DNA from: an uncultured Planctomycetaceae bacterium
Lineage (GTDB): Bacteria; Planctomycetota; Planctomycetia; Isosphaerales; Isosphaeraceae
Reading direction: 5' to 3'
DNA: 64,000 bases
Assembly (NCBI GenBank): GCA_963833985.1
Contig: CAWIAD010000002.1
Location: forward strand, 3,616,001-3,680,000
Shown: in pieces, positions 1 to 64,000 of the stretch
Layout of the letters: each line of letters begins with the position of its first letter
Numbering within the stretch: the stretch's first letter is position 1
The notes under the pieces: generated by a model
The model's database searches: none
The model's input: the letters and a program-made list of their open reading frames with translations, nothing else
What the model was told of the DNA's origin: nothing
Program-made: the position numbers and the translations under genes

Positions 1-75
1 GAGGTGGACTGGCATGGCGAGGTCGGCGAAGGTCACCAAGAAAACACCGGTGGCACGGCGATGACGGTCCCGCGC

Positions 76-261
76 TTATGAGCTATAGGCGAGCGCTCGT
101 TCGCTTGTCGTCTCGTCCGATTCGTAATCCTTCAGCGCTCTCTGAAGTATCTCCACCACGAGAGCGTTGAGGGATGCCTTGTCATCCTTCGCCCAACTTG
201 CCAGTCTTTCATGGAGGACGGGCGGCATCCGAACCTGGAAGTGGACCACGGTTTCGGGCAT
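76..261 (-). CDS. Ribbon-helix-helix (Arc/HicB-like) small DNA-binding protein
   Basis: FQVRMPPVLHERL...SLNALVVEIL matches the RHH pattern; ATG at 261 with GGAG upstream. Confidence 0.7.
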   Translation of the reverse strand: MPETVVHFQVRMPPVLHERLASWAKDDKASLNALVVEILQRALKDYESDETTSERALAYSS

Positions 262-464
262 TGCAGGCTCCTGAGAGTGTTGGTGGGAGCAGGGTTTGAC
301 CGGACGAGTAATCATATCCGTTGTCAAATAGAAGGGGCAATCAAAAAAGCAGGAATCAGGAATAGTTCAGGAGGTCAGCGGTCATGGACCGATCAGCGGC
401 TACCGGATTGAGAACCACTGAATCGACCAAGTGACCGACATCGCCCGCAGGGACACCTCCTTGC

Positions 465-1202
465 TCAGATAGTCCCGCCGTTGGCTCGGATGTTCGGCCC
501 GGTGATCCAGCCAGCCTCGTCGCCGACCAGCAAAGCCACTACATTGGCGATGTCCTCGGGCTGCCCCAGCCTCCCTATCGCCGCCATCTGGGCAAACCGC
601 TGCTTGTCTTGCTCGGTCTTGCCCTGCCCAAACAGTTCCGTGTCGGTCGGTCCCGGCGAGACGACCTTGACCGTGATGCCCTTCGGACCCAATTCTTTGG
701 CAAGGACGTGCGACATCTGCTCCACCGCCCCCTTGGTGGCGACGTATGTGCCGTAGGTCGGCAGCATCTTGACGGTCGTGGACGACGAGAAATTGACGAT
801 CCGCCTTCCATCCGCCATTCGTTTGGCTGCCTCCTGGCAGGCGAAGAATGTCCCTCTGACGTTGACGGCGAAGATGTGATCGAACTCCTCCTCGGTGACA
901 TCCGCAACCGCCTTGTTGAACATGACTCCTGCATTGTTGACGAGGATGTTCAGACTGCCGAAGTGCTCGAAGGTGGCATCGAAGAGCCGCCGAATGTCTC
1001 CGACCTTGCCAACGTCGCCCTGCACGGCGACAGCACGACCGCTCTCCGCTTCGATGGCAGAAACGGTCTCACGGGCTGACTCGTGGTTACCAGAGTAATT
1101 GACGATGACGGCGGCTCTCTCCTGACCGAGCCGCACAGCAATAGCCCGTCCAATCCCCCTCGATGCACCGGTGACCAGAGCCACTTTCCCATCGAGTCTC
1201 AT
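465..1202 (-). CDS. SDR family oxidoreductase
   Basis: TGASRGIG, NNAG and YxxxK (YVATK) motifs. Confidence 0.95.
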   Translation of the reverse strand: MRLDGKVALVTGASRGIGRAIAVRLGQERAAVIVNYSGNHESARETVSAIEAESGRAVAVQGDVGKVGDIRRLFDATFEHFGSLNILVNNAGVMFNKAVADVTEEEFDHIFAVNVRGTFFACQEAAKRMADGRRIVNFSSSTTVKMLPTYGTYVATKGAVEQMSHVLAKELGPKGITVKVVSPGPTDTELFGQGKTEQDKQRFAQMAAIGRLGQPEDIANVVALLVGDEAGWITGPNIRANGGTI

Positions 1203-1327
1203 TCGGCTCTTCCGCTTCTGTTGGCTCCGTACGATCGATTCGACGATGAGATCAGGATCTTAGACGACGGGCAAGAGAGCCGCAATTCGTCCCGCTCGGT
1301 CAGCCAGGGACGCCTTGGGTGTCCAAA

Positions 1328-2086
1328 TCAGATCACGGCAACCTGAAATGGTTCGACTTCATGACCGGTGTGAATCGTGAACCAAAGGCACCTTGCCTCA
1401 CCATCTTCGTACTCGACCTCCTCTTCGACGTTGAGGACTTCACGATACGTCAGCTTGGTTACCGGGTCTGTCGTATCCCGGTGATAGTCCCAGACCAGGT
1501 AGTCGGCATATTGGAGTTCGTCCTTCTGGACGGACCCGTCCTCGTCGAGATCCTTGAGGACTGTCGCCCGGCACTTGTACGGGTCTCGGACATCATCGAC
1601 ACGCCAGTAGGTCGGCTGATCGTGCTCATCAATCGGATTGCCATCCCGGTCGGCGAGGATCTTGAACACACCTTCCTCGTCAGCCAGCACGTCGAGGAAG
1701 TTGTTGTCCTCCGCAAACTTCCAACCGAACTCCATGTAGGGGCGAAGCACCTGGATTTTGTGCCCGAGTTCGTTGGACGAGTCATCGTCGGGTATCACTC
1801 GCAGCTTGACCCTGATCGGCTTATCTTGCCCGACAGCCGCCATCGCTTTGAGGTTGTAGTCGGTGTGGTAGAAAGTCTTGTCACCGACCTTGGTCTCCCA
1901 CACCCAGATCGACTCCACGAAGAACTTGCAGCCAGACAGATCATCTTCGTAACTGATGCTGACAGACCAGCCGACCTTCGCCTGAAGCGGGTTGTAAACG
2001 TGAAGCTCCTGGGCGGTCATGTCCCGCTTGTTCCGACCAGTGAGCATCTCAAACAATGTGCGTCCCTTGCCATCTGCGGACTTCAT
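1328..2086 (-). CDS. Hypothetical protein (possibly DUF4178-like)
   Basis: 252-aa ORF with GAGGAG RBS; co-oriented with the upstream Gly/Ser-rich gene. Confidence 0.7.
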   Translation of the reverse strand: MKSADGKGRTLFEMLTGRNKRDMTAQELHVYNPLQAKVGWSVSISYEDDLSGCKFFVESIWVWETKVGDKTFYHTDYNLKAMAAVGQDKPIRVKLRVIPDDDSSNELGHKIQVLRPYMEFGWKFAEDNNFLDVLADEEGVFKILADRDGNPIDEHDQPTYWRVDDVRDPYKCRATVLKDLDEDGSVQKDELQYADYLVWDYHRDTTDPVTKLTYREVLNVEEEVEYEDGEARCLWFTIHTGHEVEPFQVAVI

Positions 2087-2161
2087 CCCACTCTCCTCAA
2101 TGACCGCGAGAGTCCGACCGGTCGGTAGAACCCGTGTCCCCCGCGAGCATGCAGGCTTTCA

Positions 2162-3214
2162 TCACTTCCCCCAGCGGACATTGAAGACCACGTAGCCGAT
2201 TGCCCCGACAGCACCGAGCCCGCAGAGCCATAGCAGGGCTGTCCCCACACCTGACCCACCGCTACTCTGAGACGGCATCGCCGAGGGGCTAGAAGCCACG
2301 CTCACCTGAACCGGCATCACCGTGGGGTTGTAAGCCGCCTCCACGTAGTTCTGATCATATTGGTCCGTGGGGTCGGAGGCGAACTCCGGGTCCACGTAGT
2401 TCACATCCCGAGAAACCTTCTGGGCTTCCAGGGCGGCGAGTCGTTGCTGCACCGCCGCGTCACGAGCGCCATCCGCATACGCCTCGGCACTGATCCGCGC
2501 TTGATTGTGGTAAAGCCAATCAGCCCGACGCTGGGCGTTCCACTCCATCATCATCCACCAGAACCCACCGGAGTAGGGACCGATGCCGTACCCTACCGGG
2601 CGACCCCAGTAGTAGTCGTAGGGATGAGCATAGTGGTACACGGTGACGTGCTGGACAAATCGTTCCTGTCGCACGGCGGGTTGAATATAGGTCGATGGCT
2701 GCTCACGAAGCTGCGTGACAGAGGGAGACGAGGGATCAACCTTGACAGACCGTCCCCCAATCACCGCTTCGCTCCTGGGAGGGGCTGTCGCCTTCTGGGT
2801 GGTGATGTATGCCTGGCGGCTCTCTTCCCGCCTCTGGGCTTGTGCCTTGGTGCTCACACTGCCGGTGGTGGGCTTGGAACTTGTCTGGTTGCCTTTGGGC
2901 TTGGAGGAGCTACCGCCGAACATGCCAGAGGTAGTTGAACCACTCTTGTTATCGTTCGACGAGGTGGAGGGTTTGCTTCCGCCAAACATCGAGCTACCCG
3001 CACCGGTGGGGCTCTTTCCGCCAACAGAAGAACTGGGCGGCTTACTGCTTGTGCTCGGCTTACTTCCACCGAACATGGAGCCGCCACCCGATGGTCTACT
3101 TGATCCACTGCTAGGTTTGCTTGAACTCGAACTGCGCCCCTTCTGGGCATAAGCCGAAGACGAGAAGAGGAAAGCCAGGGCTAACGCCCCGACAAGTAGT
3201 TTTGGCACCCGCAT
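2162..3214 (-). CDS. Exported Gly/Ser-rich protein with C-terminal membrane anchor
   Basis: Signal peptide MRVPKLL...AYA, repeated SMFGGSKPSTSS, C-terminal hydrophobic helix; RBS GGAGAG. Confidence 0.8.
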   Translation of the reverse strand: MRVPKLLVGALALAFLFSSSAYAQKGRSSSSSKPSSGSSRPSGGGSMFGGSKPSTSSKPPSSSVGGKSPTGAGSSMFGGSKPSTSSNDNKSGSTTSGMFGGSSSKPKGNQTSSKPTTGSVSTKAQAQRREESRQAYITTQKATAPPRSEAVIGGRSVKVDPSSPSVTQLREQPSTYIQPAVRQERFVQHVTVYHYAHPYDYYWGRPVGYGIGPYSGGFWWMMMEWNAQRRADWLYHNQARISAEAYADGARDAAVQQRLAALEAQKVSRDVNYVDPEFASDPTDQYDQNYVEAAYNPTVMPVQVSVASSPSAMPSQSSGGSGVGTALLWLCGLGAVGAIGYVVFNVRWGK

Positions 3215-3422
3215 GTCAAATCTCTCCGATCGTGAGTGAACCTGGACGACCCCATCTCCATCCATCGTGCCATGATGCTGATCGCGGTCAGAGTCGTCTT
3301 GCAGAGAGTATTCTCCGCTTCTCATCCCATATTCAGCGTGGGCGAAGCGCCAGTAGCGATCATGCCCAAACTCGCTTACCATCGCCGAAGGCTGTTGATT
3401 CTATTCCTCTGGGGATCGAGCT

Positions 3423-4037
3423 ATGAGGCGCGTCCGTTTTAACATCGCCAGCCTGCTCGTTGTCGTCCTGCTTGTCGCTATTGGTTTCGCCGCACTGAGG
3501 GAAGCGAACGAGACGTGGGCTGGCTGGCTCTTTTCCCTGACGCTCTGCGTGCTGCTGATCTCGATCCTTTTCGCCATTCATCGCACAGAATCTAGGCGGG
3601 CGTTCTGGATTGGCGTCGCCCTGTTCGGCTGGATCTACCTGGGGCTCTCCCTGATCCCGTCGATCGAGTCCAGGTTGTTGACGAGGAAGGCGCTCACTTA
3701 CCTTGATTCCATGTTGCCGCGTAGTCCCGTCCTCATCACCGGTCAAGCCTGGGGCGACCTCCAAAACAGCCAGCCAGATCAAACCGTCACAGTCCCATCC
3801 CAGAGTTACCTGATCAGAAATGAGCCGCTCACCGCATACTACAAGTGGCTTCTCAAGGGAGGGAGCGGCACGACCGAGAACTTCGTGAGGATCGGGAATT
3901 CGCTACTGACGTTGTTCATGGCTTGGTTCGGAGGTCAGCTTTCCAGATACCTCTACACGAAGCACCGTAAGTGGAATTCGGGACCGGTCCCAGCACACGT
4001 CCCGACCGAAGGCTCACAGCTATCAAGGAACTGTTAG
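3423..4037 (+). CDS. Planctomycete-type membrane protein (RRxRF N-terminus); paralogue of 5522-6094
   Basis: Several TM segments; shared N- and C-terminal blocks with 5522-6094. Confidence 0.8.
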   Translation: MRRVRFNIASLLVVVLLVAIGFAALREANETWAGWLFSLTLCVLLISILFAIHRTESRRAFWIGVALFGWIYLGLSLIPSIESRLLTRKALTYLDSMLPRSPVLITGQAWGDLQNSQPDQTVTVPSQSYLIRNEPLTAYYKWLLKGGSGTTENFVRIGNSLLTLFMAWFGGQLSRYLYTKHRKWNSGPVPAHVPTEGSQLSRNC

Positions 4038-4297
4038 CGGCGTGCGAGGCGACCCCTGAAACCCACTCTCCTCGGTGGGCTCGCCTCCTCCTGCGATGGG
4101 GCGGGCGGGGGTTCCACTTCGATCGGTTGTTCCCTATCCGGGATACCAACCGGCAGGATACGGATTCCGCCTCCCGGCTTGGGACGGACACGTATTGTGC
4201 CGTTCAGAATCTCCTGCCGGATGAGTTCCTGGACATCAGGCAGGTGGGCGTTAGATTCGAGTTCACGCCAGCGGGCTTCGACTGGTGGCTGAATCAT
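4034..4297 (-). CDS. Hypothetical protein
   Basis: MIQPPVEAR start with AAGGA upstream. Confidence 0.4.
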   Translation of the reverse strand: MIQPPVEARWRELESNAHLPDVQELIRQEILNGTIRVRPKPGGGIRILPVGIPDREQPIEVEPPPAPSQEEASPPRRVGFRGRLARR

Positions 4298-4535
4298 CGG
4301 TTTGTCCTTCGACGGGCTGGTGGTAACGACATCGTTCCACGGAGTCTGCTCGGCACTCCTCCAGAGCAATTACCCCCGATGAGCATACACAGGGTATCCA
4401 GCAGTTAGGAAGCGTGAAGATCAAAGAATTCCAGAGATGTCGGCAACAGTTTTTATAAGGCGTATTGGCTGCTTATTCATGCTCGCGAAGAGCCACCACG
4501 GATCAGGGACAAGACCGGTTTACGGAGACTCGTCC

Positions 4536-5405
4536 TCAGTCTCTCGAACCATGCGGCAAGCTCCCAGGCACATCTGGTAGCCCTGTCAGGAAGATGGCAT
4601 CCGACTGGTGATGGTGGTAAGCCTGAAAGATAAACTCGTTCCACTGGTTCGGCTCTTTCCCATGTTTCAGGAAGTAAGCCAGTCGAATCCCCTCGGGCAC
4701 CTTCAGATCGAGCAATGACTTGTTGAGGTAGGCAGTCCAGTCCTCTCTGCCGAAGTTCAGGAGGACGTATGGCGTCGTCAGGAATACGCGGTAATTGATC
4801 GGGGAAATCGGAGGCAGAACCCGCCCGTACCAGAGTTCCCCGACGTGACCTTGATAGCCCGTGGGTACATGGCACTCGAACTGCTCCTCAGTGATCAACT
4901 CCTTGAACAGCCAGCGACCTCCTTTGAGCCCGACATGCTCGTAGATGCCCATCCGGGACTCTGAGCAGGTTCGGATCGCATCCATGACCTTGGCGTCAAA
5001 GCCGAGCGCCGTCCCCGCATCCAGCAGGCACTTACCTAGAGTCTCCTTGTAACGTCCGAAGCCAAGATCGAAGAACGCCCAGGTCGTGAAGTAACTCCTT
5101 GTCAGGGGGCTCATGGGAGGACCAGAGGGCATGTATTCATGTTCCGCCTTGAGAACGATCTCGAAATAGGGCTCGAACTCGTCAAGCACACTGACCCGCT
5201 CAGCGAAGATCGAGGCAGCGTGCTGGACGGCAATGTAAACCGTGTGGAGCGGGTCCAGGGGCTCACCTTCATCCAGGCGAATCGTCTCACCCTTTTTCAA
5301 TGCCTTGATGGCTTCATCGATCACGGTTGCGGCTTGCCGAAGCTCGGCGACCAGCTTCCGCTGTTTCGGGAGTCGCTTCGAGAACTTGTAGCTGATGTGG
5401 TCCAT
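4536..5405 (-). CDS. Hypothetical protein
   Basis: 289-aa ORF with globular composition (EYMPSGPPMSPLTRSYFTTW block). Confidence 0.8.
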   Translation of the reverse strand: MDHISYKFSKRLPKQRKLVAELRQAATVIDEAIKALKKGETIRLDEGEPLDPLHTVYIAVQHAASIFAERVSVLDEFEPYFEIVLKAEHEYMPSGPPMSPLTRSYFTTWAFFDLGFGRYKETLGKCLLDAGTALGFDAKVMDAIRTCSESRMGIYEHVGLKGGRWLFKELITEEQFECHVPTGYQGHVGELWYGRVLPPISPINYRVFLTTPYVLLNFGREDWTAYLNKSLLDLKVPEGIRLAYFLKHGKEPNQWNEFIFQAYHHHQSDAIFLTGLPDVPGSLPHGSRD

Positions 5406-5521
5406 CGGAGATCGTCCAGAGCCTCGGTGCTCAGATCAGGTTGGTTGGCGTTTCCCAGGAATCGAACTCAGCATAAGATCGTCTCTGGCAGATCATCTTT
5501 CAACCCTTCCGGGACCATGCC

Positions 5522-6094
5522 ATGAGGCGATTCCGTTTCCACCTCGGCACCCTGGTGATCCTTGTCCTGGTCCTCGGGGTCGGCTTTGCCGCCCTGCGTG
5601 AGTCGAATGAGACCTGGGACATCATTACCTTCAGCGTCTTGCTGGGTGGTCTACTGACCTCCGTCCTTCTCGCCGTCCATCGAACTGGCTCGAGGAAGGC
5701 ATTCTGGCTGGGGTTTGCTCTCTTCGGATCAGCATACCTGGGGCTGTCTCTGGTCCCCGCCATTGAACCGAGGCTGCTCACGACCAAGGCACTGGCTTTT
5801 CTTGACTCCAAAGTGCCGAGGTCTATCCCAACAGGATTTGCTTACGCCGATTTCGACAACGACGGCAAGATGGACCTATACCTCGCCAACACGTTCCAGG
5901 ACATCACAGCGGCTACTGGGTTGAACTCGGCGGGATTATCGCTGACGGGATCAATCGGAACCACCGACAACTTTGTGAGGATTGGTCACTCGCTCATCGT
6001 TCTAATCGTCGCATTCGTCGGCGGGCAGCTTTCTTGCCATCTCCACGCTAAGAATCGAGAACCAATTGCGGGATCGGTCAATCCACAGCCTTGA
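5522..6094 (+). CDS. Planctomycete-type membrane protein with an FG-GAP/VCBS-like loop
   Basis: Paralogue of 3423-4037; contains ADFDNDGKMDLYLAN. Confidence 0.8.
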   Translation: MRRFRFHLGTLVILVLVLGVGFAALRESNETWDIITFSVLLGGLLTSVLLAVHRTGSRKAFWLGFALFGSAYLGLSLVPAIEPRLLTTKALAFLDSKVPRSIPTGFAYADFDNDGKMDLYLANTFQDITAATGLNSAGLSLTGSIGTTDNFVRIGHSLIVLIVAFVGGQLSCHLHAKNREPIAGSVNPQP

Positions 6095-6121
6095 TCTCAG
6101 ATCGCTCGGGAGGCTGAGGCG

Positions 6122-6502
6122 ATGCCTGTACAAACCAGGGCGGCTCCGCTGATCTCATTCCGACTCAATCTGGGTGGGATCGTGATCGGCTACCTCTTCG
6201 CTCTCTTTGCTGCCACAGCGGTAGTAGTGGCTTTCCCCTTTTCAACTCTCGTGTTGGGGCTATTGTTCGTCGTGGTCGGCGTCTTCTTCATTGTGGCGGT
6301 CCCCGTGATTGTGATGGCGTACGTGTTTCTCACGATCACCATTTCCCGAGCCATCATGAGTCTCAGTCGTCGGCTTCTCTTCGGAGCAGATCAGACCTCT
6401 GAGTCGCAAAGGACTGGGAAACCGTCCCTCTTGCAGAAAGACCTGAGACCCCAGGGAACCGATGCCGGGCTTTGGGATCGGTGGATTGACGAGTCTCGGT
6501 AA
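6122..6502 (+). CDS. Small membrane protein with LWDRWID tail
   Basis: Hydrophobic stretch; GGAGG upstream. Confidence 0.7.
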   Translation: MPVQTRAAPLISFRLNLGGIVIGYLFALFAATAVVVAFPFSTLVLGLLFVVVGVFFIVAVPVIVMAYVFLTITISRAIMSLSRRLLFGADQTSESQRTGKPSLLQKDLRPQGTDAGLWDRWIDESR

Positions 6503-6544
6503 TGCCGACGAGGAACGAGTATTCAACGCTGGAAGGCTCCGTTC

Positions 6545-6964
6545 ATGCGCAACCACGAGCGACCGATCAAAGCCCTGAACGAGATCGCCTTACGGGTCAC
6601 CGATCTGGACACCATGCAGCACTTCTACGAGGAAATCGTTGGCTTGGAAGTGATGCGACGTGCCGATAACGCTGTCTTCTTCAAGATCGCCGATGGCTAT
6701 GCGGCTCATACTCAAGTCCTCGCTCTCTTCGACCGGTCTTCCAGTCCCGGTTATCGGGGACTTAGTGCCGCAACATCCACGGTTGACCACATCGCCTTCG
6801 AGATTGCGTTGGCTGACTATGATGCGGAGAAGGCGAGACTGGAGAGCCTGGGTCAGACGGTCACAACTGCTGAACACGCTTGGGTACATTGGCGGTCGTT
6901 ATACGTCACTGACCCCGAGGGGAACGTGGTCGAATGGGTGTGCTACGACGAATCGGTTCTGTGA
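6545..6964 (+). CDS. VOC/glyoxalase family protein
   Basis: DHIAFE and YVTDPEGNVVE motifs. Confidence 0.9.
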   Translation: MRNHERPIKALNEIALRVTDLDTMQHFYEEIVGLEVMRRADNAVFFKIADGYAAHTQVLALFDRSSSPGYRGLSAATSTVDHIAFEIALADYDAEKARLESLGQTVTTAEHAWVHWRSLYVTDPEGNVVEWVCYDESVL

Positions 6965-7096
6965 AGGATGGCATCGAGAATTGCAGGTGGCTCCTTCCCA
7001 TCCCGATCAACAAACGGATGCACTCGTCTGACAGCAATGGTACGGGATGTGGGGGAATCAGAGTAGCCTACGAATGCCAAGTTTCTCTGGATGGCG

Positions 7097-7336
7097 TCAG
7101 TTCTTCAGCACTGTGGCACGATCGCAATTCGGGCACAAAGAGTACAAGAGCGGTTCCAGCGACTTCTCGTCGTACTGCGGTCGGGCACAGTCCTGGCAAC
7201 AGGCATGGGAGCACTCTGTGGGCTCCCAGAAATCATGGTCATCGATTTCCTGGTCCTTGAAGCGCCCACAGAACGGACACCTCGTGTTCGAGAGCACCGG
7301 TTCCGGTGCATCAGCGAAGTGGTAATCCTCGGGCAT
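7097..7336 (-). CDS. Small Cys-rich (RING-like Zn-binding) protein
   Basis: CPFC...CSHACCQDC...CPNC; AAGGAG RBS. Confidence 0.55.
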   Translation of the reverse strand: MPEDYHFADAPEPVLSNTRCPFCGRFKDQEIDDHDFWEPTECSHACCQDCARPQYDEKSLEPLLYSLCPNCDRATVLKN

Positions 7337-7397
7337 CTACCATCTCCTTCGGCTAACGACGTTGAACCTTCACCCCATTCTACGTGTAGAGATCTCC

Positions 7398-8255
7398 ATG
7401 ACCAAGCCACTGAAATTGCTGTTCGACGTGTCGTTCCCCAACATCACCCTGTGGCTCCAGGGCTGCGGCACCGTGGAGATCGGCAACGATGCCAACACGG
7501 ACAACTTCATCCGAGCGATCGACGAAGGCGGGATGGTCTGGAGCGGGAATAAGAGCTACAAAAGCCTGAACGATGCTCTTCAGCACTTGGAGAAGGGGCT
7601 CGGACAGATCCTCTTAGACTTGGGACTCGGTGTCCAGCCTGCTGCCAAGAGCAGACAGTCCGCAAGGCGATCCACATCGAAGCAGAATCAAGTCAAGAGG
7701 CAGAAGACTCCATCTGAACCCGCTCTCCCCAAGCAAGTGCAAAAGTTGGAGGAGATCATCGAGGCAATCCAGGGCAAAGAGATTGTTCAGGTCACCCGGC
7801 TGACTGTCGTCAAGAAGCTGTGCGAGAACCCCGATGCTGCAAGTGCATTCGCCTTGTTCCTTGCCAAACAGGCTCAGGGGCGGCTACGCGAGAAACCAGG
7901 CAAAGAGCGATACGTTGAATTGGCAGATCGGGCGATCAAAGAGATTAAATCCTTTCTGGGCGACCCAACTGATGTCCGCAGACAGCGACTCCGATCTCTG
8001 CTCCTGGAGATCCAGGCTGAGCAGAACGAGTGCGTGTCCATCAAGTGGAGTGCAGTGCGGAACATCAAGAGTTGGGACTTGCTGATTGTGGAGAACGCCC
8101 TGCGGTCTATCCTGAATCGCGATGAAGCTCCGCTTTGGTTGTATCAAGCCGCAAGGGATTATGTCGGTAGCACAATGGAGTTCGAGAAGAAATCGATCCC
8201 TCAACTTGAGGAGATCGCTGGTTTCTGGCGAGAGTATTTCTCAGTCAACGAGTAG
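7398..8255 (+). CDS. Hypothetical two-domain protein
   Basis: Two globular regions joined by a Lys/Gln/Arg-rich linker. Confidence 0.75.
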   Translation: MTKPLKLLFDVSFPNITLWLQGCGTVEIGNDANTDNFIRAIDEGGMVWSGNKSYKSLNDALQHLEKGLGQILLDLGLGVQPAAKSRQSARRSTSKQNQVKRQKTPSEPALPKQVQKLEEIIEAIQGKEIVQVTRLTVVKKLCENPDAASAFALFLAKQAQGRLREKPGKERYVELADRAIKEIKSFLGDPTDVRRQRLRSLLLEIQAEQNECVSIKWSAVRNIKSWDLLIVENALRSILNRDEAPLWLYQAARDYVGSTMEFEKKSIPQLEEIAGFWREYFSVNE

Positions 8256-8289
8256 GACGGGATCGAATCGATCTCCAAGAGGTAGAGCT

Positions 8290-8541
8290 ATGATCAGCTT
8301 CACAGACTGGTTCCCACTCGCAACTGTCGGCTTGACCTTCACGATCCTGGGCAGCCTCAAGCTCTGGGGATTGAAGCGGGGAATTGTCGGTGGCGCTAAC
8401 AAACCCTTCGCTCAACGGCTGTGCGGCACCTGACCCACCTGGGAGAGCCGTAGTTTGCGGCTGGGATTTCCACTTCTCTTCCTTGGCATCGGGCTGATCT
8501 ACCTCGGCTGGCTCGGATGGGTGCTGCTTTCGGCGAGGTAA
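8290..8541 (+). CDS. Candidate small membrane selenoprotein (CGT-U), read through TGA 8431-8433
   Basis: The frame continues past TGA into a second TM helix; hairpin 8446-8462; TGA and hairpin are conserved in the copy at 11741. Confidence 0.6.
8446..8462 (+). promoter_or_regulatory. SECIS-like hairpin
   Basis: AGCCGTA-GTT-TGCGGCT; loop starts with GU 19 nt after the UGA. Confidence 0.55.
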
Positions 8542-8584
8542 GGTCGAAGAGAGCTTGTCAGTTGGGAGGCACACAAGGCGGCTT

Positions 8585-9262
8585 ATGGGACTTTCCATCA
8601 CGGTCGGCATCCTCTCTGACCTCCTAGAAAGCGATCCCGAGGGTGCAGAGCTTGTGCGAGGTGACTTTGACATCATCAACGAGATCCTTCGTCTGCACGG
8701 TCTCCCCAAACATGAAGAGCCAACATCGTTACCGATGTTGCGTGACCGATCCGGGGTGACCGGGTTCCCATACTCCTTTCTCCACTATCTCAGGCGCTTC
8801 TACGCGAGCTGGTTGGATCAGAGACAGCAGCCCTTCGTCCGTCGCCTATATGCGAAATGGACTGGACAGCCCGTTCAGATGCCCCCTCCAGTCGTCGAAG
8901 GCGAGAAACCTGCACACGATCCGGTTCTGGAGAAGATCGCTTCACCCAGGCATCACTTGCTCTGGCATTCTGACTGTGAGGGTTACTATGTCCCCATCGA
9001 CTTTCCAAAGGTCTTGGAGTCTCAGAGGATCGACGGGGGAGGCATAGGTTCGAGCGTGCGTTTGCTGGAGGAACTCATCACTGTCGCCGCACCACTTGGA
9101 ATCGTGCTTCGTGACCGCCAACTCAGCGATGCCGATGCGAGTGTAATTGCTGAGGAAGCGGAAAAGGGAGGTCCATACTGGATCGAGCGGCTAGCCTGGC
9201 TCACTCTCTTCGAGGCAGCCCGACTCAGCATCGAGCATCGTGCCGCCATTCACTTTGGGTAG
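8585..9262 (+). CDS. Hypothetical protein
   Basis: ORF with HLLWHSDCEGYYVPIDF block. Confidence 0.8.
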   Translation: MGLSITVGILSDLLESDPEGAELVRGDFDIINEILRLHGLPKHEEPTSLPMLRDRSGVTGFPYSFLHYLRRFYASWLDQRQQPFVRRLYAKWTGQPVQMPPPVVEGEKPAHDPVLEKIASPRHHLLWHSDCEGYYVPIDFPKVLESQRIDGGGIGSSVRLLEELITVAAPLGIVLRDRQLSDADASVIAEEAEKGGPYWIERLAWLTLFEAARLSIEHRAAIHFG

Positions 9263-9544
9263 TGTTCCATTCGAGCGAATAGCATTTCAACGACTTGGAG
9301 CGGAATCGGGTGCCACTTTTCATCCTGAACAACTGGCTTGCGGACATCGGCTGGCTGGCACAAGCGTTGTTATCGGGGTGTCAGGTCGCTAATCAGGGCG
9401 TGAGATTGTACTTTACTTGTAATTGCCGTGGAGGCTCTCAATACGCTTCTGGGCTTCTGGCTGATAGATTCATCCTCCAAGTTGAGAGACGCCTGGGGAG
9501 TCGTATAGAGCGTAGAATGACTCTGATAAACCAGGGGCGACCCC

Positions 9545-10096
9545 ATGACTGACGATGGTCTTGAACCGGTCGAGGTGACGGGTCGGTGGGTCGGGTTCTA
9601 TCGCTACCAATCAGAGCACCTCGGAGTGTTCCCTCTGGTCGCAGAAATCCACCAGGCTGGTGACAGAGTAACCGGTCAGATGTATGACCAAATCACCGAT
9701 GTCTCGGATCTCCTCGAAAGGCTGGTGGAGGCTTTTCAGGACGACATCACCCAGGGGAGGAGGCGAAAGCTGGAGAAAGTGATCGAGCAATTCGGCAAGG
9801 AAAGCGTCGTTGTGACCACACGACTCCCTGACACGTCCGATCTTGACGGTAGGATCACAGGAGGTGTCGTGGAGTTTACGAAAAGCTATCGAGGGGCAAT
9901 GGAAACCGATTGGATCGTCAAAGGGCACGAGGTCGTTTCAGCCCAGAGGAGACGGCACAAAGTGCAGTATTCCGGTCACATGGACCGGGAGAGGATGTGC
10001 ATCGAAGGGGAGTGGATCATCAGGCAAGCGGGGCTGCTCGGTCGATTCTTACCGCCAGAAGCTCGGGGCAGCTTCGAGCTTTACAAGAAGTCGTGA
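9545..10096 (+). CDS. Hypothetical protein
   Basis: 183-aa ORF with beta-rich pattern. Confidence 0.75.
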   Translation: MTDDGLEPVEVTGRWVGFYRYQSEHLGVFPLVAEIHQAGDRVTGQMYDQITDVSDLLERLVEAFQDDITQGRRRKLEKVIEQFGKESVVVTTRLPDTSDLDGRITGGVVEFTKSYRGAMETDWIVKGHEVVSAQRRRHKVQYSGHMDRERMCIEGEWIIRQAGLLGRFLPPEARGSFELYKKS

Positions 10097-10283
10097 GGGT
10101 GGAACGGCTGGGGGCATATCAGACCCGTCTGACGATCTTCAGGAGCCCCCCAGAGCCTCTGTGGGCTCTTCCCTGATGGATTTAACGTCTTGATCCAGAA
10201 CAGCCTGTAGCGGGCTTATAGGACTTCCGATGACAGCGTAGAATTGAATGAGGACATCGTGCCTCTCATCTCGGTCACCGATC

Positions 10284-10910
10284 ATGGTCGTCGATTTAGA
10301 TTTCAGCGACATCGGGAAAGACAAGTCCAAGCCCAGGACATGGCGATGGGCTCGCTGGCTCCTCGTCTATCCCCTCCTGGGTCTTGCTGCTTGCCACATG
10401 CTAATAACTGGCTCACCGGTTCCCCTCTGGTACTCTGAACGCCTGGATCACCCTGCTGTTGTCAAAGCGCTGACCGACAAGACCCTTTTGCTTGCCGATG
10501 GTCGAAGCGTTGCTCTTCCCTTCATCAAGAGGTTGCCAAGGAACGATCCTGTCTTCCTCAAAGCCCTGAAGCACGGCGTCGAAGTCGGGCGAGACGGGGA
10601 GGTGGTCGGGTTGATCAGAGACTATCGAACTTGCGGAAACGATCCCTTTGTCTGGAGAGACAGACGCATCAATCTGAGCGACCTGGCTGGGTTCATGGAC
10701 CCCGATGGCATAGATGATTCGATCGTTCCTCATGAGGTGATCGAGGATCTCAAGGAGAATGAGAACCGGACGCTTGATCGTCATGGATTGCCTTTCTTAT
10801 TGACGAGCAGAATCTCCAAAGTGCGTCAGATCTACGAGGCGTGTGAACGCAGGATCAACGAACAGTCTTATGTCATCCGGTCATTCAGCCGCGAACAGAT
10901 CAAGCAGTAA
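10284..10910 (+). CDS. Hypothetical membrane-anchored protein
   Basis: Single TM near the N-terminus; start uncertain. Confidence 0.6.
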   Translation: MVVDLDFSDIGKDKSKPRTWRWARWLLVYPLLGLAACHMLITGSPVPLWYSERLDHPAVVKALTDKTLLLADGRSVALPFIKRLPRNDPVFLKALKHGVEVGRDGEVVGLIRDYRTCGNDPFVWRDRRINLSDLAGFMDPDGIDDSIVPHEVIEDLKENENRTLDRHGLPFLLTSRISKVRQIYEACERRINEQSYVIRSFSREQIKQ

Positions 10911-10968
10911 GACGAGCGCCCCTGGACTAGAATGACCCTCCCATCGGTGGATTACGCGAGGTCTTGAC

Positions 10969-11595
10969 ATGCCAGCACGAATGACACCTACGGCTTGGGG
11001 GCGGGGCGCAACCAATGCCCTGATTTGTGGCTTGATCTGCCTCGTATGCTGGCTGTTGGTCGCAGTGTTGATTTCGTCTGTCTTCCACCGCTCCCTCTCT
11101 GACTCGTCCTGGCTCGCTTTTGCCATCCTCTGGGGCTTGATCTTCTTGCTGTTCTTGGGCACCTGGCTCTTCGGCTTGAATGCCGGTGGTCGTGTGCTCT
11201 TGGACTGTGGACCTCACCCGACAAGAGTTCTGTTTCTGTTCAACGCGGCACTCTGGCTAGTCATGGGGCTCACTGGAGTCATGACGTTTGGTTCGTTGTT
11301 TGGGTCTCTCCGTCTTTTCAGTCCAATGTGCGGTGCTTCCTTTGCGGTTTACTTCCTGATCATGGCGACGGGTCGGCTCCAGATTCGAGAGGGTGGGCTC
11401 TGGCAGTACTGGGGATTGCTGCGGTGGGACAAGATCGAGTCTCTCCAATGGAGTGGTGACTTCACGCTGCTGGTGAAGGGGAAGACCCGCTTCCCGCTCT
11501 TCGGTCGGGGCGCTCTGCCAGTTCCGCCAGAGCAGAAGCAAGCCGTGGAGGAACTGTTGCAGAAGCACTGCCCGGTCTGGGATCGTGACTTCTAG
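10969..11595 (+). CDS. Multi-pass membrane protein with VWDRDF tail
   Basis: 4 TM segments plus a soluble C-terminal domain. Confidence 0.7.
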   Translation: MPARMTPTAWGRGATNALICGLICLVCWLLVAVLISSVFHRSLSDSSWLAFAILWGLIFLLFLGTWLFGLNAGGRVLLDCGPHPTRVLFLFNAALWLVMGLTGVMTFGSLFGSLRLFSPMCGASFAVYFLIMATGRLQIREGGLWQYWGLLRWDKIESLQWSGDFTLLVKGKTRFPLFGRGALPVPPEQKQAVEELLQKHCPVWDRDF

Positions 11596-11602
11596 CCCGT
11601 CG

Positions 11603-11835
11603 CTGATCTGCTTGCCCTCCATTGCACTGGCAACGACCGGCTCGACCTTCGCGATCCTCGGCTGAATTACGTTGGGGGGATTGCGAAGAGGCATCGTAAG
11701 AGGTGCTGGTGAACCCTTCGCTCAACGGCTGTGTGGCATGTGACCCACCTGGAAGAGCCGCAGTCTGCGGCTGGGATTTCCAATTCTTGTACTGTGGCAC
11801 TGGGATGATCACCCCTGGCTGGCTATTTCGTGTAA
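11603..11835 (+). pseudogene. Decayed copy of the 8290-8541 gene
   Basis: Near-identical core CCCTTCGCTCAACGGCTGTG..TGACCCACCTGG; has an extra upstream TGA and a downstream frameshift. Confidence 0.75.
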
Positions 11836-11984
11836 GGTGCAGCGAGTCTGGTAAGACTCGTCGCCCACAAAAAGAACACTCATGCTCGGTTGGAACCGGC
11901 AGAAGGAGAATTACCGGTCGCAGAGCCGCTGTTGAGTCACTCACACCTAAGTTTGTGGTTAAAAGTGCGATTCGCAGTATTTTG

Positions 11985-12012
11985 TTGTGACGGGCGGGAA
12001 TTTTGATATGAT
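11985..12012 (+). promoter_or_regulatory. sigma70-like promoter for the HTH/primase module
   Basis: TTGTGA-N16-TATGAT with TGn extended -10, followed by an AAGGAGG RBS. Confidence 0.5.
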
Positions 12013-12039
12013 ACTACTATCTAAACACAAGGAGGTGTT

Positions 12040-12249
12040 GTGATGGTAGACCTGAGCGAGTTCGAGATGCTCAACGTGCGAGATGCGATGCGATTGCTAC
12101 GGCTGAGCCGTACGATGGTGTACGACTTGTTGAAATGTGGTGCGTTGCCAGGGATCAAGATCGGGGGAACCTGGCGAATTCCCGTGGCTGACCTGCGGCG
12201 ATGGCTCGACGCGAATCGGGTGATCGTGCCCGAGACCACAGCGGACTGA
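12040..12249 (+). CDS. Excisionase/AlpA-like helix-turn-helix protein
   Basis: MLNVRDAMRLLRLSRTMVYDLLKCGALPGIKIGGTWRIP pattern. Confidence 0.9.
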   Translation: MMVDLSEFEMLNVRDAMRLLRLSRTMVYDLLKCGALPGIKIGGTWRIPVADLRRWLDANRVIVPETTAD

Positions 12250-12433
12250 TAGCAACATGCCGATCGGCAGTTCACCTTCGCACAGGGTGGACGCCACATG
12301 GTCGGCAGGCTCGATGCCATGTGCATCCGATGGACTCCAGGACGGAGCCCATTGAAGCACAATGACCCGGTGGGAAGAGCCTCCCACCGGGTCACATGTG
12401 CGACTCTCATCTTTGCCACACGAGAGTATCAAT

Positions 12434-15328
12434 ATGAATGTAGCATGGAAGCAGAAAGATTTCTACAAAAATATCGACCAATCTTTAATTACCGAACCCG
12501 ACTTCGACTCCATCAACCAGGCGTTGCACGTCATCTGCGACCCCGGTGACGTGCATGAAGTTAGGGTGGCGGACACCAACCTGGGCGTGTTGGCGGGTTG
12601 GTTCGATGACCTGGAGGCGATGACCCTAGCCATCCTAGACCTTACCAGGGGCGAGGGAAAGTACGAGGGCAAGTACGGGTTCAAGGAGTTGAGGAGGTTG
12701 CCTGAGTCGGTGTACCTTTCTCTCAATCCAGTCACCGACGATCTCCTCGCCTTGGTGGGAAACCGGATCAAGGTATGCGACACAACGACCAAGGATCACG
12801 ATATCGTCGCCATCAAACGGCTGTTCCTCGATGGCGATCCGTGGAGACGCAAAGGCGTCTCTTCGACTGACGCGGGTCATTCACTGGCGATCACCAAGAT
12901 GATCGAGGTGAGGGATTACCTGATAGGGATGGGGTTCGCTCAACCGTGCCTTGCGGACAGCGGAAACGGTGCCCACGTGATCCATGCCACGCTGTTGGAC
13001 AACACACCCGATGATCGGGCACTTGTGGAGGCATACGTCAAGGCGGTCTCCCTCCGGTTCGGTGTGTCCTGCAAGCACGGAGAGAAGAACAAGCCGCCTA
13101 CCCCTGGCTACGACGACACGATCATCAACATCGACGCCGCCGTCTTCAACCCGTCCCGGATCGTGACCGCCTACGGCACAATGAAACGCAAGGGCACTGA
13201 CATCCCGAAGCGACCGCACAGGCTCTCCCGCATTCTGGAGTCGCCGGGTCGGCTGGAAATTGTGGAACGAGGTGTGATCGAGAAGGTCATCGCCGACCTT
13301 ACTCCCAAGTACACGATCACAGTGAAGATGGAGGCGACTGAGCAGAGTCCAGGTGGTGAAGCTGCCTTGGAGGATGAACAGTTCGGGTTCGGCTCAGTCG
13401 ATTCCGATGAGTTGTGGGCGCAACCGACAGACGAACCACTCAAGCCCATCGCTGGGTTTGACCTGGCAGCCCAACTGGAGGAGATGGGACTTCTGGCGGG
13501 GCAACCGCAGATCGCTGGAGTCTTCACGCACTACCCGGTCCAGGAATGCCCATTCAACCCGGAACACAAGAAGGTCAGGCTGTCTCAGCACCGGAGCGGC
13601 ACCCTCACCTACCTCTGCCCGCATCACTCTTGCCAGGGCAAGAAAGAAGGCTGCGATCGAAAGACCGCCCGTGATTACTTCGCCCATTACGGTGTGACGA
13701 TACCCGTTGAGACTAAGACCGAGAAGCCGAAGCAGGAGAAGACCAGCCGCGTGTCCTTGTTGGTTCAACTCGCCCGGCAGCACTGCACGATCACCAAGGA
13801 TTCCGCCACCCATGTCGTGAACGCCACGTTCATGGACCTGAAACAGCGGATCACTTGCCCCGTGGATTCACAATCCTTCCGCCACTGGCTCGTACGGACG
13901 TTCAGGGAGCAAACGGGCAAGATCATCAAGAGTTCTGAAGTATCAGACGCCGTGTTGAACCTGATGGCGTGCTACAGTGCCTACGTCACCACCTACCGGC
14001 GAATCACACGCCTCGATGATGTTATCTACATCGATACGCTCAACGAGGGAAAGGTCGTCAAGATCACGTGCGATGGCTGGCAGATTCTAGAAACCTGCCC
14101 TGACGGCTTGGTCTTCGAGACCAGGAAGGATATGGGCAAGTTGGCACTGCCCAGGCGGGGCGGGAGCCTCGATGACCTGTGGGAGTTCATCAACGTCAGG
14201 CAAGAGGATCGGGAGACCTACCTGTGTTTCCTTCTCGCCAGCCTGGCGGGACGGAAGCCGTACCCGATCTTGCTGGGCAACGGACAGGAGGGTTCGGCGA
14301 AGACCACGTTCATGAACTTCACCGTCGCCATGATCGACCCGTGCATCCGTGCCAACGGCAAGGACGTGCCGGATACGAGGCGTGATCTGGTGATTCAGGC
14401 ACGCAACCGGCACTTGATCGCCTATGACAACGTGTCCCGCATTTCCGGCGACATGAGCGATGCCTACTGTCGATTGAGCACGGGTGCCGGGTTCACCGTG
14501 CGGGGACTCTATAAAGACGATGAGGAAATGGTCTTCGGCGGTGCAAACCCCGTGCTGTTCAACGGCATCCCGGAGTTGGGCGACAAGAGCGACTTTCTGT
14601 CCCGCTCGATCCGGGTCCGCTTGCCCAAGATCCCGCCAGAAAGACGGAAGACCGAGCGGTATCTGGAGGAAGGGTGGGATGAGCGTGGACCAGGCATCCT
14701 CGGGACACTCTATGACCTGATTGCCAACGGGCTCAAGCACGAGGCGTCAGTAGTGGAAGATGGCAGGGCTCCTCGGATGATCGACAACTACCAGTGGTTT
14801 CGAGCCTGCGAGATGGGGACAGGGTTGCAGTTGGCTGATCGTTTCCGCGAGAACTACGATACGCTGATCCGAGAGGTTGCCTTCGAGACCCTCACGGGCA
14901 AGGCGGTGCTGGCGTTCATGAAGGATCGCAGATTGACGAACTGGGGAGAGATGCCCGAGGACTGGGAAATCTGGCGGGGCACGATGTCCGAATTGTACGA
15001 GGGCATCAAGCCCAAGTGGCTGGAGGTCTGCGATGGCTCCACCAAGCAGAAGAACCTCCTTCCCGGCTCTCCTGCCCGGCTGACAAACGCCATCGACGCC
15101 ATCTCTTCGTCCCTGGTCGCCAACGGCATCGTCTTCACCCGAGGTCGATCGAATGACCAGCGCTGGGCACAGATCGACGCCAGGGCGTATTTCCAAGGCG
15201 AAGTCGAGGAAGAGCCGGTGTACCTCTGGGATTCTCCACAGGATGTCGCCCAAGATCGTTGGGCAGGATTCGCAGAGGTCATGACGGACGAGGTGACGAC
15301 TCCGCTCCACTCAGAGGTGACGACGTGA
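12434..15328 (+). CDS. Primase (AEP-like)-Zn finger-P-loop helicase/ATPase replication protein
   Basis: LFLDGD, DSGNGAH, CPFNPEH/CPHHSC, Walker A GQEGSAKTT, Walker B AYDNVS. Confidence 0.8.
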   Translation: MNVAWKQKDFYKNIDQSLITEPDFDSINQALHVICDPGDVHEVRVADTNLGVLAGWFDDLEAMTLAILDLTRGEGKYEGKYGFKELRRLPESVYLSLNPVTDDLLALVGNRIKVCDTTTKDHDIVAIKRLFLDGDPWRRKGVSSTDAGHSLAITKMIEVRDYLIGMGFAQPCLADSGNGAHVIHATLLDNTPDDRALVEAYVKAVSLRFGVSCKHGEKNKPPTPGYDDTIINIDAAVFNPSRIVTAYGTMKRKGTDIPKRPHRLSRILESPGRLEIVERGVIEKVIADLTPKYTITVKMEATEQSPGGEAALEDEQFGFGSVDSDELWAQPTDEPLKPIAGFDLAAQLEEMGLLAGQPQIAGVFTHYPVQECPFNPEHKKVRLSQHRSGTLTYLCPHHSCQGKKEGCDRKTARDYFAHYGVTIPVETKTEKPKQEKTSRVSLLVQLARQHCTITKDSATHVVNATFMDLKQRITCPVDSQSFRHWLVRTFREQTGKIIKSSEVSDAVLNLMACYSAYVTTYRRITRLDDVIYIDTLNEGKVVKITCDGWQILETCPDGLVFETRKDMGKLALPRRGGSLDDLWEFINVRQEDRETYLCFLLASLAGRKPYPILLGNGQEGSAKTTFMNFTVAMIDPCIRANGKDVPDTRRDLVIQARNRHLIAYDNVSRISGDMSDAYCRLSTGAGFTVRGLYKDDEEMVFGGANPVLFNGIPELGDKSDFLSRSIRVRLPKIPPERRKTERYLEEGWDERGPGILGTLYDLIANGLKHEASVVEDGRAPRMIDNYQWFRACEMGTGLQLADRFRENYDTLIREVAFETLTGKAVLAFMKDRRLTNWGEMPEDWEIWRGTMSELYEGIKPKWLEVCDGSTKQKNLLPGSPARLTNAIDAISSSLVANGIVFTRGRSNDQRWAQIDARAYFQGEVEEEPVYLWDSPQDVAQDRWAGFAEVMTDEVTTPLHSEVTT

Positions 15329-15641
15329 CGACTGGGTGACGACTGTGCCGCCCACAGTCGTCACCCTCTATCCCTCCGTCCTGCAAGAAGTTATGTCAAG
15401 GGTGACGACGGTGACGACTCTAATTACCTTTTTATACTTTCTCTCAAAATGAAGAATGGAGGGATGGAGAGAGGGGGTGGTCCATTCCATCCATCGCAGA
15501 GAGAAAGAGAAAACAGCCCATCGGAGTCGTCACCATCGTCACCAACGACGCAACTCGTTACACCCAATATAGATATATGGTGACGACTCCTCTATTGGGG
15601 ATCGTCACTGTATCGTCACCCCAGGGTAGCGGAGTCGTCAC
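15293..15641. repeat. Iteron-like octamer array (GTGACGAY, 13 copies) around an AT/purine-rich core; putative replication origin
   Basis: Forward copies at 15293, 15317, 15325, 15336, 15402, 15411, 15580; reverse copies at 15357, 15526, 15535, 15601, 15612, 15634. Confidence 0.8.
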
Positions 15642-15703
15642 CTGCTCACTGCCTCATCCTCCTGACGTTGCCTGAGCGTAATTCGCATCTGGAGCGGAGC
15701 GGC

Positions 15704-17029
15704 TCATTTCCAGAACTGCCACCAACTCTTGGTTCTCGTTCCCACTGCCTGCAATGTCGTTGACCTAGTGGGTGAGTCGGACTGCGAAGATTCTCGACCT
15801 TCCTTCACAAAACGGAGTTGAGGGTTCGATGGCGATGATTCACTCAGAGCATAAACTTGTCCTCCGTCCATGAATCTTTGCAAATCATCGGCGAGATTCT
15901 CCATGCTCTGGTAACGACGGTCAGGCGTTTTTTCCAGGCACCTCATGCAGATCGCGTCCAATCCTGGGTCGATCGAATCTCGCCGCTGACGCGGTGGCAC
16001 AGGAGGTCTACTTCTGACTTCCGTGATCACCTGGAAGGAGTCTCCGGTGAAGGGCGGTCTCCCGGTCAGCATCTCGTACATGATGGCACCCAGGGAGTAG
16101 ATGTCGGCAGGAGGACCGACCTCTTCGACTCGACCCCATGCCTGCTCAGGAGCCATGTACTGAGGCGTGCCCATGATGGCTCCCGATTTAGTCAAGTTCT
16201 CACGGACCTGCGACTCCGCTGGCAAGTCCAAGGATGCCTGGCGAAGTGCCTCCTGAATGAACTGCCCGATTTCATCCAACCGCTGCTCATCCTCGGCATT
16301 TGGTGTCCCGATCTTCCCCTTCCATTCCGTGCGGACAACATAGTCCTCGAAGGTCGTGGTCACATCGTCATTAGCAGTTTCCTTGATGCTCTCGAAGTCC
16401 TCCCTCATCCTAGTCAGTTCGGTAAAGCCCCCTGGGAATATGATGGTAAAGTCAGTTGGGCTGTCATCCCCCGTCGTGAACTTAGCCAAGCCGAAGTCGG
16501 TGATCTTGGGAATCCCATCAGACATCAGTAGCACGTTCGACGGCTTGAGGTCTCGGTGGATAATCCCTCGTTCATGGGCATGTTGCATGGCAAGTGCGAG
16601 TTTCAACGTGATCTGAGCAGTCCAGTCGCAGGGCATTGGATGTGCTCGTATCTTCTCGGCAAGGTTTCCACCTTCGGCGTATTCAAGGACGAAGAAGGGA
16701 AACCCAAGATGGACCCCGACCTCATGAATCAGCACGATATTGGGGTGTGCCAGAGAAGCGATAGCCTCTGCCTCGATGCGGAACCTGGCGAGTTCGAGGA
16801 AGGCTGCTCCACGCCCGCTGAGGATCATCTTCAAGGCAACGGGGCGGTCATAATTGAGATTCTGAGCCTTGTAGACGATGCCCATGCCGCCTCGACCCAG
16901 TTCGCCGAGGATCTTGTAGCCGGGAATGCTCAAGATAGACTCTTCCATCCACCAGTCCCGATCGGATTGGGCATTGGTCGTCAATCGCAGACTAGATTCT
17001 GCTCTCGGCTCCTCGCGGATTCCAGGCAA
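15704..17029 (-). CDS. Hanks-type Ser/Thr protein kinase
   Basis: GRGGMG, VALK, HRDLKPSN, DFG, GTPQYMAPE; start uncertain. Confidence 0.95.
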   Translation of the reverse strand: MPGIREEPRAESSLRLTTNAQSDRDWWMEESILSIPGYKILGELGRGGMGIVYKAQNLNYDRPVALKMILSGRGAAFLELARFRIEAEAIASLAHPNIVLIHEVGVHLGFPFFVLEYAEGGNLAEKIRAHPMPCDWTAQITLKLALAMQHAHERGIIHRDLKPSNVLLMSDGIPKITDFGLAKFTTGDDSPTDFTIIFPGGFTELTRMREDFESIKETANDDVTTTFEDYVVRTEWKGKIGTPNAEDEQRLDEIGQFIQEALRQASLDLPAESQVRENLTKSGAIMGTPQYMAPEQAWGRVEEVGPPADIYSLGAIMYEMLTGRPPFTGDSFQVITEVRSRPPVPPRQRRDSIDPGLDAICMRCLEKTPDRRYQSMENLADDLQRFMDGGQVYALSESSPSNPQLRFVKEGRESSQSDSPTRSTTLQAVGTRTKSWWQFWK

Positions 17030-17178
17030 AACACGGAAAGGGGGTGAGTCGGATTGCGGACGGTGTTTTGCACCTTCGAGCTATTGCATTGATGTGCCTG
17101 CATCCTCTTCAGAGCCGCCTGAGTACCTACCAGGACGTGTAATCTCGCCATCCCGAGCCCAAGGTCATGCTCTCCAAC

Positions 17179-17207
17179 AAAAAACGCCGAGGACGAGCCC
17201 CGGCGTT
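17179..17207 (-). terminator. Intrinsic terminator of the 17238-17912 gene
   Basis: AACGCCG..CGGCGTT hairpin followed by a T6 run on the minus strand. Confidence 0.6.
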
Positions 17208-17237
17208 CAACGAATCAGACTTCAATCTGAAACAAGC

Positions 17238-17912
17238 TCAGGTGGGAGTGGCTTTGCAGACCCGTCTACGTGCGTCTCTGAGTGCGGTCTCGATCTCGGG
17301 GAGGTCGCCAAGTCCCATGATGGTGAAGATCAGCCTGTCGATCTCTGATTCTACTGCCAGGAGAATCGTTGTCCGGGAGGTGTCCTGTCTTCTCGTCTCT
17401 GCGATGGTGTTGGTTGTCGCCCTGGTCTCGGTGGCTGGCTTCCTACCACGAGTCTTGGCGGCAGGAGCCGTCGCACCGGGAGTCTGCTTCTTGGTTGCGG
17501 TGCGGGGTTTCCCTATTAGTCCCAGGCTCTTCCTGACCTCAGAGACGGTAGTGTGGCTGATCCTCCCCTGCATCCCAGCCTTCGCCCACGCCTCGTTGAC
17601 TTCCCCGGAAGTCGCATCGGGATGATCGTTGAGAAACTCTTTGGTGAAGCCCGCTTTGCCGGGAGTAGTTGTCGCCTTCCGTCTCCTCTTGGGGGCAGTC
17701 TTCGGCTTGGCGGCTACTTTGGACTTCGCACCCAGATTGCCCGTCAGCCCCAGTTTTGCTCTGATCTTGTCCACGACGGACTTGCTGACCGTGCCCCTCA
17801 TCCCCTCTGCTGTCCACGCCTCGTTCACGGTTCTGAGGTTGCCTTGTGGATTCTTCGCGAGGAACTCGTTCACGAACTTGGTCTTGTCCCCACGAACGGT
17901 CGCTGTTGCCAT
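17238..17912 (-). CDS. Basic Lys/Ala/Thr-rich protein with an internal tandem domain repeat; putative DNA-binding
   Basis: Two copies of EFL..NP....VNEAW...G..G..S...V...R..LGL.G; GGGAG RBS. Confidence 0.75.
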   Translation of the reverse strand: MATATVRGDKTKFVNEFLAKNPQGNLRTVNEAWTAEGMRGTVSKSVVDKIRAKLGLTGNLGAKSKVAAKPKTAPKRRRKATTTPGKAGFTKEFLNDHPDATSGEVNEAWAKAGMQGRISHTTVSEVRKSLGLIGKPRTATKKQTPGATAPAAKTRGRKPATETRATTNTIAETRRQDTSRTTILLAVESEIDRLIFTIMGLGDLPEIETALRDARRRVCKATPT

Positions 17913-18124
17913 GCTGTAGTCTCCCTGGTTTGTGAGCATCGGTCAGTTCAAGAGTGAACTGTCAGCCTATGATGGTTAGATGGTCAACGAAATCCACGCG
18001 GACTTCAAGAGTCAGTCGGGGCTTCCGTTGGTTGAGGGTCTAGTAGGGAACGTGCTATACCGGTTGCGCCAGATGTAGCGTATTTCTAGACGAGCAGTGA
18101 AAGCAGAAACAGGAGTCGGCAGTA

Positions 18125-18610
18125 ATGATCGTGGTCCTAATGGGCGTCACAGGTTCGGGTAAATCGACTGTCGGCAAGGTCTTGGCTACGGATCTCGGCT
18201 GGAAGTTCTATGACGCAGACGATTACCATCCTGCGGCGAACATCGAGAAGATGCACCGGGGAATCCCCCTGACCGATGAGGATCGCAAGCCCTGGCTCCA
18301 GACTCTTGCCAAGCTGATCGACGATGCACGGGACCGTGGCGAGAACATCGTCCTTGCCTGCTCGGCACTCAAGCATGCTTACCAAGAGTACCTGCGGCAT
18401 CATCTGGATGTGGTTTACTACGTTTGCCTCTGTGGCTCGGAAGAAGTGATCCAAAGGAGACTGGCGGCTCGCAAGGGTCACTTTATGAACCCAAGTTTGT
18501 TGGACAGCCAGTTCGAGGTATTGGAGCCGCCCGAAGACGCGATCAAAGTCGATGTGACAGGGAGTCCCCAGGAGATCGCAGATGAGATTCGACGCAGGCT
18601 CGGTCTTTGA
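18125..18610 (+). CDS. gntK: Gluconokinase (GntK/IdnK type)
   Basis: MGVTGSGKST, DADDYHP, PLTDEDRKPW, LACSALK, GHFM. Confidence 0.92.
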   Translation: MIVVLMGVTGSGKSTVGKVLATDLGWKFYDADDYHPAANIEKMHRGIPLTDEDRKPWLQTLAKLIDDARDRGENIVLACSALKHAYQEYLRHHLDVVYYVCLCGSEEVIQRRLAARKGHFMNPSLLDSQFEVLEPPEDAIKVDVTGSPQEIADEIRRRLGL

Positions 18611-18643
18611 TCTTGTCCTGAGTATTCACAGCAACCGTGCGGG

Positions 18644-19651
18644 ATGCATTTGTTTCATCAACCGGGATACTTACCGATGCACCGTGCCACACTCGTGAGT
18701 CGGGCAACTCTCTCGATTACGCTCCTTGTGACCATTGCATCAGTGGCAGCCGCCCAAGACGGTGTGGCTGTTGAGCGCTCTGTCATCGTCGATGGGATCA
18801 ACCGGAAGTACCTCGTCTTCGCTCCGAAGGAGTTTGACAAGCCACTGCCTGTAGTCTTGGCTCTTCACGGAGGTGGCGGCAACGCCCGGCAGATGGAACG
18901 GTATACCCGGTTCAACGATCTGGCTGCGAAAGAGGGCTTCATGGTCGTCTATCCCGAGGCAGTGGATGGTAATTGGAACGACGGTCGTGGCATCGAAGGG
19001 GTGAGGGCGCATCAAAAGAACATCGACGACGTGAAGTTCGTGCGACTCGTAGTGGATCGGATCAGCAAGGAGCACAAGATCGACCGCAGCCGAGTCTTCT
19101 CCACGGGCATCTCCAATGGTGGGTTCATGTCACACCGCCTTGCAACGGAGGCATCAGATCTAATCCCTGCTATCGCTCCAGTGGTCGGGGGCATGGCACC
19201 GGCAATGGCGAAGAAGTTTCATCCCGCTCACCCGGTCTCGATTCTCATCATCCAGGGAGACGCTGATCCCCTGGTCCCGATTCGTGGTGGCACGGTCGGT
19301 TTTTTCAGGGGCAGTAGGCGGGGGCACGTGATACCGACCGAGGAGACGATCTCGCTCTACGTGCGGCGCAACGGCAACCAGGGGGAACCGACAATCACGA
19401 CCTTGGATCGGGATAAGAAGGATGGCACGTCTGTCGAGATAAGGAAGTATCCTGACGGACCTGGCGGGGTGAAGACTCAGGTGTACATCGTGAAAGGCGG
19501 CGGGCACACCTGGGCTGGACGCCCGCTTTACCTGCCCGAGATGCTGATCGGGAAGGCGAGCCAGGAGTTCTCGGCGACGGAAGTGATTTGGGAGTTCTTC
19601 AACTCGTGTCCACCTCGGCTTGCTGCTCCAGCTTCCAAGAACTCAAAGTGA
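18644..19651 (+). CDS. Secreted PHB-depolymerase/LpqC-like esterase
   Basis: ALHGGGG, GISNGG nucleophile elbow, GGGHTW. Confidence 0.88.
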   Translation: MHLFHQPGYLPMHRATLVSRATLSITLLVTIASVAAAQDGVAVERSVIVDGINRKYLVFAPKEFDKPLPVVLALHGGGGNARQMERYTRFNDLAAKEGFMVVYPEAVDGNWNDGRGIEGVRAHQKNIDDVKFVRLVVDRISKEHKIDRSRVFSTGISNGGFMSHRLATEASDLIPAIAPVVGGMAPAMAKKFHPAHPVSILIIQGDADPLVPIRGGTVGFFRGSRRGHVIPTEETISLYVRRNGNQGEPTITTLDRDKKDGTSVEIRKYPDGPGGVKTQVYIVKGGGHTWAGRPLYLPEMLIGKASQEFSATEVIWEFFNSCPPRLAAPASKNSK

Positions 19652-19684
19652 GTCACCGGCGACATTCATCCGTGAGGGGAGATC

Positions 19685-20266
19685 ATGAACTACGACTTCA
19701 TCTCCATCCCCGACCAAGATGTTCCTCAAACGACTGACCCACTCTTCCAGCACCTCGTCAGCACCTACGTCAGCGAGACCAACAAGACTGCCAGCATGTG
19801 GCGAGCGATCCCTGACGATCTGCTGGACTTCAAGCCTCACGAGAAGATGAACACGATCCGAGCCATCCTGGTCCACCAGATCCTCTCCGAGCGACGGTTC
19901 TTCGCCCAGTTCGTCGGCACCGTGGAGCCACCGGTCGAAGAGCTATTGCCTCCTGGCGATAATCCTCCCGTGCAAGCCTATCTGGACCGATACGTCACTC
20001 TGGCGAAGAGGCGGTTGCCCCAGCTTGCCGAGGCGAGCGCCGAGTGGTGGCTGACCGAGATGCCTTTCTTCGGTGGGTTGAAACGGCAGCGGATCTGGAC
20101 CTTCTGGCGGCGTGTCCTTCATACCTGCCACCACCGGACACAGATTCAGACCTGGCTACGGCTTGCAGGTCAACATGTCCCGGCGATTTACGGACCATCG
20201 GGCGATGTGAAGTGGAAAGAGGCTGACCCGACCTATTCAGTGGAAGCGGCGAAGCGGGGTGGGTAA
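19685..20266 (+). CDS. DinB family protein
   Basis: HQILSE...HTCHHRTQ and PAIYGPS motifs. Confidence 0.88.
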   Translation: MNYDFISIPDQDVPQTTDPLFQHLVSTYVSETNKTASMWRAIPDDLLDFKPHEKMNTIRAILVHQILSERRFFAQFVGTVEPPVEELLPPGDNPPVQAYLDRYVTLAKRRLPQLAEASAEWWLTEMPFFGGLKRQRIWTFWRRVLHTCHHRTQIQTWLRLAGQHVPAIYGPSGDVKWKEADPTYSVEAAKRGG

Positions 20267-20328
20267 GCGGCTTTCCGATGGGGAGGAGCCGGTAATCGCT
20301 CACACCTCTGACAAAATGACTCTGGGAG

Positions 20329-21264
20329 TCAAGGCGTACCGAGCAAGTCTGTCGGAAGGAGCTTATCATCCAGGTCGGCATGCCACTCGTTATCTTCCCA
20401 GCCTGTTACTGCCCCACAATTCTTGGCATCCCAACAAGGATTCTCCATCCCACCCTTGTTGAACCATCTGACCCGGTTCCCGTTCACCGTATGATCGTGG
20501 CTAGGAGCCTTGGACTGGTTCCACACGTAGATGCCGACGTTTGTGAAAGGTTGCGTCTTGCCGAAGACCTTATTGTCCATTATTTGTATATGATGTCCTC
20601 CTGCGATGGCGATACCGTACTGACCGGGATCGACCAGGATGTTGTCCTTGACCACGATGTAAGCGCCGCCGCTATCGCCGGTCATGATGCCACCGCCCGA
20701 ACCGCTTGGACCTCCTCCCCGGATCGAGTTCCCGATGACCTGAATGGGATCGTTCACTGTGCCGCTCGACTTGTAGATGTTGATCACATCCTCTGGGTTG
20801 CTCTTCCCCAGGGTATTTAGAGCCAGGTTGTGGTTGATCCGATTCCCAGCTCCGGTCACCTTGTCGAATTGGGCAAGCTGTCCCCGAGGGAACGGTCCCT
20901 GGACGTTCAGGCATCGGTTACGAGTCACCTCGATGTGACGGGAATCCAGGGCATAGACGCCGGTGCTGACGGACTCGAACCGATTCTCGGTCACCGTGAC
21001 CTCTTCACACGCATAGATATTGACCGCTTCTCCTTTGCAGGGACCGATCTTGCAGCCTTCGATGCGAATCCTCTTCGAGTTCCTGATGGTGATGCCGTTG
21101 CCCTTGGGATTCACGATCTCAAGTCCGCTGATCGTCACGTCTGCCTTCCCGTCGATGACCAAGGGCTCCGACCTTTTGAGTTCAACGCTCAGAGAGTCGG
21201 TGGTAAGCGCCGAGAATGACAAAATGACGACAAGGAGAAACAAAGTGAATCTGCGGTTCTTCAT
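20329..21264 (-). CDS. Secreted right-handed parallel beta-helix protein
   Basis: Signal peptide at 21264; repeated I..N beta-helix coils. Confidence 0.85.
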   Translation of the reverse strand: MKNRRFTLFLLVVILSFSALTTDSLSVELKRSEPLVIDGKADVTISGLEIVNPKGNGITIRNSKRIRIEGCKIGPCKGEAVNIYACEEVTVTENRFESVSTGVYALDSRHIEVTRNRCLNVQGPFPRGQLAQFDKVTGAGNRINHNLALNTLGKSNPEDVINIYKSSGTVNDPIQVIGNSIRGGGPSGSGGGIMTGDSGGAYIVVKDNILVDPGQYGIAIAGGHHIQIMDNKVFGKTQPFTNVGIYVWNQSKAPSHDHTVNGNRVRWFNKGGMENPCWDAKNCGAVTGWEDNEWHADLDDKLLPTDLLGTP

Positions 21265-21436
21265 CGCATCTCCCTCCAGTGGCTCAACCACTTGGTCTTG
21301 CTTCTGACATCGGAATACCCTGAGTTCGTTGGAAAGCAATCGGCAAACAATGGCAGCCCAGGATGTCACTGGGACTGCTCGGCATCGACCTGGATCGGTG
21401 ACCTGCACTCTCCGTTCCAATCCTGTTGAACCCCGA

Positions 21437-21697
21437 TCAAGTCTGACTCCTCGTGCGCTGCTTCTTCTCCAGATCGTCGATTGCTGCTTTCCAGTCTTCG
21501 AGCCGCCCGAAGTGAAGCGCTCTCTCGATACCCAGATTCTCAAGGAGCATTCCCTGCACCATAAGCCGCTCGCGGTTACTGGCGAAGATGCCATTGACGT
21601 ACTCGATCTTCTCGGGTGCTTGGTTGATCCGCTCGTCGAATTCCTCGTGCGACCAGAGCCGCCCCTCACGGCGGATATCCCACTCAATAGGTTTCAT
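21437..21697 (-). CDS. Hypothetical protein
   Basis: PEKIEYVNGIF...LLENLG ORF; start uncertain. Confidence 0.65.
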   Translation of the reverse strand: MKPIEWDIRREGRLWSHEEFDERINQAPEKIEYVNGIFASNRERLMVQGMLLENLGIERALHFGRLEDWKAAIDDLEKKQRTRSQT

Positions 21698-21838
21698 TGG
21701 ATCGTTCCATCTCCTGACCCGCTGTGTCACACAGAGTCTCTTCAGATTGTCCTGCGGGACTCCCTGGGCTTCAATCGACGAGCGAGGCTGAGATAATGAA
21801 TGTGCAGTCTTGGTTCAATGGGGTCATCGTGGGATCTG

Positions 21839-22387
21839 ATGATGAAGAATGATCGGCTGATCCGGGTCAGCAAGTACCTGGCGAGGTATCTGCGGCATGC
21901 CCCTCACGAACTCGGGCTGACTCTCCAGCCAGGCGGATGGGTGCCGGTGGACGACCTCCTCGCTGCCTCCCACAAGCGCGGCTTCCCGATCTCCTACGAT
22001 GAACTGGTCGAGTGCGTCGAGACCAACGACAAGCAACGGTTCGCCTTCGACGTATCGGGAGAACTGATCCGTGCGAACCAAGGGCACAGCGTGGAGGTGG
22101 ACCTGCAACTGGAGGAACGTGAACCGCCAGATGTGCTTTACCACGGGACAGTGGAGCGATTCCTTCCGTCGATCTTGAAAGAGGGTCTAGTCAGAGGCAA
22201 GCGGCACCATATCCATCTCTCAAAGGACGTGGAGACGGCGACGAAGGTGGGAGCCAGACGAGGTAAGCCGGTCATCCTCACGGTCGATGCTGGGCATATG
22301 CACCGTGACGGGCACAAGTTCTTCCTTTCGGTGAATGGGGTCTGGTTGGCGGAAAGCGTTCCGCCCCGATACTTGTCGCGATCGTGA
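21839..22387 (+). CDS. kptA: RNA 2'-phosphotransferase (Tpt1/KptA)
   Basis: LRH, DKQRF, IRANQGHS, LYHGT, RHHIHLS motifs. Confidence 0.95.
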   Translation: MMKNDRLIRVSKYLARYLRHAPHELGLTLQPGGWVPVDDLLAASHKRGFPISYDELVECVETNDKQRFAFDVSGELIRANQGHSVEVDLQLEEREPPDVLYHGTVERFLPSILKEGLVRGKRHHIHLSKDVETATKVGARRGKPVILTVDAGHMHRDGHKFFLSVNGVWLAESVPPRYLSRS

Positions 22388-22397
22388 GAATGATGCC

Positions 22398-23060
22398 TCA
22401 GATCGCCTCTTGCGACGACCAAACCTCGCTGAGCACCCGGAAGACCTCCTGGGCGATGACCTTCGCCCCTTCATCGTTCGGGTGCAACTCGTCACCGAAA
22501 TGCTCGTCACGGAGCTTCGAGGCGATATCGACGAGCGGGACCTCGTTCTCCATGCAGCAGGCTCTGAGCCTTTCATTGTGGTAGTCACAATTGGCGTGCA
22601 ACTCCTCGGCGATCCTCCGTGGGAACATCGACTCGTTCGCGTACGGCACGTTGAGGAGGATCGGCTGCCTCCCGCCGTCCCGGATCGCCCGCACCATCCC
22701 ATCGAGATTCTCAATGATCATGGGGCTCGTCCGCTCGACGGGGGACCACATGCTGAGATCATTCGTGCCGTAGCCGACCACGAAGTACCGGGCGGTCGGG
22801 AACAAGTCCAGGTAGTCCCGGATCTGTCCGAGCCCGTTGGGGCTCACCTCCCCGGCGATGCCGCAGTTGGCGACGGTCAGCCCCAGCGCGTCACAGAGCC
22901 GCTGGAGGAACTCCGGGTAGGTGCGGTAGACCCACCCACTTACGACCCCGAAGTTGTTCCAGCCGGTGATGCTGTCGCCAGCACACACGACATCAACGGA
23001 GTGGCGACCCGCCTGAAAGGCGGGCGACTCACAGTTCGCTAGATAGAGGACGGAAGGCAT
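22398..23060 (-). CDS. SGNH/GDSL hydrolase
   Basis: GDSIT, GIAG, GTND, DELHPN. Confidence 0.9.
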   Translation of the reverse strand: MPSVLYLANCESPAFQAGRHSVDVVCAGDSITGWNNFGVVSGWVYRTYPEFLQRLCDALGLTVANCGIAGEVSPNGLGQIRDYLDLFPTARYFVVGYGTNDLSMWSPVERTSPMIIENLDGMVRAIRDGGRQPILLNVPYANESMFPRRIAEELHANCDYHNERLRACCMENEVPLVDIASKLRDEHFGDELHPNDEGAKVIAQEVFRVLSEVWSSQEAI

Positions 23061-23184
23061 GGTGGTCGCTCTCAAGCCTGTGTGTTCAGACCCACTCTGG
23101 CGGCATTTCTCCTCGGATGATCTGGCGTATAAATGGTCTGGCGAAGGACCGACGCCAGTGACCCGATCGATTCGGGTTATGCGT

Positions 23185-23568
23185 TCATCCCATCGCTCCG
23201 ACGCACCTCCACCAAAAGTACCCGTCGAAGAGCAGGAGGAACGCTCCCTGCATGAAGACCCCCAGTCCAAAGCCACGCAGCAGGGGCTTCTTGCGACTCA
23301 ACAAGATCCCGGCGACCACAAGGTAAAGCACGTCGAGCCCGGTGTTGAACCTGAGTATAGGCAGCAATTCAGCAGGAGGTCGCCGCTCACCGAGCAAGAC
23401 AAACCACGCAATCCCGCCGTCGATCAGTCCCCAGAGCCCGCTCATGAACCAGAAGGAACGCCAGAACTCTCTCGGACGGGCATAGAGTCCCATCGTTGCC
23501 GTCCCGAGGGATGCGAGGGACCACAAGAGAAGACCGGCGACCAACTGATGCTGGATATCGTTCGTCAT
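23185..23568 (-). CDS. Small membrane protein
   Basis: 4 TM segments; NTGLDVLY and QGAFLLLFD blocks. Confidence 0.7.
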   Translation of the reverse strand: MTNDIQHQLVAGLLLWSLASLGTATMGLYARPREFWRSFWFMSGLWGLIDGGIAWFVLLGERRPPAELLPILRFNTGLDVLYLVVAGILLSRKKPLLRGFGLGVFMQGAFLLLFDGYFWWRCVGAMG

Positions 23569-23619
23569 GATTGTTCCTGGCTCATATCCGATGTCCACCG
23601 CTGAAGAGGCTGGTGTGCC

Positions 23620-23745
23620 CCACATGCCGAGGTCATTCGTGTCATATCCCACCACGAAGTACCAGGTGATGGGGAAGAATCCAAGGTAGTTCTCGACCTG
23701 TGAGAGTCCGCTCGGGCTGACCTCCCCGGCGATCCCACCGTTGGC
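23620..23745 (-). pseudogene. Fragment of an SGNH hydrolase paralogue
   Basis: ANGGIAGEVSPSGL..YFVVGYDTNDL aligns to the 22398-23060 protein. Confidence 0.75.
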
Positions 23746-23925
23746 TCGGGCGTGTGTTGAGCAGAAAGCCACAGACGTGGCGTCGTGGATTGGCGATAAT
23801 TGAGCGTCGTGGGACCACTGGCGAAGAGACTTCTGACTCAACTTCGCCCCAAGTGACCGGCGCACCTGGGAGCGAGTTTGGTGCCCTCAGACGCTCGGAT
23901 TCGCCGAGTTACGGTGAGGACAGTG

Positions 23926-24753
23926 ATGCCGAATTTCTTGATCGTCGAGTACGGGGCTGAACACACCGCTATTCTGAAGAGACTGCTCGCGTTGCGTGGC
24001 TACGAAAGCGAGACGGCATCGAGTTGCGAAGAAGCTCTGGCTAAGTTGCGGCGTGAGCGTCCCGACGTGATTACGATCAACCCAATGCTCCCCGACCGTA
24101 GCGGGTTTGATCTCTGCGAGTGTCTCAAATCCGAGAGGGTCATGTGCCTGATCCCGGTCATAGTGATTACTTCAGTGCATGAACAAGCGGTCAGGAACCA
24201 GGGCTTCCGATCCGGTTCCAACGCCCATCTGACCATGCCGTACTCAGTGGATCAGTTTTTCGAGGCTGTCGAGGAGGCTCTCCGCTGCCCCAAGGACCAC
24301 GCCGCCCGCTTCGGAGTGGGTGAGATCGTCATCGACACTCGGCACGAGGATAGCCGGTTGCGACAGACCAATGACCTGATAGTGGATGTCCTGACCCTGA
24401 CTTCTTTGCCAGAGGACGAGGCTGGAGAATTGAAGCAAATTGTGCTGGAGATGGGCGACAAGCTTAGGGACTGGGGAAGTCAGAGGCAGTGTGAGCTTGT
24501 CGCTTCGATCCAGTCCAAGGTCGAACGAGACCGAATCAACCTGGCAATCTGTCGAGACGGGCTCCCGGCAGGTTCCCTGGACGACCCCCTGAGCATGAGT
24601 CTGGACACCCTGGTCGAGCGATGTAGATTCATCGAATTACCGGAAAGTCGAAGCGGGGGACGAGTGGTGTTGGACAGGATAGTAGGGAAGCCCCGGACGA
24701 TGGGGCTGTTGCCCTTCGCTTCCTTGCAGTCAGCCTCCCCACCTTTTGTCTGA
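23926..24753 (+). CDS. Atypical response-regulator receiver protein
   Basis: Receiver fold pattern with degenerate Asp and Lys positions. Confidence 0.75.
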   Translation: MPNFLIVEYGAEHTAILKRLLALRGYESETASSCEEALAKLRRERPDVITINPMLPDRSGFDLCECLKSERVMCLIPVIVITSVHEQAVRNQGFRSGSNAHLTMPYSVDQFFEAVEEALRCPKDHAARFGVGEIVIDTRHEDSRLRQTNDLIVDVLTLTSLPEDEAGELKQIVLEMGDKLRDWGSQRQCELVASIQSKVERDRINLAICRDGLPAGSLDDPLSMSLDTLVERCRFIELPESRSGGRVVLDRIVGKPRTMGLLPFASLQSASPPFV

Positions 24754-25026
24754 CCTTCGCTGTATGGCATCGAAGGATCATTGGAGGTAGGCGAAGAGAT
24801 TCCGTTGGGGTCGAACCCTTTGACCTACGCGATGAGTGGCTGGATGGTCCCGCTTGGAATCGGTCCCCATACGATCGCTGACCTGGGGTTCTTCGGGAAC
24901 ACGAATAAGCCCCATGAGCTATGAGCAAGGTATCTCTGGAACCACTCCCCACGATCAAGGGGTTATTCTCCACTCAGCGGGATGAGTTACCAGCAGAAAG
25001 ATCTTGGCAATAACGGAAGAGCCGAC

Positions 25027-25476
25027 ATGGCAAAGAACCAGCCGTTTGACGAGGTATCGATCGGGAAGTTCGACATCCTCGCCACCTACATCTACGCCCA
25101 TGCCCTCCTCGACGGGATGGACGACGATGAGGCAAAGCAGCGGGGTATGGTCGCCGCGATCATGGGCGCTCAGGCACGCCTGGGCATCCGCAAGGAGCAC
25201 CACGAGGAGTTCCAGGCGCAGAAGGAAGCCGCCGAGAAGAAGAAAAAGACGACGATCACTGCCGACTCCTTCGACAAGCAAGTGGCTCACAAGATGGGCA
25301 GCTTCTTCGACGAGGTGTTCCTGCCCATGATCAAGAAGCTGGTCGAAGCCCGCCGCTCCTACGAAGATGTGAAACGGCTGGTGAAGATTCCAAGCACTTG
25401 GGGTGCCAAGATCTCGGGCGAGCAGTTCAGGGAGAGGCTGTCCAAGTTCTTGAAGACCGAAACCCCTCGCTCATGA
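25027..25476 (+). CDS. Hypothetical protein
   Basis: Charged helical ORF with typical codon usage. Confidence 0.75.
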   Translation: MAKNQPFDEVSIGKFDILATYIYAHALLDGMDDDEAKQRGMVAAIMGAQARLGIRKEHHEEFQAQKEAAEKKKKTTITADSFDKQVAHKMGSFFDEVFLPMIKKLVEARRSYEDVKRLVKIPSTWGAKISGEQFRERLSKFLKTETPRS

Positions 25477-25519
25477 GATGGAGTCTTCAACAAGCTGTCA
25501 GGAGTTCCAAGTCCGAGAC

Positions 25520-26119
25520 TCAATGCATCACACGCGGCAGGAATCTCCCCGTCCGCTGCATGTAGGTCCGATACTCGTCCCCAAATCGCTCGATCAATTT
25601 CTCCTCCTCAATTCGAGTGCGGACGACCATCATCGCAAACGCCGAGAGCCCCAAGAGAGCAAAGAGCCAGTTGGCGGTGAGCAGCGCCAAGGAAAGCCCC
25701 CAGATGAAACCAACATCATAGAACGGGTGCCGAACCCACCTATAAGGTCCGTGAGTGACCAGTGTATGCTCCCGCCTGGTGACGACGGTATCTGTGAGGT
25801 TCTTACCAAGGCTATGAAAGGTCCAGAACAAGAGTGGGGGAACCGCAAACAGCGAAATAAACGCACCGATCCACCGCAGCCATGTGGGCAGGGTGATCGA
25901 AGACCAGACCATCCAGGATGGCTTGATCAGATGGACGGATAATGCGATCAAAGCAAGAAGCCCGCAAAGCCGTAAGCCGATCATGATGAAGATCCCTTCT
26001 TCCCTCCGTGCCAGCTTCTCTCTCGTTGCCTGGGATCTGATGCGATGGTAGAGACCGATGGGAAGGGTAATGGCGATGCTGACCATGACAATGGATCGAA
26101 ACACGGATTCATCGGTCAT
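25520..26119 (-). CDS. Isoprenylcysteine carboxyl methyltransferase family membrane protein
   Basis: LVTHGPYRWVRHPFY and EEEKLIERFGDEYRTY. Confidence 0.9.
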   Translation of the reverse strand: MTDESVFRSIVMVSIAITLPIGLYHRIRSQATREKLARREEGIFIMIGLRLCGLLALIALSVHLIKPSWMVWSSITLPTWLRWIGAFISLFAVPPLLFWTFHSLGKNLTDTVVTRREHTLVTHGPYRWVRHPFYDVGFIWGLSLALLTANWLFALLGLSAFAMMVVRTRIEEEKLIERFGDEYRTYMQRTGRFLPRVMH

Positions 26120-26200
26120 GGATCGGAGTCCTCGCCTACGACTATGTTGTTCGATGTTGAGTAGCTCAGGCATCTGAGCCCGTCTGCCCAAGTACTTTCC

Positions 26201-27148
26201 ATGATACAACGCCAGGTACGCAAAGCCGCTGTCATCCTCGCCAACGGCTACATCCTCTTCTTCTTCTCGGAGCGAGTCTTCTGGTCCTTCTGGCGTCCAG
26301 GTGACAATCCCTCTGAGTTCCTGATCACCTGGATCGTCTACTGCCTCCTGGGATGGATCTTCCTCGACCTCGTGAGGCGCTTCAAGGTTGCCTTATTCCC
26401 ATCGGTATTCCTCTGCGGGGCAGTCTTCGGCTGGGTGGGCGAGGGCGTCGCCGTGGACACGCTCTACGGTGATCCAACGAACCCTTTCCCGCTCTCGGTT
26501 TCGTGGACAGGACTGGCATGGCACGCCCTGCTGAGTGTCGGAGTTGGCTGGTATTTGATCGGCAAAGCTTTGACTGAGGAGAGACCAACCAAGATCGCGT
26601 TGATCTCTCTTGAAGTAGGAGTCGGTTGGGGGCTGTGGGCCGGGTGGTGGACTGCGGAATTGGGAAAGGAAGCCGACACCTCGCTGTGGGGCTTCGCAAT
26701 CCACGCCGTGCCATGCTCCATTCCCTTCCTGCTCGCGTGGTTAGTCCTCGGACTGGCTCGACCTGACTGGTTCCAGAGCAGCAGGGTGGCAACAATTGTT
26801 CTGTGGGGGCTGGTATTGGCTGTTTTCCTGGTGGCACGAGTCCCTGCCCGACCTTTTGCTGCCCTGATCATGCCTCCCCTCCTGCTCATTTGCATCGTGG
26901 GTCTGCACCGAAACGCTCGCAATGAGCAGGGTCCAGAGTGCCTCGATCGAATAATTGGACACATTCGTTCTCGCAACGTGCTTGTGATGATTCTGATCCC
27001 TCTCTCCGCAATCGTCGTTTACGCCCTATTCCGCAGCCTCAATCTGCACCTGCCGACCAACGTGGTGCTCTACGTGATCACGATGCCCCTGGGTTTCTGG
27101 TTCTTCTTCCGAAGCCTGTGGGTCACCTTCCGCCCGAGGAATGCCTGA
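26201..27148 (+). CDS. Multi-pass membrane protein
   Basis: About 9-10 hydrophobic segments. Confidence 0.75.
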   Translation: MIQRQVRKAAVILANGYILFFFSERVFWSFWRPGDNPSEFLITWIVYCLLGWIFLDLVRRFKVALFPSVFLCGAVFGWVGEGVAVDTLYGDPTNPFPLSVSWTGLAWHALLSVGVGWYLIGKALTEERPTKIALISLEVGVGWGLWAGWWTAELGKEADTSLWGFAIHAVPCSIPFLLAWLVLGLARPDWFQSSRVATIVLWGLVLAVFLVARVPARPFAALIMPPLLLICIVGLHRNARNEQGPECLDRIIGHIRSRNVLVMILIPLSAIVVYALFRSLNLHLPTNVVLYVITMPLGFWFFFRSLWVTFRPRNA

Positions 27149-27200
27149 TTCAGCCAACCCTGCCAAATAGCGTTGGTGAGATTGGACGCGGTGTCAGGAG

Positions 27201-27728
27201 GTGGGCAAAGTCATGGAATCGGTCTTCCCATTCGTGTTGCTCGGGCTTGCCGTGGGACTCGTGATCTGGGGCGTCAACAACTTTTCCGTGGAGGAGAGAT
27301 ACACGAGACTTTTCGCCACCAGTGCCACGGCTGTCGGCGTGGGGGTACTGGGCTGGTTTTTCACGACGTATGGCAAGGACGCTCTCCTATATGCAGTTTT
27401 CTCGGGACTTCTTCTCGTCGGGCTGTTGCTCTGGGGGCTGATCGATCCCATTGTGGGTAGGCGACTTGCCAGAGTCTTTGCCGTGATTGCGATGGGACTG
27501 GGAATGGGACTGCTGCTATGGGGGATCATTGGGGCAGTGAGTGGAGAACGTCTTCGCCCGCCCTTTGACACGCAGATCATCACGGTGGTCAGCGAGGCGA
27601 TTGGTTGGGGAGCAGGGTTCCTCACGGGAGGCATCGTCGCCCTTGTGCTGTCATTCCTTGGGAAGACCAAGAAGGGTGGTCCGCAAGGGTCCGAGCCAAC
27701 TTCGGAACCACCGCATCACCCCGAATAG
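27201..27728 (+). CDS. Membrane protein
   Basis: Hydrophobic Gly-rich ORF; AGGAG RBS. Confidence 0.7.
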   Translation: MGKVMESVFPFVLLGLAVGLVIWGVNNFSVEERYTRLFATSATAVGVGVLGWFFTTYGKDALLYAVFSGLLLVGLLLWGLIDPIVGRRLARVFAVIAMGLGMGLLLWGIIGAVSGERLRPPFDTQIITVVSEAIGWGAGFLTGGIVALVLSFLGKTKKGGPQGSEPTSEPPHHPE

Positions 27729-27835
27729 CCTTCCTGGGATGATCAACCTCTGTCACCAATGGGTGGCTCGCATCGCAGGCGAGAGGCCATCCCCGCTCTG
27801 AGGGAGTGCTCCTACCAGAGACCAGGAAAGTCAAG

Positions 27836-28065
27836 AGAAGCACACCTCTTACTACCAACCCAAGACGTTTGCCCGCTTAGTCATTTCTTTTCCTAAGAAG
27901 ATTCGTTATACTTCAATTGGTTGGTCTGACGACTGAGTAAGCACCTCGGGTTCTCATTGAATCACTTTCTGCTTCCCCCTCTCGCCTCTCCCACCTTCTG
28001 GGTCCTTTCTCATCGACCCAGAAAGGACTCAACGGGTCGTAGACCTTTGCCACAAGGAGAACCTC
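27836..28065 (+). repeat. Promoter/leader duplicated at 29040-29284
   Basis: AAGCACACCTCTTACT...TTCGTTATACTTCAAT.GGTTGGTCTGACGACTGAGT shared by both copies. Confidence 0.85.
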
Positions 28066-28395
28066 GTGGGAAAGAGATTATATATTGGAAATTTGACCTC
28101 TTCGGTATCCTCATCGGAACTGCAAGACTGGTTCGCACCGTATGGGACCGTCCAGAGCGCCCAGGTCGTCTCAGACCGTGACACGGGTCGCAGCAAGGGG
28201 TTCGGCTTCGTTGAGATGGACACGTACGCCCAAGCTCATGCGGCGATCCAGGGACTCCACGACCTTGAGCATGAGGGGCGGTGGCTCATCGTGAGCGAAG
28301 CCAAGTCACGGGAAGATCGTGGTGGCGGGGGTAGCATTGATGGCAGTGATCGCACTGGCGGCGGTGGAGGCTATGGAGGTAGTGACGGTCGCTAG
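28066..28395 (+). CDS. RRM RNA-binding protein 1
   Basis: LYIGNL (RNP2), KGFGFVEM (RNP1), Gly-rich tail. Confidence 0.92.
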   Translation: MGKRLYIGNLTSSVSSSELQDWFAPYGTVQSAQVVSDRDTGRSKGFGFVEMDTYAQAHAAIQGLHDLEHEGRWLIVSEAKSREDRGGGGSIDGSDRTGGGGGYGGSDGR

Positions 28396-28477
28396 TATGC
28401 TCTTCAGGGAAGTCCCTTTTCTTCTCGAAATTGAAAGCGTACCGAGGGTCGTCAGCCTTTAGCTTCGGAGTGCGATC

Positions 28478-28834
28478 ATGGGGAAGAATCTGTACGTAGG
28501 CAACCTCACCGGCAACGTCACGAAGTCCGACCTGGAGACGATGTTCTCCAAGTTCGGCACGGTTCAGAGCGCCCATCTCATCACACATCGTGACACGGGG
28601 CGCAGCAGGGGGTTCGGCTTCGTCGAGATGGACACGGACGCCCAGGCTCACGCAGCGATCCAAGGACTACGCGATCACGAGCATGGCGGGCGTCGTCTCA
28701 CGGTGTACGAAGCCAAGCCTGGGGATGATCGTGGTGGCGGCGGCGGCGGCGGCGGTGGAAACGGCGGTGGCTCTGGAGGTAGGAGAGAACGGTCGAGTGG
28801 ACTTGAACGGAAGCCTCTTTCCTCTCGACCCTGA
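28478..28834 (+). CDS. RRM RNA-binding protein 2
   Basis: LYVGNL and RGFGFVEM. Confidence 0.92.
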   Translation: MGKNLYVGNLTGNVTKSDLETMFSKFGTVQSAHLITHRDTGRSRGFGFVEMDTDAQAHAAIQGLRDHEHGGRRLTVYEAKPGDDRGGGGGGGGGNGGGSGGRRERSSGLERKPLSSRP

Positions 28835-29284
28835 AAGCGTCCCGATAGGCGCTCGTCATCAAACCGGACAAGGGGGACAAGCCCTGTCGGGCAACCCTCA
28901 CGTCTTTGATCCTGTGCTGAGAGGAATTCCCCACGGCTGAGTCTGGCTAGGGAAGCACCCTGAGTGCTGTCTATCACTCAGGACAGCGACCAGCCGACCC
29001 TCGTGATCGCCATATCCTTGTGAATGAAATTAGCGGCAAGAAAAGCACACCTCTTACTGCCAACCCTAGAAGTTCGCCCGCTCAGTCATTACTTTTTCTA
29101 AGAAGCTTCGTTATACTTCAATAGGTTGGTCTGACGACTGAGTGAGCACCTTGGGTTCTCATCGAATCGCTTTCTGCTTTCCCCTCTCGCCTCTCCCACC
29201 TCTTGGGCTCCTTTGCCAGCCCCTTTCTCACCGACCCAGAAAGCATTCAACGGGTCGCAAGGTCTTTACCTCAAGGAGAACCCC

Positions 29285-29629
29285 GTGGGAAAGAAATTGC
29301 ATGTTGGGAATCTGACCTCTTCGGTAGCTTCATCGGATCTGCGAGAGTGGTTCGCCCCGTTCGGCACCGTGCAGAGCGCCCTGGTCATCTCAGACCGAGA
29401 CACGGGACACAGCAAGGGTTTCGGTTTTGTCGAGATGGACACGGACGCCCAGGCTCAAGCAGCCATCCACGGACTCCACGATCAAGATCACGACGGGCGG
29501 CGGCTCATGGTGAGTGAAGCCAAGCCTCGTGTAGCCCGAACCCGAGGCTTCGCTGGTGGTCGCCTTGACGGCAGTGCTCGCACTGGTCGTGGTGATGGTT
29601 ATGGAGCCGGTGGCGCGCAGCCGTATTGA
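29285..29629 (+). CDS. RRM RNA-binding protein 3
   Basis: LHVGNL and KGFGFVEM; GTG start with AAGGAG. Confidence 0.92.
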   Translation: MGKKLHVGNLTSSVASSDLREWFAPFGTVQSALVISDRDTGHSKGFGFVEMDTDAQAQAAIHGLHDQDHDGRRLMVSEAKPRVARTRGFAGGRLDGSARTGRGDGYGAGGAQPY

Positions 29630-29887
29630 TCGTCCTCCATCTCGGTGGGTTCCGAGTGGATCTCTCGTAGGGTCCCTCGATTCGTCCGATTTCGCCGATG
29701 ATTCGGGGCTCTCGGTTGGCTCACCGTCTTCGTGGTCTCTCGCCTGCCGACCATGAGGATCGGAGGTATCTGAACCAATCAATCAAACTGGACTAGAGCA
29801 GGCGGAATGAGTCCTGTGCTATCCCGCCGTCCACTCCTGATCAAGTCTCCTTCTGGGAGCCATCAACATGCAGTTGATTTAACCACC

Positions 29888-30247
29888 ATGCATGGTTCGG
29901 AGCCTCAAGTGAACAGTTACCCTGCCAGCGAACAAAAGATAAGGGATGTTGAGAGAGGTCGAATCTGCAACGCAATCCTTCCGATGCCGCGTGCAAAGAC
30001 GCTTTCCGCTGGCGATTCCATCAACTTCGACCTTGCTTATACACAGGCGGGCAAAGAGCCCTGTTACGTCAAGTGTGGGGATTCGGTCTGTGTCTCGCTC
30101 ACCGAGGTCACTGATCTCGGCGCGACTGATCCCGCAACTGGTCACGCCCTTTATCGGCTTTCGTGGAACCCGCTCGGTCAGAGCGATTCCCCCAGCAATA
30201 TCGTCAAGCGTGTCGTGAAGTCTCGTGGCTCTCTTGGTTCAGCATGA
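29888..30247 (+). CDS. Hypothetical protein (possibly ASCH/PUA-like)
   Basis: LSAGDSINF pattern; start uncertain. Confidence 0.5.
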   Translation: MHGSEPQVNSYPASEQKIRDVERGRICNAILPMPRAKTLSAGDSINFDLAYTQAGKEPCYVKCGDSVCVSLTEVTDLGATDPATGHALYRLSWNPLGQSDSPSNIVKRVVKSRGSLGSA

Positions 30248-30323
30248 CTGTCACCGGCGCAGGTTCACTTCTACACAGCAGGGGCACCGACGACAAATAG
30301 ACCTTGAGTCGCAAGGAAGAACC

Positions 30324-30806
30324 ATGCTCCGCAAACAAATCATCAAGCCACACCCGTCAACCCCGAACGCCACCACGGACGAGATCGACATCGCCACCGT
30401 TGCCACGGTGCAGGTGACCTCCGAGGCTCCCGACCATCCCATCGATCATGTCTTTGACGACCATCGGGGACCGGGCGGCACTCGCTGGATCGCCGGGGAG
30501 CCGGGTGAGCAGACCGTAATCCTTGCCTTCGACACGCCGCAAATGATCAACCAGATCCTCCTGGGAGTTGAAGAGTTGGAAGTACCTCGAACCCAGGAAC
30601 TCCAGTTGAGTCTTTCTTGCGATGGAGGAAAGACATACAGGGAATTGCTGCGACAGGAATTCAACTTCAGCCCAGACGGAACGACCTTCGAGCGGGAGAA
30701 GTGGACAGTCTCAGCCCAGGAAGTGACCCATCTACGGCTCGTGATCAAGCCAGACAAGGGGGACAAGCCCTGTCGGGCAACCCTCACGTCCTTGGTCTTG
30801 CGGTGA
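30324..30806 (+). CDS. Discoidin/galactose-binding-like beta-sandwich protein
   Basis: SEAPDHPIDHVFD..TRW, RTQE, RQEFNFSP. Confidence 0.75.
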   Translation: MLRKQIIKPHPSTPNATTDEIDIATVATVQVTSEAPDHPIDHVFDDHRGPGGTRWIAGEPGEQTVILAFDTPQMINQILLGVEELEVPRTQELQLSLSCDGGKTYRELLRQEFNFSPDGTTFEREKWTVSAQEVTHLRLVIKPDKGDKPCRATLTSLVLR

Positions 30807-31079
30807 CACAGCCAGGGTGATGGACGAAGCCCGATCTCAGGAATGGGACAACCAGATTACCTGCCCGGTGCGCTAGCCCGAGTTTTCTATCAATCTTTTC
30901 CATTTCTTGTTATCCTTTTGTCGGTTGGTCTGACGACCGAATGGTGCCGCTGGCTCTTCCCGATCCGGTCGCTGCTACTCCCTCGTCTTATCTACCCAAT
31001 AGGCTTCAACGGAAGCCCCTTTCTTCTCGACCCTGAGAGCGTCCCGAGGGTCGTCAGCCTTTCGTTTCGGAGTTCGATC

Positions 31080-31424
31080 GTGGGTAAGAAGCTATACGTG
31101 GGCAACCTGACCTACAACGTCAACGAGTCCGACCTGGAGGCGTTGTTCACGCCCTTCGGGACGGTCCAGAGCGCCCAGGTCATCGTAGACCGGGATACGA
31201 ACCGCTCGAAGGGGTTTGGGTTCGTGGAGATGGGCTCCGACGCCGAGGCGCAGGCAGCCATTCAGGGTCTCGACGGTCGTGACCACGACGGACGCAACCT
31301 GACGGTCAACGAAGCCAAGCCACGGGAAGAGCGTGGTGGCGGTGGTCGCAGCGGTGGCGGCGGCTACGGTGGTGGTCGTGGCGGCGGTGGTGGCTACGGA
31401 GGCGGTGGCGGTCGGCGTTATTGA
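31080..31424 (+). CDS. RRM RNA-binding protein 4 (canonical, RGG/Gly-rich tail)
   Basis: LYVGNL, KGFGFVEM, VNEAKPRE. Confidence 0.95.
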   Translation: MGKKLYVGNLTYNVNESDLEALFTPFGTVQSAQVIVDRDTNRSKGFGFVEMGSDAEAQAAIQGLDGRDHDGRNLTVNEAKPREERGGGGRSGGGGYGGGRGGGGGYGGGGGRRY

Positions 31425-31592
31425 TCGTTCGATATTTCCGCGTGGTCAATGAACCTCGCAACGGGGCTCCTTGATCGACCTGACCTGACCGCAACCACTC
31501 AACGGGAAAAGCCGAATCCCGTTTTCTCGCACCTCATGAGTAGCGAGGAAGCCGGGCGTCCTTTATTGAACGCCCCTGTCCGGGGTGTAAGG

Positions 31593-31811
31593 TCAGCCGG
31601 TTTTCTTGGGGTTCCCCGCACTCGGATCATTTCCATGCCTGCCCGAGTTGCTGGCTTCGGAAAACAGTGGGTTGATCCGCTCCAGGAAGTCCAAGAACTG
31701 GTTCCGCAAGACCTTCGCCTCTCCCAGTGTGAGGTCCGGTGAGCACAGCCGATCCAGCAACCCACGAAGGGTCTCGATCTGGGCGGCTCGCTGCTCGTCG
31801 AGGCTCACCAT
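31593..31811 (-). CDS. Hypothetical small protein
   Basis: Helical ORF MVSLDEQRAAQIETLRGLL. Confidence 0.5.
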   Translation of the reverse strand: MVSLDEQRAAQIETLRGLLDRLCSPDLTLGEAKVLRNQFLDFLERINPLFSEASNSGRHGNDPSAGNPKKTG

Positions 31812-32063
31812 GAACGAAACCCTTCTGATCCTTGGTCTGCGGAGGGTTCGCCTCAACGAACTCCGAGAAACGTAAGTCTGGGAAATGATGAGCAGGAAGT
31901 GCCCAGGGCTTCCCTGATCAGGAGCTTCCTCGACGTTCCTAACACCTTTGGTCTTGGGATATGGCAATTTAACCAAAGTACGCAACCGCCCTCAATCAAG
32001 AAGTGGGGACAACCCCGGCAAGCGCCCCTGTTCATCGTTCTTCACCGGTTCTGCTTCCATGAC

Positions 32064-32193
32064 GCTGATTCTTACCGATCCGCTTCGCCCCCACTGCCGA
32101 TTCGTCGATCCAGAGCGTCTGGTAGTACGGATGTCCTCACCCTGTCGAAGCTCCGCAGTTCCCATTATCATCGAACCAGAGCGGCAAAGCAGG
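32064..32193 (-). pseudogene. Internally deleted relic of the 44339-45142 gene and its upstream DNA
   Basis: Matches about 44347-44412 joined to about 45191-45242. Confidence 0.75.
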
Positions 32194-32258
32194 AATGACC
32201 CATCCGTAATCATCGTACTATGACGAAATGCCCCGATCGTCCGTGAAGGACCAGATTC

Positions 32259-32978
32259 ATGGTAGATCCGTTGGAACGACAAAGCCCGCCCCGGCTCGTG
32301 GGCTATGAGTCGTGGTTATACCAGATGCCATGCATCGACAGCAGCGGTGATGTGTTCGTCTCTGTACCGCTCCCGAAGGATGCTGACGACTCGGGCGAGT
32401 CGCCGAACCGCTGGCTGATCGCTCTTGGTGACATCAGCGGCAAGGGTGAGATTGCTTCCCGCCTGAAAGACGCCTTGGAGACTGAGGTGATCCGGCTGGT
32501 GGGAATCACAACCGAACCTGCCTCGATCCTCAAGGCGCTCACAAGCGATCTGGGTGATTCAACCAAGGATCGATTCGCCACTTTGCTGGTGGTCGTGATC
32601 GACAGCGACCGCCATGAACTGACACTCGCCAACGCCGGTTATGTCCCTCCGCTTCTCCGACGTGTTGATCGGCGGGTAGAGTCTCTTGCCGAGGAGATCA
32701 CAGGGCTTCCCCTCTGGATTGATGCGGGGTGGATCTACGAGTACGCCACTGTGCCGGTTGGTCCCGGCGAGGTCGTGATCTTTCACTCTGACGGAGTGAC
32801 AGCCGTGATCGACCACCAGAACCAACTTTTTGACCTGAAATCTCTACAACGGGCAATCGCTCAAGCTTCTGACGGTGCGGCATCGGTGGGGCAGTCGATC
32901 CTTGAAGCCATTCGCCATTTCGGACAGGGGCGAGCCCAGCAGGACGACATCACTCTGCTCTGCTTGGGGGGGTGGTAA
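32259..32978 (+). CDS. SpoIIE/RsbU-type PP2C phosphatase domain protein
   Basis: GDISGKG, FATL, NAG, SDGV, QDDITLL. Confidence 0.88.
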   Translation: MVDPLERQSPPRLVGYESWLYQMPCIDSSGDVFVSVPLPKDADDSGESPNRWLIALGDISGKGEIASRLKDALETEVIRLVGITTEPASILKALTSDLGDSTKDRFATLLVVVIDSDRHELTLANAGYVPPLLRRVDRRVESLAEEITGLPLWIDAGWIYEYATVPVGPGEVVIFHSDGVTAVIDHQNQLFDLKSLQRAIAQASDGAASVGQSILEAIRHFGQGRAQQDDITLLCLGGW

Positions 32979-33178
32979 CGGAGGTAACGCACAAAGGACA
33001 GGGCTAATGTCCGAAAGGAACACCACACGGAGTGACGAGCCCAGATCCGCAGTAGCGGGCTGCCAGCGTCGGCTTTGATCGAGGTAGGAAAGAGGTCACC
33101 GATTGCTCGCCTCAGAGCCGCAGGACATGATGTTGAAGGAGTGCAACCCGTCGTGATGCTGCAACGTCGAAAGGACTC

Positions 33179-33598
33179 GTGACGATGGCAATACCGAGAG
33201 AACCTTGGAACATCCGTCCGGCAAAGAAGAGAGCCTCTGTATCTGCCTCGATCAAGGCTGAGGTTGAGGCGAAAGCGAAGGACTTGATTGACAACGTGTT
33301 GAAGCTCAAGCACGTTCTGCCTCCTCCCGTTGAAGCGCGGTTCAACTACATCACCGACATCGGGGCGAAGTGGTACAGGAATTACTTCTACTTCTTCTCG
33401 ATCTATGCCTGCCCAGGTCCGAACGCCCTCTTCCCCACGTTCGAGTCGAGATTCGCCAGGATGGAACCCCTCGGTGGCGGCAAGTTCGCCCTCTACTTCA
33501 TGCGGTATACGGGGAAGGAGTGGGTTGGCATTGGCGATGCTCTTTCGGTGGACGAGTGCATGAAAGCCATCCAGGACGATGCTTGGTTCGTGCCGTGA
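33179..33598 (+). CDS. Hypothetical protein
   Basis: FNYITDI..KWYRNYFYF ORF. Confidence 0.75.
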   Translation: MTMAIPREPWNIRPAKKRASVSASIKAEVEAKAKDLIDNVLKLKHVLPPPVEARFNYITDIGAKWYRNYFYFFSIYACPGPNALFPTFESRFARMEPLGGGKFALYFMRYTGKEWVGIGDALSVDECMKAIQDDAWFVP

Positions 33599-33641
33599 GT
33601 GACTGAGCTAGACCGATCATCCTATAAGAGATGGGGGTTCG

Positions 33642-33968
33642 ATGAGCGTGCCTGACGAAGTGCGGCGTGACGCTGAAAGGACCGGAGAGCTTGTCCACAA
33701 GAAACTCATGGAGATCATGGACTTGCAGGCTGACATCGACACCCTGTTGCGAGGTGACCAGCCCACGCCCTTCGGTTCGAGTAACTGGCAGTACGCCTCA
33801 CTGGAAGCCCTTCAACGGATTGTGGCGATGACGGCGATCCAGTTCGTCCTGTTCGAGCCACCGGGGAGGGTCAAGGGCAACGACGAGTTTCAGGTCGCTG
33901 CCGATAAGCTCATTGAGATCATCATCGCTCAACTGAAAACCCTCAAAACAAAGAAATCCGATTGGTGA
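33642..33968 (+). CDS. Hypothetical protein
   Basis: Helical ORF. Confidence 0.6.
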   Translation: MSVPDEVRRDAERTGELVHKKLMEIMDLQADIDTLLRGDQPTPFGSSNWQYASLEALQRIVAMTAIQFVLFEPPGRVKGNDEFQVAADKLIEIIIAQLKTLKTKKSDW

Positions 33969-33973
33969 CGCAC

Positions 33974-34177
33974 ATGGACCCCGAGACCGTCGAAAAGCTC
34001 GAAGGAAAGATCGAGGAAGCCATCGCCGAGGTCATCGTGAAGATGGGTCTGAAGAAGCTGCCGCTTCTGCCATCCCGCCACACCATGCACCTGATGGCGA
34101 AAGCCGCTGTCACGGTGTATGAGGCAGCCGTGGAGAACTGTGCGCTTGGGCGACAATCAGGGGAGACAGCGAACTAA
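33974..34177 (+). CDS. Hypothetical small protein
   Basis: HLMAKAAVTVYEAA block. Confidence 0.65.
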   Translation: MDPETVEKLEGKIEEAIAEVIVKMGLKKLPLLPSRHTMHLMAKAAVTVYEAAVENCALGRQSGETAN

Positions 34178-34572
34178 TCGTCTTCCCCCAAGAGCCACCC
34201 GCGTGCCTGTTCGACCAAGAGCAAATCGCTAGCGGAACGGCGAAGCTCATCCTGGCGCTCATCTTCGACGACTTCCGGGTCTATATCCGCCTCTTCCTCC
34301 GCATCCAGCGGTTCATAGAGGCTGGGATCGAATGGCTCGGACTGGCGAGCCTCCTCCAAATATGCAGCCAACTGCCAAGTCTCGAAGATCGTCTTGATCC
34401 CGCCGACGAACGCAGGGATCTCAGCACGGAACTCGGCGTCAGTTTCAGCGGCTTGGAGAAAGTTCAGGAACTTCTCCCCGATGACGTAGTCGAGGGCATT
34501 TTGAGTGCCGAACTCAGCCTCGATCTGGCGGGTCCCTTCGCATTGCTCAATCCAGATTTCGCAAGGTCTCAT
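34174..34572 (-). CDS. Hypothetical acidic protein
   Basis: WIEQCE..ALDYVIGEKFLNF; GGAGAGG RBS. Confidence 0.75.
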   Translation of the reverse strand: MRPCEIWIEQCEGTRQIEAEFGTQNALDYVIGEKFLNFLQAAETDAEFRAEIPAFVGGIKTIFETWQLAAYLEEARQSEPFDPSLYEPLDAEEEADIDPEVVEDERQDELRRSASDLLLVEQARGWLLGEDD

Positions 34573-34773
34573 TTCCCCTCCTCCAGTTGCCTCTTTAACC
34601 GATTACCCTGCCGCCCGATGTCCGATTGGGTCGATCAGCGGCAGGTGATGACACCGCTTCGCGTCAGACCACTTCACCCTCAGATTACCCTGAAGAGCCA
34701 GATGTGCAACGTGTTATGATAGCCCCGGAGCATGGCACTGGGATCAATGGGGCGCTGATCACGAGGAGATCCT

Positions 34774-36270
34774 GTGATGTTGTCGAAGCATCTACCGGCA
34801 TCCTTGGCATTCCTCCTGCCTTTATTCGTCGTCTGCCTGCCGAGCTATGGCGAAGATGCCAGGCAGCAATCCGATGGTCTGGTCACGATCTCGCCTGAGC
34901 AGACCAGCGAGCTTCTCGCAAACCCCGCCATGGGCTGGGAGACCTTCCACCGCTCAAATCGACATGACAGGAACCTCCCGTCATGGATTCCATCGACAGT
35001 CTATTACCTCCGATGGGGTTGGGGTGAATTGGAGCCTCGACCTGGACAGATCAACTACGATCTCCTGGATCGAGTTCTGAAAGACAGCCACGACTCAGGG
35101 CAAACGCTGGCGTTCAGGGTCATGTGCTGTTCAACGACTCGGAACGAGCCGTACCATCCCAGGTGGTTGAAAGAGGTCGGAGACAAGGAACTGGTCGCCG
35201 ACTACGAAGGAACTGCATTCCCCATCGCCGACATTGATGATCCGATCACCCTCCAGCGGCATCTCGATTTCATCAAACGGCTTGGCGAGAGGTACTACGG
35301 TCACCCTGACATTGCTCATGTTGATATCGGATCGATCGGCTGGTGGGGTGAGTGGCACCTCAGCGGCTCCCAAAAGAACAAAATGCCGTCCTTGGAGAAC
35401 CGGACCAAGGTGATCGATGCCTATCTTGCCGCCTTCAAGAAGACTCCGTTGTTGATGCTGATCGGTGGCGGTCAGTGCCTCAAGTACGCCTCACAGCATG
35501 GGGCGGGTTGGCGTGCTGACTGTCTCGGTGACATGGGCGGATTCTCCAGGACTTGGTACCACATGCGGGACAGTTATCCGATCTCGATCAAGGAAATCGG
35601 CATCCAGGACACCTGGAAGACCGCTCCCATCGCCTGGGAGACCTGTTGGGACATGCGAAAGTGGGTAAGAGATGGGTGGTCACTACGGTACATCTTTAAT
35701 TACGCTCTTGCCCTTCATGCCTCGTATATCAACAACAAGTCGGCACCGCTCCCATCCGGGGATAATGTGCGCCCAGAGCTTGAGAGATTCCTGCGAAGGC
35801 TGGGTTATCGGCTGGTGCTCAAGGAGTTAAAGCATCCTTCGGTTGCCAAACCCGGAGCCAAGCTGGATCTGCTGATGAATTGGCAAAACGTCGGCTCCGC
35901 TCCTTGCTACAAGCCTTACCGACTTGCTTACCGTCTGAGCAATGATCAGGGCTATGCCAAGGTTTTCGTCTCCAACATCACGGTCAACCACTGGCTGCCC
36001 GGCTCGATCGAACTGTTTACGGAGGACTTCTTCAAGGAGCCGAAAGACCTCCCTCCGGGGGAGGTCGCCTCTGTCACCGACTCGATAACGCTGCCAGGGG
36101 ATATCCCAGCAGGTGTCTACGTCCTGTCCCTGGCTGTTGTGGAAGAGCATCGCTCGAATCCCGTGGTGAGGCTGGGGATCAAGGGGCGTGCGAACGATGG
36201 ATGGTATCCGCTGAGCCAAATCCGGGTGACATCACATGCTGGCTTACCGACTCACGATAAGTCACGCTGA
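34774..36270 (+). CDS. Secreted glycoside hydrolase-like protein (DUF4832-type)
   Basis: Signal peptide, LANPAMGW, GWWGEWH, RRLGYRL. Confidence 0.8.
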   Translation: MMLSKHLPASLAFLLPLFVVCLPSYGEDARQQSDGLVTISPEQTSELLANPAMGWETFHRSNRHDRNLPSWIPSTVYYLRWGWGELEPRPGQINYDLLDRVLKDSHDSGQTLAFRVMCCSTTRNEPYHPRWLKEVGDKELVADYEGTAFPIADIDDPITLQRHLDFIKRLGERYYGHPDIAHVDIGSIGWWGEWHLSGSQKNKMPSLENRTKVIDAYLAAFKKTPLLMLIGGGQCLKYASQHGAGWRADCLGDMGGFSRTWYHMRDSYPISIKEIGIQDTWKTAPIAWETCWDMRKWVRDGWSLRYIFNYALALHASYINNKSAPLPSGDNVRPELERFLRRLGYRLVLKELKHPSVAKPGAKLDLLMNWQNVGSAPCYKPYRLAYRLSNDQGYAKVFVSNITVNHWLPGSIELFTEDFFKEPKDLPPGEVASVTDSITLPGDIPAGVYVLSLAVVEEHRSNPVVRLGIKGRANDGWYPLSQIRVTSHAGLPTHDKSR

Positions 36271-36349
36271 AGGACGAGATTGCCCCGTACAGAAACCTGG
36301 TGGCGTCAGGCTCGTCCGGTAGATTATCGACTGTGAAAGATCGAGAAAC

Positions 36350-37018
36350 GTGCCAACCCAATTCACCCCAGATGATGCCCGGCATTTCTACGACCGGTTC
36401 GGGTCCAAGCAGGACACGCAAGGGTTCTACGAGAATCCGGCTCTCGATGATCTGTTAGAATACGCCGACTTCGAGCATGCCCGCTCGGTCCTGGAGTTCG
36501 GCTGTGGAACCGGCTCACTTGCCCGAAAACTCTTCGAGACGGTCCTCTCGGCAGATGCTCGATACCTCGGTCTGGACATCAGTGGGACCATGATCGGACT
36601 GGCGACTGGCAGGCTGGAGCCGTGGCAGGCTCGTGCAGAGGTGCGACAGGCAGATGGCTCTCCATGTCTCCCTGTGCCCAATGCCTCAGTCGATCGCTTC
36701 TTAGCGACCTATGTATTCGACCTCCTCGACCCGATGTATTCCCGCCGCTTGATCGCCGAGGCGCAGCGTGTTCTTATCCCTGGTGGTCTTCTCTGCGCAG
36801 TCAACATGACGCAAGGTACAGGAGTCTTCTCTCGGTTCGTGTCGCGGCTCTGGGCATCGATCTGCGACCGCTTCCCCAGGTCAGTCGGCGGTTGTCGCCC
36901 AATCCATCTCGCAGAGTTTCTGAAACCGGAAGACTGGCGCATCCAATACCATCGATCCCTCGTCTCTTTCGGGATATCTTCTGAAATCATGGTCGCTGAG
37001 CGGCTCGATACCGTGTAA
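36350..37018 (+). CDS. Class I SAM-dependent methyltransferase
   Basis: VLEFGCGTG and GLDIS. Confidence 0.9.
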   Translation: MPTQFTPDDARHFYDRFGSKQDTQGFYENPALDDLLEYADFEHARSVLEFGCGTGSLARKLFETVLSADARYLGLDISGTMIGLATGRLEPWQARAEVRQADGSPCLPVPNASVDRFLATYVFDLLDPMYSRRLIAEAQRVLIPGGLLCAVNMTQGTGVFSRFVSRLWASICDRFPRSVGGCRPIHLAEFLKPEDWRIQYHRSLVSFGISSEIMVAERLDTV

Positions 37019-37104
37019 GGGAGCAATGACTCACCAGGCAAGGGTAAACTTAGCCTCTCATGCACCAGGGTGAACCAATCGACCATCAGATCTCTGGAGC
37101 CATC

Positions 37105-38934
37105 ATGCCACGACGCCATTCCCCGATCCCGCTGATCATGGCTGCGATCTCGATCTCTGTCGCCTCAATGACCGCTGCCGAGGAACCGACATTCGACCGC
37201 AAGGAAGACGTGATCTATGGGCGAAAGTATGGCACCGCCCTGACGATGGATGTCTTCACTCCCAAGAAGGATGCCAAAGGCATCGGAGTCATCTTTGTCG
37301 TCAGCGGTCGTTTCTTCTCCTCACACGAGGCAATCAACCCTGCCTTTGTCCGACCATTCATTGACCGGGGCTTCACGGTCTTCGCTGTGGTTCACGGCAG
37401 CCAGCCCCGCTTCACCGTCCCCGAGATTGTCCAGGACATGAACCGAGCCGTTCGCTTCATCCGCCATCACGCGAGGGATTACGGAATTGAGCCGGTTCGG
37501 ATCGGAGTCTACGGCGGCTCGGCAGGTGGGCACTTGTCACTGATGCTCGGCACGGCAGGCGACAAGGGTGATCCGAATGCCAAAGACCCCGTTGATCGGG
37601 AATCCAGCCGAGTGCAGGCGGTTGCCTGCTTCTTCCCGCCTACCGATCTGCTCAACTTCGGCAAGCCTGGCAAGGAGATGATCCACGCCACCGATCATCA
37701 ACCTCCGTTCCGAGCCGCCTTCGACTACCGCGAACTCGACAAGCAGAGCATGCTCTGGGTTCCGATCACTGGTGACCAGCGACTTCGGGAGATCACTCGG
37801 CAAATCTCACCGATCACATTCGTCACGCCCGATGACCCGCCGACGCTGATCATTCACGGCGACGGAGACCCGCTGGTGGCGCTCCAGCAATCTGAATTTA
37901 TCGTGGACAAGTTCAAGAAGACTGGCGTCGAGGCGAAGCTGGTGGTCAAGAAAGGCGCAGGGCACGGCTGGGCAGGACTGGAAAAGGACTTGCCCCTGTT
38001 CGCTGATTGGTTCGAGCAGCATCTCAAGAAAGGAAGCAATGAATCCCCCTCCGCTGCCCACAAGCTCATTCCCCAAATCGATGGAGCCTGGTGGCAGATC
38101 GCTGGCAATCCCAACCTCGGGGAATTGACGGGTGAGAAACAGCAGCCCGTGGACTTTGCCGTCTGGCAAGCCGAGGACGGGACTTGGCAACTCTGGTCGT
38201 GCATCCGCCAGACCAAGGGCGGCGGGAAGACGCGACTGTTCTACCATTGGGAAGGCAAGGCACTGACCGATGCCAACTGGACACCTAAAGGCATAGCCTT
38301 GAGAGCCGATCCTGACGTGGGTGAGACGAATGGGGGCTTGCAGGCTCCTCATGTGATCCGGCGCAACGGGACTTTCCTGATGTTCTACGGCGACTGGCAG
38401 CACATCGCCCTGGCAACCAGCAACGACGGCAAGACCTTCAATCGCCACTTGAACCGTTCCGGGACAGTTGGACTGTTCGATGAGGGACCGGGCAGCAATA
38501 CCCGTGACCCTATGATCCTGCCCATCGGCGATGTGCTCTACTGCTATTACACAGCATTTCCCGGAGGGAAGGGAGCCGTCTATTGCCGCACGTCGGAGGG
38601 CAATCTGGATGACTGGGGCGCTTCAAAGAGGGTAGCCTTCGGAGGTCAGGCAGGGACCAATCCGTTTTCAGCCGAGTGTCCACATGTGGTCTTCATCGAC
38701 GGCTACTATTACCTGTTCCGCACTCAGAGATACGGACAAGATGCCCAGACCAGCGTCTATCGATCTCAAGACCCGTTCGACTTCGGTATCGAGGATGATC
38801 GTTGCTTCGTTGGCACATTGCCCATAGCGGCTCCTGAGATCATTCAGCATGAGGGGTCATGGTTCATCGCCGCTCTAAACCCCGGACTGAATGGCATCCG
38901 CATCGCCAAGCTCAAGTGGTCACCGCAGGAATAG
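37105..38934 (+). CDS. Secreted alpha/beta hydrolase fused to a GH32/43-like beta-propeller
   Basis: GGSAGG, HGDGD, GAGHG; then RDP and ECP motifs. Confidence 0.85.
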   Translation: MPRRHSPIPLIMAAISISVASMTAAEEPTFDRKEDVIYGRKYGTALTMDVFTPKKDAKGIGVIFVVSGRFFSSHEAINPAFVRPFIDRGFTVFAVVHGSQPRFTVPEIVQDMNRAVRFIRHHARDYGIEPVRIGVYGGSAGGHLSLMLGTAGDKGDPNAKDPVDRESSRVQAVACFFPPTDLLNFGKPGKEMIHATDHQPPFRAAFDYRELDKQSMLWVPITGDQRLREITRQISPITFVTPDDPPTLIIHGDGDPLVALQQSEFIVDKFKKTGVEAKLVVKKGAGHGWAGLEKDLPLFADWFEQHLKKGSNESPSAAHKLIPQIDGAWWQIAGNPNLGELTGEKQQPVDFAVWQAEDGTWQLWSCIRQTKGGGKTRLFYHWEGKALTDANWTPKGIALRADPDVGETNGGLQAPHVIRRNGTFLMFYGDWQHIALATSNDGKTFNRHLNRSGTVGLFDEGPGSNTRDPMILPIGDVLYCYYTAFPGGKGAVYCRTSEGNLDDWGASKRVAFGGQAGTNPFSAECPHVVFIDGYYYLFRTQRYGQDAQTSVYRSQDPFDFGIEDDRCFVGTLPIAAPEIIQHEGSWFIAALNPGLNGIRIAKLKWSPQE

Positions 38935-39036
38935 CCCTCGATTCTCACCTCCTGGCGTGTGTGCTGGTTCTTCCGTGGCGGGCGCTGGTATGCTGAGCCC
39001 ATTCCCATCTTCTAGCGAACCAGGAAAGGGTCTCCA

Positions 39037-40011
39037 ATGGACGATTCACAGAGACGCTCCCCAGATGCCAGCGGATCGACCTCCAGCCGCCGAGGATTCC
39101 TGCAACAGACTGCGGGGATCGCTACGGGCATCGCCACACTGACAAGCTCGATTCACGCGGCTGAGCAGCCTGCCTCATCATCGTCCCTGTTGCCGACCGT
39201 TCAACTGGGTCCGCATCGGGTGACTCGGCTCATCATCGGGGGCAATCCCGTCTACGGCTACTCCCACTTCAACAAGCACTTCGACCGCCACATGACCGCC
39301 TGGCACACACCGGAGCGGGTCATTGAGTTGCTCAAGCGGTGCGAGGAATGCGGGCTCAACACCTTCCAGAACAGTTACTCGGAGCGAACGCTGTCCGACC
39401 TGGAACGATACCGGTCATCGGGTGGCACGATGCACTGGCTCTGCCTGGGCAATCCCGACTGGGACCAACATCCCGAGTTCATCGACGACGCTGCCAAACA
39501 CAAGCCCATCGGCATTTCTCCCCACGGGCACTTGAACGAGCGGCTCCATCGCCAGAAGAAATACAACGTTTTGACCGACCTGTTGAAGCGAATCCGAGAC
39601 CAGGGTGTTTTGGTCGGTCTCTCAGCCCACGACCCGACCCTGATCGAGACCGCCGAAGAGAAGGGCTGGGATGTCGATTACTACATGACCGCTCTCTACT
39701 TCCTTAGCCGAACGAAAGAAGAACAGCGGGCAATCCTGGGCAACGACTTACCCCTGGGCGAGATTTACTTGCCTTCCGACCCTCCCAGGATGTTCAAGGC
39801 GATCAAGGCGACCTCGAAGCCTTGCCTGGCTTACAAGCTCTTGGCGGCTGGGCGACGGATCGGCAGTCCCGCCGAGGTGAGGCGGTGCTTCGAGGAGGCA
39901 TTTTCCAATCTCAAGCTCAAGGATGCGGCGATTGTGGGCATGTACCAGCAATTCGGCGATCAGGTTGCCGAAAATGCCGCCATCGTCCGGGAGATCGGGT
40001 CAAGGGGATGA
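39037..40011 (+). CDS. Tat-exported aldo/keto-reductase-like protein
   Basis: SRRGFL twin-arginine signal; RLIIGGNP; YKLLAAGR. Confidence 0.75.
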   Translation: MDDSQRRSPDASGSTSSRRGFLQQTAGIATGIATLTSSIHAAEQPASSSSLLPTVQLGPHRVTRLIIGGNPVYGYSHFNKHFDRHMTAWHTPERVIELLKRCEECGLNTFQNSYSERTLSDLERYRSSGGTMHWLCLGNPDWDQHPEFIDDAAKHKPIGISPHGHLNERLHRQKKYNVLTDLLKRIRDQGVLVGLSAHDPTLIETAEEKGWDVDYYMTALYFLSRTKEEQRAILGNDLPLGEIYLPSDPPRMFKAIKATSKPCLAYKLLAAGRRIGSPAEVRRCFEEAFSNLKLKDAAIVGMYQQFGDQVAENAAIVREIGSRG

Positions 40012-40088
40012 AGCGGTCAAACCCGACTTCGCAATCCTATGGGGTAAGAGGGTCTAGCTGGGTGCGAATACTGGAGGGATGGTGCTGC

Positions 40089-40667
40089 ATGACGGGAGAT
40101 AAGGCTGAAGTAGGCAAAGCTCTGATCGACGGCGCTCTGACTGCGTTTCGTTCCAACAAGGGCTGGGCAGATAAAGCCATTGCCCAGCTTTCCGATGACA
40201 GGTTGCACGTCGCGCTCGATCCCAACACGAACTGCATCGCCGTCATCATGAAGCACGTCGCCGGGAACTTGCTTTCTCGTTGGACGGAATTCCTCACGAC
40301 TGATGGCGAGAAACCTTCGCGGAACCGGGATGACGAGTTCGTGGACACTTTCAACACACGGGACGAGTTGACCGCCTATTGGGAGTCGGGCTGGCAACGA
40401 CTACTTGACTCTTTGGTGGACCTCACGCCAAACGATCTGGGCAAGACCGTTACCATCCGTGGCGAGTCGCATTCCGTGCCGCTTGCCATACAACGCTCGC
40501 TGGCACATTGTGCCTACCACGTCGGTCAGATCGTGTTGATCGCAAGGATACTCGCCGGGGACCACTGGTCCACCATCACTATCCCCCGTGGTGCCTCCGC
40601 AAACTTCAACCAGAAGGTATGGGGCAAGGGGCACTATCAGACGCCGAAGCAAGGAGAGGGGCAGTAA
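40089..40667 (+). CDS. DUF1572/DinB-like protein
   Basis: KHVAGNLLSRWTEFLTTDGEKP.RNRD and HCAYHVGQI. Confidence 0.88.
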   Translation: MTGDKAEVGKALIDGALTAFRSNKGWADKAIAQLSDDRLHVALDPNTNCIAVIMKHVAGNLLSRWTEFLTTDGEKPSRNRDDEFVDTFNTRDELTAYWESGWQRLLDSLVDLTPNDLGKTVTIRGESHSVPLAIQRSLAHCAYHVGQIVLIARILAGDHWSTITIPRGASANFNQKVWGKGHYQTPKQGEGQ

Positions 40668-40777
40668 TAGGCTACAACGAGTCCGTCTTGTGAGACGCTT
40701 TGCTCGTCGGTGTCCTTTGCTAAACGATGACCGATCAGTTAAATCGGTTTCAACTTGTGTGAAATAGGAGACCGACC

Positions 40778-41524
40778 ATGACCGTTCAGCAAGCAGACAT
40801 CCCCTCCGCTCACCGCTGGGTTCGCAGGCTGGTCCCGGTCTCGATCGTGATTCTGATCGTGGGCAGCCTCTTAGCCGTTCTGGGGCGTGCTGTGAGTCAG
40901 GCACGAAACGCCGCCACGTCGGCAGCCACCTCCTGAAATCTGAAGCAGATCTCGTTGGCGGTCGCCAACTATCACGAGAGGTACGGTTGCTTCCCGCCTG
41001 CCTATGTTGCTGACCGTGATGGCAACCGTATGCATAGCTGGAGAGTTTTGATCCTGCCGTTTCTGGAGCAGCAGGAACTTTACAACGCATACAACTTCGC
41101 TGAACCCTGGAACGGTCCTAGCAACCGGAAGCTGGCAGGCAGGATTGGCAACATCTAACTTCGCTTAGGGCTAGATTCCGACCAGATCCACACCACGAGC
41201 TTCGTCGCAGTTGTTGGACCCCAGTCCATGTGGTTGGGCAGCAAGCCGAGAAACCGTAATGACCTCGGTGATGGGGCGCACGACACGCTAATGGTGGTCG
41301 AGGTCCAAGACGGGCAGTTCCTCTGGATGGAGCCAAGAGACCTAGAACTCGACAGCATGAGTTTCAGGATCAACGATGGATCGGGACGGGGGCTGGGCAG
41401 CAGGCTGGGTGGCGCTCGGGTGGTCTCTGCTGACACGACTGTCCGCACGCTTCCCGACGATTTCGACCCCAACAAGCTCAGGGCGATGCTCACAGCGAAC
41501 GGCGGGGAGAAGATCGAGGAATAG
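40778..41524 (+). pseudogene. DUF1559-family protein with in-frame TGA (40934, possible Sec) and TAA (41156)
   Basis: NLKQISLAVANYH, HSWRVLILPFLEQ and WMEPRD all in one frame. Confidence 0.8.
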
Positions 41525-41561
41525 GCGAATCAGGAGTACTTGATAGAGACGGGAGGCTGCC

Positions 41562-42260
41562 ATGACCAAGCAAGGTAACATGCCGGTTCTCCGAGCCGTG
41601 GGCAGAGGAATTCTGGGAGCTTTCGCAGGCATGTGCATCGGATTCTTCCCAGGAACGCTCGTCTTGGTATTCATTCTCCACGTCGTCTTACACTCATACT
41701 TCGGTTCTCCGGCTCAAGCTGAACGAACCCTATACTTCGGCATCTCAGCCATTGTGGGAGCCATCTTGGGGGCTATATCGGGCGTCACGATTGGGGAACG
41801 ACAGGTTGCCAGTGGGGCGGGGCAGATTCCCAGTGGGGCGAACAGAAGGTTCTTCCATCCTCTGGGTATGTTCGTCGGTCTGGTCTGCGGTGCAATCTTC
41901 GGAGCAGCATTTGCATCCTTATTCGTTTACAGTTCTCACCCAACGGATGCACATGATGCTCTTGTTGTAACTTGTATTGCCGCCGTTATTGGCAGCATAG
42001 GAGGAGGCTTCATTGGATCGACCGGCTGGATGATGATCGGTGGGGCTCTAGTCGGGTGGATCATCGTTGGTATTGGATTCGTATTGGCATACCACCATAT
42101 CAAAGGAATGATTTACGGGGCACTGTTCGGGGCTCCTCTCGGTGCTTTTTTCGGTTTCTTTCACGGGCTTCGTCAGGAGGAATCAGCGAAACGCTTGAAA
42201 CCAAAGACACCCGAGTCCTCCTCAGCCGCCAGCGTTTGGGACCGGGAGATTGATTCTTGA
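41562..42260 (+). CDS. Gly-rich multi-pass membrane protein with VWDREID tail
   Basis: Many GxxxG helices; GGGAGG RBS. Confidence 0.75.
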   Translation: MTKQGNMPVLRAVGRGILGAFAGMCIGFFPGTLVLVFILHVVLHSYFGSPAQAERTLYFGISAIVGAILGAISGVTIGERQVASGAGQIPSGANRRFFHPLGMFVGLVCGAIFGAAFASLFVYSSHPTDAHDALVVTCIAAVIGSIGGGFIGSTGWMMIGGALVGWIIVGIGFVLAYHHIKGMIYGALFGAPLGAFFGFFHGLRQEESAKRLKPKTPESSSAASVWDREIDS

Positions 42261-42267
42261 TCTATCA

Positions 42268-42762
42268 TCAAGTTCCTTTGCTGGAGCCTTTCTCCGCGAC
42301 CGCTTGCATCTTGCCGAGCAGGTGCATCTCGCCGCAGTGGCATGCCTCGTCGTGCAACCCGTGCAGAATCGCCGAACGGACGCTGCGTTTGGAATTGCTC
42401 GCCGATGGACTGTCCAGTTGCTCTTCGGTCAATTCGCCGATGAGTTTTCTCAACCTCTTGTGCTGGGTTTCGAGGTGATGGATTACCTCAGAAAGCTGGG
42501 GAAAGTGATCGGCTGGCACAAGAGCGGGGTGGCTCTCTTAACTGAACATATCGTACCACCCATCTGGAATCTGCGGTGTCCGTTTCAGGGATTTCATGGT
42601 CACCCATTCGTCCAGGACGTATGCATGACCAGCATGCCACAGAATGGTGTGCTGAAGCCCAGGTGGAACCCAGCATGCGTGATCGACGGGTACGGACTTG
42701 AGGATGCGGAGCGTCTTGGCTCGAACCTCATCAAGCAGGAGAAGCAGGCATTTATCGGGCAT
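42268..42762 (-). pseudogene. DinB family gene with an in-frame TAA at 42538-42540
   Basis: WHAGH...HDEACHCGE in the same frame on both sides of the stop. Confidence 0.8.
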
Positions 42763-42786
42763 ATCTGTATCTCCTACAGGCGATCC

Positions 42787-43836
42787 TTACACGCTGCGAC
42801 GGAATGCCATGAGGGCTTCACCGTATTCCTGGATGAAAGTCGGCTCTCCATACATCTGACGATACTCCGCATCGACGTACACGGCGAAGCTGGTGACGTG
42901 ACGAATGCCCCGAGAGCCATAGGTTGCCAGATCAGACTCCAGCACGTCTCGTCGCCAGGGCAACTTCACGGCGGGTCGCTTCCAGCCCGAGAACCGGGAC
43001 ACATCCAGCCAGTATTCCAAGACCTGAGCCGTTTCAGTGGGAAACACCTTGAGGTTGGCATCCAGGGATGACAGAGCATCCGGCTGATCAGGAGAGGTCT
43101 GCTGCTTGTAGGGGATGTCATACCGCCGCTTGATCGGGGCGTATTCCAGGAAGATTCCCGGCTCGGGCTTGACCGCCCTTGGCGGCGACAGAGTGTTCGC
43201 GTAGGCGAGATGTGCCAGGCTCGCCTTGGGGTCGATCGCCCGCAAGGCTCGCACAACTCGGTTCTCGATCAGGAGCGCTTGCTCAGAGGGGATTAGCCCT
43301 CTGCATTCTGGGCAGGAGCACCAGGGCTGCCCGTCATCACCCCAGTAGAAGTAGCGTCCCGTAGTCGGTCGTAGCACCTTGGCGATGACGACGGCGTTCT
43401 CGGCGATCACGTTCAGCGCCCGATCGGAGTTGGGGCAGCAGTTGGCATCAGGGTTCCGATTGCCCTTGTCGTCCAAGCGGAAGAACTCAGGATTCTTCTT
43501 GAAGAGGCGGCGGGGCAGCAACTCCTTCATGGCATGAAGCTCATACTCGACCTCCAGCCCGAGCTTCCCACACGAATCGAGGAATCGCTGCCCGGCGTCG
43601 GTCCTGATCCAGTCGATGACCGCCTGGGGCGAGTTCTGATGATGGATGCCAATGGTCGTCAACCCAGCACGCTTGGCACGCTCGGTCCAGTCTGTGAGCG
43701 TCAAGTCCTCGGGCACGAGCACGACGCCACGGGTCAGGAGACCGGACTGCTGAGCCCTTGCGTGGAATCCGTCCGTGCAGATAATCGCTGACACGCTCGC
43801 AGACAGGAAGCGACGACGGTCGAGCATTGCGTTCAC
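42787..43836 (-). CDS. Tat-exported DUF4838-like protein
   Basis: RRRFL signal, WGDDG..WCSCPEC, HLAY, EYWLD. Confidence 0.75.
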   Translation of the reverse strand: MNAMLDRRRFLSASVSAIICTDGFHARAQQSGLLTRGVVLVPEDLTLTDWTERAKRAGLTTIGIHHQNSPQAVIDWIRTDAGQRFLDSCGKLGLEVEYELHAMKELLPRRLFKKNPEFFRLDDKGNRNPDANCCPNSDRALNVIAENAVVIAKVLRPTTGRYFYWGDDGQPWCSCPECRGLIPSEQALLIENRVVRALRAIDPKASLAHLAYANTLSPPRAVKPEPGIFLEYAPIKRRYDIPYKQQTSPDQPDALSSLDANLKVFPTETAQVLEYWLDVSRFSGWKRPAVKLPWRRDVLESDLATYGSRGIRHVTSFAVYVDAEYRQMYGEPTFIQEYGEALMAFRRSV

Positions 43837-43896
43837 CTGCCTTCCCCAAAGAGTCCCCCAGCCACTCCACGAACCAGAAGACGGACTGACTAACGT

Positions 43897-44295
43897 TTAC
43901 CGCCAGTTCATCCAGGTGATCGAGAGTTGCAGAACAGTCGCAATCGAGACCCAGATCAGATACGGCACCTGCGCCACGCCAACCCAGCGATAGTGCTTCC
44001 ACACAGCGATGATCATCCAGAGGATCGTGCCCCAGACGATCAGGATGTCCAGGGCAGCCAGAGGCAAGTTCCTCAACCCGAACTGGATCGGGGTGAAGAT
44101 CAGGTTCGCCACAAGGTTGATGGCGAACGGCAACGCCACCTTCCAGCGGATCTTCCTCCGAGCCGCCTGCACGAACACGAAGATAAAGCTGACCAGGATG
44201 ATCGGGTAGAGGATCTGCCAAATCAGCCCGATGGTCGAAGGTGAGGGAGTCCAGGTCGGTTTCGCCAGCCCGTTGTACCACGTCATCCAGTCCAT
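43897..44295 (-). CDS. tspO: TspO/MBR family tryptophan-rich sensory protein
   Basis: WYNGLAKPTWTP and PYLIWVSIAT. Confidence 0.9.
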   Translation of the reverse strand: MDWMTWYNGLAKPTWTPSPSTIGLIWQILYPIILVSFIFVFVQAARRKIRWKVALPFAINLVANLIFTPIQFGLRNLPLAALDILIVWGTILWMIIAVWKHYRWVGVAQVPYLIWVSIATVLQLSITWMNWR

Positions 44296-44338
44296 GCCGT
44301 CTCCTCTTCCCGATCATCCTTCAGCGTGGTTGTCTTCT

Positions 44339-45142
44339 TCATGGTTGCTGATTCGCCGCGATCCGCTTCGCGCCCACTGCCAGTTCGTCGATCCAAAGCG
44401 TCTGGTCGTGCGGCACACCGTCATGGAAGTACGGCAACATCATGAACCGGTTGAACTTCATCTTGGGGAAGTCGGTTGAGCGGAACACCACGTCCCTTTG
44501 CTCGATGACGAGCTTCCCATCGACCCACCCCCGCAGTTCCCCGTCGCGGTTTGGCACGTCCCTCGCCATGTCCAGGCTGTTGAGCTTGAACATCGCCTCG
44601 ATGCAGTGCCACTTCCCGTCGTTGAACAGTACCTCCTTGCTGTCGAAGAGTTGCCCATTGTACCCACCCCGCAACGGTCCCTGCGTCAACCCGTGGGGCA
44701 TGTCCCGGTTCTGGATATCCTGAGCCGCCAGCCGCAGCTTGCCGTTGACCGGCTCGATGTAGAGCGTCAAGTGGCTGGCGGCAGGACCGTGATACTTGTC
44801 ATTCTCTGTGGTCATGAAGTGGAGCAAGTGCGGACCATAGGGTTTGTTCGTCCATGACCAATTCGGCGAGAGCATCAGGTAGAACCTGAGATAGACGATC
44901 TCAGTTGGCTCGATGGAATGACGCACGCCCAATGAGTCCGAGGGCGTCAGCTTCCCGTTGGCAAAGTGGTACTGAATGGCGTGCTTCCCGGCGACCGCAT
45001 CATCGCTCAAGACGAAGCGGTCGCCATCGTACCAACCACGGCTCGTCAGTCGAGAGTCCTCGAATCCCTCGGCGATGAACAGGGTCGGTGAGGTTTGACC
45101 CATCAGCACTAGGGGGACAAGAAGGGTCGTGAGCAGAAGCAT
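44339..45142 (-). CDS. Secreted concanavalin/polysaccharide-lyase-like protein
   Basis: Signal peptide; WHCIEAMFKLN, WVDGKL, WIDEL. Confidence 0.7.
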   Translation of the reverse strand: MLLLTTLLVPLVLMGQTSPTLFIAEGFEDSRLTSRGWYDGDRFVLSDDAVAGKHAIQYHFANGKLTPSDSLGVRHSIEPTEIVYLRFYLMLSPNWSWTNKPYGPHLLHFMTTENDKYHGPAASHLTLYIEPVNGKLRLAAQDIQNRDMPHGLTQGPLRGGYNGQLFDSKEVLFNDGKWHCIEAMFKLNSLDMARDVPNRDGELRGWVDGKLVIEQRDVVFRSTDFPKMKFNRFMMLPYFHDGVPHDQTLWIDELAVGAKRIAANQQP

Positions 45143-45282
45143 TACACCGCCTCCTCGCATGGTCTGAACTTGATGGGGCATGTTTTCACTCTGCCGAAGC
45201 CACCCAATTCCCATTATCATCAAACCAGAGGCACAAAGCAGGCTCGCTGGATGCTCCAGAATCCGATGGGGAGAGAACGACC

Positions 45283-45999
45283 ATGATGCGGACAATCTCG
45301 AAGGCACTGATTATCACCCTCTTGCTGGGAGGAACGACCGTACTGCGGGCTTCCCAGCACGATGAGCTTCGGGACAAAGCGAGGGCGTTCCAGAAGGCAG
45401 CGGCAGCCCTGGCAGAGATAGGCAGGACGCAGGCAGCCGAGCAACTGGAGCGGGAGTCACAGGCGATCATCCGAGAAGCGGAACGCCAGGAGGGGCAAGT
45501 AAAGCGGGAAACCCCTCGACCTGACATCGAGCAGGAGTTAGGGCACTTAAAGGAGCGGCTGCAAGACCTGCGGCTCAAGCAGAAGAAGCAAGTCGAGGCG
45601 AAAGCATCTGAGCAGGATCAAGCGGTAGTCCGGGAGCACATCTCCGCAACGGAGCGGGAACTGACAGCCTTGAAGCAGCGACTTGCTGGTCGTCAACCTC
45701 GACCTGAGTTCGAGGCTCAGGCACGCAATATCGAGGAGGCTGCCCGGCGCATCCACCACATTCGGGTTGCTGCTGAGAATCTCAAGGCGGCGGGCATTCA
45801 CGAGGTTGCGATGAAGCTCACGGAGCAAGCCGACAAGATGGAGCGTGAGGTCGGAGAAGTCAAGGAGCGGCTTGCCAGGGAGATGGAACGTTCAGGCAGT
45901 GCCGACCCTCGTGATGCTGAGATCAGGGAACTGAGGAACCAGAATGAGCGGCTCCAGACGGAGATCCGTGAGTTGCGGCAGAAGCTCGAACGGCAATGA
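45283..45999 (+). CDS. Secreted coiled-coil protein
   Basis: Signal peptide followed by E/R/Q heptads. Confidence 0.75.
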   Translation: MMRTISKALIITLLLGGTTVLRASQHDELRDKARAFQKAAAALAEIGRTQAAEQLERESQAIIREAERQEGQVKRETPRPDIEQELGHLKERLQDLRLKQKKQVEAKASEQDQAVVREHISATERELTALKQRLAGRQPRPEFEAQARNIEEAARRIHHIRVAAENLKAAGIHEVAMKLTEQADKMEREVGEVKERLAREMERSGSADPRDAEIRELRNQNERLQTEIRELRQKLERQ

Positions 46000-46028
46000 C
46001 GCCGCTCCACAAGACGGAGGAACCCGAC

Positions 46029-46514
46029 ATGCAACTCGTCACGGTGAGAATTGAAAAGCCCGAGGAGATCAATTTTGTCCTCGGGCAGTCCCACTTCATC
46101 AAGTCCGTTGAGGACATCCACGAAGCTCTGGTAGGTGCGGTGCCCGGCATCAAGTTCGGGCTGGCGTTCTGCGAAGCCTCTGGCAAGTGCCTGGTACGCT
46201 GGTCAGGCACGGATGACTCGATGGTCGAACTGGTGCGCAAGAATGCTGCGGCGATAGCCGCAGGTCACAGTTTCATCCTGTTCCTCAGCGAAGGATTCTA
46301 CCCGCTCAACGTGCTGAACATCCTGAAGATGGTCCCTGAAGTGTGCCGCATCTTCTGTGCGACCGCCAACCCTACGGAGGTCATCCTCGCAGAGACCGAA
46401 CAGGGTCGTGGCATCCTAGGCGTAGTGGACGGCTTCTCTCCCAAGGGTGTCGAAGGGGAGGACGATATCGCCTGGCGGAAGGGGTTCCTTCGGCAGATCG
46501 GATACAAGCTGTAA
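46029..46514 (+). CDS. Adenosine-specific kinase family (DUF355)
   Basis: GQSHFIKSVED, FCEASG, CATANP, GVVDG. Confidence 0.88.
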   Translation: MQLVTVRIEKPEEINFVLGQSHFIKSVEDIHEALVGAVPGIKFGLAFCEASGKCLVRWSGTDDSMVELVRKNAAAIAAGHSFILFLSEGFYPLNVLNILKMVPEVCRIFCATANPTEVILAETEQGRGILGVVDGFSPKGVEGEDDIAWRKGFLRQIGYKL

Positions 46515-46567
46515 GCGGACGCAGAAGGGGGCTGCTCGAAGAGAGCGAAGAGTGGCGAGCGACAACA

Positions 46568-47089
46568 ATGTGGAAGCACCTTCGAGCGATCATTCTACTC
46601 CCCGGCGTCGTGACGTTGGTGATCCCTGGGACGATCCTGTGGCGCGAGGGGATGGACACCTATGGCTTGTGGCAGTCGATCCCGGCGTCGAGGGTCATCC
46701 TGCCCTTGATCGGAGTCATGTGCATCAGTCTTGGGCTCCTGCTGATGACCGCCACGATCCGGCTGTTCGAGACGGTCGGCGAGGGCACACTTGCCCCGTG
46801 GGAGCCCCCGAAGAGGCTCGTGGTCCAGGGCGTCTACCGGCACGTCCGCAATCCGATGATCTCCGGGGTGCTCTGCGTTCTTCTTGGAGAGTCGGTGCTC
46901 ACGGCTTCACTACCACTTGTCCACTGGTTCCTCATCTTCGCGATCATCAACTTGATCTACATCCCACTCTTGGAAGAGCCTATGCTCGTCAATCGCTTTG
47001 GCGAAGAGTACGTGACCTACAAGCGGAACGTGCCGAGATGGGTTCCGAGGTGGAAGCCGTGGGAAGGTAGGTTCAGCGACCAGTCGTGA
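46568..47089 (+). CDS. ICMT/PEMT family membrane methyltransferase
   Basis: GTLAPW, YRHVRNPM, EEP..RFGEEY. Confidence 0.88.
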   Translation: MWKHLRAIILLPGVVTLVIPGTILWREGMDTYGLWQSIPASRVILPLIGVMCISLGLLLMTATIRLFETVGEGTLAPWEPPKRLVVQGVYRHVRNPMISGVLCVLLGESVLTASLPLVHWFLIFAIINLIYIPLLEEPMLVNRFGEEYVTYKRNVPRWVPRWKPWEGRFSDQS

Positions 47090-47251
47090 GAAGTGGGCAG
47101 GACTTCGGGCGTCAGGTCAGTCCGAACCAGCCCCGCCAGGTACTTGTTGCCTATAATCGGTGACCCTTGAGAAACCCAGATTTGACCGGAGGGGCGTGCC
47201 GTGAAGCCAAGAATCGGATCAAGCGGACACTGATTTTTTCCGGGAAGAATT

Positions 47252-48010
47252 GTGAGTATCCTGGAGCAAATCATGCGACCAAACTTAGCGGACCTTGGCA
47301 TTCCGTTTTCGTTGTTTGAAGCCCCGGCAGAAGAGGCATTCGAGTATCTCGGCTTGGAGACATGCTCGCTCTGCCGCAGTCCCAGCATTCATTGTTTCCG
47401 CCTGGAGATCGGGGCAGATCTGATAATTGACTGCCCGTCGTGCGGTACTTGCAACGCACTGGACGCTTCAGATCGGCAGTCCACGGAGTGCCGGTCCTGT
47501 GGTGTACCCGTCCCGTTCCCTCTCAATGATGGCGATGAGATCCGCTGCTGTTACGACTGTCTCAGATCCGGGAAAGCGGCTTATACTCAGGACACGGTTC
47601 TGGGAATGATCACCTGGGAGCATGCCCAGAGTGGAGTTACACACGGCGTCCCCGGAGTCTTGAAGAGGGACGACTTCGAGGTCGTTCCATCGGAGGCTGG
47701 CGAAGGGTGGACTTGCGTCCGAGTACCGACCGAGTTACTCCTGGAGCTTACACGCACCCCGACCTATTCGACCATCCAGGGGGAGCGGTGGCAGTTTTGT
47801 TGCCGCCGACCCATGATATACCTCGGCTCATGGTCCCGTGACGAGTTCACACGCCGGGCTCCTGACGGGGACGGCAAAGAGTTCTTCACGAAGATCGTCC
47901 AGAATCCGGTCGAGGGGCTCTGGGAAGACCGCCTTCATGATATTACAGGGGTTTACGTGTTTCGGTGCGGGGACTGCGGCACGCTCACTGCCCACTGGGA
48001 CATTGCATAG
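47252..48010 (+). CDS. CbrC-like Cys-rich protein
   Basis: Multiple CxxC, RTPTYSTIQGERW, YVFRC..C. Confidence 0.7.
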   Translation: MSILEQIMRPNLADLGIPFSLFEAPAEEAFEYLGLETCSLCRSPSIHCFRLEIGADLIIDCPSCGTCNALDASDRQSTECRSCGVPVPFPLNDGDEIRCCYDCLRSGKAAYTQDTVLGMITWEHAQSGVTHGVPGVLKRDDFEVVPSEAGEGWTCVRVPTELLLELTRTPTYSTIQGERWQFCCRRPMIYLGSWSRDEFTRRAPDGDGKEFFTKIVQNPVEGLWEDRLHDITGVYVFRCGDCGTLTAHWDIA

Positions 48011-48019
48011 CCCGATATC

Positions 48020-48190
48020 GCTCGCACAAGACAAGACGAAGCGTGGTCCCTCGTCGTCTTGCTCGATCCCTATCATGTGCCAGCCAATCTGCGCAATGTC
48101 AGCGAGAACTTGACGGTCTTCATCGTCCCTGGCAACCGGTGTCGGGGTTTGTGGGAGTCGTTGCATTTCCAGGCTCTCCGGTCTCTGGGT
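48020..48190 (-). pseudogene. Truncated DUF4262-like fragment
   Basis: DRQVLADIAQIGWHMIGIEQDDEGPRF, then loss of similarity. Confidence 0.45.
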
Positions 48191-48194
48191 CAAG

Positions 48195-48854
48195 TCAACG
48201 ACCCCGGAGGACTGCATCCAATACCCAGCACCCTCGAACGTGGTCAGCAAGAGTGCGGCAGTGCGACAGAACACCACCATCATCACAGCCCGCCGCTTCC
48301 AAGGCTTGCGCCAGTTCGGGCATCCGCTCGAAGGACCGATGCTCGTCAATGGAGCCTGCGAGCGAGATGACCTCGTGCGTACACCAATCTGGAATCGTTG
48401 AGTTCCTTGGAGACGGAGGTCTAATCACACACCGGATCAAGTTGCAGGTCGGTGGTCGCTCTTTGACTCCCATCAGACCCATGCCTGCGAGCCGATTGAT
48501 CTCTGGGATCACCGACCCGCATGCATTCTCACCGGAGGCAACCTCGGCTAGCCATAGGGCATTCCAGTTGGGTGATGCAACGCCGACTAAGACCGGCATA
48601 CCATGCCGAACCCCATGCACTGCTTGCCTTGCCCTTTTCAGTGATGCCTTTGTTCCACTCCCATCGGCATACTGTTCCGCTGCCCCGATCGCCTCTTCGA
48701 TCGCATTAGCAGCCTCCTGATCACCCAGCATCGTCGAGAGATGGCGGCAGCAAGCAATGGCGATAAGTCGTAACTCTCGCTCGCTTGCGTAGGAGCGTAC
48801 CGCTTCCAGCATCGCCATGTCGTCATTGGATGTAAGCCATTCGGAGTCGGTCAT
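48195..48854 (-). CDS. Planctomycete-expanded hypothetical family protein
   Basis: RELRLIAIACCR...MPELAQALEAAGC...HVRGCWVLD. Confidence 0.8.
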   Translation of the reverse strand: MTDSEWLTSNDDMAMLEAVRSYASERELRLIAIACCRHLSTMLGDQEAANAIEEAIGAAEQYADGSGTKASLKRARQAVHGVRHGMPVLVGVASPNWNALWLAEVASGENACGSVIPEINRLAGMGLMGVKERPPTCNLIRCVIRPPSPRNSTIPDWCTHEVISLAGSIDEHRSFERMPELAQALEAAGCDDGGVLSHCRTLADHVRGCWVLDAVLRGR

Positions 48855-48943
48855 GATGCTCCATCCCCGGTCTGACTTAAATGTGTTCAGGACAACGCCC
48901 ACGTCCGGTCCTGCAATTGTTCACGGGACCGCACCCTCTGGGA

Positions 48944-49303
48944 CTAGATACGAGGGGGCTCCCAGATGGTCCGCTCATCCCACACGTCGCCCGTATTCAA
49001 TGTCCCGGCAGGCTCGAAGAGCAGCACGTGGACCTCATCCTCGGCAACGGGGCGGTGCTCCACGCCTCGGGGCACAATCAGGAACTCGCCTTCCTCCAGC
49101 CAGACATGGCGGTCGCGGTACTCCATCCTGAATCGCCCTTTGACCACCAGGAACAGTTCATCTTCGTGGTCGTGCTTATGCCAGACGAACTCGCCCTCGA
49201 ACTTGACAAGCTTGACATGCTGCCCATTCAACTCGCCCACAACCCTGGGGCTCCAGTGATCGTGGAACAGGGCGAGCTTCTCCCTGATGTTCACTTTGTC
49301 CAC
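48944..49303 (-). CDS. Cupin domain protein
   Basis: EFVWHKHDHEDELF and VPRGVEHRP. Confidence 0.92.
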   Translation of the reverse strand: MDKVNIREKLALFHDHWSPRVVGELNGQHVKLVKFEGEFVWHKHDHEDELFLVVKGRFRMEYRDRHVWLEEGEFLIVPRGVEHRPVAEDEVHVLLFEPAGTLNTGDVWDERTIWEPPRI

Positions 49304-49381
49304 GATGGTTTACCCTCTCGTTACCCGTTGTCTTTCTCGGGCTGACTCAAGCAGTCCCCAAGGCTCCGAGTTTCCAGCAGG

Positions 49382-50599
49382 CTATTTCTTCGGGTCAGGG
49401 CTCCAATGACCCTGCTTCAGTTTCTCATACTTCTTCGTCAGGAAGTCCAGGTGATCCCCCTTCGTCATTGCCGCCTCGAATACCTTGATCGCCAGCGGGT
49501 TCTTCCCCTTCTTCATTGCCCGGTCTGCGAGTCGGATGATCCGCCTCCACGCCCTTGATCCCATCTCCCTGGCGAGATCCTCGAATTCGTCAAACCGCTC
49601 CTGCTCGGCAACCACCTGACCCAAGAATGTGAGCGCCTCCTCACTCTGGTAATCCAGGTCATCTTCACGCAGTGCGGTGACCTCATGGCGTAGATGCTCA
49701 ACGCATAGGTCTGCCTGACTCTCCGTAAGTCCCCGGAAATAGCCCTCGATCCCATCGTCAGTGAGCCCGTAGTCCTCCCAAATCAGGAAATCCAGGAGGT
49801 CGGTGAAGAAGACCCGCTCGTCGATCTCGGTCTGGTCAAGGGGAATCTTGAGGTAGGCGGTGAAGCCGTCATCGAAACTCGCCCCAATAACGCCGAACGA
49901 GTCATCCGCTTTCTCGATCAGTTCTATGATCACCGTCATCAAGCTCCGCAAGAGCGCTTGTGCCTGAGCCACCTTATTCGCTGCGAGGAGTTTCTTTGCC
50001 TCTTCCACGTAACCGTCGAGGGTTTCAGAAATCCGAAACGACTCATTCTTTGAATAAAACCTCCTGTGGCGGAAGTGAGTGCCGATCTTCTTCGCATAGG
50101 ACTCTGGCGAGACCGGGAAATTCTTCCAGTAACCACGCAGGGCATGAATTGATCGCCGCTTTCGGGGCGTATCCTTCATAGGCTCCGACAAATCTCGCTC
50201 CCGGTAGATGGTCTGGCTCATCCTATCGATCGCTCGTCGCTTCTCCGTTTTGGCGAGATCACCAGCGGCTTTGAAGACCTGATCCGGGGTAATCACCGCT
50301 TCGTTCAGGCGGCGTTTGAGATCACGTATGTGGCATCGCTTGCGCTCGATGGAGTCACGGTGTTTGAAGAAACCTCTCCCTTCCTTGATCTGGTTGGCTA
50401 GGCGATCCAGGTCGCCGTCATGCGTATGTACGGCGACAATGCAAAACCACAAATCCCAGTAGCTCAGGTCGAGTGATGTGCCCTGGGTGGTGGGAATGGT
50501 CAAGGCGTGATCAGTACCGCTGATCGTGGGTCTCTTCTGAGGCTGGGGTTCTGGCTCCCGGATTGACGGACTCGTATTCACTCCCTTCTTCTTTGCCAT
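49382..50599 (-). CDS. Hypothetical helical protein
   Basis: 405-aa ORF with ADDSFGVIG block; GAGGA RBS. Confidence 0.8.
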   Translation of the reverse strand: MAKKKGVNTSPSIREPEPQPQKRPTISGTDHALTIPTTQGTSLDLSYWDLWFCIVAVHTHDGDLDRLANQIKEGRGFFKHRDSIERKRCHIRDLKRRLNEAVITPDQVFKAAGDLAKTEKRRAIDRMSQTIYRERDLSEPMKDTPRKRRSIHALRGYWKNFPVSPESYAKKIGTHFRHRRFYSKNESFRISETLDGYVEEAKKLLAANKVAQAQALLRSLMTVIIELIEKADDSFGVIGASFDDGFTAYLKIPLDQTEIDERVFFTDLLDFLIWEDYGLTDDGIEGYFRGLTESQADLCVEHLRHEVTALREDDLDYQSEEALTFLGQVVAEQERFDEFEDLAREMGSRAWRRIIRLADRAMKKGKNPLAIKVFEAAMTKGDHLDFLTKKYEKLKQGHWSPDPKK

Positions 50600-50715
50600 C
50601 TGAGAATCCTCGATCGGGCTTGGCTATTCCTACTTCCGAAGCTTCGTAAGCCAAGATACTCGATCAGCCAACAGAGGAGGGAGCCAGGCACAGCACCAGT
50701 TGCGTCTGTCCCCCA

Positions 50716-51129
50716 TCAGTCCTGCTTCCGACCCGATCCGCCTTTCACGATCTTCATGTTGTTCCAATCAACCAGTGGCAGCACGATGGAATTACCCGGA
50801 CCTTCACCCGTGCCCAACTGACCCATCGAGACGAAGCAGTTCTGAGACAAGAACCAAGCCATCTCCTCCTGGTTGATCGGACCATCGGCGTAAACGTCGA
50901 TCATCACAGATGCCACAAGCCTATACCTTATCAGTCCCTTGCAGCGCCTCTTGAGAATCCGCCGCATGTCTTGAGTCACAACCAGCGAATCGGCATAGGT
51001 CACGGCTTTTCGCTGGTCGTTGGAGAAGCCTCTCCCCGTCCAGTACCGCTCCCTCTCATCCTGGATGATGTACCGGAGCCATTGCGATTCGATAAAAGGA
51101 ATTGCAGCCAAGGTTGGCTTCTTCATCAT
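50716..51129 (-). CDS. Hypothetical protein, divergent member of the motif-preceded gene set
   Basis: ORF downstream of the minus-strand TGACACCGACGA copies. Confidence 0.6.
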   Translation of the reverse strand: MMKKPTLAAIPFIESQWLRYIIQDERERYWTGRGFSNDQRKAVTYADSLVVTQDMRRILKRRCKGLIRYRLVASVMIDVYADGPINQEEMAWFLSQNCFVSMGQLGTGEGPGNSIVLPLVDWNNMKIVKGGSGRKQD

Positions 51130-51157
51130 GGTGATCCCGTAATACCTCCGACGATCC

Positions 51158-51332
51158 AAGGAGCCTTCACCGGGCTCTCTCCATATACTTCGTCGGTGTC
51201 AGGCGGTGTGCGTGTCGGCTGATCCCCAGGCTGGGTGGCGCTGTCCCTGCCGATTTAAGGAGCCTTCACCGGGCTCTCTCCATATACTTCGTCGGTGTCA
51301 GGCGGTGTGCGTGTCGGCTGATCCCCAGGCTG
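51158..51332. repeat. 76-bp direct repeat (51158-51233 and 51257-51332), each containing a minus-strand TGACACCGACGA
   Basis: Identical AAGGAGCC...CCCCAGGCTG, offset 99 bp. Confidence 0.95.
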
Positions 51333-52365
51333 AATGGCGGCGCTCTCTATATAATAATACGAGGGGCGAAGGCTACGGACGCCTCCCGCACCCGTCAGGG
51401 GCATTTGTAAGTCGCATGAGACTTACGACTTGGCGACATAATCTCAATCGAGAACGAAGGTTCCGCCAACCCCCATCCTGGCTCACGTCCCCCGTCTGGT
51501 CTCATTTCCGCCGCTCCTTCGCAGCCAACTGACACCGCCGATTGCGTCGTTGATAACCAACGACCAACCGGGAGTCAGTCATGCCAACGCAAGAACAACT
51601 CAGAGAGCAGATCACCGCACAAGTCATCGCCGCCTTGGAGTCCGGTGACGTGCCGCCGTGGAGAAGACCTTGGCGACTGGGCAAGAATGCTGGTTCCCCC
51701 GCCAACGTGGTCTCCAAGCGAGGCTACCGAGGGCTCAACCTGCTGCTCTTGGACGTGGCGGCGACTCGCCACAACCTGTCCAGTCGTTGGTGGGGAACTT
51801 TCAATCAGTGGCGGCAACTGGGCGGCAGGGTGATGTCTCGTCCAAGCCACGTTCCTCCTGGCAAATGGGGAACTCAGATCGTCTTCTGGGCTCCCGTCGT
51901 CAAGACAGTCGAAAACGAGAACGGCGAGGAGGAAGAAGACCGGTTCTTCTTCATGCGGACTTACTGCGTCTTCAATAGCGAGCAAGTTGATGGGCTTGAC
52001 CACCTCAAAGCCGGTCAACCTGACACCGGTAAGAACCACGTCGTCGATTTCCAGCCCGCCGAAGAGGCATTGGAAGCCAGTCTCTCTGGGATGCAACTGA
52101 GCCTTCGTTTTGGCGGGGGCAAGGCGTTCTACAACCCTGCCCAGGACTACGTGCAGATCCCACCAAAGGCGACCTTCGAGTCACTGAAAGAGTACTACGG
52201 AACCGTCTTCCACGAACTCGTTCATGCCACGGAACACGAGTCTCGGCTGAACTGGAGTCGGAAGGACAAAGACAAGACCTATGCCTTCGGGGAACTCATC
52301 GCCGAGTTGGGCGGCGTCTTCGTCTGTCGTGAGTTGGGAGTCCCGGCGAGCGATGACCTGACTAA

Positions 52366-53875
52366 TTCTACTGTATCTCTACGTTCGTAGTTGGTTCTTC
52401 AAAGGGGGTAAGAGTTTGCGTGAGTAATGCTGGAAGAATCGGGCGAGCTCGTTGCGTTCCAACCAACGTGTGGTGCACCGGGAGAGCTTCTCGGGGCTGT
52501 TGACGTTGAGACGTTCCTCGATGATCCCTGCGATCAGTTGCCGCAACCGCGGTGACGTCAATGCCGGTGTCTGTATTTTTTCCCCGCCGCGTCTCCTGAT
52601 TCAGGAACCACGCGGCCACGAGCGACAAGGTTTGATGGTGATGCCAGGCGATCCAGTTCCGCACCTGGTAATCGGCCAGGCCCGCCTCCCCTTTGCCCCG
52701 CTCCAGGCACTCCTCGATCCGATGCGCCAGTTTGGCCACCCGGCCAAATTCGATCAACGGAGTTTCGGCTTTACTATTTGATAAATAATAATCATGTTTA
52801 ACAGTTCCATCGGCCTGTTGCTCACGCGTGATGAAGAGGACCTCCTCGAAACCTGCACGATTGCCCGGTCCTCGAGATTGGACGCGCCGCTTGATCGCGT
52901 CGACCACCAAAGGTCCCTTCTCGCCATCACGGACGTCGAGCCTCGTCCACGCCGATTCCGGCAGGGCCGCACGCCAATGATCCACACGCATGAAAGGAGC
53001 CTTGGGGGGTTGACCCCGCCCCCCATATTCCGGTGGCGGTGCCTCCAGATCGCGGATCGTCGTGTTCGACGGAACCGCCAACAGATACTGCTCCCCCCGC
53101 TCCCTCAACGCCTGGCGAAAACTCGCGGGACGGCCCATTTCATCGTCCCCCGCCACCCACGCGTGTGGCAGCAACCCACCTTGCTCATCCAGCATCGCCA
53201 GGGCCAATTGATGGCGCGTCTGGAACTTGATGGACTTGGGGACGCCAGCCTTGTTCCGGCGGTCGCGATCCTTGGCCCATTCCTTGGGCAAGTAAAGCCT
53301 TACATTGGTAATCGTATGCTCTTTTCTAGACGCATAAGCCATGTAGACGCCAACCTGACAGTTCTCAACCTTCCCCAGCCGGCCGCACCACTGCCGCGCG
53401 ACGCCCACCGACATAGTCCCTTTCTTGGGGAAGCCCGAAGGGTCGAAGATAATCACCCCATCCTTCTCGCCCAGTTGCTCGCCGACCTGCTGCGCCAGGA
53501 TCGTGAGCAGGGGTTGATGATCCCATGGCACGTGCCCGATGAACTTTTGGATTCCTTGTCGTTCTTGATCGTGGAGATAAGCGATTCCCTCGCCGGTCTT
53601 GTGCTCAAGCTTCGACAGCAGACCGGTAACGTACTCGGTTGCATGTCGATGTTGTTCAGGTTCGCTCAGGGTCGCAGCGAACGGCTCGATGAAGACGTCC
53701 AACCGTTCCAGCAGACCATCGATCAAGTCAGGCGACACCTGCGATTGTGCCAGCATGTCAGCCAACCGTGCTTCGTATCGTCGATCCATGACGCCCTCGC
53801 TTCCTTGTAACATCCTTGACGGAAGCGAATATCAGAAAAAACCTTACAGTTCGTCAACCCCAGGATACAGTAGAA
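52366..53875 (-). mobile_element. IS701-family insertion sequence
   Basis: 12-bp IR TTCTACTGTATC/GATACAGTAGAA; target duplication CTAA (52362-65, 56126-29). Confidence 0.92.
52368..53789 (-). CDS. IS701-family DDE transposase
   Basis: DPSGFPKKG..SVGVARQWCGRLGKVENCQVGV, WVAGD, IEECL. Confidence 0.92.
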   Translation of the reverse strand: MDRRYEARLADMLAQSQVSPDLIDGLLERLDVFIEPFAATLSEPEQHRHATEYVTGLLSKLEHKTGEGIAYLHDQERQGIQKFIGHVPWDHQPLLTILAQQVGEQLGEKDGVIIFDPSGFPKKGTMSVGVARQWCGRLGKVENCQVGVYMAYASRKEHTITNVRLYLPKEWAKDRDRRNKAGVPKSIKFQTRHQLALAMLDEQGGLLPHAWVAGDDEMGRPASFRQALRERGEQYLLAVPSNTTIRDLEAPPPEYGGRGQPPKAPFMRVDHWRAALPESAWTRLDVRDGEKGPLVVDAIKRRVQSRGPGNRAGFEEVLFITREQQADGTVKHDYYLSNSKAETPLIEFGRVAKLAHRIEECLERGKGEAGLADYQVRNWIAWHHHQTLSLVAAWFLNQETRRGKNTDTGIDVTAVAATDRRDHRGTSQRQQPREALPVHHTLVGTQRARPILPALLTQTLTPFEEPTTNVEIQ

Positions 53876-56119
53876 CCTACTTTCCGCACATCTCGCCTTG
53901 ACTATCTCCTAATTTCCGTGTGCCGTCTTTCGGCCTGTCAGGCTCAAATCTCGTAGGCTTTGGGTATCCCCAGCAGGCGCAGGATCCTCTTCTGGAGCCG
54001 AGTTAACTCTGTGCTGAACACCTCAAGAGGGCGTTTCCCAGCCTTCAGGGAATGCTCTTGAACGTCCTCGTACAGGTCGATCACTTTTCGAGCCGTCGGG
54101 CGTCGGCAGGCCCGACCTTCGGAATACAGTGGCAGGCTCTCGATTCCCGCTCGTTCCATCGCGCGGCGGAGTTCTCGCTCCAACAGCGCCTCGACCAGCA
54201 ACACGAAGAAGTACACGCAGAGCAAGGCCTGAATCCGACTCACCTCCTTCAGGTACATAGGCGCTACCACGAAGTCAGTCTTCAGGTGCTCGAACCGTCG
54301 TTCGATGGCCGGTTGCTGTTTGTAGGCCAAGAGCAGATCCTGCTCCGTCATCTTCGATTCGTTGCTCACCAGCGGGAAAATGCCATCACAGCGGGCCTCC
54401 TCATCCAGTCGCTCCAACTCAATCCGATGCTTCAACGAGTAACGGAGCTTCTCCTCTCGGACGTACCGCGTGTCCTGTCCAGGCCGGCCGCGTCGCTCCT
54501 GGCGGAACTTTTCGGTGACCTGCTCCTCGATCTCGACCGAGATCCACTCGGTGACCTCACAGTCTCGGAGCAGCTCCTCGACCGCCTCGGCGACCTTGGC
54601 TCGACTGCGGTACCGGGTTCGGGACGAGGCGAGCTTGGCACGCAGTTCGTCCAGTCGTTTCAACGCCTTCTCCAGCCGGGTCAGCCGTACCTCCGCATCC
54701 AACTCGGCCTTGCGTGTGCTGTGATACCAGATCAGCCGGTAACCCTCGGTGGTCTGGCTCGCAGGTTTGCAGATCGAGAAGCGGTCGGTCAACTGTCCCT
54801 TGTCGTCGTACTTGTCGTGGGTCCATCGCCACTGGATCTCTCCCCGGAGTACGGCGCCGCGGAAGGCACCGTCCTCACTGCGAGTTCGCGGCAGCACGCT
54901 GAGGAACCGACCGCCGCGCTGATGCAGATAGGCCATGTTCTCGGTGGTGGCCAGCTTGCAGTCGGCGATGTAGAGAAAGTCTCGGCGTCCGGTCAGTTGA
55001 CAGAGCAACTCCCAGGTCTCCTGGTGAGAGCGGTCGTCGGTGGCGTTGCCGCTCTCGACGCGAAAGTGCACCGGGACGGCACCGTCGCCGGTCACGGTGA
55101 GGATGTAGAGTAGCTGCTTGAGGTCGGGGCGGTGGTCTTTGTTATGACCCCAGGTCACCGCCAACCGCAATTGTCCCCGCAGGGTTCGCTCCGCCTCCGC
55201 CGACTCGTAGTCACCGTGGAAAGTGATGGTGGTCGAGTCGTTGTGTAACTGGTCGAGGCTGACGTCGAATTCGCGTACGGCATGGGCCGCGACCTTCAGG
55301 GCCAACCCCGAGAGATTGGCGTCGAAGAGACGGTCGAGGGCCCGGCCAACTCGATCGTCGTTCATTGCGGCGACTTGGACATCGGACAACCCGAACAGTT
55401 TCGGCTCATGGCGGGCCACCCACTCACCGACACCATAGAGTGGCTCACGCGAGATCAGCAGGTTGCGCAGCAGGACGAGCAAGGCCGTGGCCGTGGGGAC
55501 CCGAGTGCGGCCGTCCTCATGGGGCAGGTGGTCGCAGAGAAACTCGCGAAGGCGGAGCCGACTCAGGAAGTGTTCCAGGATGGGCACGGCGGCAATCCGC
55601 CGCGTGTTGAGCGTGCGCTTGCGTCCCTTCGAGCGTGCCGTCTCGCCGGGTTGGCGCGGTCGTTGAGGTTCGTTCATGCGGATCATCTCCGGAGGGTTTG
55701 CAGCGAGTTGGCCGGTGTCCGCCGCCGGGCCTTCCAGGGCCGTGAGGGGAGCAGGCCGACCGCCGCAGGGCTTGCCGCAATGATGGCGGAGGAGATCGGG
55801 ACGTCAAGGACAAAAAATCTTGTGATTCACTTATGACAATTTGCCTTGACGTAAGTTGTGAGCCGCTCAACTTACGCTCATAGCCCGTGTCACAAGTCGT
55901 CGCGGCGAGAATCGCGGCGCGCGGCTGGACATTGCCAAGTCATAAGACAAGGCGAAGAATGGCTCGAGTTCAGGAACGGTCCGGTTGGCGAACCATCTGA
56001 ACCGAACAAGGTCCCCGTGCCGATCGACTTGTAGATGTTTACCGACCCTGGGGCCGCGTCTGAGAAGATGGCCTCAGGTCGAATTCGGGGAAATCAAAGG
56101 GAGATGTGCGGAAAGTAGG
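53876..56119 (-). mobile_element. IS1634-family insertion sequence
   Basis: 19-bp IR CCTACTTTCCGCACATCTC/GAGATGTGCGGAAAGTAGG; 6-bp duplication GTAGAA (53870-75, 56120-25). Confidence 0.92.
53944..55686 (-). CDS. IS1634-family transposase
   Basis: NDDRVGRALD, HNDST, GHNKDHRPDLKQ, IADCKL, IERRFEHLK. Confidence 0.92.
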   Translation of the reverse strand: MIRMNEPQRPRQPGETARSKGRKRTLNTRRIAAVPILEHFLSRLRLREFLCDHLPHEDGRTRVPTATALLVLLRNLLISREPLYGVGEWVARHEPKLFGLSDVQVAAMNDDRVGRALDRLFDANLSGLALKVAAHAVREFDVSLDQLHNDSTTITFHGDYESAEAERTLRGQLRLAVTWGHNKDHRPDLKQLLYILTVTGDGAVPVHFRVESGNATDDRSHQETWELLCQLTGRRDFLYIADCKLATTENMAYLHQRGGRFLSVLPRTRSEDGAFRGAVLRGEIQWRWTHDKYDDKGQLTDRFSICKPASQTTEGYRLIWYHSTRKAELDAEVRLTRLEKALKRLDELRAKLASSRTRYRSRAKVAEAVEELLRDCEVTEWISVEIEEQVTEKFRQERRGRPGQDTRYVREEKLRYSLKHRIELERLDEEARCDGIFPLVSNESKMTEQDLLLAYKQQPAIERRFEHLKTDFVVAPMYLKEVSRIQALLCVYFFVLLVEALLERELRRAMERAGIESLPLYSEGRACRRPTARKVIDLYEDVQEHSLKAGKRPLEVFSTELTRLQKRILRLLGIPKAYEI

Positions 56120-56297
56120 GTAGAACTAACCACATTGCCTATCTCGGGAACTGGCTCCAAGCCATGAAGAACGATTCCCGGTTCATCATCATGGCGAGTG
56201 CTCAGGCGAGCAAAGCCGCCTCTTACATCCTGTCGTTCAGCAGGAAAGAGGAGGAAGTCCCTCAAGAAGACGGTGAACTGGTCACTGCCTGACCTCT

Positions 56298-56319
56298 TGC
56301 GGGAACGGAGTCCCGCAAC
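56298..56319 (+). terminator. Hairpin after ardC
   Basis: TTGCGGGA-ACGGAG-TCCCGCAA; no U-tract, directly followed by a motif copy. Confidence 0.4.
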
Positions 56320-56355
56320 CTGACACCGCCGAACAAACTGTCCCGATCGAGGACA

Positions 56356-56517
56356 ACCGGAACAGGGACGCCCGAGACGATCAAGTGGCGGCTCGGCTTT
56401 AGCGATCTACACGCAGCGTTGAACCGCTCCCTGAACTGCGCAGCAGCGGGCGGAATTCTGCTGCCATTGTGAACGCTCGAAGCCGCACTGGATCAACGAC
56501 GGCGTTCCCTGTCCGGT
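56356..56517 (+). ncRNA. Candidate structured non-coding RNA or ssDNA element
   Basis: Nested inverted repeats forming a long branched stem between two motif copies; no credible ORF. Confidence 0.5.
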
Positions 56518-56579
56518 CTCTTCTGAACCGACACCGCCGAGAGGGGTGCGAGAGCACCACACCCATAAGGGAGACGACC

Positions 56580-56798
56580 GTGAGCATTGGTGAAATGACC
56601 GCCGAACCTCAACTCGGCGACACGGCGTTTTATCGTGCTGCCATCCCACGAGCCAGGAAGCAACGAGTGACCGTATCGGGGTTGTTCCTGAATGGGCGCA
56701 TCAAAGTCACCTTCCCGGATGGGAGTTGGAAAAGCCTCCCACGTCATTATCACAAGCGGATTCAGAACGAGCGATTCGGGCTTGTAAGGATCGAATAG
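56580..56798 (+). CDS. Small basic hypothetical protein
   Basis: GTG start with GGGAG RBS, 51 nt after a motif copy. Confidence 0.65.
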   Translation: MSIGEMTAEPQLGDTAFYRAAIPRARKQRVTVSGLFLNGRIKVTFPDGSWKSLPRHYHKRIQNERFGLVRIE

Positions 56799-56883
56799 CA
56801 GTCACAACCGCGACTTCAGCGTCACCGTTTGACACCGCCGAAAGGGATGTGAGATCAACACACACCTAGCAACGGAGATCAAC

Positions 56884-57489
56884 ATGACAGCACTGGGTGA
56901 AATGACCCTAGAAGATGCCGCAAAGCAAGCGGCAGGAAATTGGCAGCGTTTCGAGTGCTTTGTGTGGTTCAGGGACGAGGAGGTTGATGACCCCGACAAC
57001 TGGGTGATCATCTACACGCACAACAGAGACAGCGGTCTCCTTGACAAGAGCAACGCCGAAGCCATCGCCGAAGCGATGGAGCCGTTCACGAACGGTCACG
57101 ACCCGGATGTGGTGGTGGAATCCCATAACCACTGGGCAGTCGGGCACGTGGATGGCTTCAGCATCAGGGTTTACCGGGACGGTGAGATCACCGGAGCCTT
57201 CCGCACCTACCACGACCTGATGGAGCAAGTGGACGGCTACCCAATCCTGGATGAAGAGGATTATTGGGAACGGGAACTTGATGCGACCCTCGAAAACATC
57301 AGTGACGCCGCATGGCGTGTGAAGCACGAATACACCTTGCCCGAGGGCTGGGAAGGAGACGTTTACTCCTGGCTGAGCGACAACCGCTCGGGAGCCGTCG
57401 AGAACCGTGACGACCAAGGGGGCTATCCCGAAGAGGATGACCTTCGGGCGGCGTTCGCTGCCCTGGGCTATGAGCGGATCGAAGAGTAG
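56884..57489 (+). CDS. Acidic hypothetical protein
   Basis: NRDSGLLDKSN, HWAVGHV, YPILDEEDY; GGAG RBS. Confidence 0.85.
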   Translation: MTALGEMTLEDAAKQAAGNWQRFECFVWFRDEEVDDPDNWVIIYTHNRDSGLLDKSNAEAIAEAMEPFTNGHDPDVVVESHNHWAVGHVDGFSIRVYRDGEITGAFRTYHDLMEQVDGYPILDEEDYWERELDATLENISDAAWRVKHEYTLPEGWEGDVYSWLSDNRSGAVENRDDQGGYPEEDDLRAAFAALGYERIEE

Positions 57490-57547
57490 GACCGGGTGAC
57501 ACCGCCGAGGAGGGTGTGATGAACGCCCTCTTCGATGGAGTGAGACC

Positions 57548-57754
57548 ATGAACGAAAGCCCCGATGAGTGGCTCGAACGGCTCTTCGAGTTCGAGTACTG
57601 CCCAGAGTGCGGCGGCGATGCCGACGACCATGAAGTGAGCGTGGTCTTGGGGAATTACTTTGCGTGGTGCAAGCGGTCTCCCTTCGCCGACACCGCCGAG
57701 GAGGGTGTGATGAACACCCTCCCCGATGGAGCACGTGGGGCATCTGTGCCATGA
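57548..57754 (+). CDS. Small acidic Zn-ribbon-like protein
   Basis: CPECGGD..H..WC; reads through the next motif copy. Confidence 0.65.
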   Translation: MNESPDEWLERLFEFEYCPECGGDADDHEVSVVLGNYFAWCKRSPFADTAEEGVMNTLPDGARGASVP

Positions 57755-57825
57755 GTGACCGAGGCGGGGCTGGCATCTTCAGCCCCGCTCACCTGACACC
57801 GGATAACAACCTCGGAGAGCAGTCA

Positions 57826-58191
57826 ATGGCACTGATTGAGCGAAACGGCAGGGTCTATGCCCGCAAACTGTGGATCTTCCTCGGCGCGAGCGAATGGGGC
57901 AACGACCTCATGAGGCTGGTCGCGAGGGAAGCCTTCGCCAATGACGCCAGCTTGGATGCCGTCCAGGTACACGAGCACGGTGGCTGGTATCTCACCTTCC
58001 TGCGAGGCGGCACGATCGTCGGCATCGCCAACGATCAGGCGCATCTCGATGACAGAGCCAATCGGCGGGAGAGATTCGCCGCCCCTGACACCGACGAGAA
58101 GGGCATGGATGCCATGCCGCAGAGCACACGCATGGGGAATACGAATGAGCAACTCAGGAATCACACCACGGTTCAGCCTTCTCCAACTTGA
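57826..58191 (+). CDS. Hypothetical protein
   Basis: ATG 57826 with GGAG; reads through motif 58086. Confidence 0.65.
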   Translation: MALIERNGRVYARKLWIFLGASEWGNDLMRLVAREAFANDASLDAVQVHEHGGWYLTFLRGGTIVGIANDQAHLDDRANRRERFAAPDTDEKGMDAMPQSTRMGNTNEQLRNHTTVQPSPT

Positions 58192-58543
58192 CGAGACCAA
58201 GTTCTGGGCGGATGAGGTTGTCCGTAGTGCCAAGCAGGTTTTCGGTCTTTACGTCTTTGACCAGAACAGGAGGGTCCATTGTTGCGAGTTCACACCCAGC
58301 TACGAGTGCGTCTTCGTCGGTTCCGCTATCGGGAACACCGACCTCGACGAAACCGCCAACGAACGGCTCGACACCGCCATCAGAGAGGGCGATCTGGAAA
58401 CCGAGCAGGTGAAGTACATCCACTGCCGCGAGATCGACGCCCTTCCGAAGATCGGCGATCAAGACCTCAAGGTGGGCGTCTCCGACCTCAACATCGATGA
58501 CGAAGAGGAAGCCCTGGAATACGTCCGACAGCGGGCTCTTTGA
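58145..58543 (+). CDS. Acidic hypothetical protein
   Basis: VHCCEFTPSYE ORF, 59 nt after a motif copy. Confidence 0.75.
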   Translation: MSNSGITPRFSLLQLDETKFWADEVVRSAKQVFGLYVFDQNRRVHCCEFTPSYECVFVGSAIGNTDLDETANERLDTAIREGDLETEQVKYIHCREIDALPKIGDQDLKVGVSDLNIDDEEEALEYVRQRAL

Positions 58544-58594
58544 AGTGACACCGCCGACAAGTGCGACAGGCAACCCCCAACTCAGGAGACCCAC

Positions 58595-59488
58595 ATGGCA
58601 TTCACCGCTGATACCGGGGACCACAAAGTCACCCGCAGCGACATTTACCTCGTAGACCCCACGGCGCTGATCGTGGACTGGCGGAAGAACCTCAGCCGCA
58701 ACGGCGAGGAGCCACCCGTTGACGAACCTCTCATGGATCTGGCTCGCGACATGATGCCCAAGAGGGGGCAGGGCGACACGGAGGAGGGCACAAGCGGGCA
58801 ACTCAATCCGATCCTCGTTCGACCCCTCAGCGACCGTCGCCTGGAGGTGGTAGGCGGCTTCCGCCGCATGCGGGCAGCCCTCTGGCTCATCGAGTCGGGC
58901 ACGTGCCCCGACTTCAAGATCAAGTACGTCGTCAGCCGCCTGTCCGACGCCGAGGCGGCACTGATCAACCTCAGCGAGAACATCCAACGGGAAGATCCCA
59001 AGCCCATCCAGCTTGCCCACGCGGTACGGGCACTGACCGAGGATTATGGACTTACTCTCAAGCAGGTTGCAGGACGACTGAAACGCTCCGAGGCTTGGCT
59101 GTCGAATTTGCTCAACCTCGTGATGCTTCCCACTTCGATCCAGGAGAGCGTGGCGAACGGGAAGACTCCCGTCTCTGCCGCCCTTGAACTGACCAAGTTC
59201 CCGACCGACAAGCAGGTCGAGACCTTCAACGACCTGGCAGCCAGTGGCGAGAAAGTCACCGCTGCCAAGGTGCGGAAGAGGCGGCAGGAGACGCACGAGG
59301 CGACCGGTGAGGGCGGTCCCGTGCCCCGCACCCTCAAGCAACTGAGGGCATTCCTCGAAGGAAAGACCGGTCCCGCCGACCCCGGTCACAAGCTCGCCTC
59401 CTACCTGCTCGACTACCTGGCGGGCAAGAAGAGCGATGACAACCTGGGCAAGTACTGGGACAAGGCGTTCCCCGAAGGCAACGGCTGA
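58595..59488 (+). CDS. ParB/Srx-like protein with HTH
   Basis: GQLNPILVR, GGFRRMRAA, ENIQRED, HTH LKQVAGRLKRSEAWLS. Confidence 0.88.
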   Translation: MAFTADTGDHKVTRSDIYLVDPTALIVDWRKNLSRNGEEPPVDEPLMDLARDMMPKRGQGDTEEGTSGQLNPILVRPLSDRRLEVVGGFRRMRAALWLIESGTCPDFKIKYVVSRLSDAEAALINLSENIQREDPKPIQLAHAVRALTEDYGLTLKQVAGRLKRSEAWLSNLLNLVMLPTSIQESVANGKTPVSAALELTKFPTDKQVETFNDLAASGEKVTAAKVRKRRQETHEATGEGGPVPRTLKQLRAFLEGKTGPADPGHKLASYLLDYLAGKKSDDNLGKYWDKAFPEGNG

Positions 59489-59543
59489 CACCAACGTAGG
59501 GGGCGTGACCAACGCCCCCATCAAAAACCAAAGGGATCGCACG

Positions 59544-60479
59544 ATGACCTACCCCGCACTGACCCTGATCAACCCGATCCCGGACGAGTCCGCCCAGGTC
59601 GCCGAGGAGTCCACGCTCACGGCGCTGGAAGAGCGGCAGAATCTCCTGGCTCATCACGTGCGGCTCGTCGCCCGAGGTCTCTCAGTAGGGCTCTTCGTTT
59701 ATGGACCGCATGGAGGGCTTGGTAAGAGCCGCACAGTGCTGCGGACACTCGCTGATGAAGGCGTGTCGCCGATTCTCGTGAACTCGCACATCACGCCTCT
59801 GGCTCTCTACAGCACGCTCTACTTCAACCGCTCGGGGAAAGTCGTCTTCTTCGACGACGTGGATTCAATCTTTGGCTCTATGTCGCACCTTGGCTTGCTT
59901 CGATCGGCTCTCTGGGGCGATCCCAGGATCGTCACATACGGGTCAAGCCAATTGGATGATCTGCTGGGCTCGTTCATCTTCGAGTCCCGTCTCATCTTTT
60001 CGGGCAACGTGATCCCCAAGCGGAACGACGCCTTCAAGGCAGTGCTCTCGCGGTGCGACATCTTTCAACTCGATGCGACCCAGGAAGAGGTCATTGAACT
60101 CATGAGGTCGGTCTCAAGGCAGGGCTATGAGACGCTGACGCCCGATGACTGCCTCGAAGTCGTAACGTTCATCGAGGAGAACGGTGATGACCGCGCGATC
60201 TCGATAAGGCTCTTGGAGCCGAGCTTCCGCAAGGTGATCTACGCACAATCGGAGGGCTTGGACTGGCGACCGCTTGTCCTGACCCAACTCCGCACTCTCG
60301 GACGCAAAGAGGATACGTCCCGCCGCGTGGACGCCAAGGCTCGGGAGATTCGCACACTTCACCAAGCCATCGAGCGGTTCCCTGACTCTGTGGCTGAGCA
60401 GCAGATGTTCTGGAGCAAAGTAACGAGCAAAAGCCGGGCTTCCTTTTTCCGGCTCATCGCCAAGCACCGTCCACGTTGA
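59544..60479 (+). CDS. P-loop ATPase with C-terminal HTH-like segment
   Basis: GPHGGLGKS, VFFDDVD, SRASFFRL. Confidence 0.8.
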   Translation: MTYPALTLINPIPDESAQVAEESTLTALEERQNLLAHHVRLVARGLSVGLFVYGPHGGLGKSRTVLRTLADEGVSPILVNSHITPLALYSTLYFNRSGKVVFFDDVDSIFGSMSHLGLLRSALWGDPRIVTYGSSQLDDLLGSFIFESRLIFSGNVIPKRNDAFKAVLSRCDIFQLDATQEEVIELMRSVSRQGYETLTPDDCLEVVTFIEENGDDRAISIRLLEPSFRKVIYAQSEGLDWRPLVLTQLRTLGRKEDTSRRVDAKAREIRTLHQAIERFPDSVAEQQMFWSKVTSKSRASFFRLIAKHRPR

Positions 60480-60528
60480 CGATGAGCAGTGGTCCACAGA
60501 GACGGCAAGTGAAAGACTCGCGTCCCGC

Positions 60529-60768
60529 TTACAAGCTGACTTGCACAGCGAGACGGACAATCACGAGAGTCATGATGACGGTATAAGCAATGCAGAGGGT
60601 GGCTCCCGTCAAGGCGAGGTTACGAGACCAGCCAGATGCTCCCTTCGTCATCGAGACAGCCCCAATGGCGATCATCGGGGACACTGGCAATAGCCAGAAG
60701 CAGGCTACGCTCAGGATGGCAAACAGCTTCGCCATTCGCCCCCGCATCACTCCAGCAACAGTGTTCAT
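60529..60768 (-). CDS. Small membrane protein, antisense to the array
   Basis: Two hydrophobic helices; GGAG before the ATG. Confidence 0.55.
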   Translation of the reverse strand: MNTVAGVMRGRMAKLFAILSVACFWLLPVSPMIAIGAVSMTKGASGWSRNLALTGATLCIAYTVIMTLVIVRLAVQVSL

Positions 60769-60969
60769 GACGCAAGCTCCTCGTGTCGCATCAGCAACCC
60801 TTCTAATCTTGGCACCGTCTACGACATCTGTCAATTCACTGCCTGCCAGTCTTCATTTGCCCAGGAGGAGCCCCTCAACTCCCTGGCTCAACAGTGCGAC
60901 TGCTGAGCCTGAACTGACACCGCCGATCCTCACGTTGAGAACGACAACCACATCAACGGGAGGATCAAC

Positions 60970-61410
60970 ATGATCACGAGATGCGAGCGGCGCGGACAAG
61001 TTGAGATAGGGATCGTTGACCATGAGGGACGGTCCTACGCCGCCTTCGGTTCATCCGTCAACGATCACAACGTAACGGGTTACACCCGGAACCGCAACGG
61101 GTGCATCAGCCTGACTCGCTGGGAGGGCAGCACAATGCTTGCCAGCCGGTCGAATATCGTACGTGAGTATCACGACGGCTCCATCGCCATCATGTTCCGC
61201 CTGACCAACCTCCGGTTCCTCGTCGGCTACGCCCTGGGCGACGACGGCATGTTGTTCAGGGGTGAACTCCTGACCGATTGCGACGGGGAGCGTGCCCGCC
61301 ACGAGTCGGCTGCCCTGGCTCAGTACTGGTCCGAGATCGATGCCGAGGATGAATCTGACCCCTGGCACGGGGAGCCCGACGAGACTGATGGCGATTACCT
61401 GGACAGATAG
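60970..61410 (+). CDS. Hypothetical protein with acidic tail
   Basis: GGGAGG RBS, 55 nt after a motif copy. Confidence 0.75.
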   Translation: MITRCERRGQVEIGIVDHEGRSYAAFGSSVNDHNVTGYTRNRNGCISLTRWEGSTMLASRSNIVREYHDGSIAIMFRLTNLRFLVGYALGDDGMLFRGELLTDCDGERARHESAALAQYWSEIDAEDESDPWHGEPDETDGDYLDR

Positions 61411-61501
61411 CAGTTCACGGGTGGGGCGGTAGTAGTGCCGTCTCACTCGACACCGCCGATGGCGGCATCAACTACTACTTGTCTTAAACGGGAGCGACTT
61501 C

Positions 61502-61810
61502 ATGAGCGTGAATGAGACCAAGAAGCCCTTGTTCGACCTTGGACAGATCGTCGCGACTCCCGGAGCCTTGGACGCCCTGCGAGACGCCAGGCAGACACTC
61601 GCCGAGTTCTTGACCCGTCACGTGAGCGGCGACTGGGGCGACCTCGATCAAGAGGATAGCAACCTCAATGACGCCGCCGTGATCGACGGCAGCCGCATCC
61701 TGAGCGCCTATCAGACACGCAAAGGGGAGCGGATTTGGATCATCACCGAAGCGGCTGATGACCAGGGGCACCGCTCTTCAAGCACGCTGCTTTTACCTCG
61801 GGAGTATTGA
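61502..61810 (+). CDS. Conserved plasmid/ICE-associated small protein
   Basis: LGQIVATPGA, RHVSGDWGD, SRILSAY, IWIITE, TLLLPREY. Confidence 0.85.
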   Translation: MSVNETKKPLFDLGQIVATPGALDALRDARQTLAEFLTRHVSGDWGDLDQEDSNLNDAAVIDGSRILSAYQTRKGERIWIITEAADDQGHRSSSTLLLPREY

Positions 61811-61914
61811 ACTCATCCCATTCCATCCCTTCTCGCCGGGCTGACACCGGTGAGACGGGTGTGAGATCAATCCCAGCCGTACCCAAGCACCAAGAGGGAC
61901 GATCACACCTGCGG

Positions 61915-62382
61915 CTAAACAGGCTCAGTGGGGTTCCTCTTGCTCCACCGGTGGCAGATCCAGCCAGCAACCAAAGCCGGGATCAATTGGAGCATCGTCA
62001 AATAAGCCATAGCTATTCCAAACCTACAGATGTAATCAGCAGCAGACTGCTGAGAAGTAATGGCTCTCACCACTGGACCAAGGGTGCGGCTCAAGTGCTG
62101 GTCGAGGGAGATGGGAGCCTGGAAACAGACGGCAACATAAACCAGGAGACCAATCCAGCCAACGACCTCAATCCCCGCGAGAAAAGAGAGCGGCTTGTCC
62201 CTTCGTTTTCGCCGTCCAAACAAGACCAGCAGCCCGATGACCAGGACGATCTGAAACGGCAATCCGCCGAAGACAAGGGGATAGAGGACCAGATCAGGCA
62301 AGCCCCGGATCGCCAGACAATCCACGGCGACGATGGCGACGATCACCATGATCTCAGCGATCGAGATCCGAGGGGGTCTCAC
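61915..62382 (-). CDS. Planctomycete-type membrane protein, antisense to the array
   Basis: GTG 62382 with GGGAGG; RPPRISIAEIM N-terminus. Confidence 0.7.
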   Translation of the reverse strand: MRPPRISIAEIMVIVAIVAVDCLAIRGLPDLVLYPLVFGGLPFQIVLVIGLLVLFGRRKRRDKPLSFLAGIEVVGWIGLLVYVAVCFQAPISLDQHLSRTLGPVVRAITSQQSAADYICRFGIAMAYLTMLQLIPALVAGWICHRWSKRNPTEPV

Positions 62383-62512
62383 GGCAATCCCTCCCTTTCG
62401 TCCATCCGGCACGCTTTCGACCAACACATCGTAACCCGCACGGGCACCTCCTGCACCCGACACCGCCGAGACGAATGTGAAATCAACGCCCTCAAACGTG
62501 AAAGGAAGATGT

Positions 62513-62764
62513 ATGACCGACCCAACCGAGGACATCCGGCGTCAGATGCTCGCCGAGATCAACGCCGCCCCCGGCTCCAGGGAGTATCTGGAGCACAAGC
62601 ACGGTCAGGTCTGGGATACCCAGCAATTGTCTGATGACTTCGAGGTGCTGGGGTTCGCCGCCCCGCTCGTCGTCGTGAAAAGGAAGAGCGACGGGCAGAA
62701 GGGGAGCCTCTGCTTCCAGGGCTCTCCCCGGTTCTACTTCGGGTTTGAGGCGCACAAGCCGTGA
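62513..62764 (+). CDS. Small hypothetical protein
   Basis: WDTQQLSDDFEVLGFAAPLVVV..GSLCFQGSPRFYF. Confidence 0.8.
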   Translation: MTDPTEDIRRQMLAEINAAPGSREYLEHKHGQVWDTQQLSDDFEVLGFAAPLVVVKRKSDGQKGSLCFQGSPRFYFGFEAHKP

Positions 62765-62815
62765 CACCGCCGAAGGGGGCGTTGAGAACGACGCCCCTTT
62801 CCCGGAGGAAGACCG

Positions 62816-63037
62816 ATGGCAGTGGCACTCCTGACAACCAGCGCAGTCGAGTCGATCCTGCGTGACGCAGTGGACAAAGGCTGTTACGTGGAACACAGCA
62901 AGTCTGATGGGACAGCCAAAGCGTTCCACAGTGGTGACTTGGTGTTCCAGTCCATCCAGAAGGGTAAAGACGGACCCTGGATCTGCCGGTTCGTCAACAC
63001 GGAACATATCACCTGGACCAGCACGACCGAAGACTGA
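62816..63037 (+). CDS. Small hypothetical protein
   Basis: GGAGG RBS, 54 nt after a motif copy; stop lies inside the next copy. Confidence 0.7.
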   Translation: MAVALLTTSAVESILRDAVDKGCYVEHSKSDGTAKAFHSGDLVFQSIQKGKDGPWICRFVNTEHITWTSTTED

Positions 63038-63139
63038 CACCGACGACAAGGGCGGGAAGGGACGCCTGCCCCAATCAATTCCCAGAAGGGGTCGTCCACG
63101 CAATGTTTCGCGCCTATTGGCTCTCTCGGAGATCCTGAC

Positions 63140-63874
63140 ATGCCCGAAAACCCCTCCGATGACATGACTCACAATGCAAAGCCGAAATCATCCGAGGCTC
63201 AACTCGTCTCCAGGATTACCCGCCTGGTCAAGAAGGAGGGCTTGGACTACGAGGGCTGGCGGTATGTAAGCAAGAGGGTGCGGCGGCTCTGTGACCTGCG
63301 ACCCGAGAAGAAAGGGCGTCGGCTGCCCCGAATCTTGACCACCGAGGAGTTCAGGAGGTTCTATCAGATCGTGGACCGTGCCCAGGACGTTCAGCACTGC
63401 CTGATGCTCAGGCTCTTGTTCTTCACGGCAGTAAGGGTCAGTGAACTCTGCAACATCGGAGTTTCCGAAGTTGATATCGAGGCGTGCAAGATCAGGATCA
63501 ACCAGGGCAAGGGCTCCAAGGATCGCTACGTCCTCTTCGGCAAGTCCTTCGCCACGGCGCTGCGAACGCATATAGCAGCCCACCCGAACAACCGCTGGCT
63601 CTTCCAGACCCAAAGGCACGGCAAGTTCAGCACGAGGAGGGTGCAGCAGATCGTCTCCAAGTACGCCGAGGAGGCGGGAGTCAAAGCTACCCCTCACACC
63701 TTCCGGCACCAGGCGATTACCTGGTTGACTCGCCATTCAGGGCTTGCTGACGCTGAGCTTCAACTGATCACCGGTCATGCCCGCAGAGAGACCCTTGCTG
63801 TCTACCAGCACATGGCTCTCGATGGTGATTTGGAGGCAAAGTATCAGTCGTCCATGAAAGAGATCGAACTTTGA
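63140..63874 (+). CDS. Compact tyrosine recombinase/integrase
   Basis: R (AVRVSE), K (GKGSK), HxxR (PHTFRH), H (TGH), Y (AVYQH). Confidence 0.93.
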   Translation: MPENPSDDMTHNAKPKSSEAQLVSRITRLVKKEGLDYEGWRYVSKRVRRLCDLRPEKKGRRLPRILTTEEFRRFYQIVDRAQDVQHCLMLRLLFFTAVRVSELCNIGVSEVDIEACKIRINQGKGSKDRYVLFGKSFATALRTHIAAHPNNRWLFQTQRHGKFSTRRVQQIVSKYAEEAGVKATPHTFRHQAITWLTRHSGLADAELQLITGHARRETLAVYQHMALDGDLEAKYQSSMKEIEL

Positions 63875-64000
63875 CGATGTACAAAAGTGGGACGGCGAAA
63901 CGCTCGATCGGCTGACACCGCCTAGCGGGCTCCGGAGAACGACCCTCAGCACCCCTCACCGGGAAACTCAGCCGTGTATTTCCTGACCCTAACGCCAGAC

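Follow-up and report, generated by a model that had tools for sequence, protein, structure and literature searches.

A gene of 83 codons in the window, the 64,000-nt stretch of planctomycetal DNA analysed here, very probably encodes a small membrane selenoprotein whose in-frame UGA at position 8431 is decoded as selenocysteine (Sec). From comparison of homologous loci we place the probability of this decoding at about 0.96. The frame begins with the ATG at 8290, ends with the TAA at 8539-8541 and is open throughout when the TGA is read as Sec (U), which gives an 83-residue product with U48. The first-pass annotation had described an open reading frame crossing the TGA at 8431, ending in TAA and carrying a second hydrophobic helix in frame after the UGA, and both the sequence and the coordinates match that description. 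Around the recoded codon the protein reads C45-G-T-U48-P-T-W and leads directly into this second hydrophobic helix. The features of the locus are as follows.

8277..8283, plus strand: Shine-Dalgarno-like AAGAGGT, 6 nt before the ATG, read from the sequence
8290..8541, plus strand: gene of 83 codons, number 48 being the in-frame TGA; its product is predicted to be a membrane selenoprotein with two helices
8311..8373, plus strand: predicted transmembrane helix 1 (hydropathy), residues ~8-28, holding the invariant Lys24 (codon 8359-8361)
8374..8463, plus strand: basic loop, residues 29-58 (GIVGG..KP..RLCGTUPTW), predicted to be cytoplasmic by the positive-inside rule
8422..8433, plus strand: CxxU motif, with Cys45 (TGC 8422-8424) and Sec48 (TGA 8431-8433)
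8446..8462, plus strand: bacterial SECIS hairpin with a 7-pair stem and a GUU loop that starts 19 nt past the UGA
8464..8532, plus strand: predicted transmembrane helix 2 (hydropathy), residues ~59-81, which only read-through of the UGA would produce
11588..11830, plus strand: second copy, a pseudogene, with Sec-TGA 11741-11743 and hairpin 11756-11772

Gene callers stop at the TGA, so the gene is cut in half in databases. Among 308 homologous database proteins retrieved, 125 end at the Sec codon as fragments of ~47 amino acids, and a search with the single protein returned 110 proteins, 88 of which end at the residue before the TGA. These 47-residue fragments represent a systematic annotation error that is corrected by reading the TGA as Sec. 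Upstream of the start, purine-rich AGGA, GAGG or GGAG stretches are present in most TGA-form homologues, as judged by eye. A scan for promoters and terminators found one sigma-70-like and one terminator-like site, at chance level.

Evidence for selenocysteine at the UGA

The sequence AGCCGTA-GTT-TGCGGCT behind the UGA had initially been proposed to fit the bacterial SECIS (bSECIS) model on account of a loop that starts with GU 19 nt after the UGA. This was confirmed, and the element conforms to the published consensus model for SelB-decoded selenoproteins, as given in PMC13188914. We applied that model with a script of our own that considers a single uninterrupted stem only, rather than with bSECISearch, and used as background the TGA stops of long open reading frames in the host (a one-in-four sample, 1697 stops). 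Of 42 unique TGA loci, 38 satisfy the model; so do 2 of the 22 Cys loci, a pair of close relatives, and 168 of the 1697 host stops (~10%). The same stem is present in the four TGA loci that fail it, where its energy is -7.0 to -7.3 kcal/mol, compared with -8.3 kcal/mol in the window gene. As a fold alone the hairpin is not unusual (z of -0.6 for a 60-nt piece and -1.8 for a 31-nt piece). Because the fold is ordinary and about one host stop in ten passes the model, the case for Sec rests on comparative data.

The comparative data separate the two forms of the gene. The core sequence motif of the hairpin is present in 40 of 42 TGA loci and in none of the 22 Cys loci, and dS is about sixfold lower in the stem codons (0.235) than outside them (1.43-1.47). 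Third-position entropy falls to 0.29 and 0.17 at two Arg codons of the stem, against 1.1-2.0 at fourfold sites outside it. An alignment of 29 rows has 97.5% of its cells paired, with changes on both sides at two pairs. Against column shuffles the covariation is weak, with 30-76 of 500 shuffles matching the observed values, and most of the loci are related; it lies well above that of slid registers. A further compensatory pair occurs in L093, and in L110 the stem is a different, unrelated one (GACGACC-GUU-GGUCGUC) that keeps the 19-nt distance. Two loci outside the 42 and 22 counted above behave differently from each other: the stem of L108 is bulged and does not satisfy the strict model, and L109 passes. 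Across the aligned loci, the hairpin is demonstrably kept only in TGA forms.

Constraint on the protein continues past the UGA. For 38 in-register TGA loci, with the second copy in the window left out, dN/dS is 0.21 over the 40 codons before the TGA and 0.22 over codons +11 to +30, which lie beyond the hairpin, whereas the shifted frames give 0.87 and 2.62. Near-saturation of synonymous sites and the kinship of the loci make these ratios rough, but the contrast between frames is clear. An in-frame stop within 90 nt after the TGA occurs in 0 of the 38 loci, as against 27 and 9 loci for the two shifted frames. As far as substitution patterns can establish it, the frame past the UGA is open and under purifying selection.

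Two opposite outcomes had been named in advance as telling: homologues with Cys aligned to the TGA on the one hand and, on the other, homologues with Trp or variable residues there, or that truly end at this codon. Homologues proved to carry Cys, or TGA followed by the constrained frame. A profile search with 25 sequences yielded 442 proteins, of which the best 120 were listed and 114 of these were new; Cys occupies position 48 in all 82 parsed new matches among these best 120 of 442 (protein records; 32 of the 114 were not parsed by the pattern). At the DNA level, 103 loci reduced to 69 unique sites, two of them truncated and skipped, and the codon at the site is TGA in 42, TGC or TGT in 22, and TAA, TCA and CCA in one each.

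The TAA, TCA and CCA codons belong to three loci in the clade of the window gene, and six database proteins have Ser, Pro, Arg or Trp at the site, in parsed classes that include mis-parsed rows. Frameshifted copies are also frequent among close relatives. Such broken or altered copies suggest either that some copies are weakly selected or that the assemblies contain errors. Most replacement residues are one base change away from TGA, as expected if TGA genes have decayed or contain read errors, and not if variation is tolerated.

The absence of Sec machinery from the host and its relatives had been named as grounds for rejecting the proposal. In the host genome selA, selB and selD score above curated cut-offs, and selC is present as a tRNA-Sec of 80.7 bits. 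The host selD gene and a formate dehydrogenase gene have one in-frame TGA each. Read from the sequence, the hairpin behind the formate dehydrogenase UGA is GUGCCCG-GUC-UGGGCAC, with a GUC loop that starts at 19 nt, the same spacing as in the window; the selD hairpin lies at 33 nt.

Elsewhere, 18 other TGA-form genomes were tested: selA is above cut-off in 17 and the eighteenth has selB, which was found in all 11 of the 18 checked for it. Among Cys-form genomes, selA and selB occur together in 1 of 5. These genomes are metagenome-assembled genomes (MAGs), many of them incomplete, and co-occurrence serves as supporting evidence only. Within Planctomycetota it says little, because selA is above cut-off in 285 of 401 genomes sampled across the phylum. 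Sec use in Planctomycetota is widespread yet patchy. In one family of the phylum, selA was detected in only 1 of 20 genomes.

Two other ways of accounting for the UGA have to be weighed against Sec. It could be a true stop, which would leave a single-helix peptide of 47 residues ending in CGT and would make the downstream similarity either a leftover or the mark of an RNA function. The choice of gene callers to end there, the frequency of broken copies and the lack of significance of the hairpin on its own would all agree with this; the dN/dS of 0.22 past the hairpin, the frame free of stops for 90 nt in 38 of 38 loci, the commonness of full-length Cys homologues and the absence of the core hairpin motif from the Cys forms do not, and we regard a true stop as very improbable. 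A 47-residue by-product under low selenium is plausible. If a variant code or leaky read-through were at work, the UGA would be decoded as Trp or as some other amino acid, and a single database protein does have Trp at the site (P0237). The only tRNA with a TCA anticodon in the host is tRNA-Sec, whereas tRNA-Trp has CCA; TGA routinely ends long host reading frames (1697 in the one-in-four sample); and all 82 parsed homologues from the best 120 of 442 align a Cys with the UGA. The chance that this last explanation is correct is close to negligible.

The family and its relation to known selenoproteins

The first-pass annotation did not recognise the 83-residue family, and no family library names it. 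Pfam returned weak unrelated matches only. NCBIfam (June 2026) returned nothing for the window protein and weak unrelated matches for at most three members of two family alignments (A1 and A4). No meaningful match was found in PHROGs, PADLOC or PDB sequences, nor in Rfam over positions 7000-12500. A natural Cys homologue used as query against the ESM Atlas found its nearest clusters at 0.88; these are unnamed and provide a lead only. The family is absent, by name or by model, from the 119 prokaryotic selenoprotein families in Table 1 of PMC13188914, where entries with only a CDD or PANTHER identifier or with no accession were compared by name alone. Its motifs do not occur in four supplementary files of deep-Sep (PMC12013277). 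The literature searched, an incomplete collection that includes part of BSepDB (PMC13326102), holds no description of it. The family is thus absent from the libraries and lists checked.

In its decoding signals, the gene resembles other selenoproteins that depend on SelB and a bSECIS, such as FdhA and SelD. It has an in-frame UGA, a 3-nt loop that starts with G and then U, a stem of 7 pairs, Cys homologues and a host with selA, selB, selC and selD. Unlike the FdhA and SelD types, it has no similarity to any modelled family, and its product is predicted to be an 83-residue two-helix membrane hairpin rather than a soluble enzyme. Table 1 of PMC13188914 also lists CxxU families (SELENOW-like PF10262, AhpD/CMD-like PF02627, GrdA and Prx-SUH), with which the present family shares Sec as the second residue of CxxU and the existence of CxxC homologues. 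It differs from them in having no Pfam or NCBIfam match, a predicted membrane helical hairpin and Cys homologues that are mostly Cx5C.

Most characterised members of the bacterial selenoproteome have a thioredoxin-like fold, according to PMC13188914. The family described here would add an integral-membrane member to that set, one with a standard decoding mechanism and an unusual architecture. A tiny protein with natural Sec, CxxC, Cx5C and single-Cys versions is also a convenient system for the question of Sec versus Cys. The eukaryotic proteins SELENOK and SELENOS are small and membrane-anchored, with one helix and with Sec on the cytoplasmic side near the C-terminus, whereas here Sec lies in a loop between two helices.

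The cysteine pattern of the family is more varied than had been expected. All 42 TGA rows have Cys at -3. The proposal that CxxC homologues would align with CxxU held for 45 of 212 rows, but the largest Cys subfamily, with 108 of the 212, is Cx5C; the remainder comprise the 42 CxxU rows, 14 rows with neither partner and 3 others. A third Cys stands 11-12 residues upstream in at least 15 rows. In a FastTree tree, which is unrooted, was built from few columns and gives no direction of change between Sec and Cys, all 42 Sec rows fall together with 12 Cys rows in a group of weak support (63%), at least six changes between Sec and Cys are needed, and Cx5C forms a strongly supported clade (96%).

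TGA forms are found in Isosphaeraceae, Gemmataceae and other Planctomycetota, and in one verrucomicrobial and one acidobacterial (Blastocatellia) MAG. Cys forms are found in Planctomycetota and in Pirellulales, Ignavibacteriota and Chthonomonadales MAGs. The distribution is patchy, with members in 5 of 40 relatives and in 6 of 400 other Planctomycetota sampled, and none was detected in 400 further Verrucomicrobiota or 400 further Acidobacteriota, where 13 candidates were scored per genome.

Some members depart from the usual length or cysteine arrangement. One subclade (L051, L055, L077, L078 and P0230) runs 74-77 residues past the Sec position, with an apparent third hydrophobic helix. Among the top 8000 candidates scored for longer fused forms, three isolated proteins were found, and P0243 has an extension that looks by eye like a histidine phosphatase; none of these forms recurred. 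Distant members (P0229, P0253, P0269, P0275, P0277 and P0280) have rearranged cysteines, including CGAC, CGQC, CATCP..HH and a downstream C-P-x3-C, so the partner ligand can also sit after position 48.

Predicted architecture and possible function

Hydropathy and charge suggest how the protein would sit in the membrane. The loop of the window copy has 6 Lys and Arg against 1 Asp or Glu, and over 206 family rows the mean net charge is +4.8 for the loop and -1.0 for the N-terminus. A basic loop with an acidic N-terminus predicts that the N-terminus is outside, the loop inside and the C-terminus outside. In this predicted arrangement, both termini would be outside the cell membrane, and the basic loop with its short helix would lie on the inner membrane face. 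An AlphaFold2 model with Cys at position 48 has a pLDDT of 91.8 and helices at residues 4-29, 40-45 and 54-82.

Searches with the predicted structure recovered only generic helical hairpins and no thioredoxin, AhpD or other redox fold. Foldseek gave no match at E up to 0.001, and the best VIA-align Z of 7.6, obtained with a query that is itself a predicted two-helix hairpin with a short loop helix, falls among generic helical hairpins. Invariant residues in 25 diverse rows (alignment A2) include K24, GIVGG, K38, G46, C/U48, P49 and W51. In the 65 Cys-form rows of alignment A4, which were picked for Cys48, K24 is the only other invariant column. No conserved Cys is present in helix 1 in either alignment.

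We infer a redox role for the CxxU protein from the conservation of this motif. Sec is favoured in redox catalysis and CxxU is a common redox motif, according to PMC13188914. The reading we prefer, at somewhat better than even odds, is a small selenol or thiol redox catalyst on a cytoplasmic loop at the inner membrane face. The UGA and the conserved hairpin would direct SelB to insert Sec, and the resulting 83-residue protein would cross the inner membrane twice. U48, or C48 in homologues, would be the attacking residue and would reduce a membrane-associated oxidant such as a lipid peroxide, a quinone or a disulfide. The intermediate would then be resolved to a selenenylsulfide or disulfide by Cys45 or, in the main Cys subfamily, by the Cys that precedes position 48 by six residues, and a cytoplasmic thiol system would recycle it. 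Invariant Lys24 may stabilise an anion. Provided that Sec is inserted, we give this sequence of attack, resolution and recycling, which is drawn from the alignments, a modest edge over its alternatives.

The C-terminal Sec or Cys of the motif, at position 48, stays in place, whereas its partner Cys shifts or disappears, and this favours a redox catalyst. Peroxiredoxin- and AhpD-type enzymes likewise combine an attacking residue with a dispensable resolving Cys. A bolder version, which we advance only tentatively, is that the protein is a minimal, stand-alone and mobile membrane selenoenzyme of a new fold class, in which the intramembrane Lys would activate the loop selenolate against lipid peroxides or quinones at the inner membrane face. 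If true, bacteria would possess a membrane-protecting selenoprotein unrelated to GPX, Prx or AhpD, and the CxxU, CxxC, Cx5C and single-Cys versions would allow a direct test of why Sec is kept.

The same movable partner Cys, together with the third Cys of some members, would fit metal binding too. The C/U pair might bind a soft metal or metalloid (Hg, Cu(I), Ag or As(III)) at the inner membrane face and either hold it there as a sink or pass it on, in the manner of the two cytoplasmic Cys residues of MerT. That pair, Cys76/Cys82, has the Cx5C spacing (PMC5715351) found in the largest subfamily here (108/212), and the protein resembles MerT, MerE and MerF in being a small membrane protein. In addition, Table 1 of PMC13188914 lists a predicted "putative mercuric transport protein" selenoprotein with PF02411 and C/SxxU. 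The third Cys in 15 or more rows, the patchy occurrence of the gene, its position in a low-GC island here and the placement of one Cys form between attC-like sites, as in resistance cassettes, would agree with a metal role as well. In contrast to the Mer proteins, helix 1 has no Cys pair, which MerT and MerE require for transport (PMC5715351); no mer operon was found in the neighbourhoods scanned; and PF02411 matched neither 25 members at E up to 1 nor the host genome. Moreover, 14 rows keep one Cys only. The 207 neighbouring open reading frames, picked by length at 46 loci, include no mer, ars or cop enzyme or transporter; among them, metals are hinted at only by one ArsR-type helix-turn-helix gene and TerC genes close to two related loci. 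On balance we hold a soft-metal function to be possible but rather unlikely.

Instead of a free catalyst, the selenoprotein could be part of a larger membrane protein whose gene lies elsewhere, as a subunit for redox sensing or regulation; its very small size and its conserved Gly-rich loop with surface Trp7 and Trp51 would suit such a role. In one Cys subclade the gene immediately upstream codes for an ECF-type sigma factor (L087, with the same upstream gene in L064 and L083), which also speaks for regulation. However, no partner gene travels with the family across phyla, and the gene is found on its own in scattered genomes (in 6 of the 400 other Planctomycetota sampled); we consider a subunit role improbable. 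The preferred redox reading has points against it as well: the fold searches recovered no redox fold, no reductase or other partner gene is conserved beside family members, and no neighbourhood is conserved across phyla.

Gene copies and genomic setting

The host genome of 10.16 Mb (~65% GC, 96% complete) contains three copies of the gene. The second copy, 11588..11830 in the window, had been put forward as a conserved, diverged duplicate. Its C-G-M-TGA at 11741 and its hairpin AGCCGCA-GTC-TGCGGCT at 11756-11772 are present as described, but it is a decayed pseudogene and not a conserved gene. The aligned start has no ATG, a premature in-frame TGA stands at 11663-11665, and one nucleotide is inserted after the hairpin, near 11793. 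As a pseudogene it is weak support for the Sec proposal. The change from U.G to C-G between the two stems, also noted earlier, is a real difference between the copies; C-G, however, is the family norm (28 of 29 rows), and the U.G pair of the window gene is the rare state. A third copy, at C2:4749984-4750226 on the minus strand of the host genome, is intact and has both the TGA and the hairpin.

The selenoprotein gene lies in a low-GC island, since the window averages ~57.6% GC (55-62% along its length) against ~65% for the genome. Downstream of the second copy are an HTH_17 excisionase-like gene (12040-12249, plus strand) and an open reading frame for 988 amino acids (12362-15328, plus strand), the latter with no Pfam match and primase- or helicase-like by eye. 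The low GC content, the excisionase-like gene and this long frame suggest an integrated mobile element. No plasmid match was found.

Shared neighbours occur only among close relatives and consist of an upstream hypothetical gene and genes of the island. The hypothetical gene, at 7362-8255 (plus strand) in the window, encodes 297 amino acids and has no Pfam or PADLOC match. Counting redundant loci, close relatives have a homologue of it in the vicinity of the selenoprotein gene at ~20 loci; in more distant relatives none was seen there. Two paralogous membrane reading frames that start with MRRxRF, one of them with an FG-GAP repeat, are found at 3423-4037 and 5522-6094 (plus strand), and their relatives recur near the selenoprotein gene in Isosphaeraceae loci.

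Flanks resembling attC were found in none of the 38 TGA forms checked. At four loci (L069-L072), a Cx5C Cys homologue lies between attC-like sites, with GTTAGGC upstream and GCCTAAC to GTTGAGC (99 nt) downstream. One of these, L070, has four attC-like repeats, at 1085, 2386, 2758 and 3178, beside a GNAT gene and resembles an integron cassette. The location of the Cx5C form between attC-like sites is consistent with a stand-alone adaptive cassette. In a planctomycetal MAG (L098:270-7065), about eight paralogous short membrane reading frames with shared N- and C-terminal repeats surround a CxxC homologue.

Follow-up and report, generated by a model that had tools for sequence, protein, structure and literature searches.

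A two-box repeat with gene-dependent hairpins in a planctomycete island array, a putative promoter family for a sigma factor predicted to have no region 4

On a 132-kb tRNA-Ala island of an uncultured Planctomycetaceae bacterium, repeat units of a single type precede the genes of an ardC/parB/recombinase array (Table 1). The window analysed here is a stretch of 64,000 nucleotides, and positions refer to it unless a locus is named. Just beyond the window end the array also contains a csrA gene.

Table 1. Repeat units, stems and genes of the array
Feature	Position	Strand	Remarks
Two partial copies in tandem, box 1 only, in 89-nt duplication	51190..51300	-	facing divergent 147-aa ORF 50716-51159
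Repeat unit before ardC: box 1, spacer, box 2, stem 51546-51564	51530..51580	+	start 51581
Stem of 51530 unit	51546-51552/51558-51564
ardC anti-restriction gene, 5' part (ArdcN + truncated MPTase-PolyVal)	51581..52390	+	broken by two insertion sequences
Two adjoining multicopy insertion sequences (DDE_5; DUF4277/DDE_Tnp_1) in ardC	52362..56121	-	outside repeat system
Repeat unit, no significant stem	56321..56370	+	no start codon downstream
Repeat unit, 5-bp stem, SD	56529..56579	+	GTG start 56580, 72-aa ORF to 56798
Stem of 56529 unit	56545-56549/56554-56558
Repeat unit, moderate stem	56830..56883	+	start 56884, 201-aa ORF
Repeat unit, long stem extending to SD	57497..57547	+	start 57548
Repeat unit, 9-bp stem, SD-like GGAG	57688..57735	+	near-duplicate of 57497 copy; no start at usual distance
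Stem of 57688 unit	57700-57708/57714-57722
Shortened unit: box 1 then close SD, second box missing	57794..57825	+	start 57826
Repeat unit, 7-bp stem	58086..58144	+	start 58145, 132-aa ORF
Stem of 58086 unit	58102-58108/58112-58118
Repeat unit before parB-like gene, spacer 2 nt short, no stem	58546..58594	+
ParB-like gene	58595..59488	+	stop codon is TGA of next box
Repeat unit, 8-bp stem	59486..59543	+	start 59544, 311-aa P-loop-like ORF, phrog_1250
Stem of 59486 unit	59499-59506/59512-59519
Repeat unit, weak stem	60915..60969	+	start 60970
Repeat unit; gene family without conserved stem	61448..61501	+	start 61502
Repeat unit	61842..61890	+	no start codon at usual distance
Repeat unit, no stem (0/12 in its gene family)	62458..62512	+	start 62513
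Repeat unit, 11-bp stem	62762..62815	+	TGA is stop of previous gene; start 62816
Stem of 62762 unit	62774-62784/62789-62799		has G.T pairs
Repeat unit, 7-bp stem	63035..63075	+	TGA is stop of previous gene; long leader to recombinase
Stem of 63035 unit	63050-63056/63065-63071		one G.T
Tyrosine recombinase (XerA/C-like)	63140..63874	+	below integron-integrase cut-off
Degenerate repeat unit	63913..63973	+	GTG start 63974
Repeat unit and 152-aa sigma-2-fold, sigma-4-less gene (predicted)	L001:2262-2781		1.3-1.8 kb past base 64000; array runs past window end
Terminal repeat unit and conserved ~240-nt non-coding stretch	L001:2858-3115		past window, downstream array end

The core of the repeat reads YGACACC-RNCGR-N6-YGTSR at fixed spacing, and is followed by a Shine-Dalgarno (SD) sequence and a start codon. 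Exact copies of GACACCGCCGA number 11 in the window, all on the + strand between 51531 and 62763, and 29 genome-wide, of which 14 fall inside one 50-kb bin; the conserved box described in an earlier note on this DNA is therefore far above chance. That note had not noticed the second box, whose YGT occupies +19 to +21. When 174 distinct sites were picked by YGACACC and SD/start, without using the second box, YGT lay exactly at +19 in 120 of them, and the next-best offset accounted for five. Related loci supplied 241 distinct copies for the logo, and an SD sequence and start codon stand at leader distance in 148 of 240 copies; among 44 high-scoring sites in other parts of the genome, one is so placed. 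In two islands a ClpX-like gene close to the end of the island has the box 71 nt upstream as well. Of 121 family genomes searched for the pattern, 45 had matches, most of them single and taken as chance, and six genomes with matches resembling array copies were followed up; viral contigs held only three single motif matches, none in an array. We found no literature on this motif or on the protein family described below, in a search with most subscription papers and preprint supplements outside its coverage.

All seven stems cited in the earlier note are present, and the stem is real, but it is not universal. Among 17 window copies nine fold well (z <= -2.5 against dinucleotide shuffles), and two extra copies just past the window fold no better than z -2.5. 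Across relatives a strong stem occurs in 87 of 193 non-redundant copies, compared with a mean of 25.5 and a maximum of 36 in 50 arm-swap controls, so that the proposed conservation of structure holds as an excess over controls and not as a property of every copy. Nor does the hairpin come directly after the motif, as had been thought: its 5' arm consists of the spacer and the second box, and the stem thus overlaps the two-box unit. Loops said to begin mostly with GA at the same offset do so in only three of the seven cited stems, with loop starts ranging from +22 to +24, and this GA is the end of the second box. The stems span 20-50 nt overall around loops of 3-9 nt, which differ between copies in length and sequence.

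Presence of the stem follows the downstream gene. Six orthologous groups have it in 12/12, 9/10, 8/8, 7/7, 6/6 and 4/4 copies, the longest stems being those on ardC and sigma genes; four other groups keep the box, at the fixed two-box distance, with few stems (0/12, 3/12, 1/7 and 1/4). Compensatory changes appear in two orthologous alignments, and a comparison of 44 disjoint copy pairs gives 20 double changes that preserve pairing, where slid registers give 1-7; single changes break a pair in 78 cases and keep pairing in 17. The covariation on which the earlier note had staked the hairpin is therefore present, and a single-stranded fold is under some selection. Strand preference is weak, the ratio of G.T to A.C being 34:19 in one count and 26:27 in another. 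To this extent function as single-stranded RNA or DNA, as that note read it, is borne out, but the invariant two-box part persists without the hairpin; being rigidly spaced as well, it is more in keeping with a site bound by protein on double-stranded DNA than with a folded substrate.

Several folded elements have nevertheless to be weighed. Covarying stems, a slight excess of sense-strand G.U in one count and the presence of csrA in the array would all suit an RNA signal on one long transcript, whether for boxA/boxB-like antitermination, for processing or for CsrA-type binding. We regard such a signal as improbable, given that terminator-like sites between array genes are no more frequent than chance (8 found against 10.5 expected, none at a repeat copy), that loops vary in length and sequence, that half of the copies have no stem and still hold their two boxes at a fixed distance, and that Rfam returned no match at E <= 1 in 50000-64000, three loci giving only the tRNA. 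An attC-like recombination site, at which the array's tyrosine recombinase would exchange gene cassettes, is very improbable. Each gene does have one unit, in 23 of 149 genes the stop codon is the TGA of the following box, arrays differ in gene content and a recombinase is among their genes; however, this recombinase scores 74.6 bits against the integron integrase model TIGR02249 (cut-off 265), matches XerA-like proteins best, and is absent from many arrays that retain the repeat. An attC site is a folded site with R-box ends found at every cassette, whereas here many units have no stem and the box also precedes isolated genes such as the ClpX-like one. Gene order is moreover for the most part collinear, which is what deletion between direct repeats would produce.

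A promoter or priming site of the Frpo/ssi kind, folding on the incoming single DNA strand after transfer and with the ~240-nt stretch as candidate transfer origin, is unlikely too. The co-oriented ardC/parB array genes point at this conserved non-coding stretch, ardC and sigma genes bear the longest stems, G.T and A.C mismatches are near-equal and so fit either strand, and new classes of single-stranded promoter exist (PMC12672017; here and below, as far as the accessible parts of the cited papers go). Against this, the box stays in gene families that have no stem, and known cases are large stem-loops that rebuild sigma-70 -35/-10 boxes, far from the short stems of the array. In Frpo, transcription exits through the base of the stem, which would here place the start at or past the start codon. 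Neither a MOBF relaxase (TrwC) nor a coupling protein (TrwB) was found inside the islands of five genomes, and 60 scanned proteins, 34 of them from one complete island, gave no match to transfer families. The ~240-nt stretch has no match beside the host's TrwC gene; as a structured RNA it was rejected, its consensus folds being weak on both strands (-5.6 and -5.8). None of the four mechanisms named in the earlier note (antitermination, RNA processing, single-stranded DNA promoter, attC-like substrate) thus fits well, there being no Rfam match and, at the repeat copies, no U-tail or terminator-like site and no sigma-70 promoter.

A different reader is suggested by the 152-aa protein encoded just past the window, which has a predicted ECF sigma-2 fold, no sigma-4 helix-turn-helix and the box upstream of its own gene. 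When its predicted model was submitted to VIA-align, ranks 1-13 were all sigma-factor entries, rank 8 being titled only M. tuberculosis initiation complex; residues 1-87 matched SigR with Z 9.1 (rmsd 2.4, 75 aligned) and SigH with Z 9.0, although a Z of about 9 for a helical domain can reflect a common helix arrangement. D37, K45 and W47 are invariant in 51 homologues, the protein falls in Sigma70_r2 atlas clusters at 0.91, and hhalign gives 96% to one relative; distant relatives exceed the Pfam cut-offs for Sigma70_r2 (P0218) and Sigma70_r4 (P0243). The direct match to TIGR02983 is weak (E 0.007), Foldseek returned nothing at E <= 0.001 (best sigma match E 1.9), and a PDB sequence search with the sigma alignment gave one designed bundle (E 0.28). 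On the predicted model, the 152-aa protein is assigned a sigma-2 domain with its core-binding region.

In the alignment, this family of 144-155 aa stops short of the recognition helix found in relatives of 180-230 aa, and no Sigma70_r4 match was obtained in 51 members; the homologue search left out longer fused forms, and the profile search had no length limit. Judged from sequence, the chain of these proteins has no sigma-4 helix-turn-helix. The model is poor for residues 88-152, with pLDDT in the 50s for about 80-130. Array proteins gave no Sigma70_r4 match that could indicate a region-4 partner, their sole helix-turn-helix being that of ParB, and one small conserved array protein falls only in unnamed atlas clusters. 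A single-protein search of 401 genomes of the phylum matched in G000 only, and an alignment search gave matches in 25 of 121 family genomes, some of them weak ones to longer relatives; viral contigs held no homologue.

Box and sigma gene tend to occur together. Among 50 homologues with upstream DNA, 42 have the exact box and six a variant box, and two fall in neither class, one of these being a copy with a spacer 1 nt short. A divergent four-member sigma clade (support 95/100) has a different box, present in 3-6 copies at four of its five loci. At six long loci (L031, L032, L034, L036, L039 and L041) the sigma factor is the only one found of 15 window-array proteins, and each keeps the box. 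This linkage is partly built in, because most loci were found via the sigma gene. Whatever the regulator, a box and a gene carried by the same element would diverge in step. At L043/L044 a full-length sigma-2+4 relative also stands behind a variant box; two genomes, G429 (91% complete) and G444 (72%), have arrays and no close sigma homologue, and in G443 the homologue is broken and about 90 kb from its array.

Arrays that have no sigma gene, and the full-length sigma at variant loci, would be accommodated by a promoter-operator of the CUP/EGeRS type, at which a host sigma or a full-length ECF sigma would act with another element protein as controller; the 152-aa protein would then be merely carried along, or compete for core polymerase, and the stems would stabilise the mRNA. 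The architecture matches that of the IncN CUP regulon and of the p576 establishment genes by ardC (PMC5371602, PMC6294495), TGACA looks like TTGACA, and leader stems of p576 have been proposed to raise transcript stability (PMC6294495). We consider this arrangement fairly unlikely. No copy has a sigma-70 consensus promoter, and the three sigma-70-like sites in 51000-64000 (2.8 expected) all lie away from the repeat copies; high-scoring sites elsewhere in the host genome rarely precede genes (1/44), which argues against a host regulon; no repressor-like gene is conserved among the shared array proteins; and the 5' arm, probably lying upstream of the start, could not stabilise the promoter's own RNA. 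Two further candidates were rejected. Sigma-54 promoters have an element, TGGCAC, that resembles the box, but the logo has no -12 TTGC. Box 1 as an opposite-strand -10 element has the geometry against it, since RNA would then probably start at or past the start codon though the SD sequence is conserved.

We favour, with somewhat more confidence than doubt, the reading that the repeats are putative promoters for the island's own sigma-4-less sigma factor, at which a stem in the style of T4 late genes would block translation of read-through RNA. Host RNA polymerase carrying the shortened sigma would read the repeat before nearly every array gene. YGTSR would serve sigma-2 as a -10 element, with transcription starting near +29 to +33, and GACACC..CG, near -30 to -21, would be read by the protein's unusual C-terminal 65 residues or by some partner. 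To our knowledge a sigma factor without sigma-4 has no known way to read box 1, the most invariant part of the repeat. The gap from TGACAC to YGT is 12 nt, and spacing in ECF promoters is about 4 nt longer. RNA started at such a promoter would be missing the 5' arm, with its ribosome-binding site open, whereas read-through RNA would contain both arms and be locked.

Several gene families are suited to such a lock, in that box 1 (TGACACC) pairs with the SD region (often GGAGTCA). At the 51530 unit this outer stem gives z -3.5 with the 5' arm and -0.4 without it. The predicted cost of opening the region from SD to start is 9.2 kcal/mol with the 5' arm, 6.0 without it and 7.3 after arm swaps, and is higher with the arm in 109 of 136 cases. 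It rises to 14.8 against 5.5 and 14.5 against 6.9 in two sigma groups and to 13.2 against 7.5 for ardC. The predicted lock extends to two groups besides these; it is absent in stem-less groups and in two stem-bearing ones (5.2 against 4.1; 5.7 against 6.1), and the window's own sigma copy folds like shuffles (z -0.3). The hairpin would thus be a gene-dependent extra, predicted to block upstream-started RNA in several gene families. Since the sigma gene itself stands behind such a putative promoter, positive feedback would turn the array on, and the strongest predicted locks, on sigma genes and ardC, may keep chance read-through from tripping the switch.

A more far-reaching proposal, which we advance tentatively and think doubtful as a whole, is that the family represents a new class of stand-alone sigma factor, derived from ECF sigmas by loss of region 4, in which a new C-terminal module would read the box near -30. 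It would govern a regulon of its own on Planctomycetota islands, made up of about 20 promoters with short spacers, with promoter-embedded hairpins barring read-through translation, that of the sigma gene above all, in a two-layer, all-or-none switch. The ECF classification screens out sigma factors that have no region 4 (PMC7826278), and the ones described on mobile elements are split pairs. With a 152-aa factor, a two-box promoter, natural specificity variants and many aligned sites, recognition of upstream DNA without sigma-4 becomes testable. The system could also serve as an orthogonal transcription switch of very small size that is inherently protected from leaky read-through, and it provides a first handle on how defence-rich, tRNA/tmRNA-integrated planctomycete islands turn on their anti-restriction and maintenance genes.

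Each known system shares part of this design. The group 4 (ECF) sigmas resemble the 152-aa protein in a predicted sigma-2 fold nearest SigR/SigH, a putative promoter at the factor's own gene and (C/T)GT at the putative -10 (PMC7826278); array spacing is shorter than theirs, and the classification requires both sigma-2 and sigma-4, a rule that would have excluded the present family. The IncN CUP regulon and p576 likewise place upstream repeats before co-oriented small genes by an anti-restriction gene, and recombination between repeats remodels them in a manner likened to that of this array (PMC5371602, PMC6294495), but they have housekeeping-sigma promoters and a repressor (ArdK, Reg576) and belong to conjugative plasmids, whereas the search here yielded neither a sigma-70 consensus nor a repressor, nor any MOBF transfer genes. 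Frpo and ssi also put hairpins upstream of anti-defence genes (PMC11541004, PMC12672017), as large obligatory stem-loops with sigma-70 boxes; the array's stems are short, and about one copy in two has one. Tn916 Sig7-Sig8, B. subtilis SigO-RsoA and SigN of pBS32 are auto-activating sigma factors of elements, in which read-through can trip the feedback (10.64898/2026.10.01.756105). These are split sigmas with a known region-4 subunit, or full sigmas, and Sig7-8 has one main promoter; the array has about 20 putative promoter copies for single genes, with no region-4 partner among its shared proteins. The T4 late system has a sigma-2-type factor, gp55, with no sigma-4 of its own (PMC7892883, PMC3014915). 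In its gene e and I-TevI hairpins (PMC3014915), as predicted here, the 5' arm contains the promoter, and RNA begun further upstream folds so that the ribosome-binding site is masked. Where T4 late promoters consist of a -10-like element only and are activated by gp33 and the sliding clamp (PMC7892883), the array has an invariant box further upstream, separated by 12 nt from its putative -10, and an ECF-like factor, and it lies on a chromosomal island.

The box of the repeat is strongly enriched: 11 exact matches lie in the window, every one on the + strand, and 14 of the 29 exact copies genome-wide fall within one 50-kb bin; repeat copies number 17 in the window, with two more just beyond it. 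Alignment of these copies reveals a second box at constant spacing from the first, giving YGACACC-RNCGR-N6-YGTSR, with the YGT of box 2 at +19 to +21 from the start of the copy. A weight matrix, seeded with the window copies and iterated over loci sampled around homologues of the linked protein and in six genomes picked by motif search, retained the majority strand of each locus and yielded 241 distinct copies. As a check on circularity, all YGACACC sites with a Shine-Dalgarno (SD) sequence and start downstream were taken with the second box left unscored, and YGT lay exactly at +19 in 120 of 174 (runner-up offset, 5). An SD and start stand at leader distance after 148/240 copies, compared with 1/44 sites of equal score in the rest of the host genome. 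Two boxes at fixed spacing followed by a variable leader are the usual signature of a promoter. No sigma-70 consensus was found at the repeat copies, no terminator at any of them, and Rfam gave zero matches for the element. The preceding gene uses the box's TGA as its stop codon in 23 of 149 cases. The TGACACC word also appears, in a different context, in tandem arrays of AAATGAACTGACACC; similar repeats lie beside REP-associated tyrosine transposases.

The window lies inside a 132.5-kb island of 57% GC, flanked by direct repeats of 47 bp that match the 3' end of tRNA-Ala(GGC); tRNA or tmRNA genes are likewise the sites of related islands, which bear a divergent integrase, a ClpX-like gene and restriction-type cargo. 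Related loci that carry titles are from Planctomycetota, many of them Isosphaeraceae. Neither a TrwC relaxase nor a TrwB coupling protein was found inside the islands of five genomes. The island's likely integrase is shorter than its homologues and has an IS630-like transposase directly upstream, so this island may be immobile. The gene array comprises ardC, which two multicopy IS split in the window, one parB-like and one P-loop-like gene, a tyrosine recombinase gene and several unnamed genes; the csrA-like gene within it was found again in 17 loci. That the repeats are cassette sites is very unlikely; the element also falls outside attC on a defining test.

Locations of the principal features
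Feature	Location	Remark
Window placement	G000:C2:3616001-3680000	host genome 10.2 Mb, 65% GC
Run of small co-oriented genes	window, from 51581 onward	+ strand
Several RRM RNA-binding genes	window 27832-31424	repeated leader; no bearing on the repeat element
Box TGA as preceding stop codon	window 59486, 62762, 63035	also in related loci
csrA-like gene	L001:1876-2202 (-)	opposite strand, within array
Thioesterase-like gene	L001:1197-1598 (-)	opposite strand, within array
Last array gene, 152-aa protein	L001:2323-2781	1.3 kb past window
Conserved ~240-nt stretch	L001:2882-3115	1.9 kb past window end; remnant G000:C2:5914916-5915059
ClpX-like AAA+ gene	L001:13728-14434 (-), L018:7728-8950 (+)	
Likely island integrase	L004:3692-5631	adjoins att repeat
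Defence-gene cargo of islands	L005:15089-19963, L006:4310-12618; also L019, L099	Mrr, SNF2 helicase, Eco57I-type methylase, McrBC-like, DUF499/DUF1156 genes
Divergent sigma homologues with different boxes	L037, L038, L043, L044, L086; L042, L072, L092	
Full-length sigma-2+4 relatives	L043:11019-11591, L155-L159	as a family mostly short of the Pfam cut-offs; in several, a shared, conserved hairpin-like leader precedes the start
AAATGAACTGACACC arrays	G000:C2 ~2427000-2428400, ~3099700-3101900; C1 ~2430800, ~2448100	

The final array gene codes for a 152-aa protein; of 150 candidates, 130 are homologues. In its predicted model (mean pLDDT 76.6), residues 1-87 match sigma-2 domains; sigma entries hold ranks 1-13 of a wide structural search, with SigR (Z 9.1) and SigH (Z 9.0) at the top, and the top Foldseek match, also SigH, is not significant. 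Sequence evidence for sigma identity is weak on the protein itself and connects it with longer relatives scoring above the Pfam cut-offs for regions 2 and 4 of sigma; the short family ends ahead of the region-4 recognition helix. The protein is the candidate reader of the boxes. On balance, our analysis makes it somewhat probable that the repeats are the promoters of this self-activating sigma-2 protein and that the stems silence read-through RNA. The protein, bound to core polymerase, would open YGTSR as a -10 element, and RNA would begin near +29 to +33; box 1 would be recognised by the protein's C-terminal part or a partner, and the sigma gene would activate itself. For sigma-2 contacts alone the reference is PMC12019637. 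The stems would act as a lock on read-through RNA, as parts of PMC3014915 describe for T4 gene e and I-TevI.

The 50 distinct homologues for which there is upstream DNA divide into 42 with the exact box, 4 with variant A, 2 with variant B and 2 unclassified; the divergent boxes read about AAHGACCGGACRMRCCCT, and GMACCC-N7-YGT. Variant-A proteins form one clade (support 95/100), and in 4/5 variant-A loci the variant box is repeated 3-6 times, while the canonical pattern matches no more than twice per 20 kb; several of their leaders likewise fold over the SD. In six long loci sigma is the sole gene in common with the window array, and the box is nevertheless kept. The box also lies 71 nt upstream of the ClpX-like gene near the island end in two islands, a possible link between the regulon and proteolysis or excision. 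Against the sigma reading, two genomes with arrays (G429 and G444) have no close sigma homologue, that of a third (G443) is broken, and two variant-A loci hold a full-length sigma relative. In G429 the terminal copy, whose usual place is after the sigma gene, is retained; this is compatible with deletion between repeats and is no proof of it. After the terminal copy, many related islands have a conserved non-coding stretch of ~240 nt (nhmmer) with no clear consensus RNA fold, a candidate transfer or replication origin.

The earlier note had placed a conserved hairpin directly after the motif at seven copies (51530..63070), and all seven stems are present. The hairpin is real and partly covarying; 9 of the 17 window copies fold with z <= -2.5, and the others do not. 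Native arms fold better than arms exchanged among non-orthologous copies in 136 of 193 cases, with p-values overstated because the copies are related, and 87/193 have a strong stem (50 swap sets: mean 25.5, maximum 36). An ungapped alignment of ten sequences, of which eight are orthologues and two are window copies included because their register matched, has two-sided changes at 6 of 20 pairs, a covariation score reached by 0/500 shuffles and much lower in slid registers, and 12 leaders of one sigma group have compensatory changes at 5/16 pairs. Across 44 disjoint copy pairs, in a register taken from the sequences themselves, 20 double changes preserve pairing (1-7 in slid registers); single changes break a pair 78 times and preserve it 17 times. 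Judged from these sequences, the constraint on pairing is real but soft. Strand preference is weak (G.T to A.C 34:19 in one count; 26:27 against a control of 110:284 in another). A single-stranded DNA promoter is quite unlikely; the repeat also falls outside Frpo on a defining test (parts of PMC11541004, PMC12672017).

The stem is almost always present ahead of ardC, one sigma group and four other genes; ahead of parB, two very common small genes and the terminal copy it is rare or missing. The boxes are kept in all. In long stems the SD region pairs with box 1. The predicted cost of opening SD to start is 9.2 kcal/mol, dropping to 6.0 for RNA that begins at +30 (109/136 copies), most in the two sigma groups and ardC, with no predicted drop in two stem-bearing groups. 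The window's own sigma leader is weak in a short fold (z -0.3), yet scores 13.1 vs 5.3 with upstream context. An RNA signal is a very unlikely reading of the element.

The element is a repeated promoter-like one tied to an unusual putative sigma factor that lacks sigma-4, and the stem described in the earlier note is its secondary layer. The literature searched gave no description of the motif or protein family; group promoter motifs listed in the supplements of PMC7826278 could affect the comparison. That article defines the ECF class by both sigma-2 and sigma-4, and the island protein, without sigma-4, is therefore no member as defined. The layout resembles the CUP regulon (parts of PMC5371602, PMC6294495); a CUP-type promoter read by a host sigma is unlikely, and the element falls outside that class on a defining test. 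The proposed sigma-2 system would work like the T4 gp55 late system (PMC7892883, in part) and the self-activating sigmas of Tn916 and pBS32 (10.64898/2026.10.01.756105, in part).

Follow-up and report, generated by a model that had tools for sequence, protein, structure and literature searches.

A conserved rod-shaped element behind ardC in planctomycete islands and its possible role as a homodimerising small RNA

The ardC array and its island

The stretch of DNA analysed here (the window, 64,000 nucleotides of a planctomycete genome) lies within a low-GC island of about 132 kb (about 57% versus 65% GC) that is bounded by a 54-bp direct repeat from tRNA-Ala. The window contains an array in which most genes are headed by the motif (C/T)GACACC, listed in 19 copies; its features are given in Table 1. 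The ardC gene of this array, whose last part ends at 56292, is uninterrupted in relatives. A preliminary description of the locus had noted an extensively folded, non-coding unit filling the slot between two motif copies, at 56321 and 56529. Both motifs proved to be genuine members of the 19-copy array, and the unit was found to be an optional cassette behind ardC. The absence of a gene from the slot is borne out by the lengths of 36 homologous rods, which fall in all three frames (18, 7 and 11).

Table 1. Features of the ardC array and of the rod slot (positions in the window)
Feature	Position	Strand	Basis or remark
ardC, split by insertion sequences DDE_5 (52368-53813) and DUF4277/DDE (53944-55686)	51581..56292	+	Pfam ArdcN, MPTase-PolyVal; C-terminal match
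Terminator-like hairpin behind the ardC stop codon	56297..56318	+	sequence; similar hairpins behind ardC in relatives
Array header TGACACC-N11-TGT	56321..56341	+	promoter-like (inferred); GACACC starts 34 nt before the rod
Small hairpin/inverted repeat TGTCC...GGACA over the would-be -10 region	56339..56355	+	compensatory changes (helix 1)
Unbranched bulged rod, 162 nt	56356..56517	+	fold, conservation, covariation; likely small-RNA body
Apical loop: purines AA and perfect palindrome CTGCGCAG (56436-56443)	56434..56443	+	predicted kissing loop
Pyrimidine tail CTCTTCT, possible 3' end	56518..56524	+	tail composition in 36 homologues
Header motif of the next gene slot (ORF from 56580)	56529..56535	+	motif array
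201-aa marker protein, no Pfam family	56884..57489	+	marker used to collect homologues
Rest of array: ParB-like gene, P-loop ATPase, small genes, XerC/D-like recombinase	58595..63874	+	Pfam, array comparison

Homologous loci were gathered by anchoring on ArdC and the 201-aa marker protein, followed by searches with covariance models. The marker protein is 55-80% conserved across Planctomycetia and was found in 39 of 401 class genomes, which together with the best 80 of 281 metagenome loci make up the marker-anchored sample; related loci come from Planctomycetaceae, Isosphaeraceae and Thermoguttaceae. The homologue search behind ardC that had been suggested earlier placed the rod in 33 of 71 distinct ardC-to-marker intervals (two of the 33 are refetched loci). 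It is absent from the other 38, in which the marker gene mostly lies about 85-180 nt behind ardC, and in one locus (L167) the rod occupies a later slot. The marker protein has no match in Pfam, NCBIfam or Foldseek searches, no usable match in the Atlas and none in the plasmid collection, and its structural model is of moderate quality (pLDDT 71). We regard it as a candidate anti-defence protein. It is also carried by 14 viral loci (contigs), where no rod is present, and a second, divergent copy of its gene (67% identity) lies in the same genome at C2:1303000-1312000, behind an insertion sequence and without ardC or rod.

The islands integrate at tRNA or tmRNA genes, the G222 island doing so at tmRNA. 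No relaxase or mating-pair gene was recognised in Pfam scans of 19, 58 and 74 island proteins, which did find defence and metabolic cargo, and none was seen among 99 and 77 proteins around the arrays of relatives, where one FtsK/SpoIIIE gene and one primase-polymerase gene occur in G397. In the genome studied here, the TrwC and main TrwB matches are on another contig. In three near-complete rod-bearing genomes (G049, G204 and G222), for which BLAST was the sole means of ORF comparison, TrwC had no match; TrwB matches were confined to G222, at a distance from the island, with none in G049 and G204.

Other features of these islands were recorded alongside. The island studied here (C2:3561370-3693948) carries DISARM-like helicase and methylase genes, Mrr and a CsrA paralogue. 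At its tRNA end, beside a ClpX-like gene, no integrase was recognised; G072 has one there, and the island may be immobile. Two 89-nt direct repeats, 96% alike, lie at 51152-51339 of the window, each with the header motif on the - strand; they face away from ardC and precede a 147-aa gene conserved in 4 of 12 islands. A tyrosine-recombinase-like protein of 570-730 aa with a C-terminal helix-turn-helix and no Pfam match is encoded at several island ends (L312:12152-13861, L043:5475-7211, L261:7947-9650) and possibly represents an undescribed integrase family. In G397 (L270:16062-18509), a primase-polymerase/helicase gene lies directly upstream of ardC, which hints that some of the islands replicate autonomously.

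Structure and conservation of the rod

Folded as RNA, the rod reaches -78.1 kcal/mol (z -4.60), and folded as single-stranded DNA it reaches -41.9 (z -3.71); in both cases it beats 200 of 200 dinucleotide shuffles. The extensive folding claimed in the preliminary description thus withstood the z-score check proposed there, and all four of the arm pairs it listed are present. The outer arms (56356-72 with 56501-17) contain one bulge on each side, and the arms at 56379-93 and 56481-94 contain one mismatch and one bulge; the CGCAG/CTGCG arms are exact and the GCAGCGG/CTGCTGC arms include one G.T. The Y shape drawn from these arms did not hold. The minimum-energy structure is a single unbranched rod, with both strands folding alike, and a fold constrained to contain both inner hairpins loses 7.0 kcal/mol in the RNA calculation and 1.6 in the DNA calculation. 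It is also the pairing of the unbranched rod that covaries in homologues.

The homologue set comprises 39 distinct full-length rods across Planctomycetia, in 16 clusters at 75% identity, and excludes identical duplicates, cut copies and two degenerate copies (L014/L071, L123). In a 22-row alignment of diverse members, itself fitted to the structure, both sides change in 57 of 61 pairs, and none of 500 shuffles reaches any of the measures. Sliding the pairing register lowers the paired fraction from 86% to 34-42%. Only 17 outer pairs were recovered by RNAalifold on a plain MAFFT alignment; support for the inner helices comes from the model-fitted alignment and from arm alignments made sequence by sequence, the latter giving 51-62 Watson-Crick pairs in each of 36 members. 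Header-led slots elsewhere (L082:1268-1401, L076:1318-1400, L123:2781-2953) contain shorter rods that share the base helix and tail; these may have arisen by deletion or may represent a second kind of cargo RNA.

The rod is single-copy in the 10.2-Mb genome by both blastn and covariance model, and every genome with a match has one copy. Strong blastn matches were obtained in 8 of 121 family genomes, the genome studied here included and one being a half copy. Covariance model R2 placed the rod in at least 7 of 151 class genomes and at least 2 of 151 phylum genomes, at one place each, these counts being lower bounds because of the stricter filters applied. A MITE had been raised as an alternative at the outset; a non-autonomous repeat of this or another kind, acquired by a single ancestral insertion, would suit the inverted ends and the occurrence in only about half of the islands. 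With one copy per matched genome, no target duplication in the flanks, a fixed phase to the header and internal covariation that persists down to about 43% identity, this explanation is hardly credible.

The comparison with Rfam proposed in the preliminary description matched no family: its covariance models gave nothing at the gathering score in the window (a single chance match, E 7.6) and nothing at E <= 1 in 7 loci of distant homologues. With the rod DNA as query, a collection of 72,556 plasmids returned only two short matches at chance level and a phage collection only short chance matches, and a rod-derived pattern gave 0 stretches in IMG/VR. No description of the rod family was found in the literature, where supplementary tables of RNA motifs or Frpo candidates could include it. 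We conclude that the rod is a real, conserved structured element that is absent from the RNA catalogue searched (Rfam).

Header, tail and palindromic tip

The header motif is present in 36 of the 39 homologues and lies 31-35 nt ahead of the rod in 34. Because this is the distance from a -35 box to a start site, we liken the header to a -35 box, and GACACC with its preceding T resembles TTGACA. The would-be -10 region gave no match to TATAAT. The letters of the header vary by island (GACACC, GGCACC, GATACT and others), tracking each island's own repeat, and the GACACC..GT spacing is the same at 12 of the 19 slots of the window array. CUP and LDR repeats of IncN/IncW plasmids are non-coding and tied to ardC-type establishment genes, and the array header resembles them in layout. 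Across the array (window 51530-63920, on to about 65860; L032), the header was seen to be bipartite, GACACC-N12-GT, and usually overlapped by a small inverted repeat, and its TGA is often the stop codon of the preceding gene. Header letters that differ among related islands (GGCACC, GATACT, AACACC) look as if fitted to an island-specific regulator.

In 36 homologues, the 8 nt behind the rod are C or T at 255 of 284 positions, and 51% are T. This tail is a mixed C/T tract in which a terminator scan gave no call. A terminator-like call on the - strand (56365-56338) was discarded, as homologues have no conserved tail there. The sense-strand pyrimidine tail could also belong to a cis-acting RNA attenuator or insulator, in which rod and tail would stop read-through from ardC until opened. 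The precedent is EGeRS1 of plasmid pLS20, which, according to PMC8708921, is structured, precedes establishment operons including ardC and blocks read-through. As described there, EGeRS1 is like the rod a conserved non-coding sequence tied to ardC-type establishment genes, but it is 420-751 bp long, branched, repeated and upstream of ardC, whereas the rod is 162 nt long, unbranched, single, downstream and itself headed by a repeat. We consider an attenuator improbable, since a terminator-like hairpin already follows ardC, the next gene is separately headed, and the palindromic tip would be left unexplained.

The tip is the most conserved part of the rod. A perfect 8-nt palindrome occurs in 44 of 44 tips (five partial or degenerate copies being restored for this count only) versus 6 of 5314 other windows, and its versions are CTGGCCAG (19 tips), CTGCGCAG (17), GACCGGTC (5) and CCGGCCGG (3). 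On a tree built without the tip, 9 tip changes are needed (minimum possible 3); counting well-supported branches only, the two main versions still require at least 4-5. No non-palindromic or single-change intermediates were found among the 44 tips. The swap between GGCC and GCGC concerns two central bases that are unable to pair inside a hairpin; given this and the lack of any half-way form, pairing between two molecules is the simplest cause. The predicted loop-loop duplex amounts to about -14 kcal/mol and that of single-change intermediates to about -3.5.

The same palindrome, together with the like folding of both strands, might instead mark a double-stranded or cruciform DNA site whose centre is bound or cut by the XerC/D-like recombinase or a RuvB-like ATPase, and of the 12 arrays compared, 8 do have XerC/D-like genes and 4 have a RuvB-like gene. 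A sequence-specific protein should, however, fix the centre or tolerate non-palindromes rather than swap one palindrome for another, the arms keep many bulges, unlike resolution sites, and both genes occur independently of the rod slot. Such a site has accordingly little probability.

In retroviral and retrotransposon dimerisation loops, among them the HIV-1 DIS and those of Ty1, a purine-flanked, self-complementary apical loop changes in sequence yet stays palindromic. The rod has a self-complementary loop kept through sequence change, and its loop is predicted to be exposed and purine-flanked: the central four tip bases are mostly unpaired in 36 of 39 predicted + strand RNA folds, and two purines precede the palindrome in 33 of 35 cases (G then T in the other 2). 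It shares the purine-flanked palindromic loop with these systems and differs from them in being a small stand-alone bacterial unit rather than a packaged genome, in its 8-nt palindrome and in that its dimer is a prediction. An RNA copy of the rod would likely homodimerise via its palindromic tip, as a kissing loop.

Small RNA or single-stranded DNA signal

Two functions had been offered for the unit in the preliminary description, a small RNA expressed as cargo and an ssi/Frpo single-strand signal. The former has come out as the better supported of the two, on the strength of the header, the pyrimidine tail, the palindromic tip and the failure to find transfer genes. As a single-strand DNA signal (an ssi/sso priming site or a Frpo-type promoter), the rod would fold in the incoming strand of an island mobilised in trans and recruit RNA polymerase or primase, priming the second strand or driving transcription of the rightward genes. 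Against the RNA reading, genes such as ardC and a ParB-like gene typify conjugative leading regions, in which Frpo rods occupy comparable positions (PMC9849209, PMC11541004). In particular, Frpo2 in F likewise has an anti-restriction gene on one side and an operon containing a ParB-like gene on the other (PMC9849209). The Frpo/ssi elements of F and ColIb-P9 (PMC9849209, PMC11541004, PMC12672017) are also long imperfect rods of similar size, placed intergenically with anti-restriction, ParB-like and small genes around them. A long stem-loop is likewise predicted in DNA (z -3.7). The palindromic tip, moreover, could also persist by template-switch mutation or through use at the DNA level.

No sequence match to Frpo/ssi emerged from the plasmid search, and two F-type leading regions (L281, L282) gave no hit with model R2. 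The function of sso in an ICE depends on structure more than on sequence (PMC4595007), and there are new ssDNA promoter classes without homology to Frpo (PMC12672017). The rod nevertheless differs from Frpo/ssi in having no A/T-rich stem, in being single and optional, in its palindromic tip and in lying on an island in which no relaxase was found, and Frpo/ssi elements are defined by an oriT-linked leading region (PMC9849209, PMC11541004, PMC12672017).

We compared the two strands using SRP and 6S RNA genes of the same class as controls, with a strand-neutral arm alignment. Raw counts of isolated G.T and A.C on the + strand were 38:33 in the rod versus 30:10 in SRP and 75:28 in 6S, and the overall rod count was 97:144; the raw rod counts are significantly below those of SRP and 6S. 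Frpo leans towards A.C on its gene-sense strand (7:22, from 10 closely related copies in 2 clusters), the direction also taken by the overall rod count. A lean of the raw wobble counts towards DNA did not survive clustering and composition controls. De-replicated isolated counts in the rod were 23.0 to 14.5, a ratio of 1.59 versus 0.56 in arm shuffles, an enrichment not smaller than that of the controls (observed and shuffled ratios of 5.37 and 2.60 for SRP and of 2.08 and 0.98 for 6S). By energy, on the other hand, it is the + strand that gives the more stable fold in just 12 of 36 rods (5 of 16 clusters), versus 27 of 27 for SRP and 23 of 28 for 6S. In a scan for -35/-10 reconstitution, no rod arm rose above shuffles, and F's own Frpo also reached only 6-7 of 12. 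The window contains a TAGCGA, which we take to be CS-6-like, without conservation in homologues.

The wobble and strand-energy tests conflict, and we therefore weighed header phase, tail, optional presence, tip and the absence of recognised transfer genes instead. The missing sense-strand energy advantage and the overall excess of A.C over G.T would suit a single-strand signal. No relaxase or mating-pair gene that would point to a single-stranded phase was recognised, however, and no relaxase, coupling protein or oriT is tied to the islands. Of the 71 intervals, 38 lack the rod, and the search of rod-less loci turned up no other family member; the rod exists as one copy whereas Frpo heads several operons, and a lone incoming strand would offer the self-complementary tip no partner. 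We regard a single-strand DNA signal as unlikely, if the least improbable of the alternatives.

Optional presence like that of a cargo gene, including the other slot in L167, instead favours an RNA. Two known RNAs of 100-200 nt, 6S RNA (RF00013) and small SRP RNA (RF00169), are rods closed by a terminal helix, as is the element described here, which differs in matching neither at E <= 10 and in its weaker sense-strand bias; separate 6S-like and SRP genes of the host lie at other places in the genome. Homo-oligomeric RNAs, several of them plasmid- or prophage-borne and using kissing loops or palindromic pairing, include ARRPOF, ROOL, GOLLD, OLE and HYER introns (PMC12990946). As reported there, these are multi-domain RNAs of 255-830 nt, in contrast to the rod, a single rod of 160 nt with no Rfam match.

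The best explanation, to which we assign a probability of roughly 0.5, is that the slot encodes a small cargo RNA, an optional cassette behind ardC, which homodimerises by a kissing loop and may act as a decoy during establishment. The predicted product is a rod-shaped RNA of about 165 nt. The repeated header would serve as its promoter, with a start at about the first base of the rod (near 56356) and an end in the tail; a start at that base would make the product of the slot an RNA. It would be made together with ArdC and the products of the other array genes, on arrival of the island or on induction. The loop of one or two purines and the 8-nt palindrome would then pair with its counterpart in another copy of the RNA, in the way of a retroviral dimerisation loop. 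The last step is the weakest, and we put it forward tentatively, as an idea with the odds against it: the dimer, a long interrupted duplex, may be a decoy that soaks up a host duplex-binding protein during establishment. Speculatively, its target could be a defence sensor, a nuclease or, in the manner of 6S, RNA polymerase, and it would work alongside ArdC.

A wider and more doubtful proposal is that defence islands of planctomycetes are equipped with an RNA for anti-defence or establishment, one dimerising by a retrovirus-style palindromic loop, the alternative palindromes being identity codes against cross-pairing between islands. If the product is an RNA, it would be a small and simple natural homodimerising bacterial RNA in an anti-restriction array, where protein cargo is what is usually described. 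If the rod is instead a DNA signal, it would represent an ssi/Frpo class lacking homology to the known members, and would imply that these planctomycete islands, free of transfer genes, move as single strands. Either outcome informs how an uncharacterised family of islands establishes itself.
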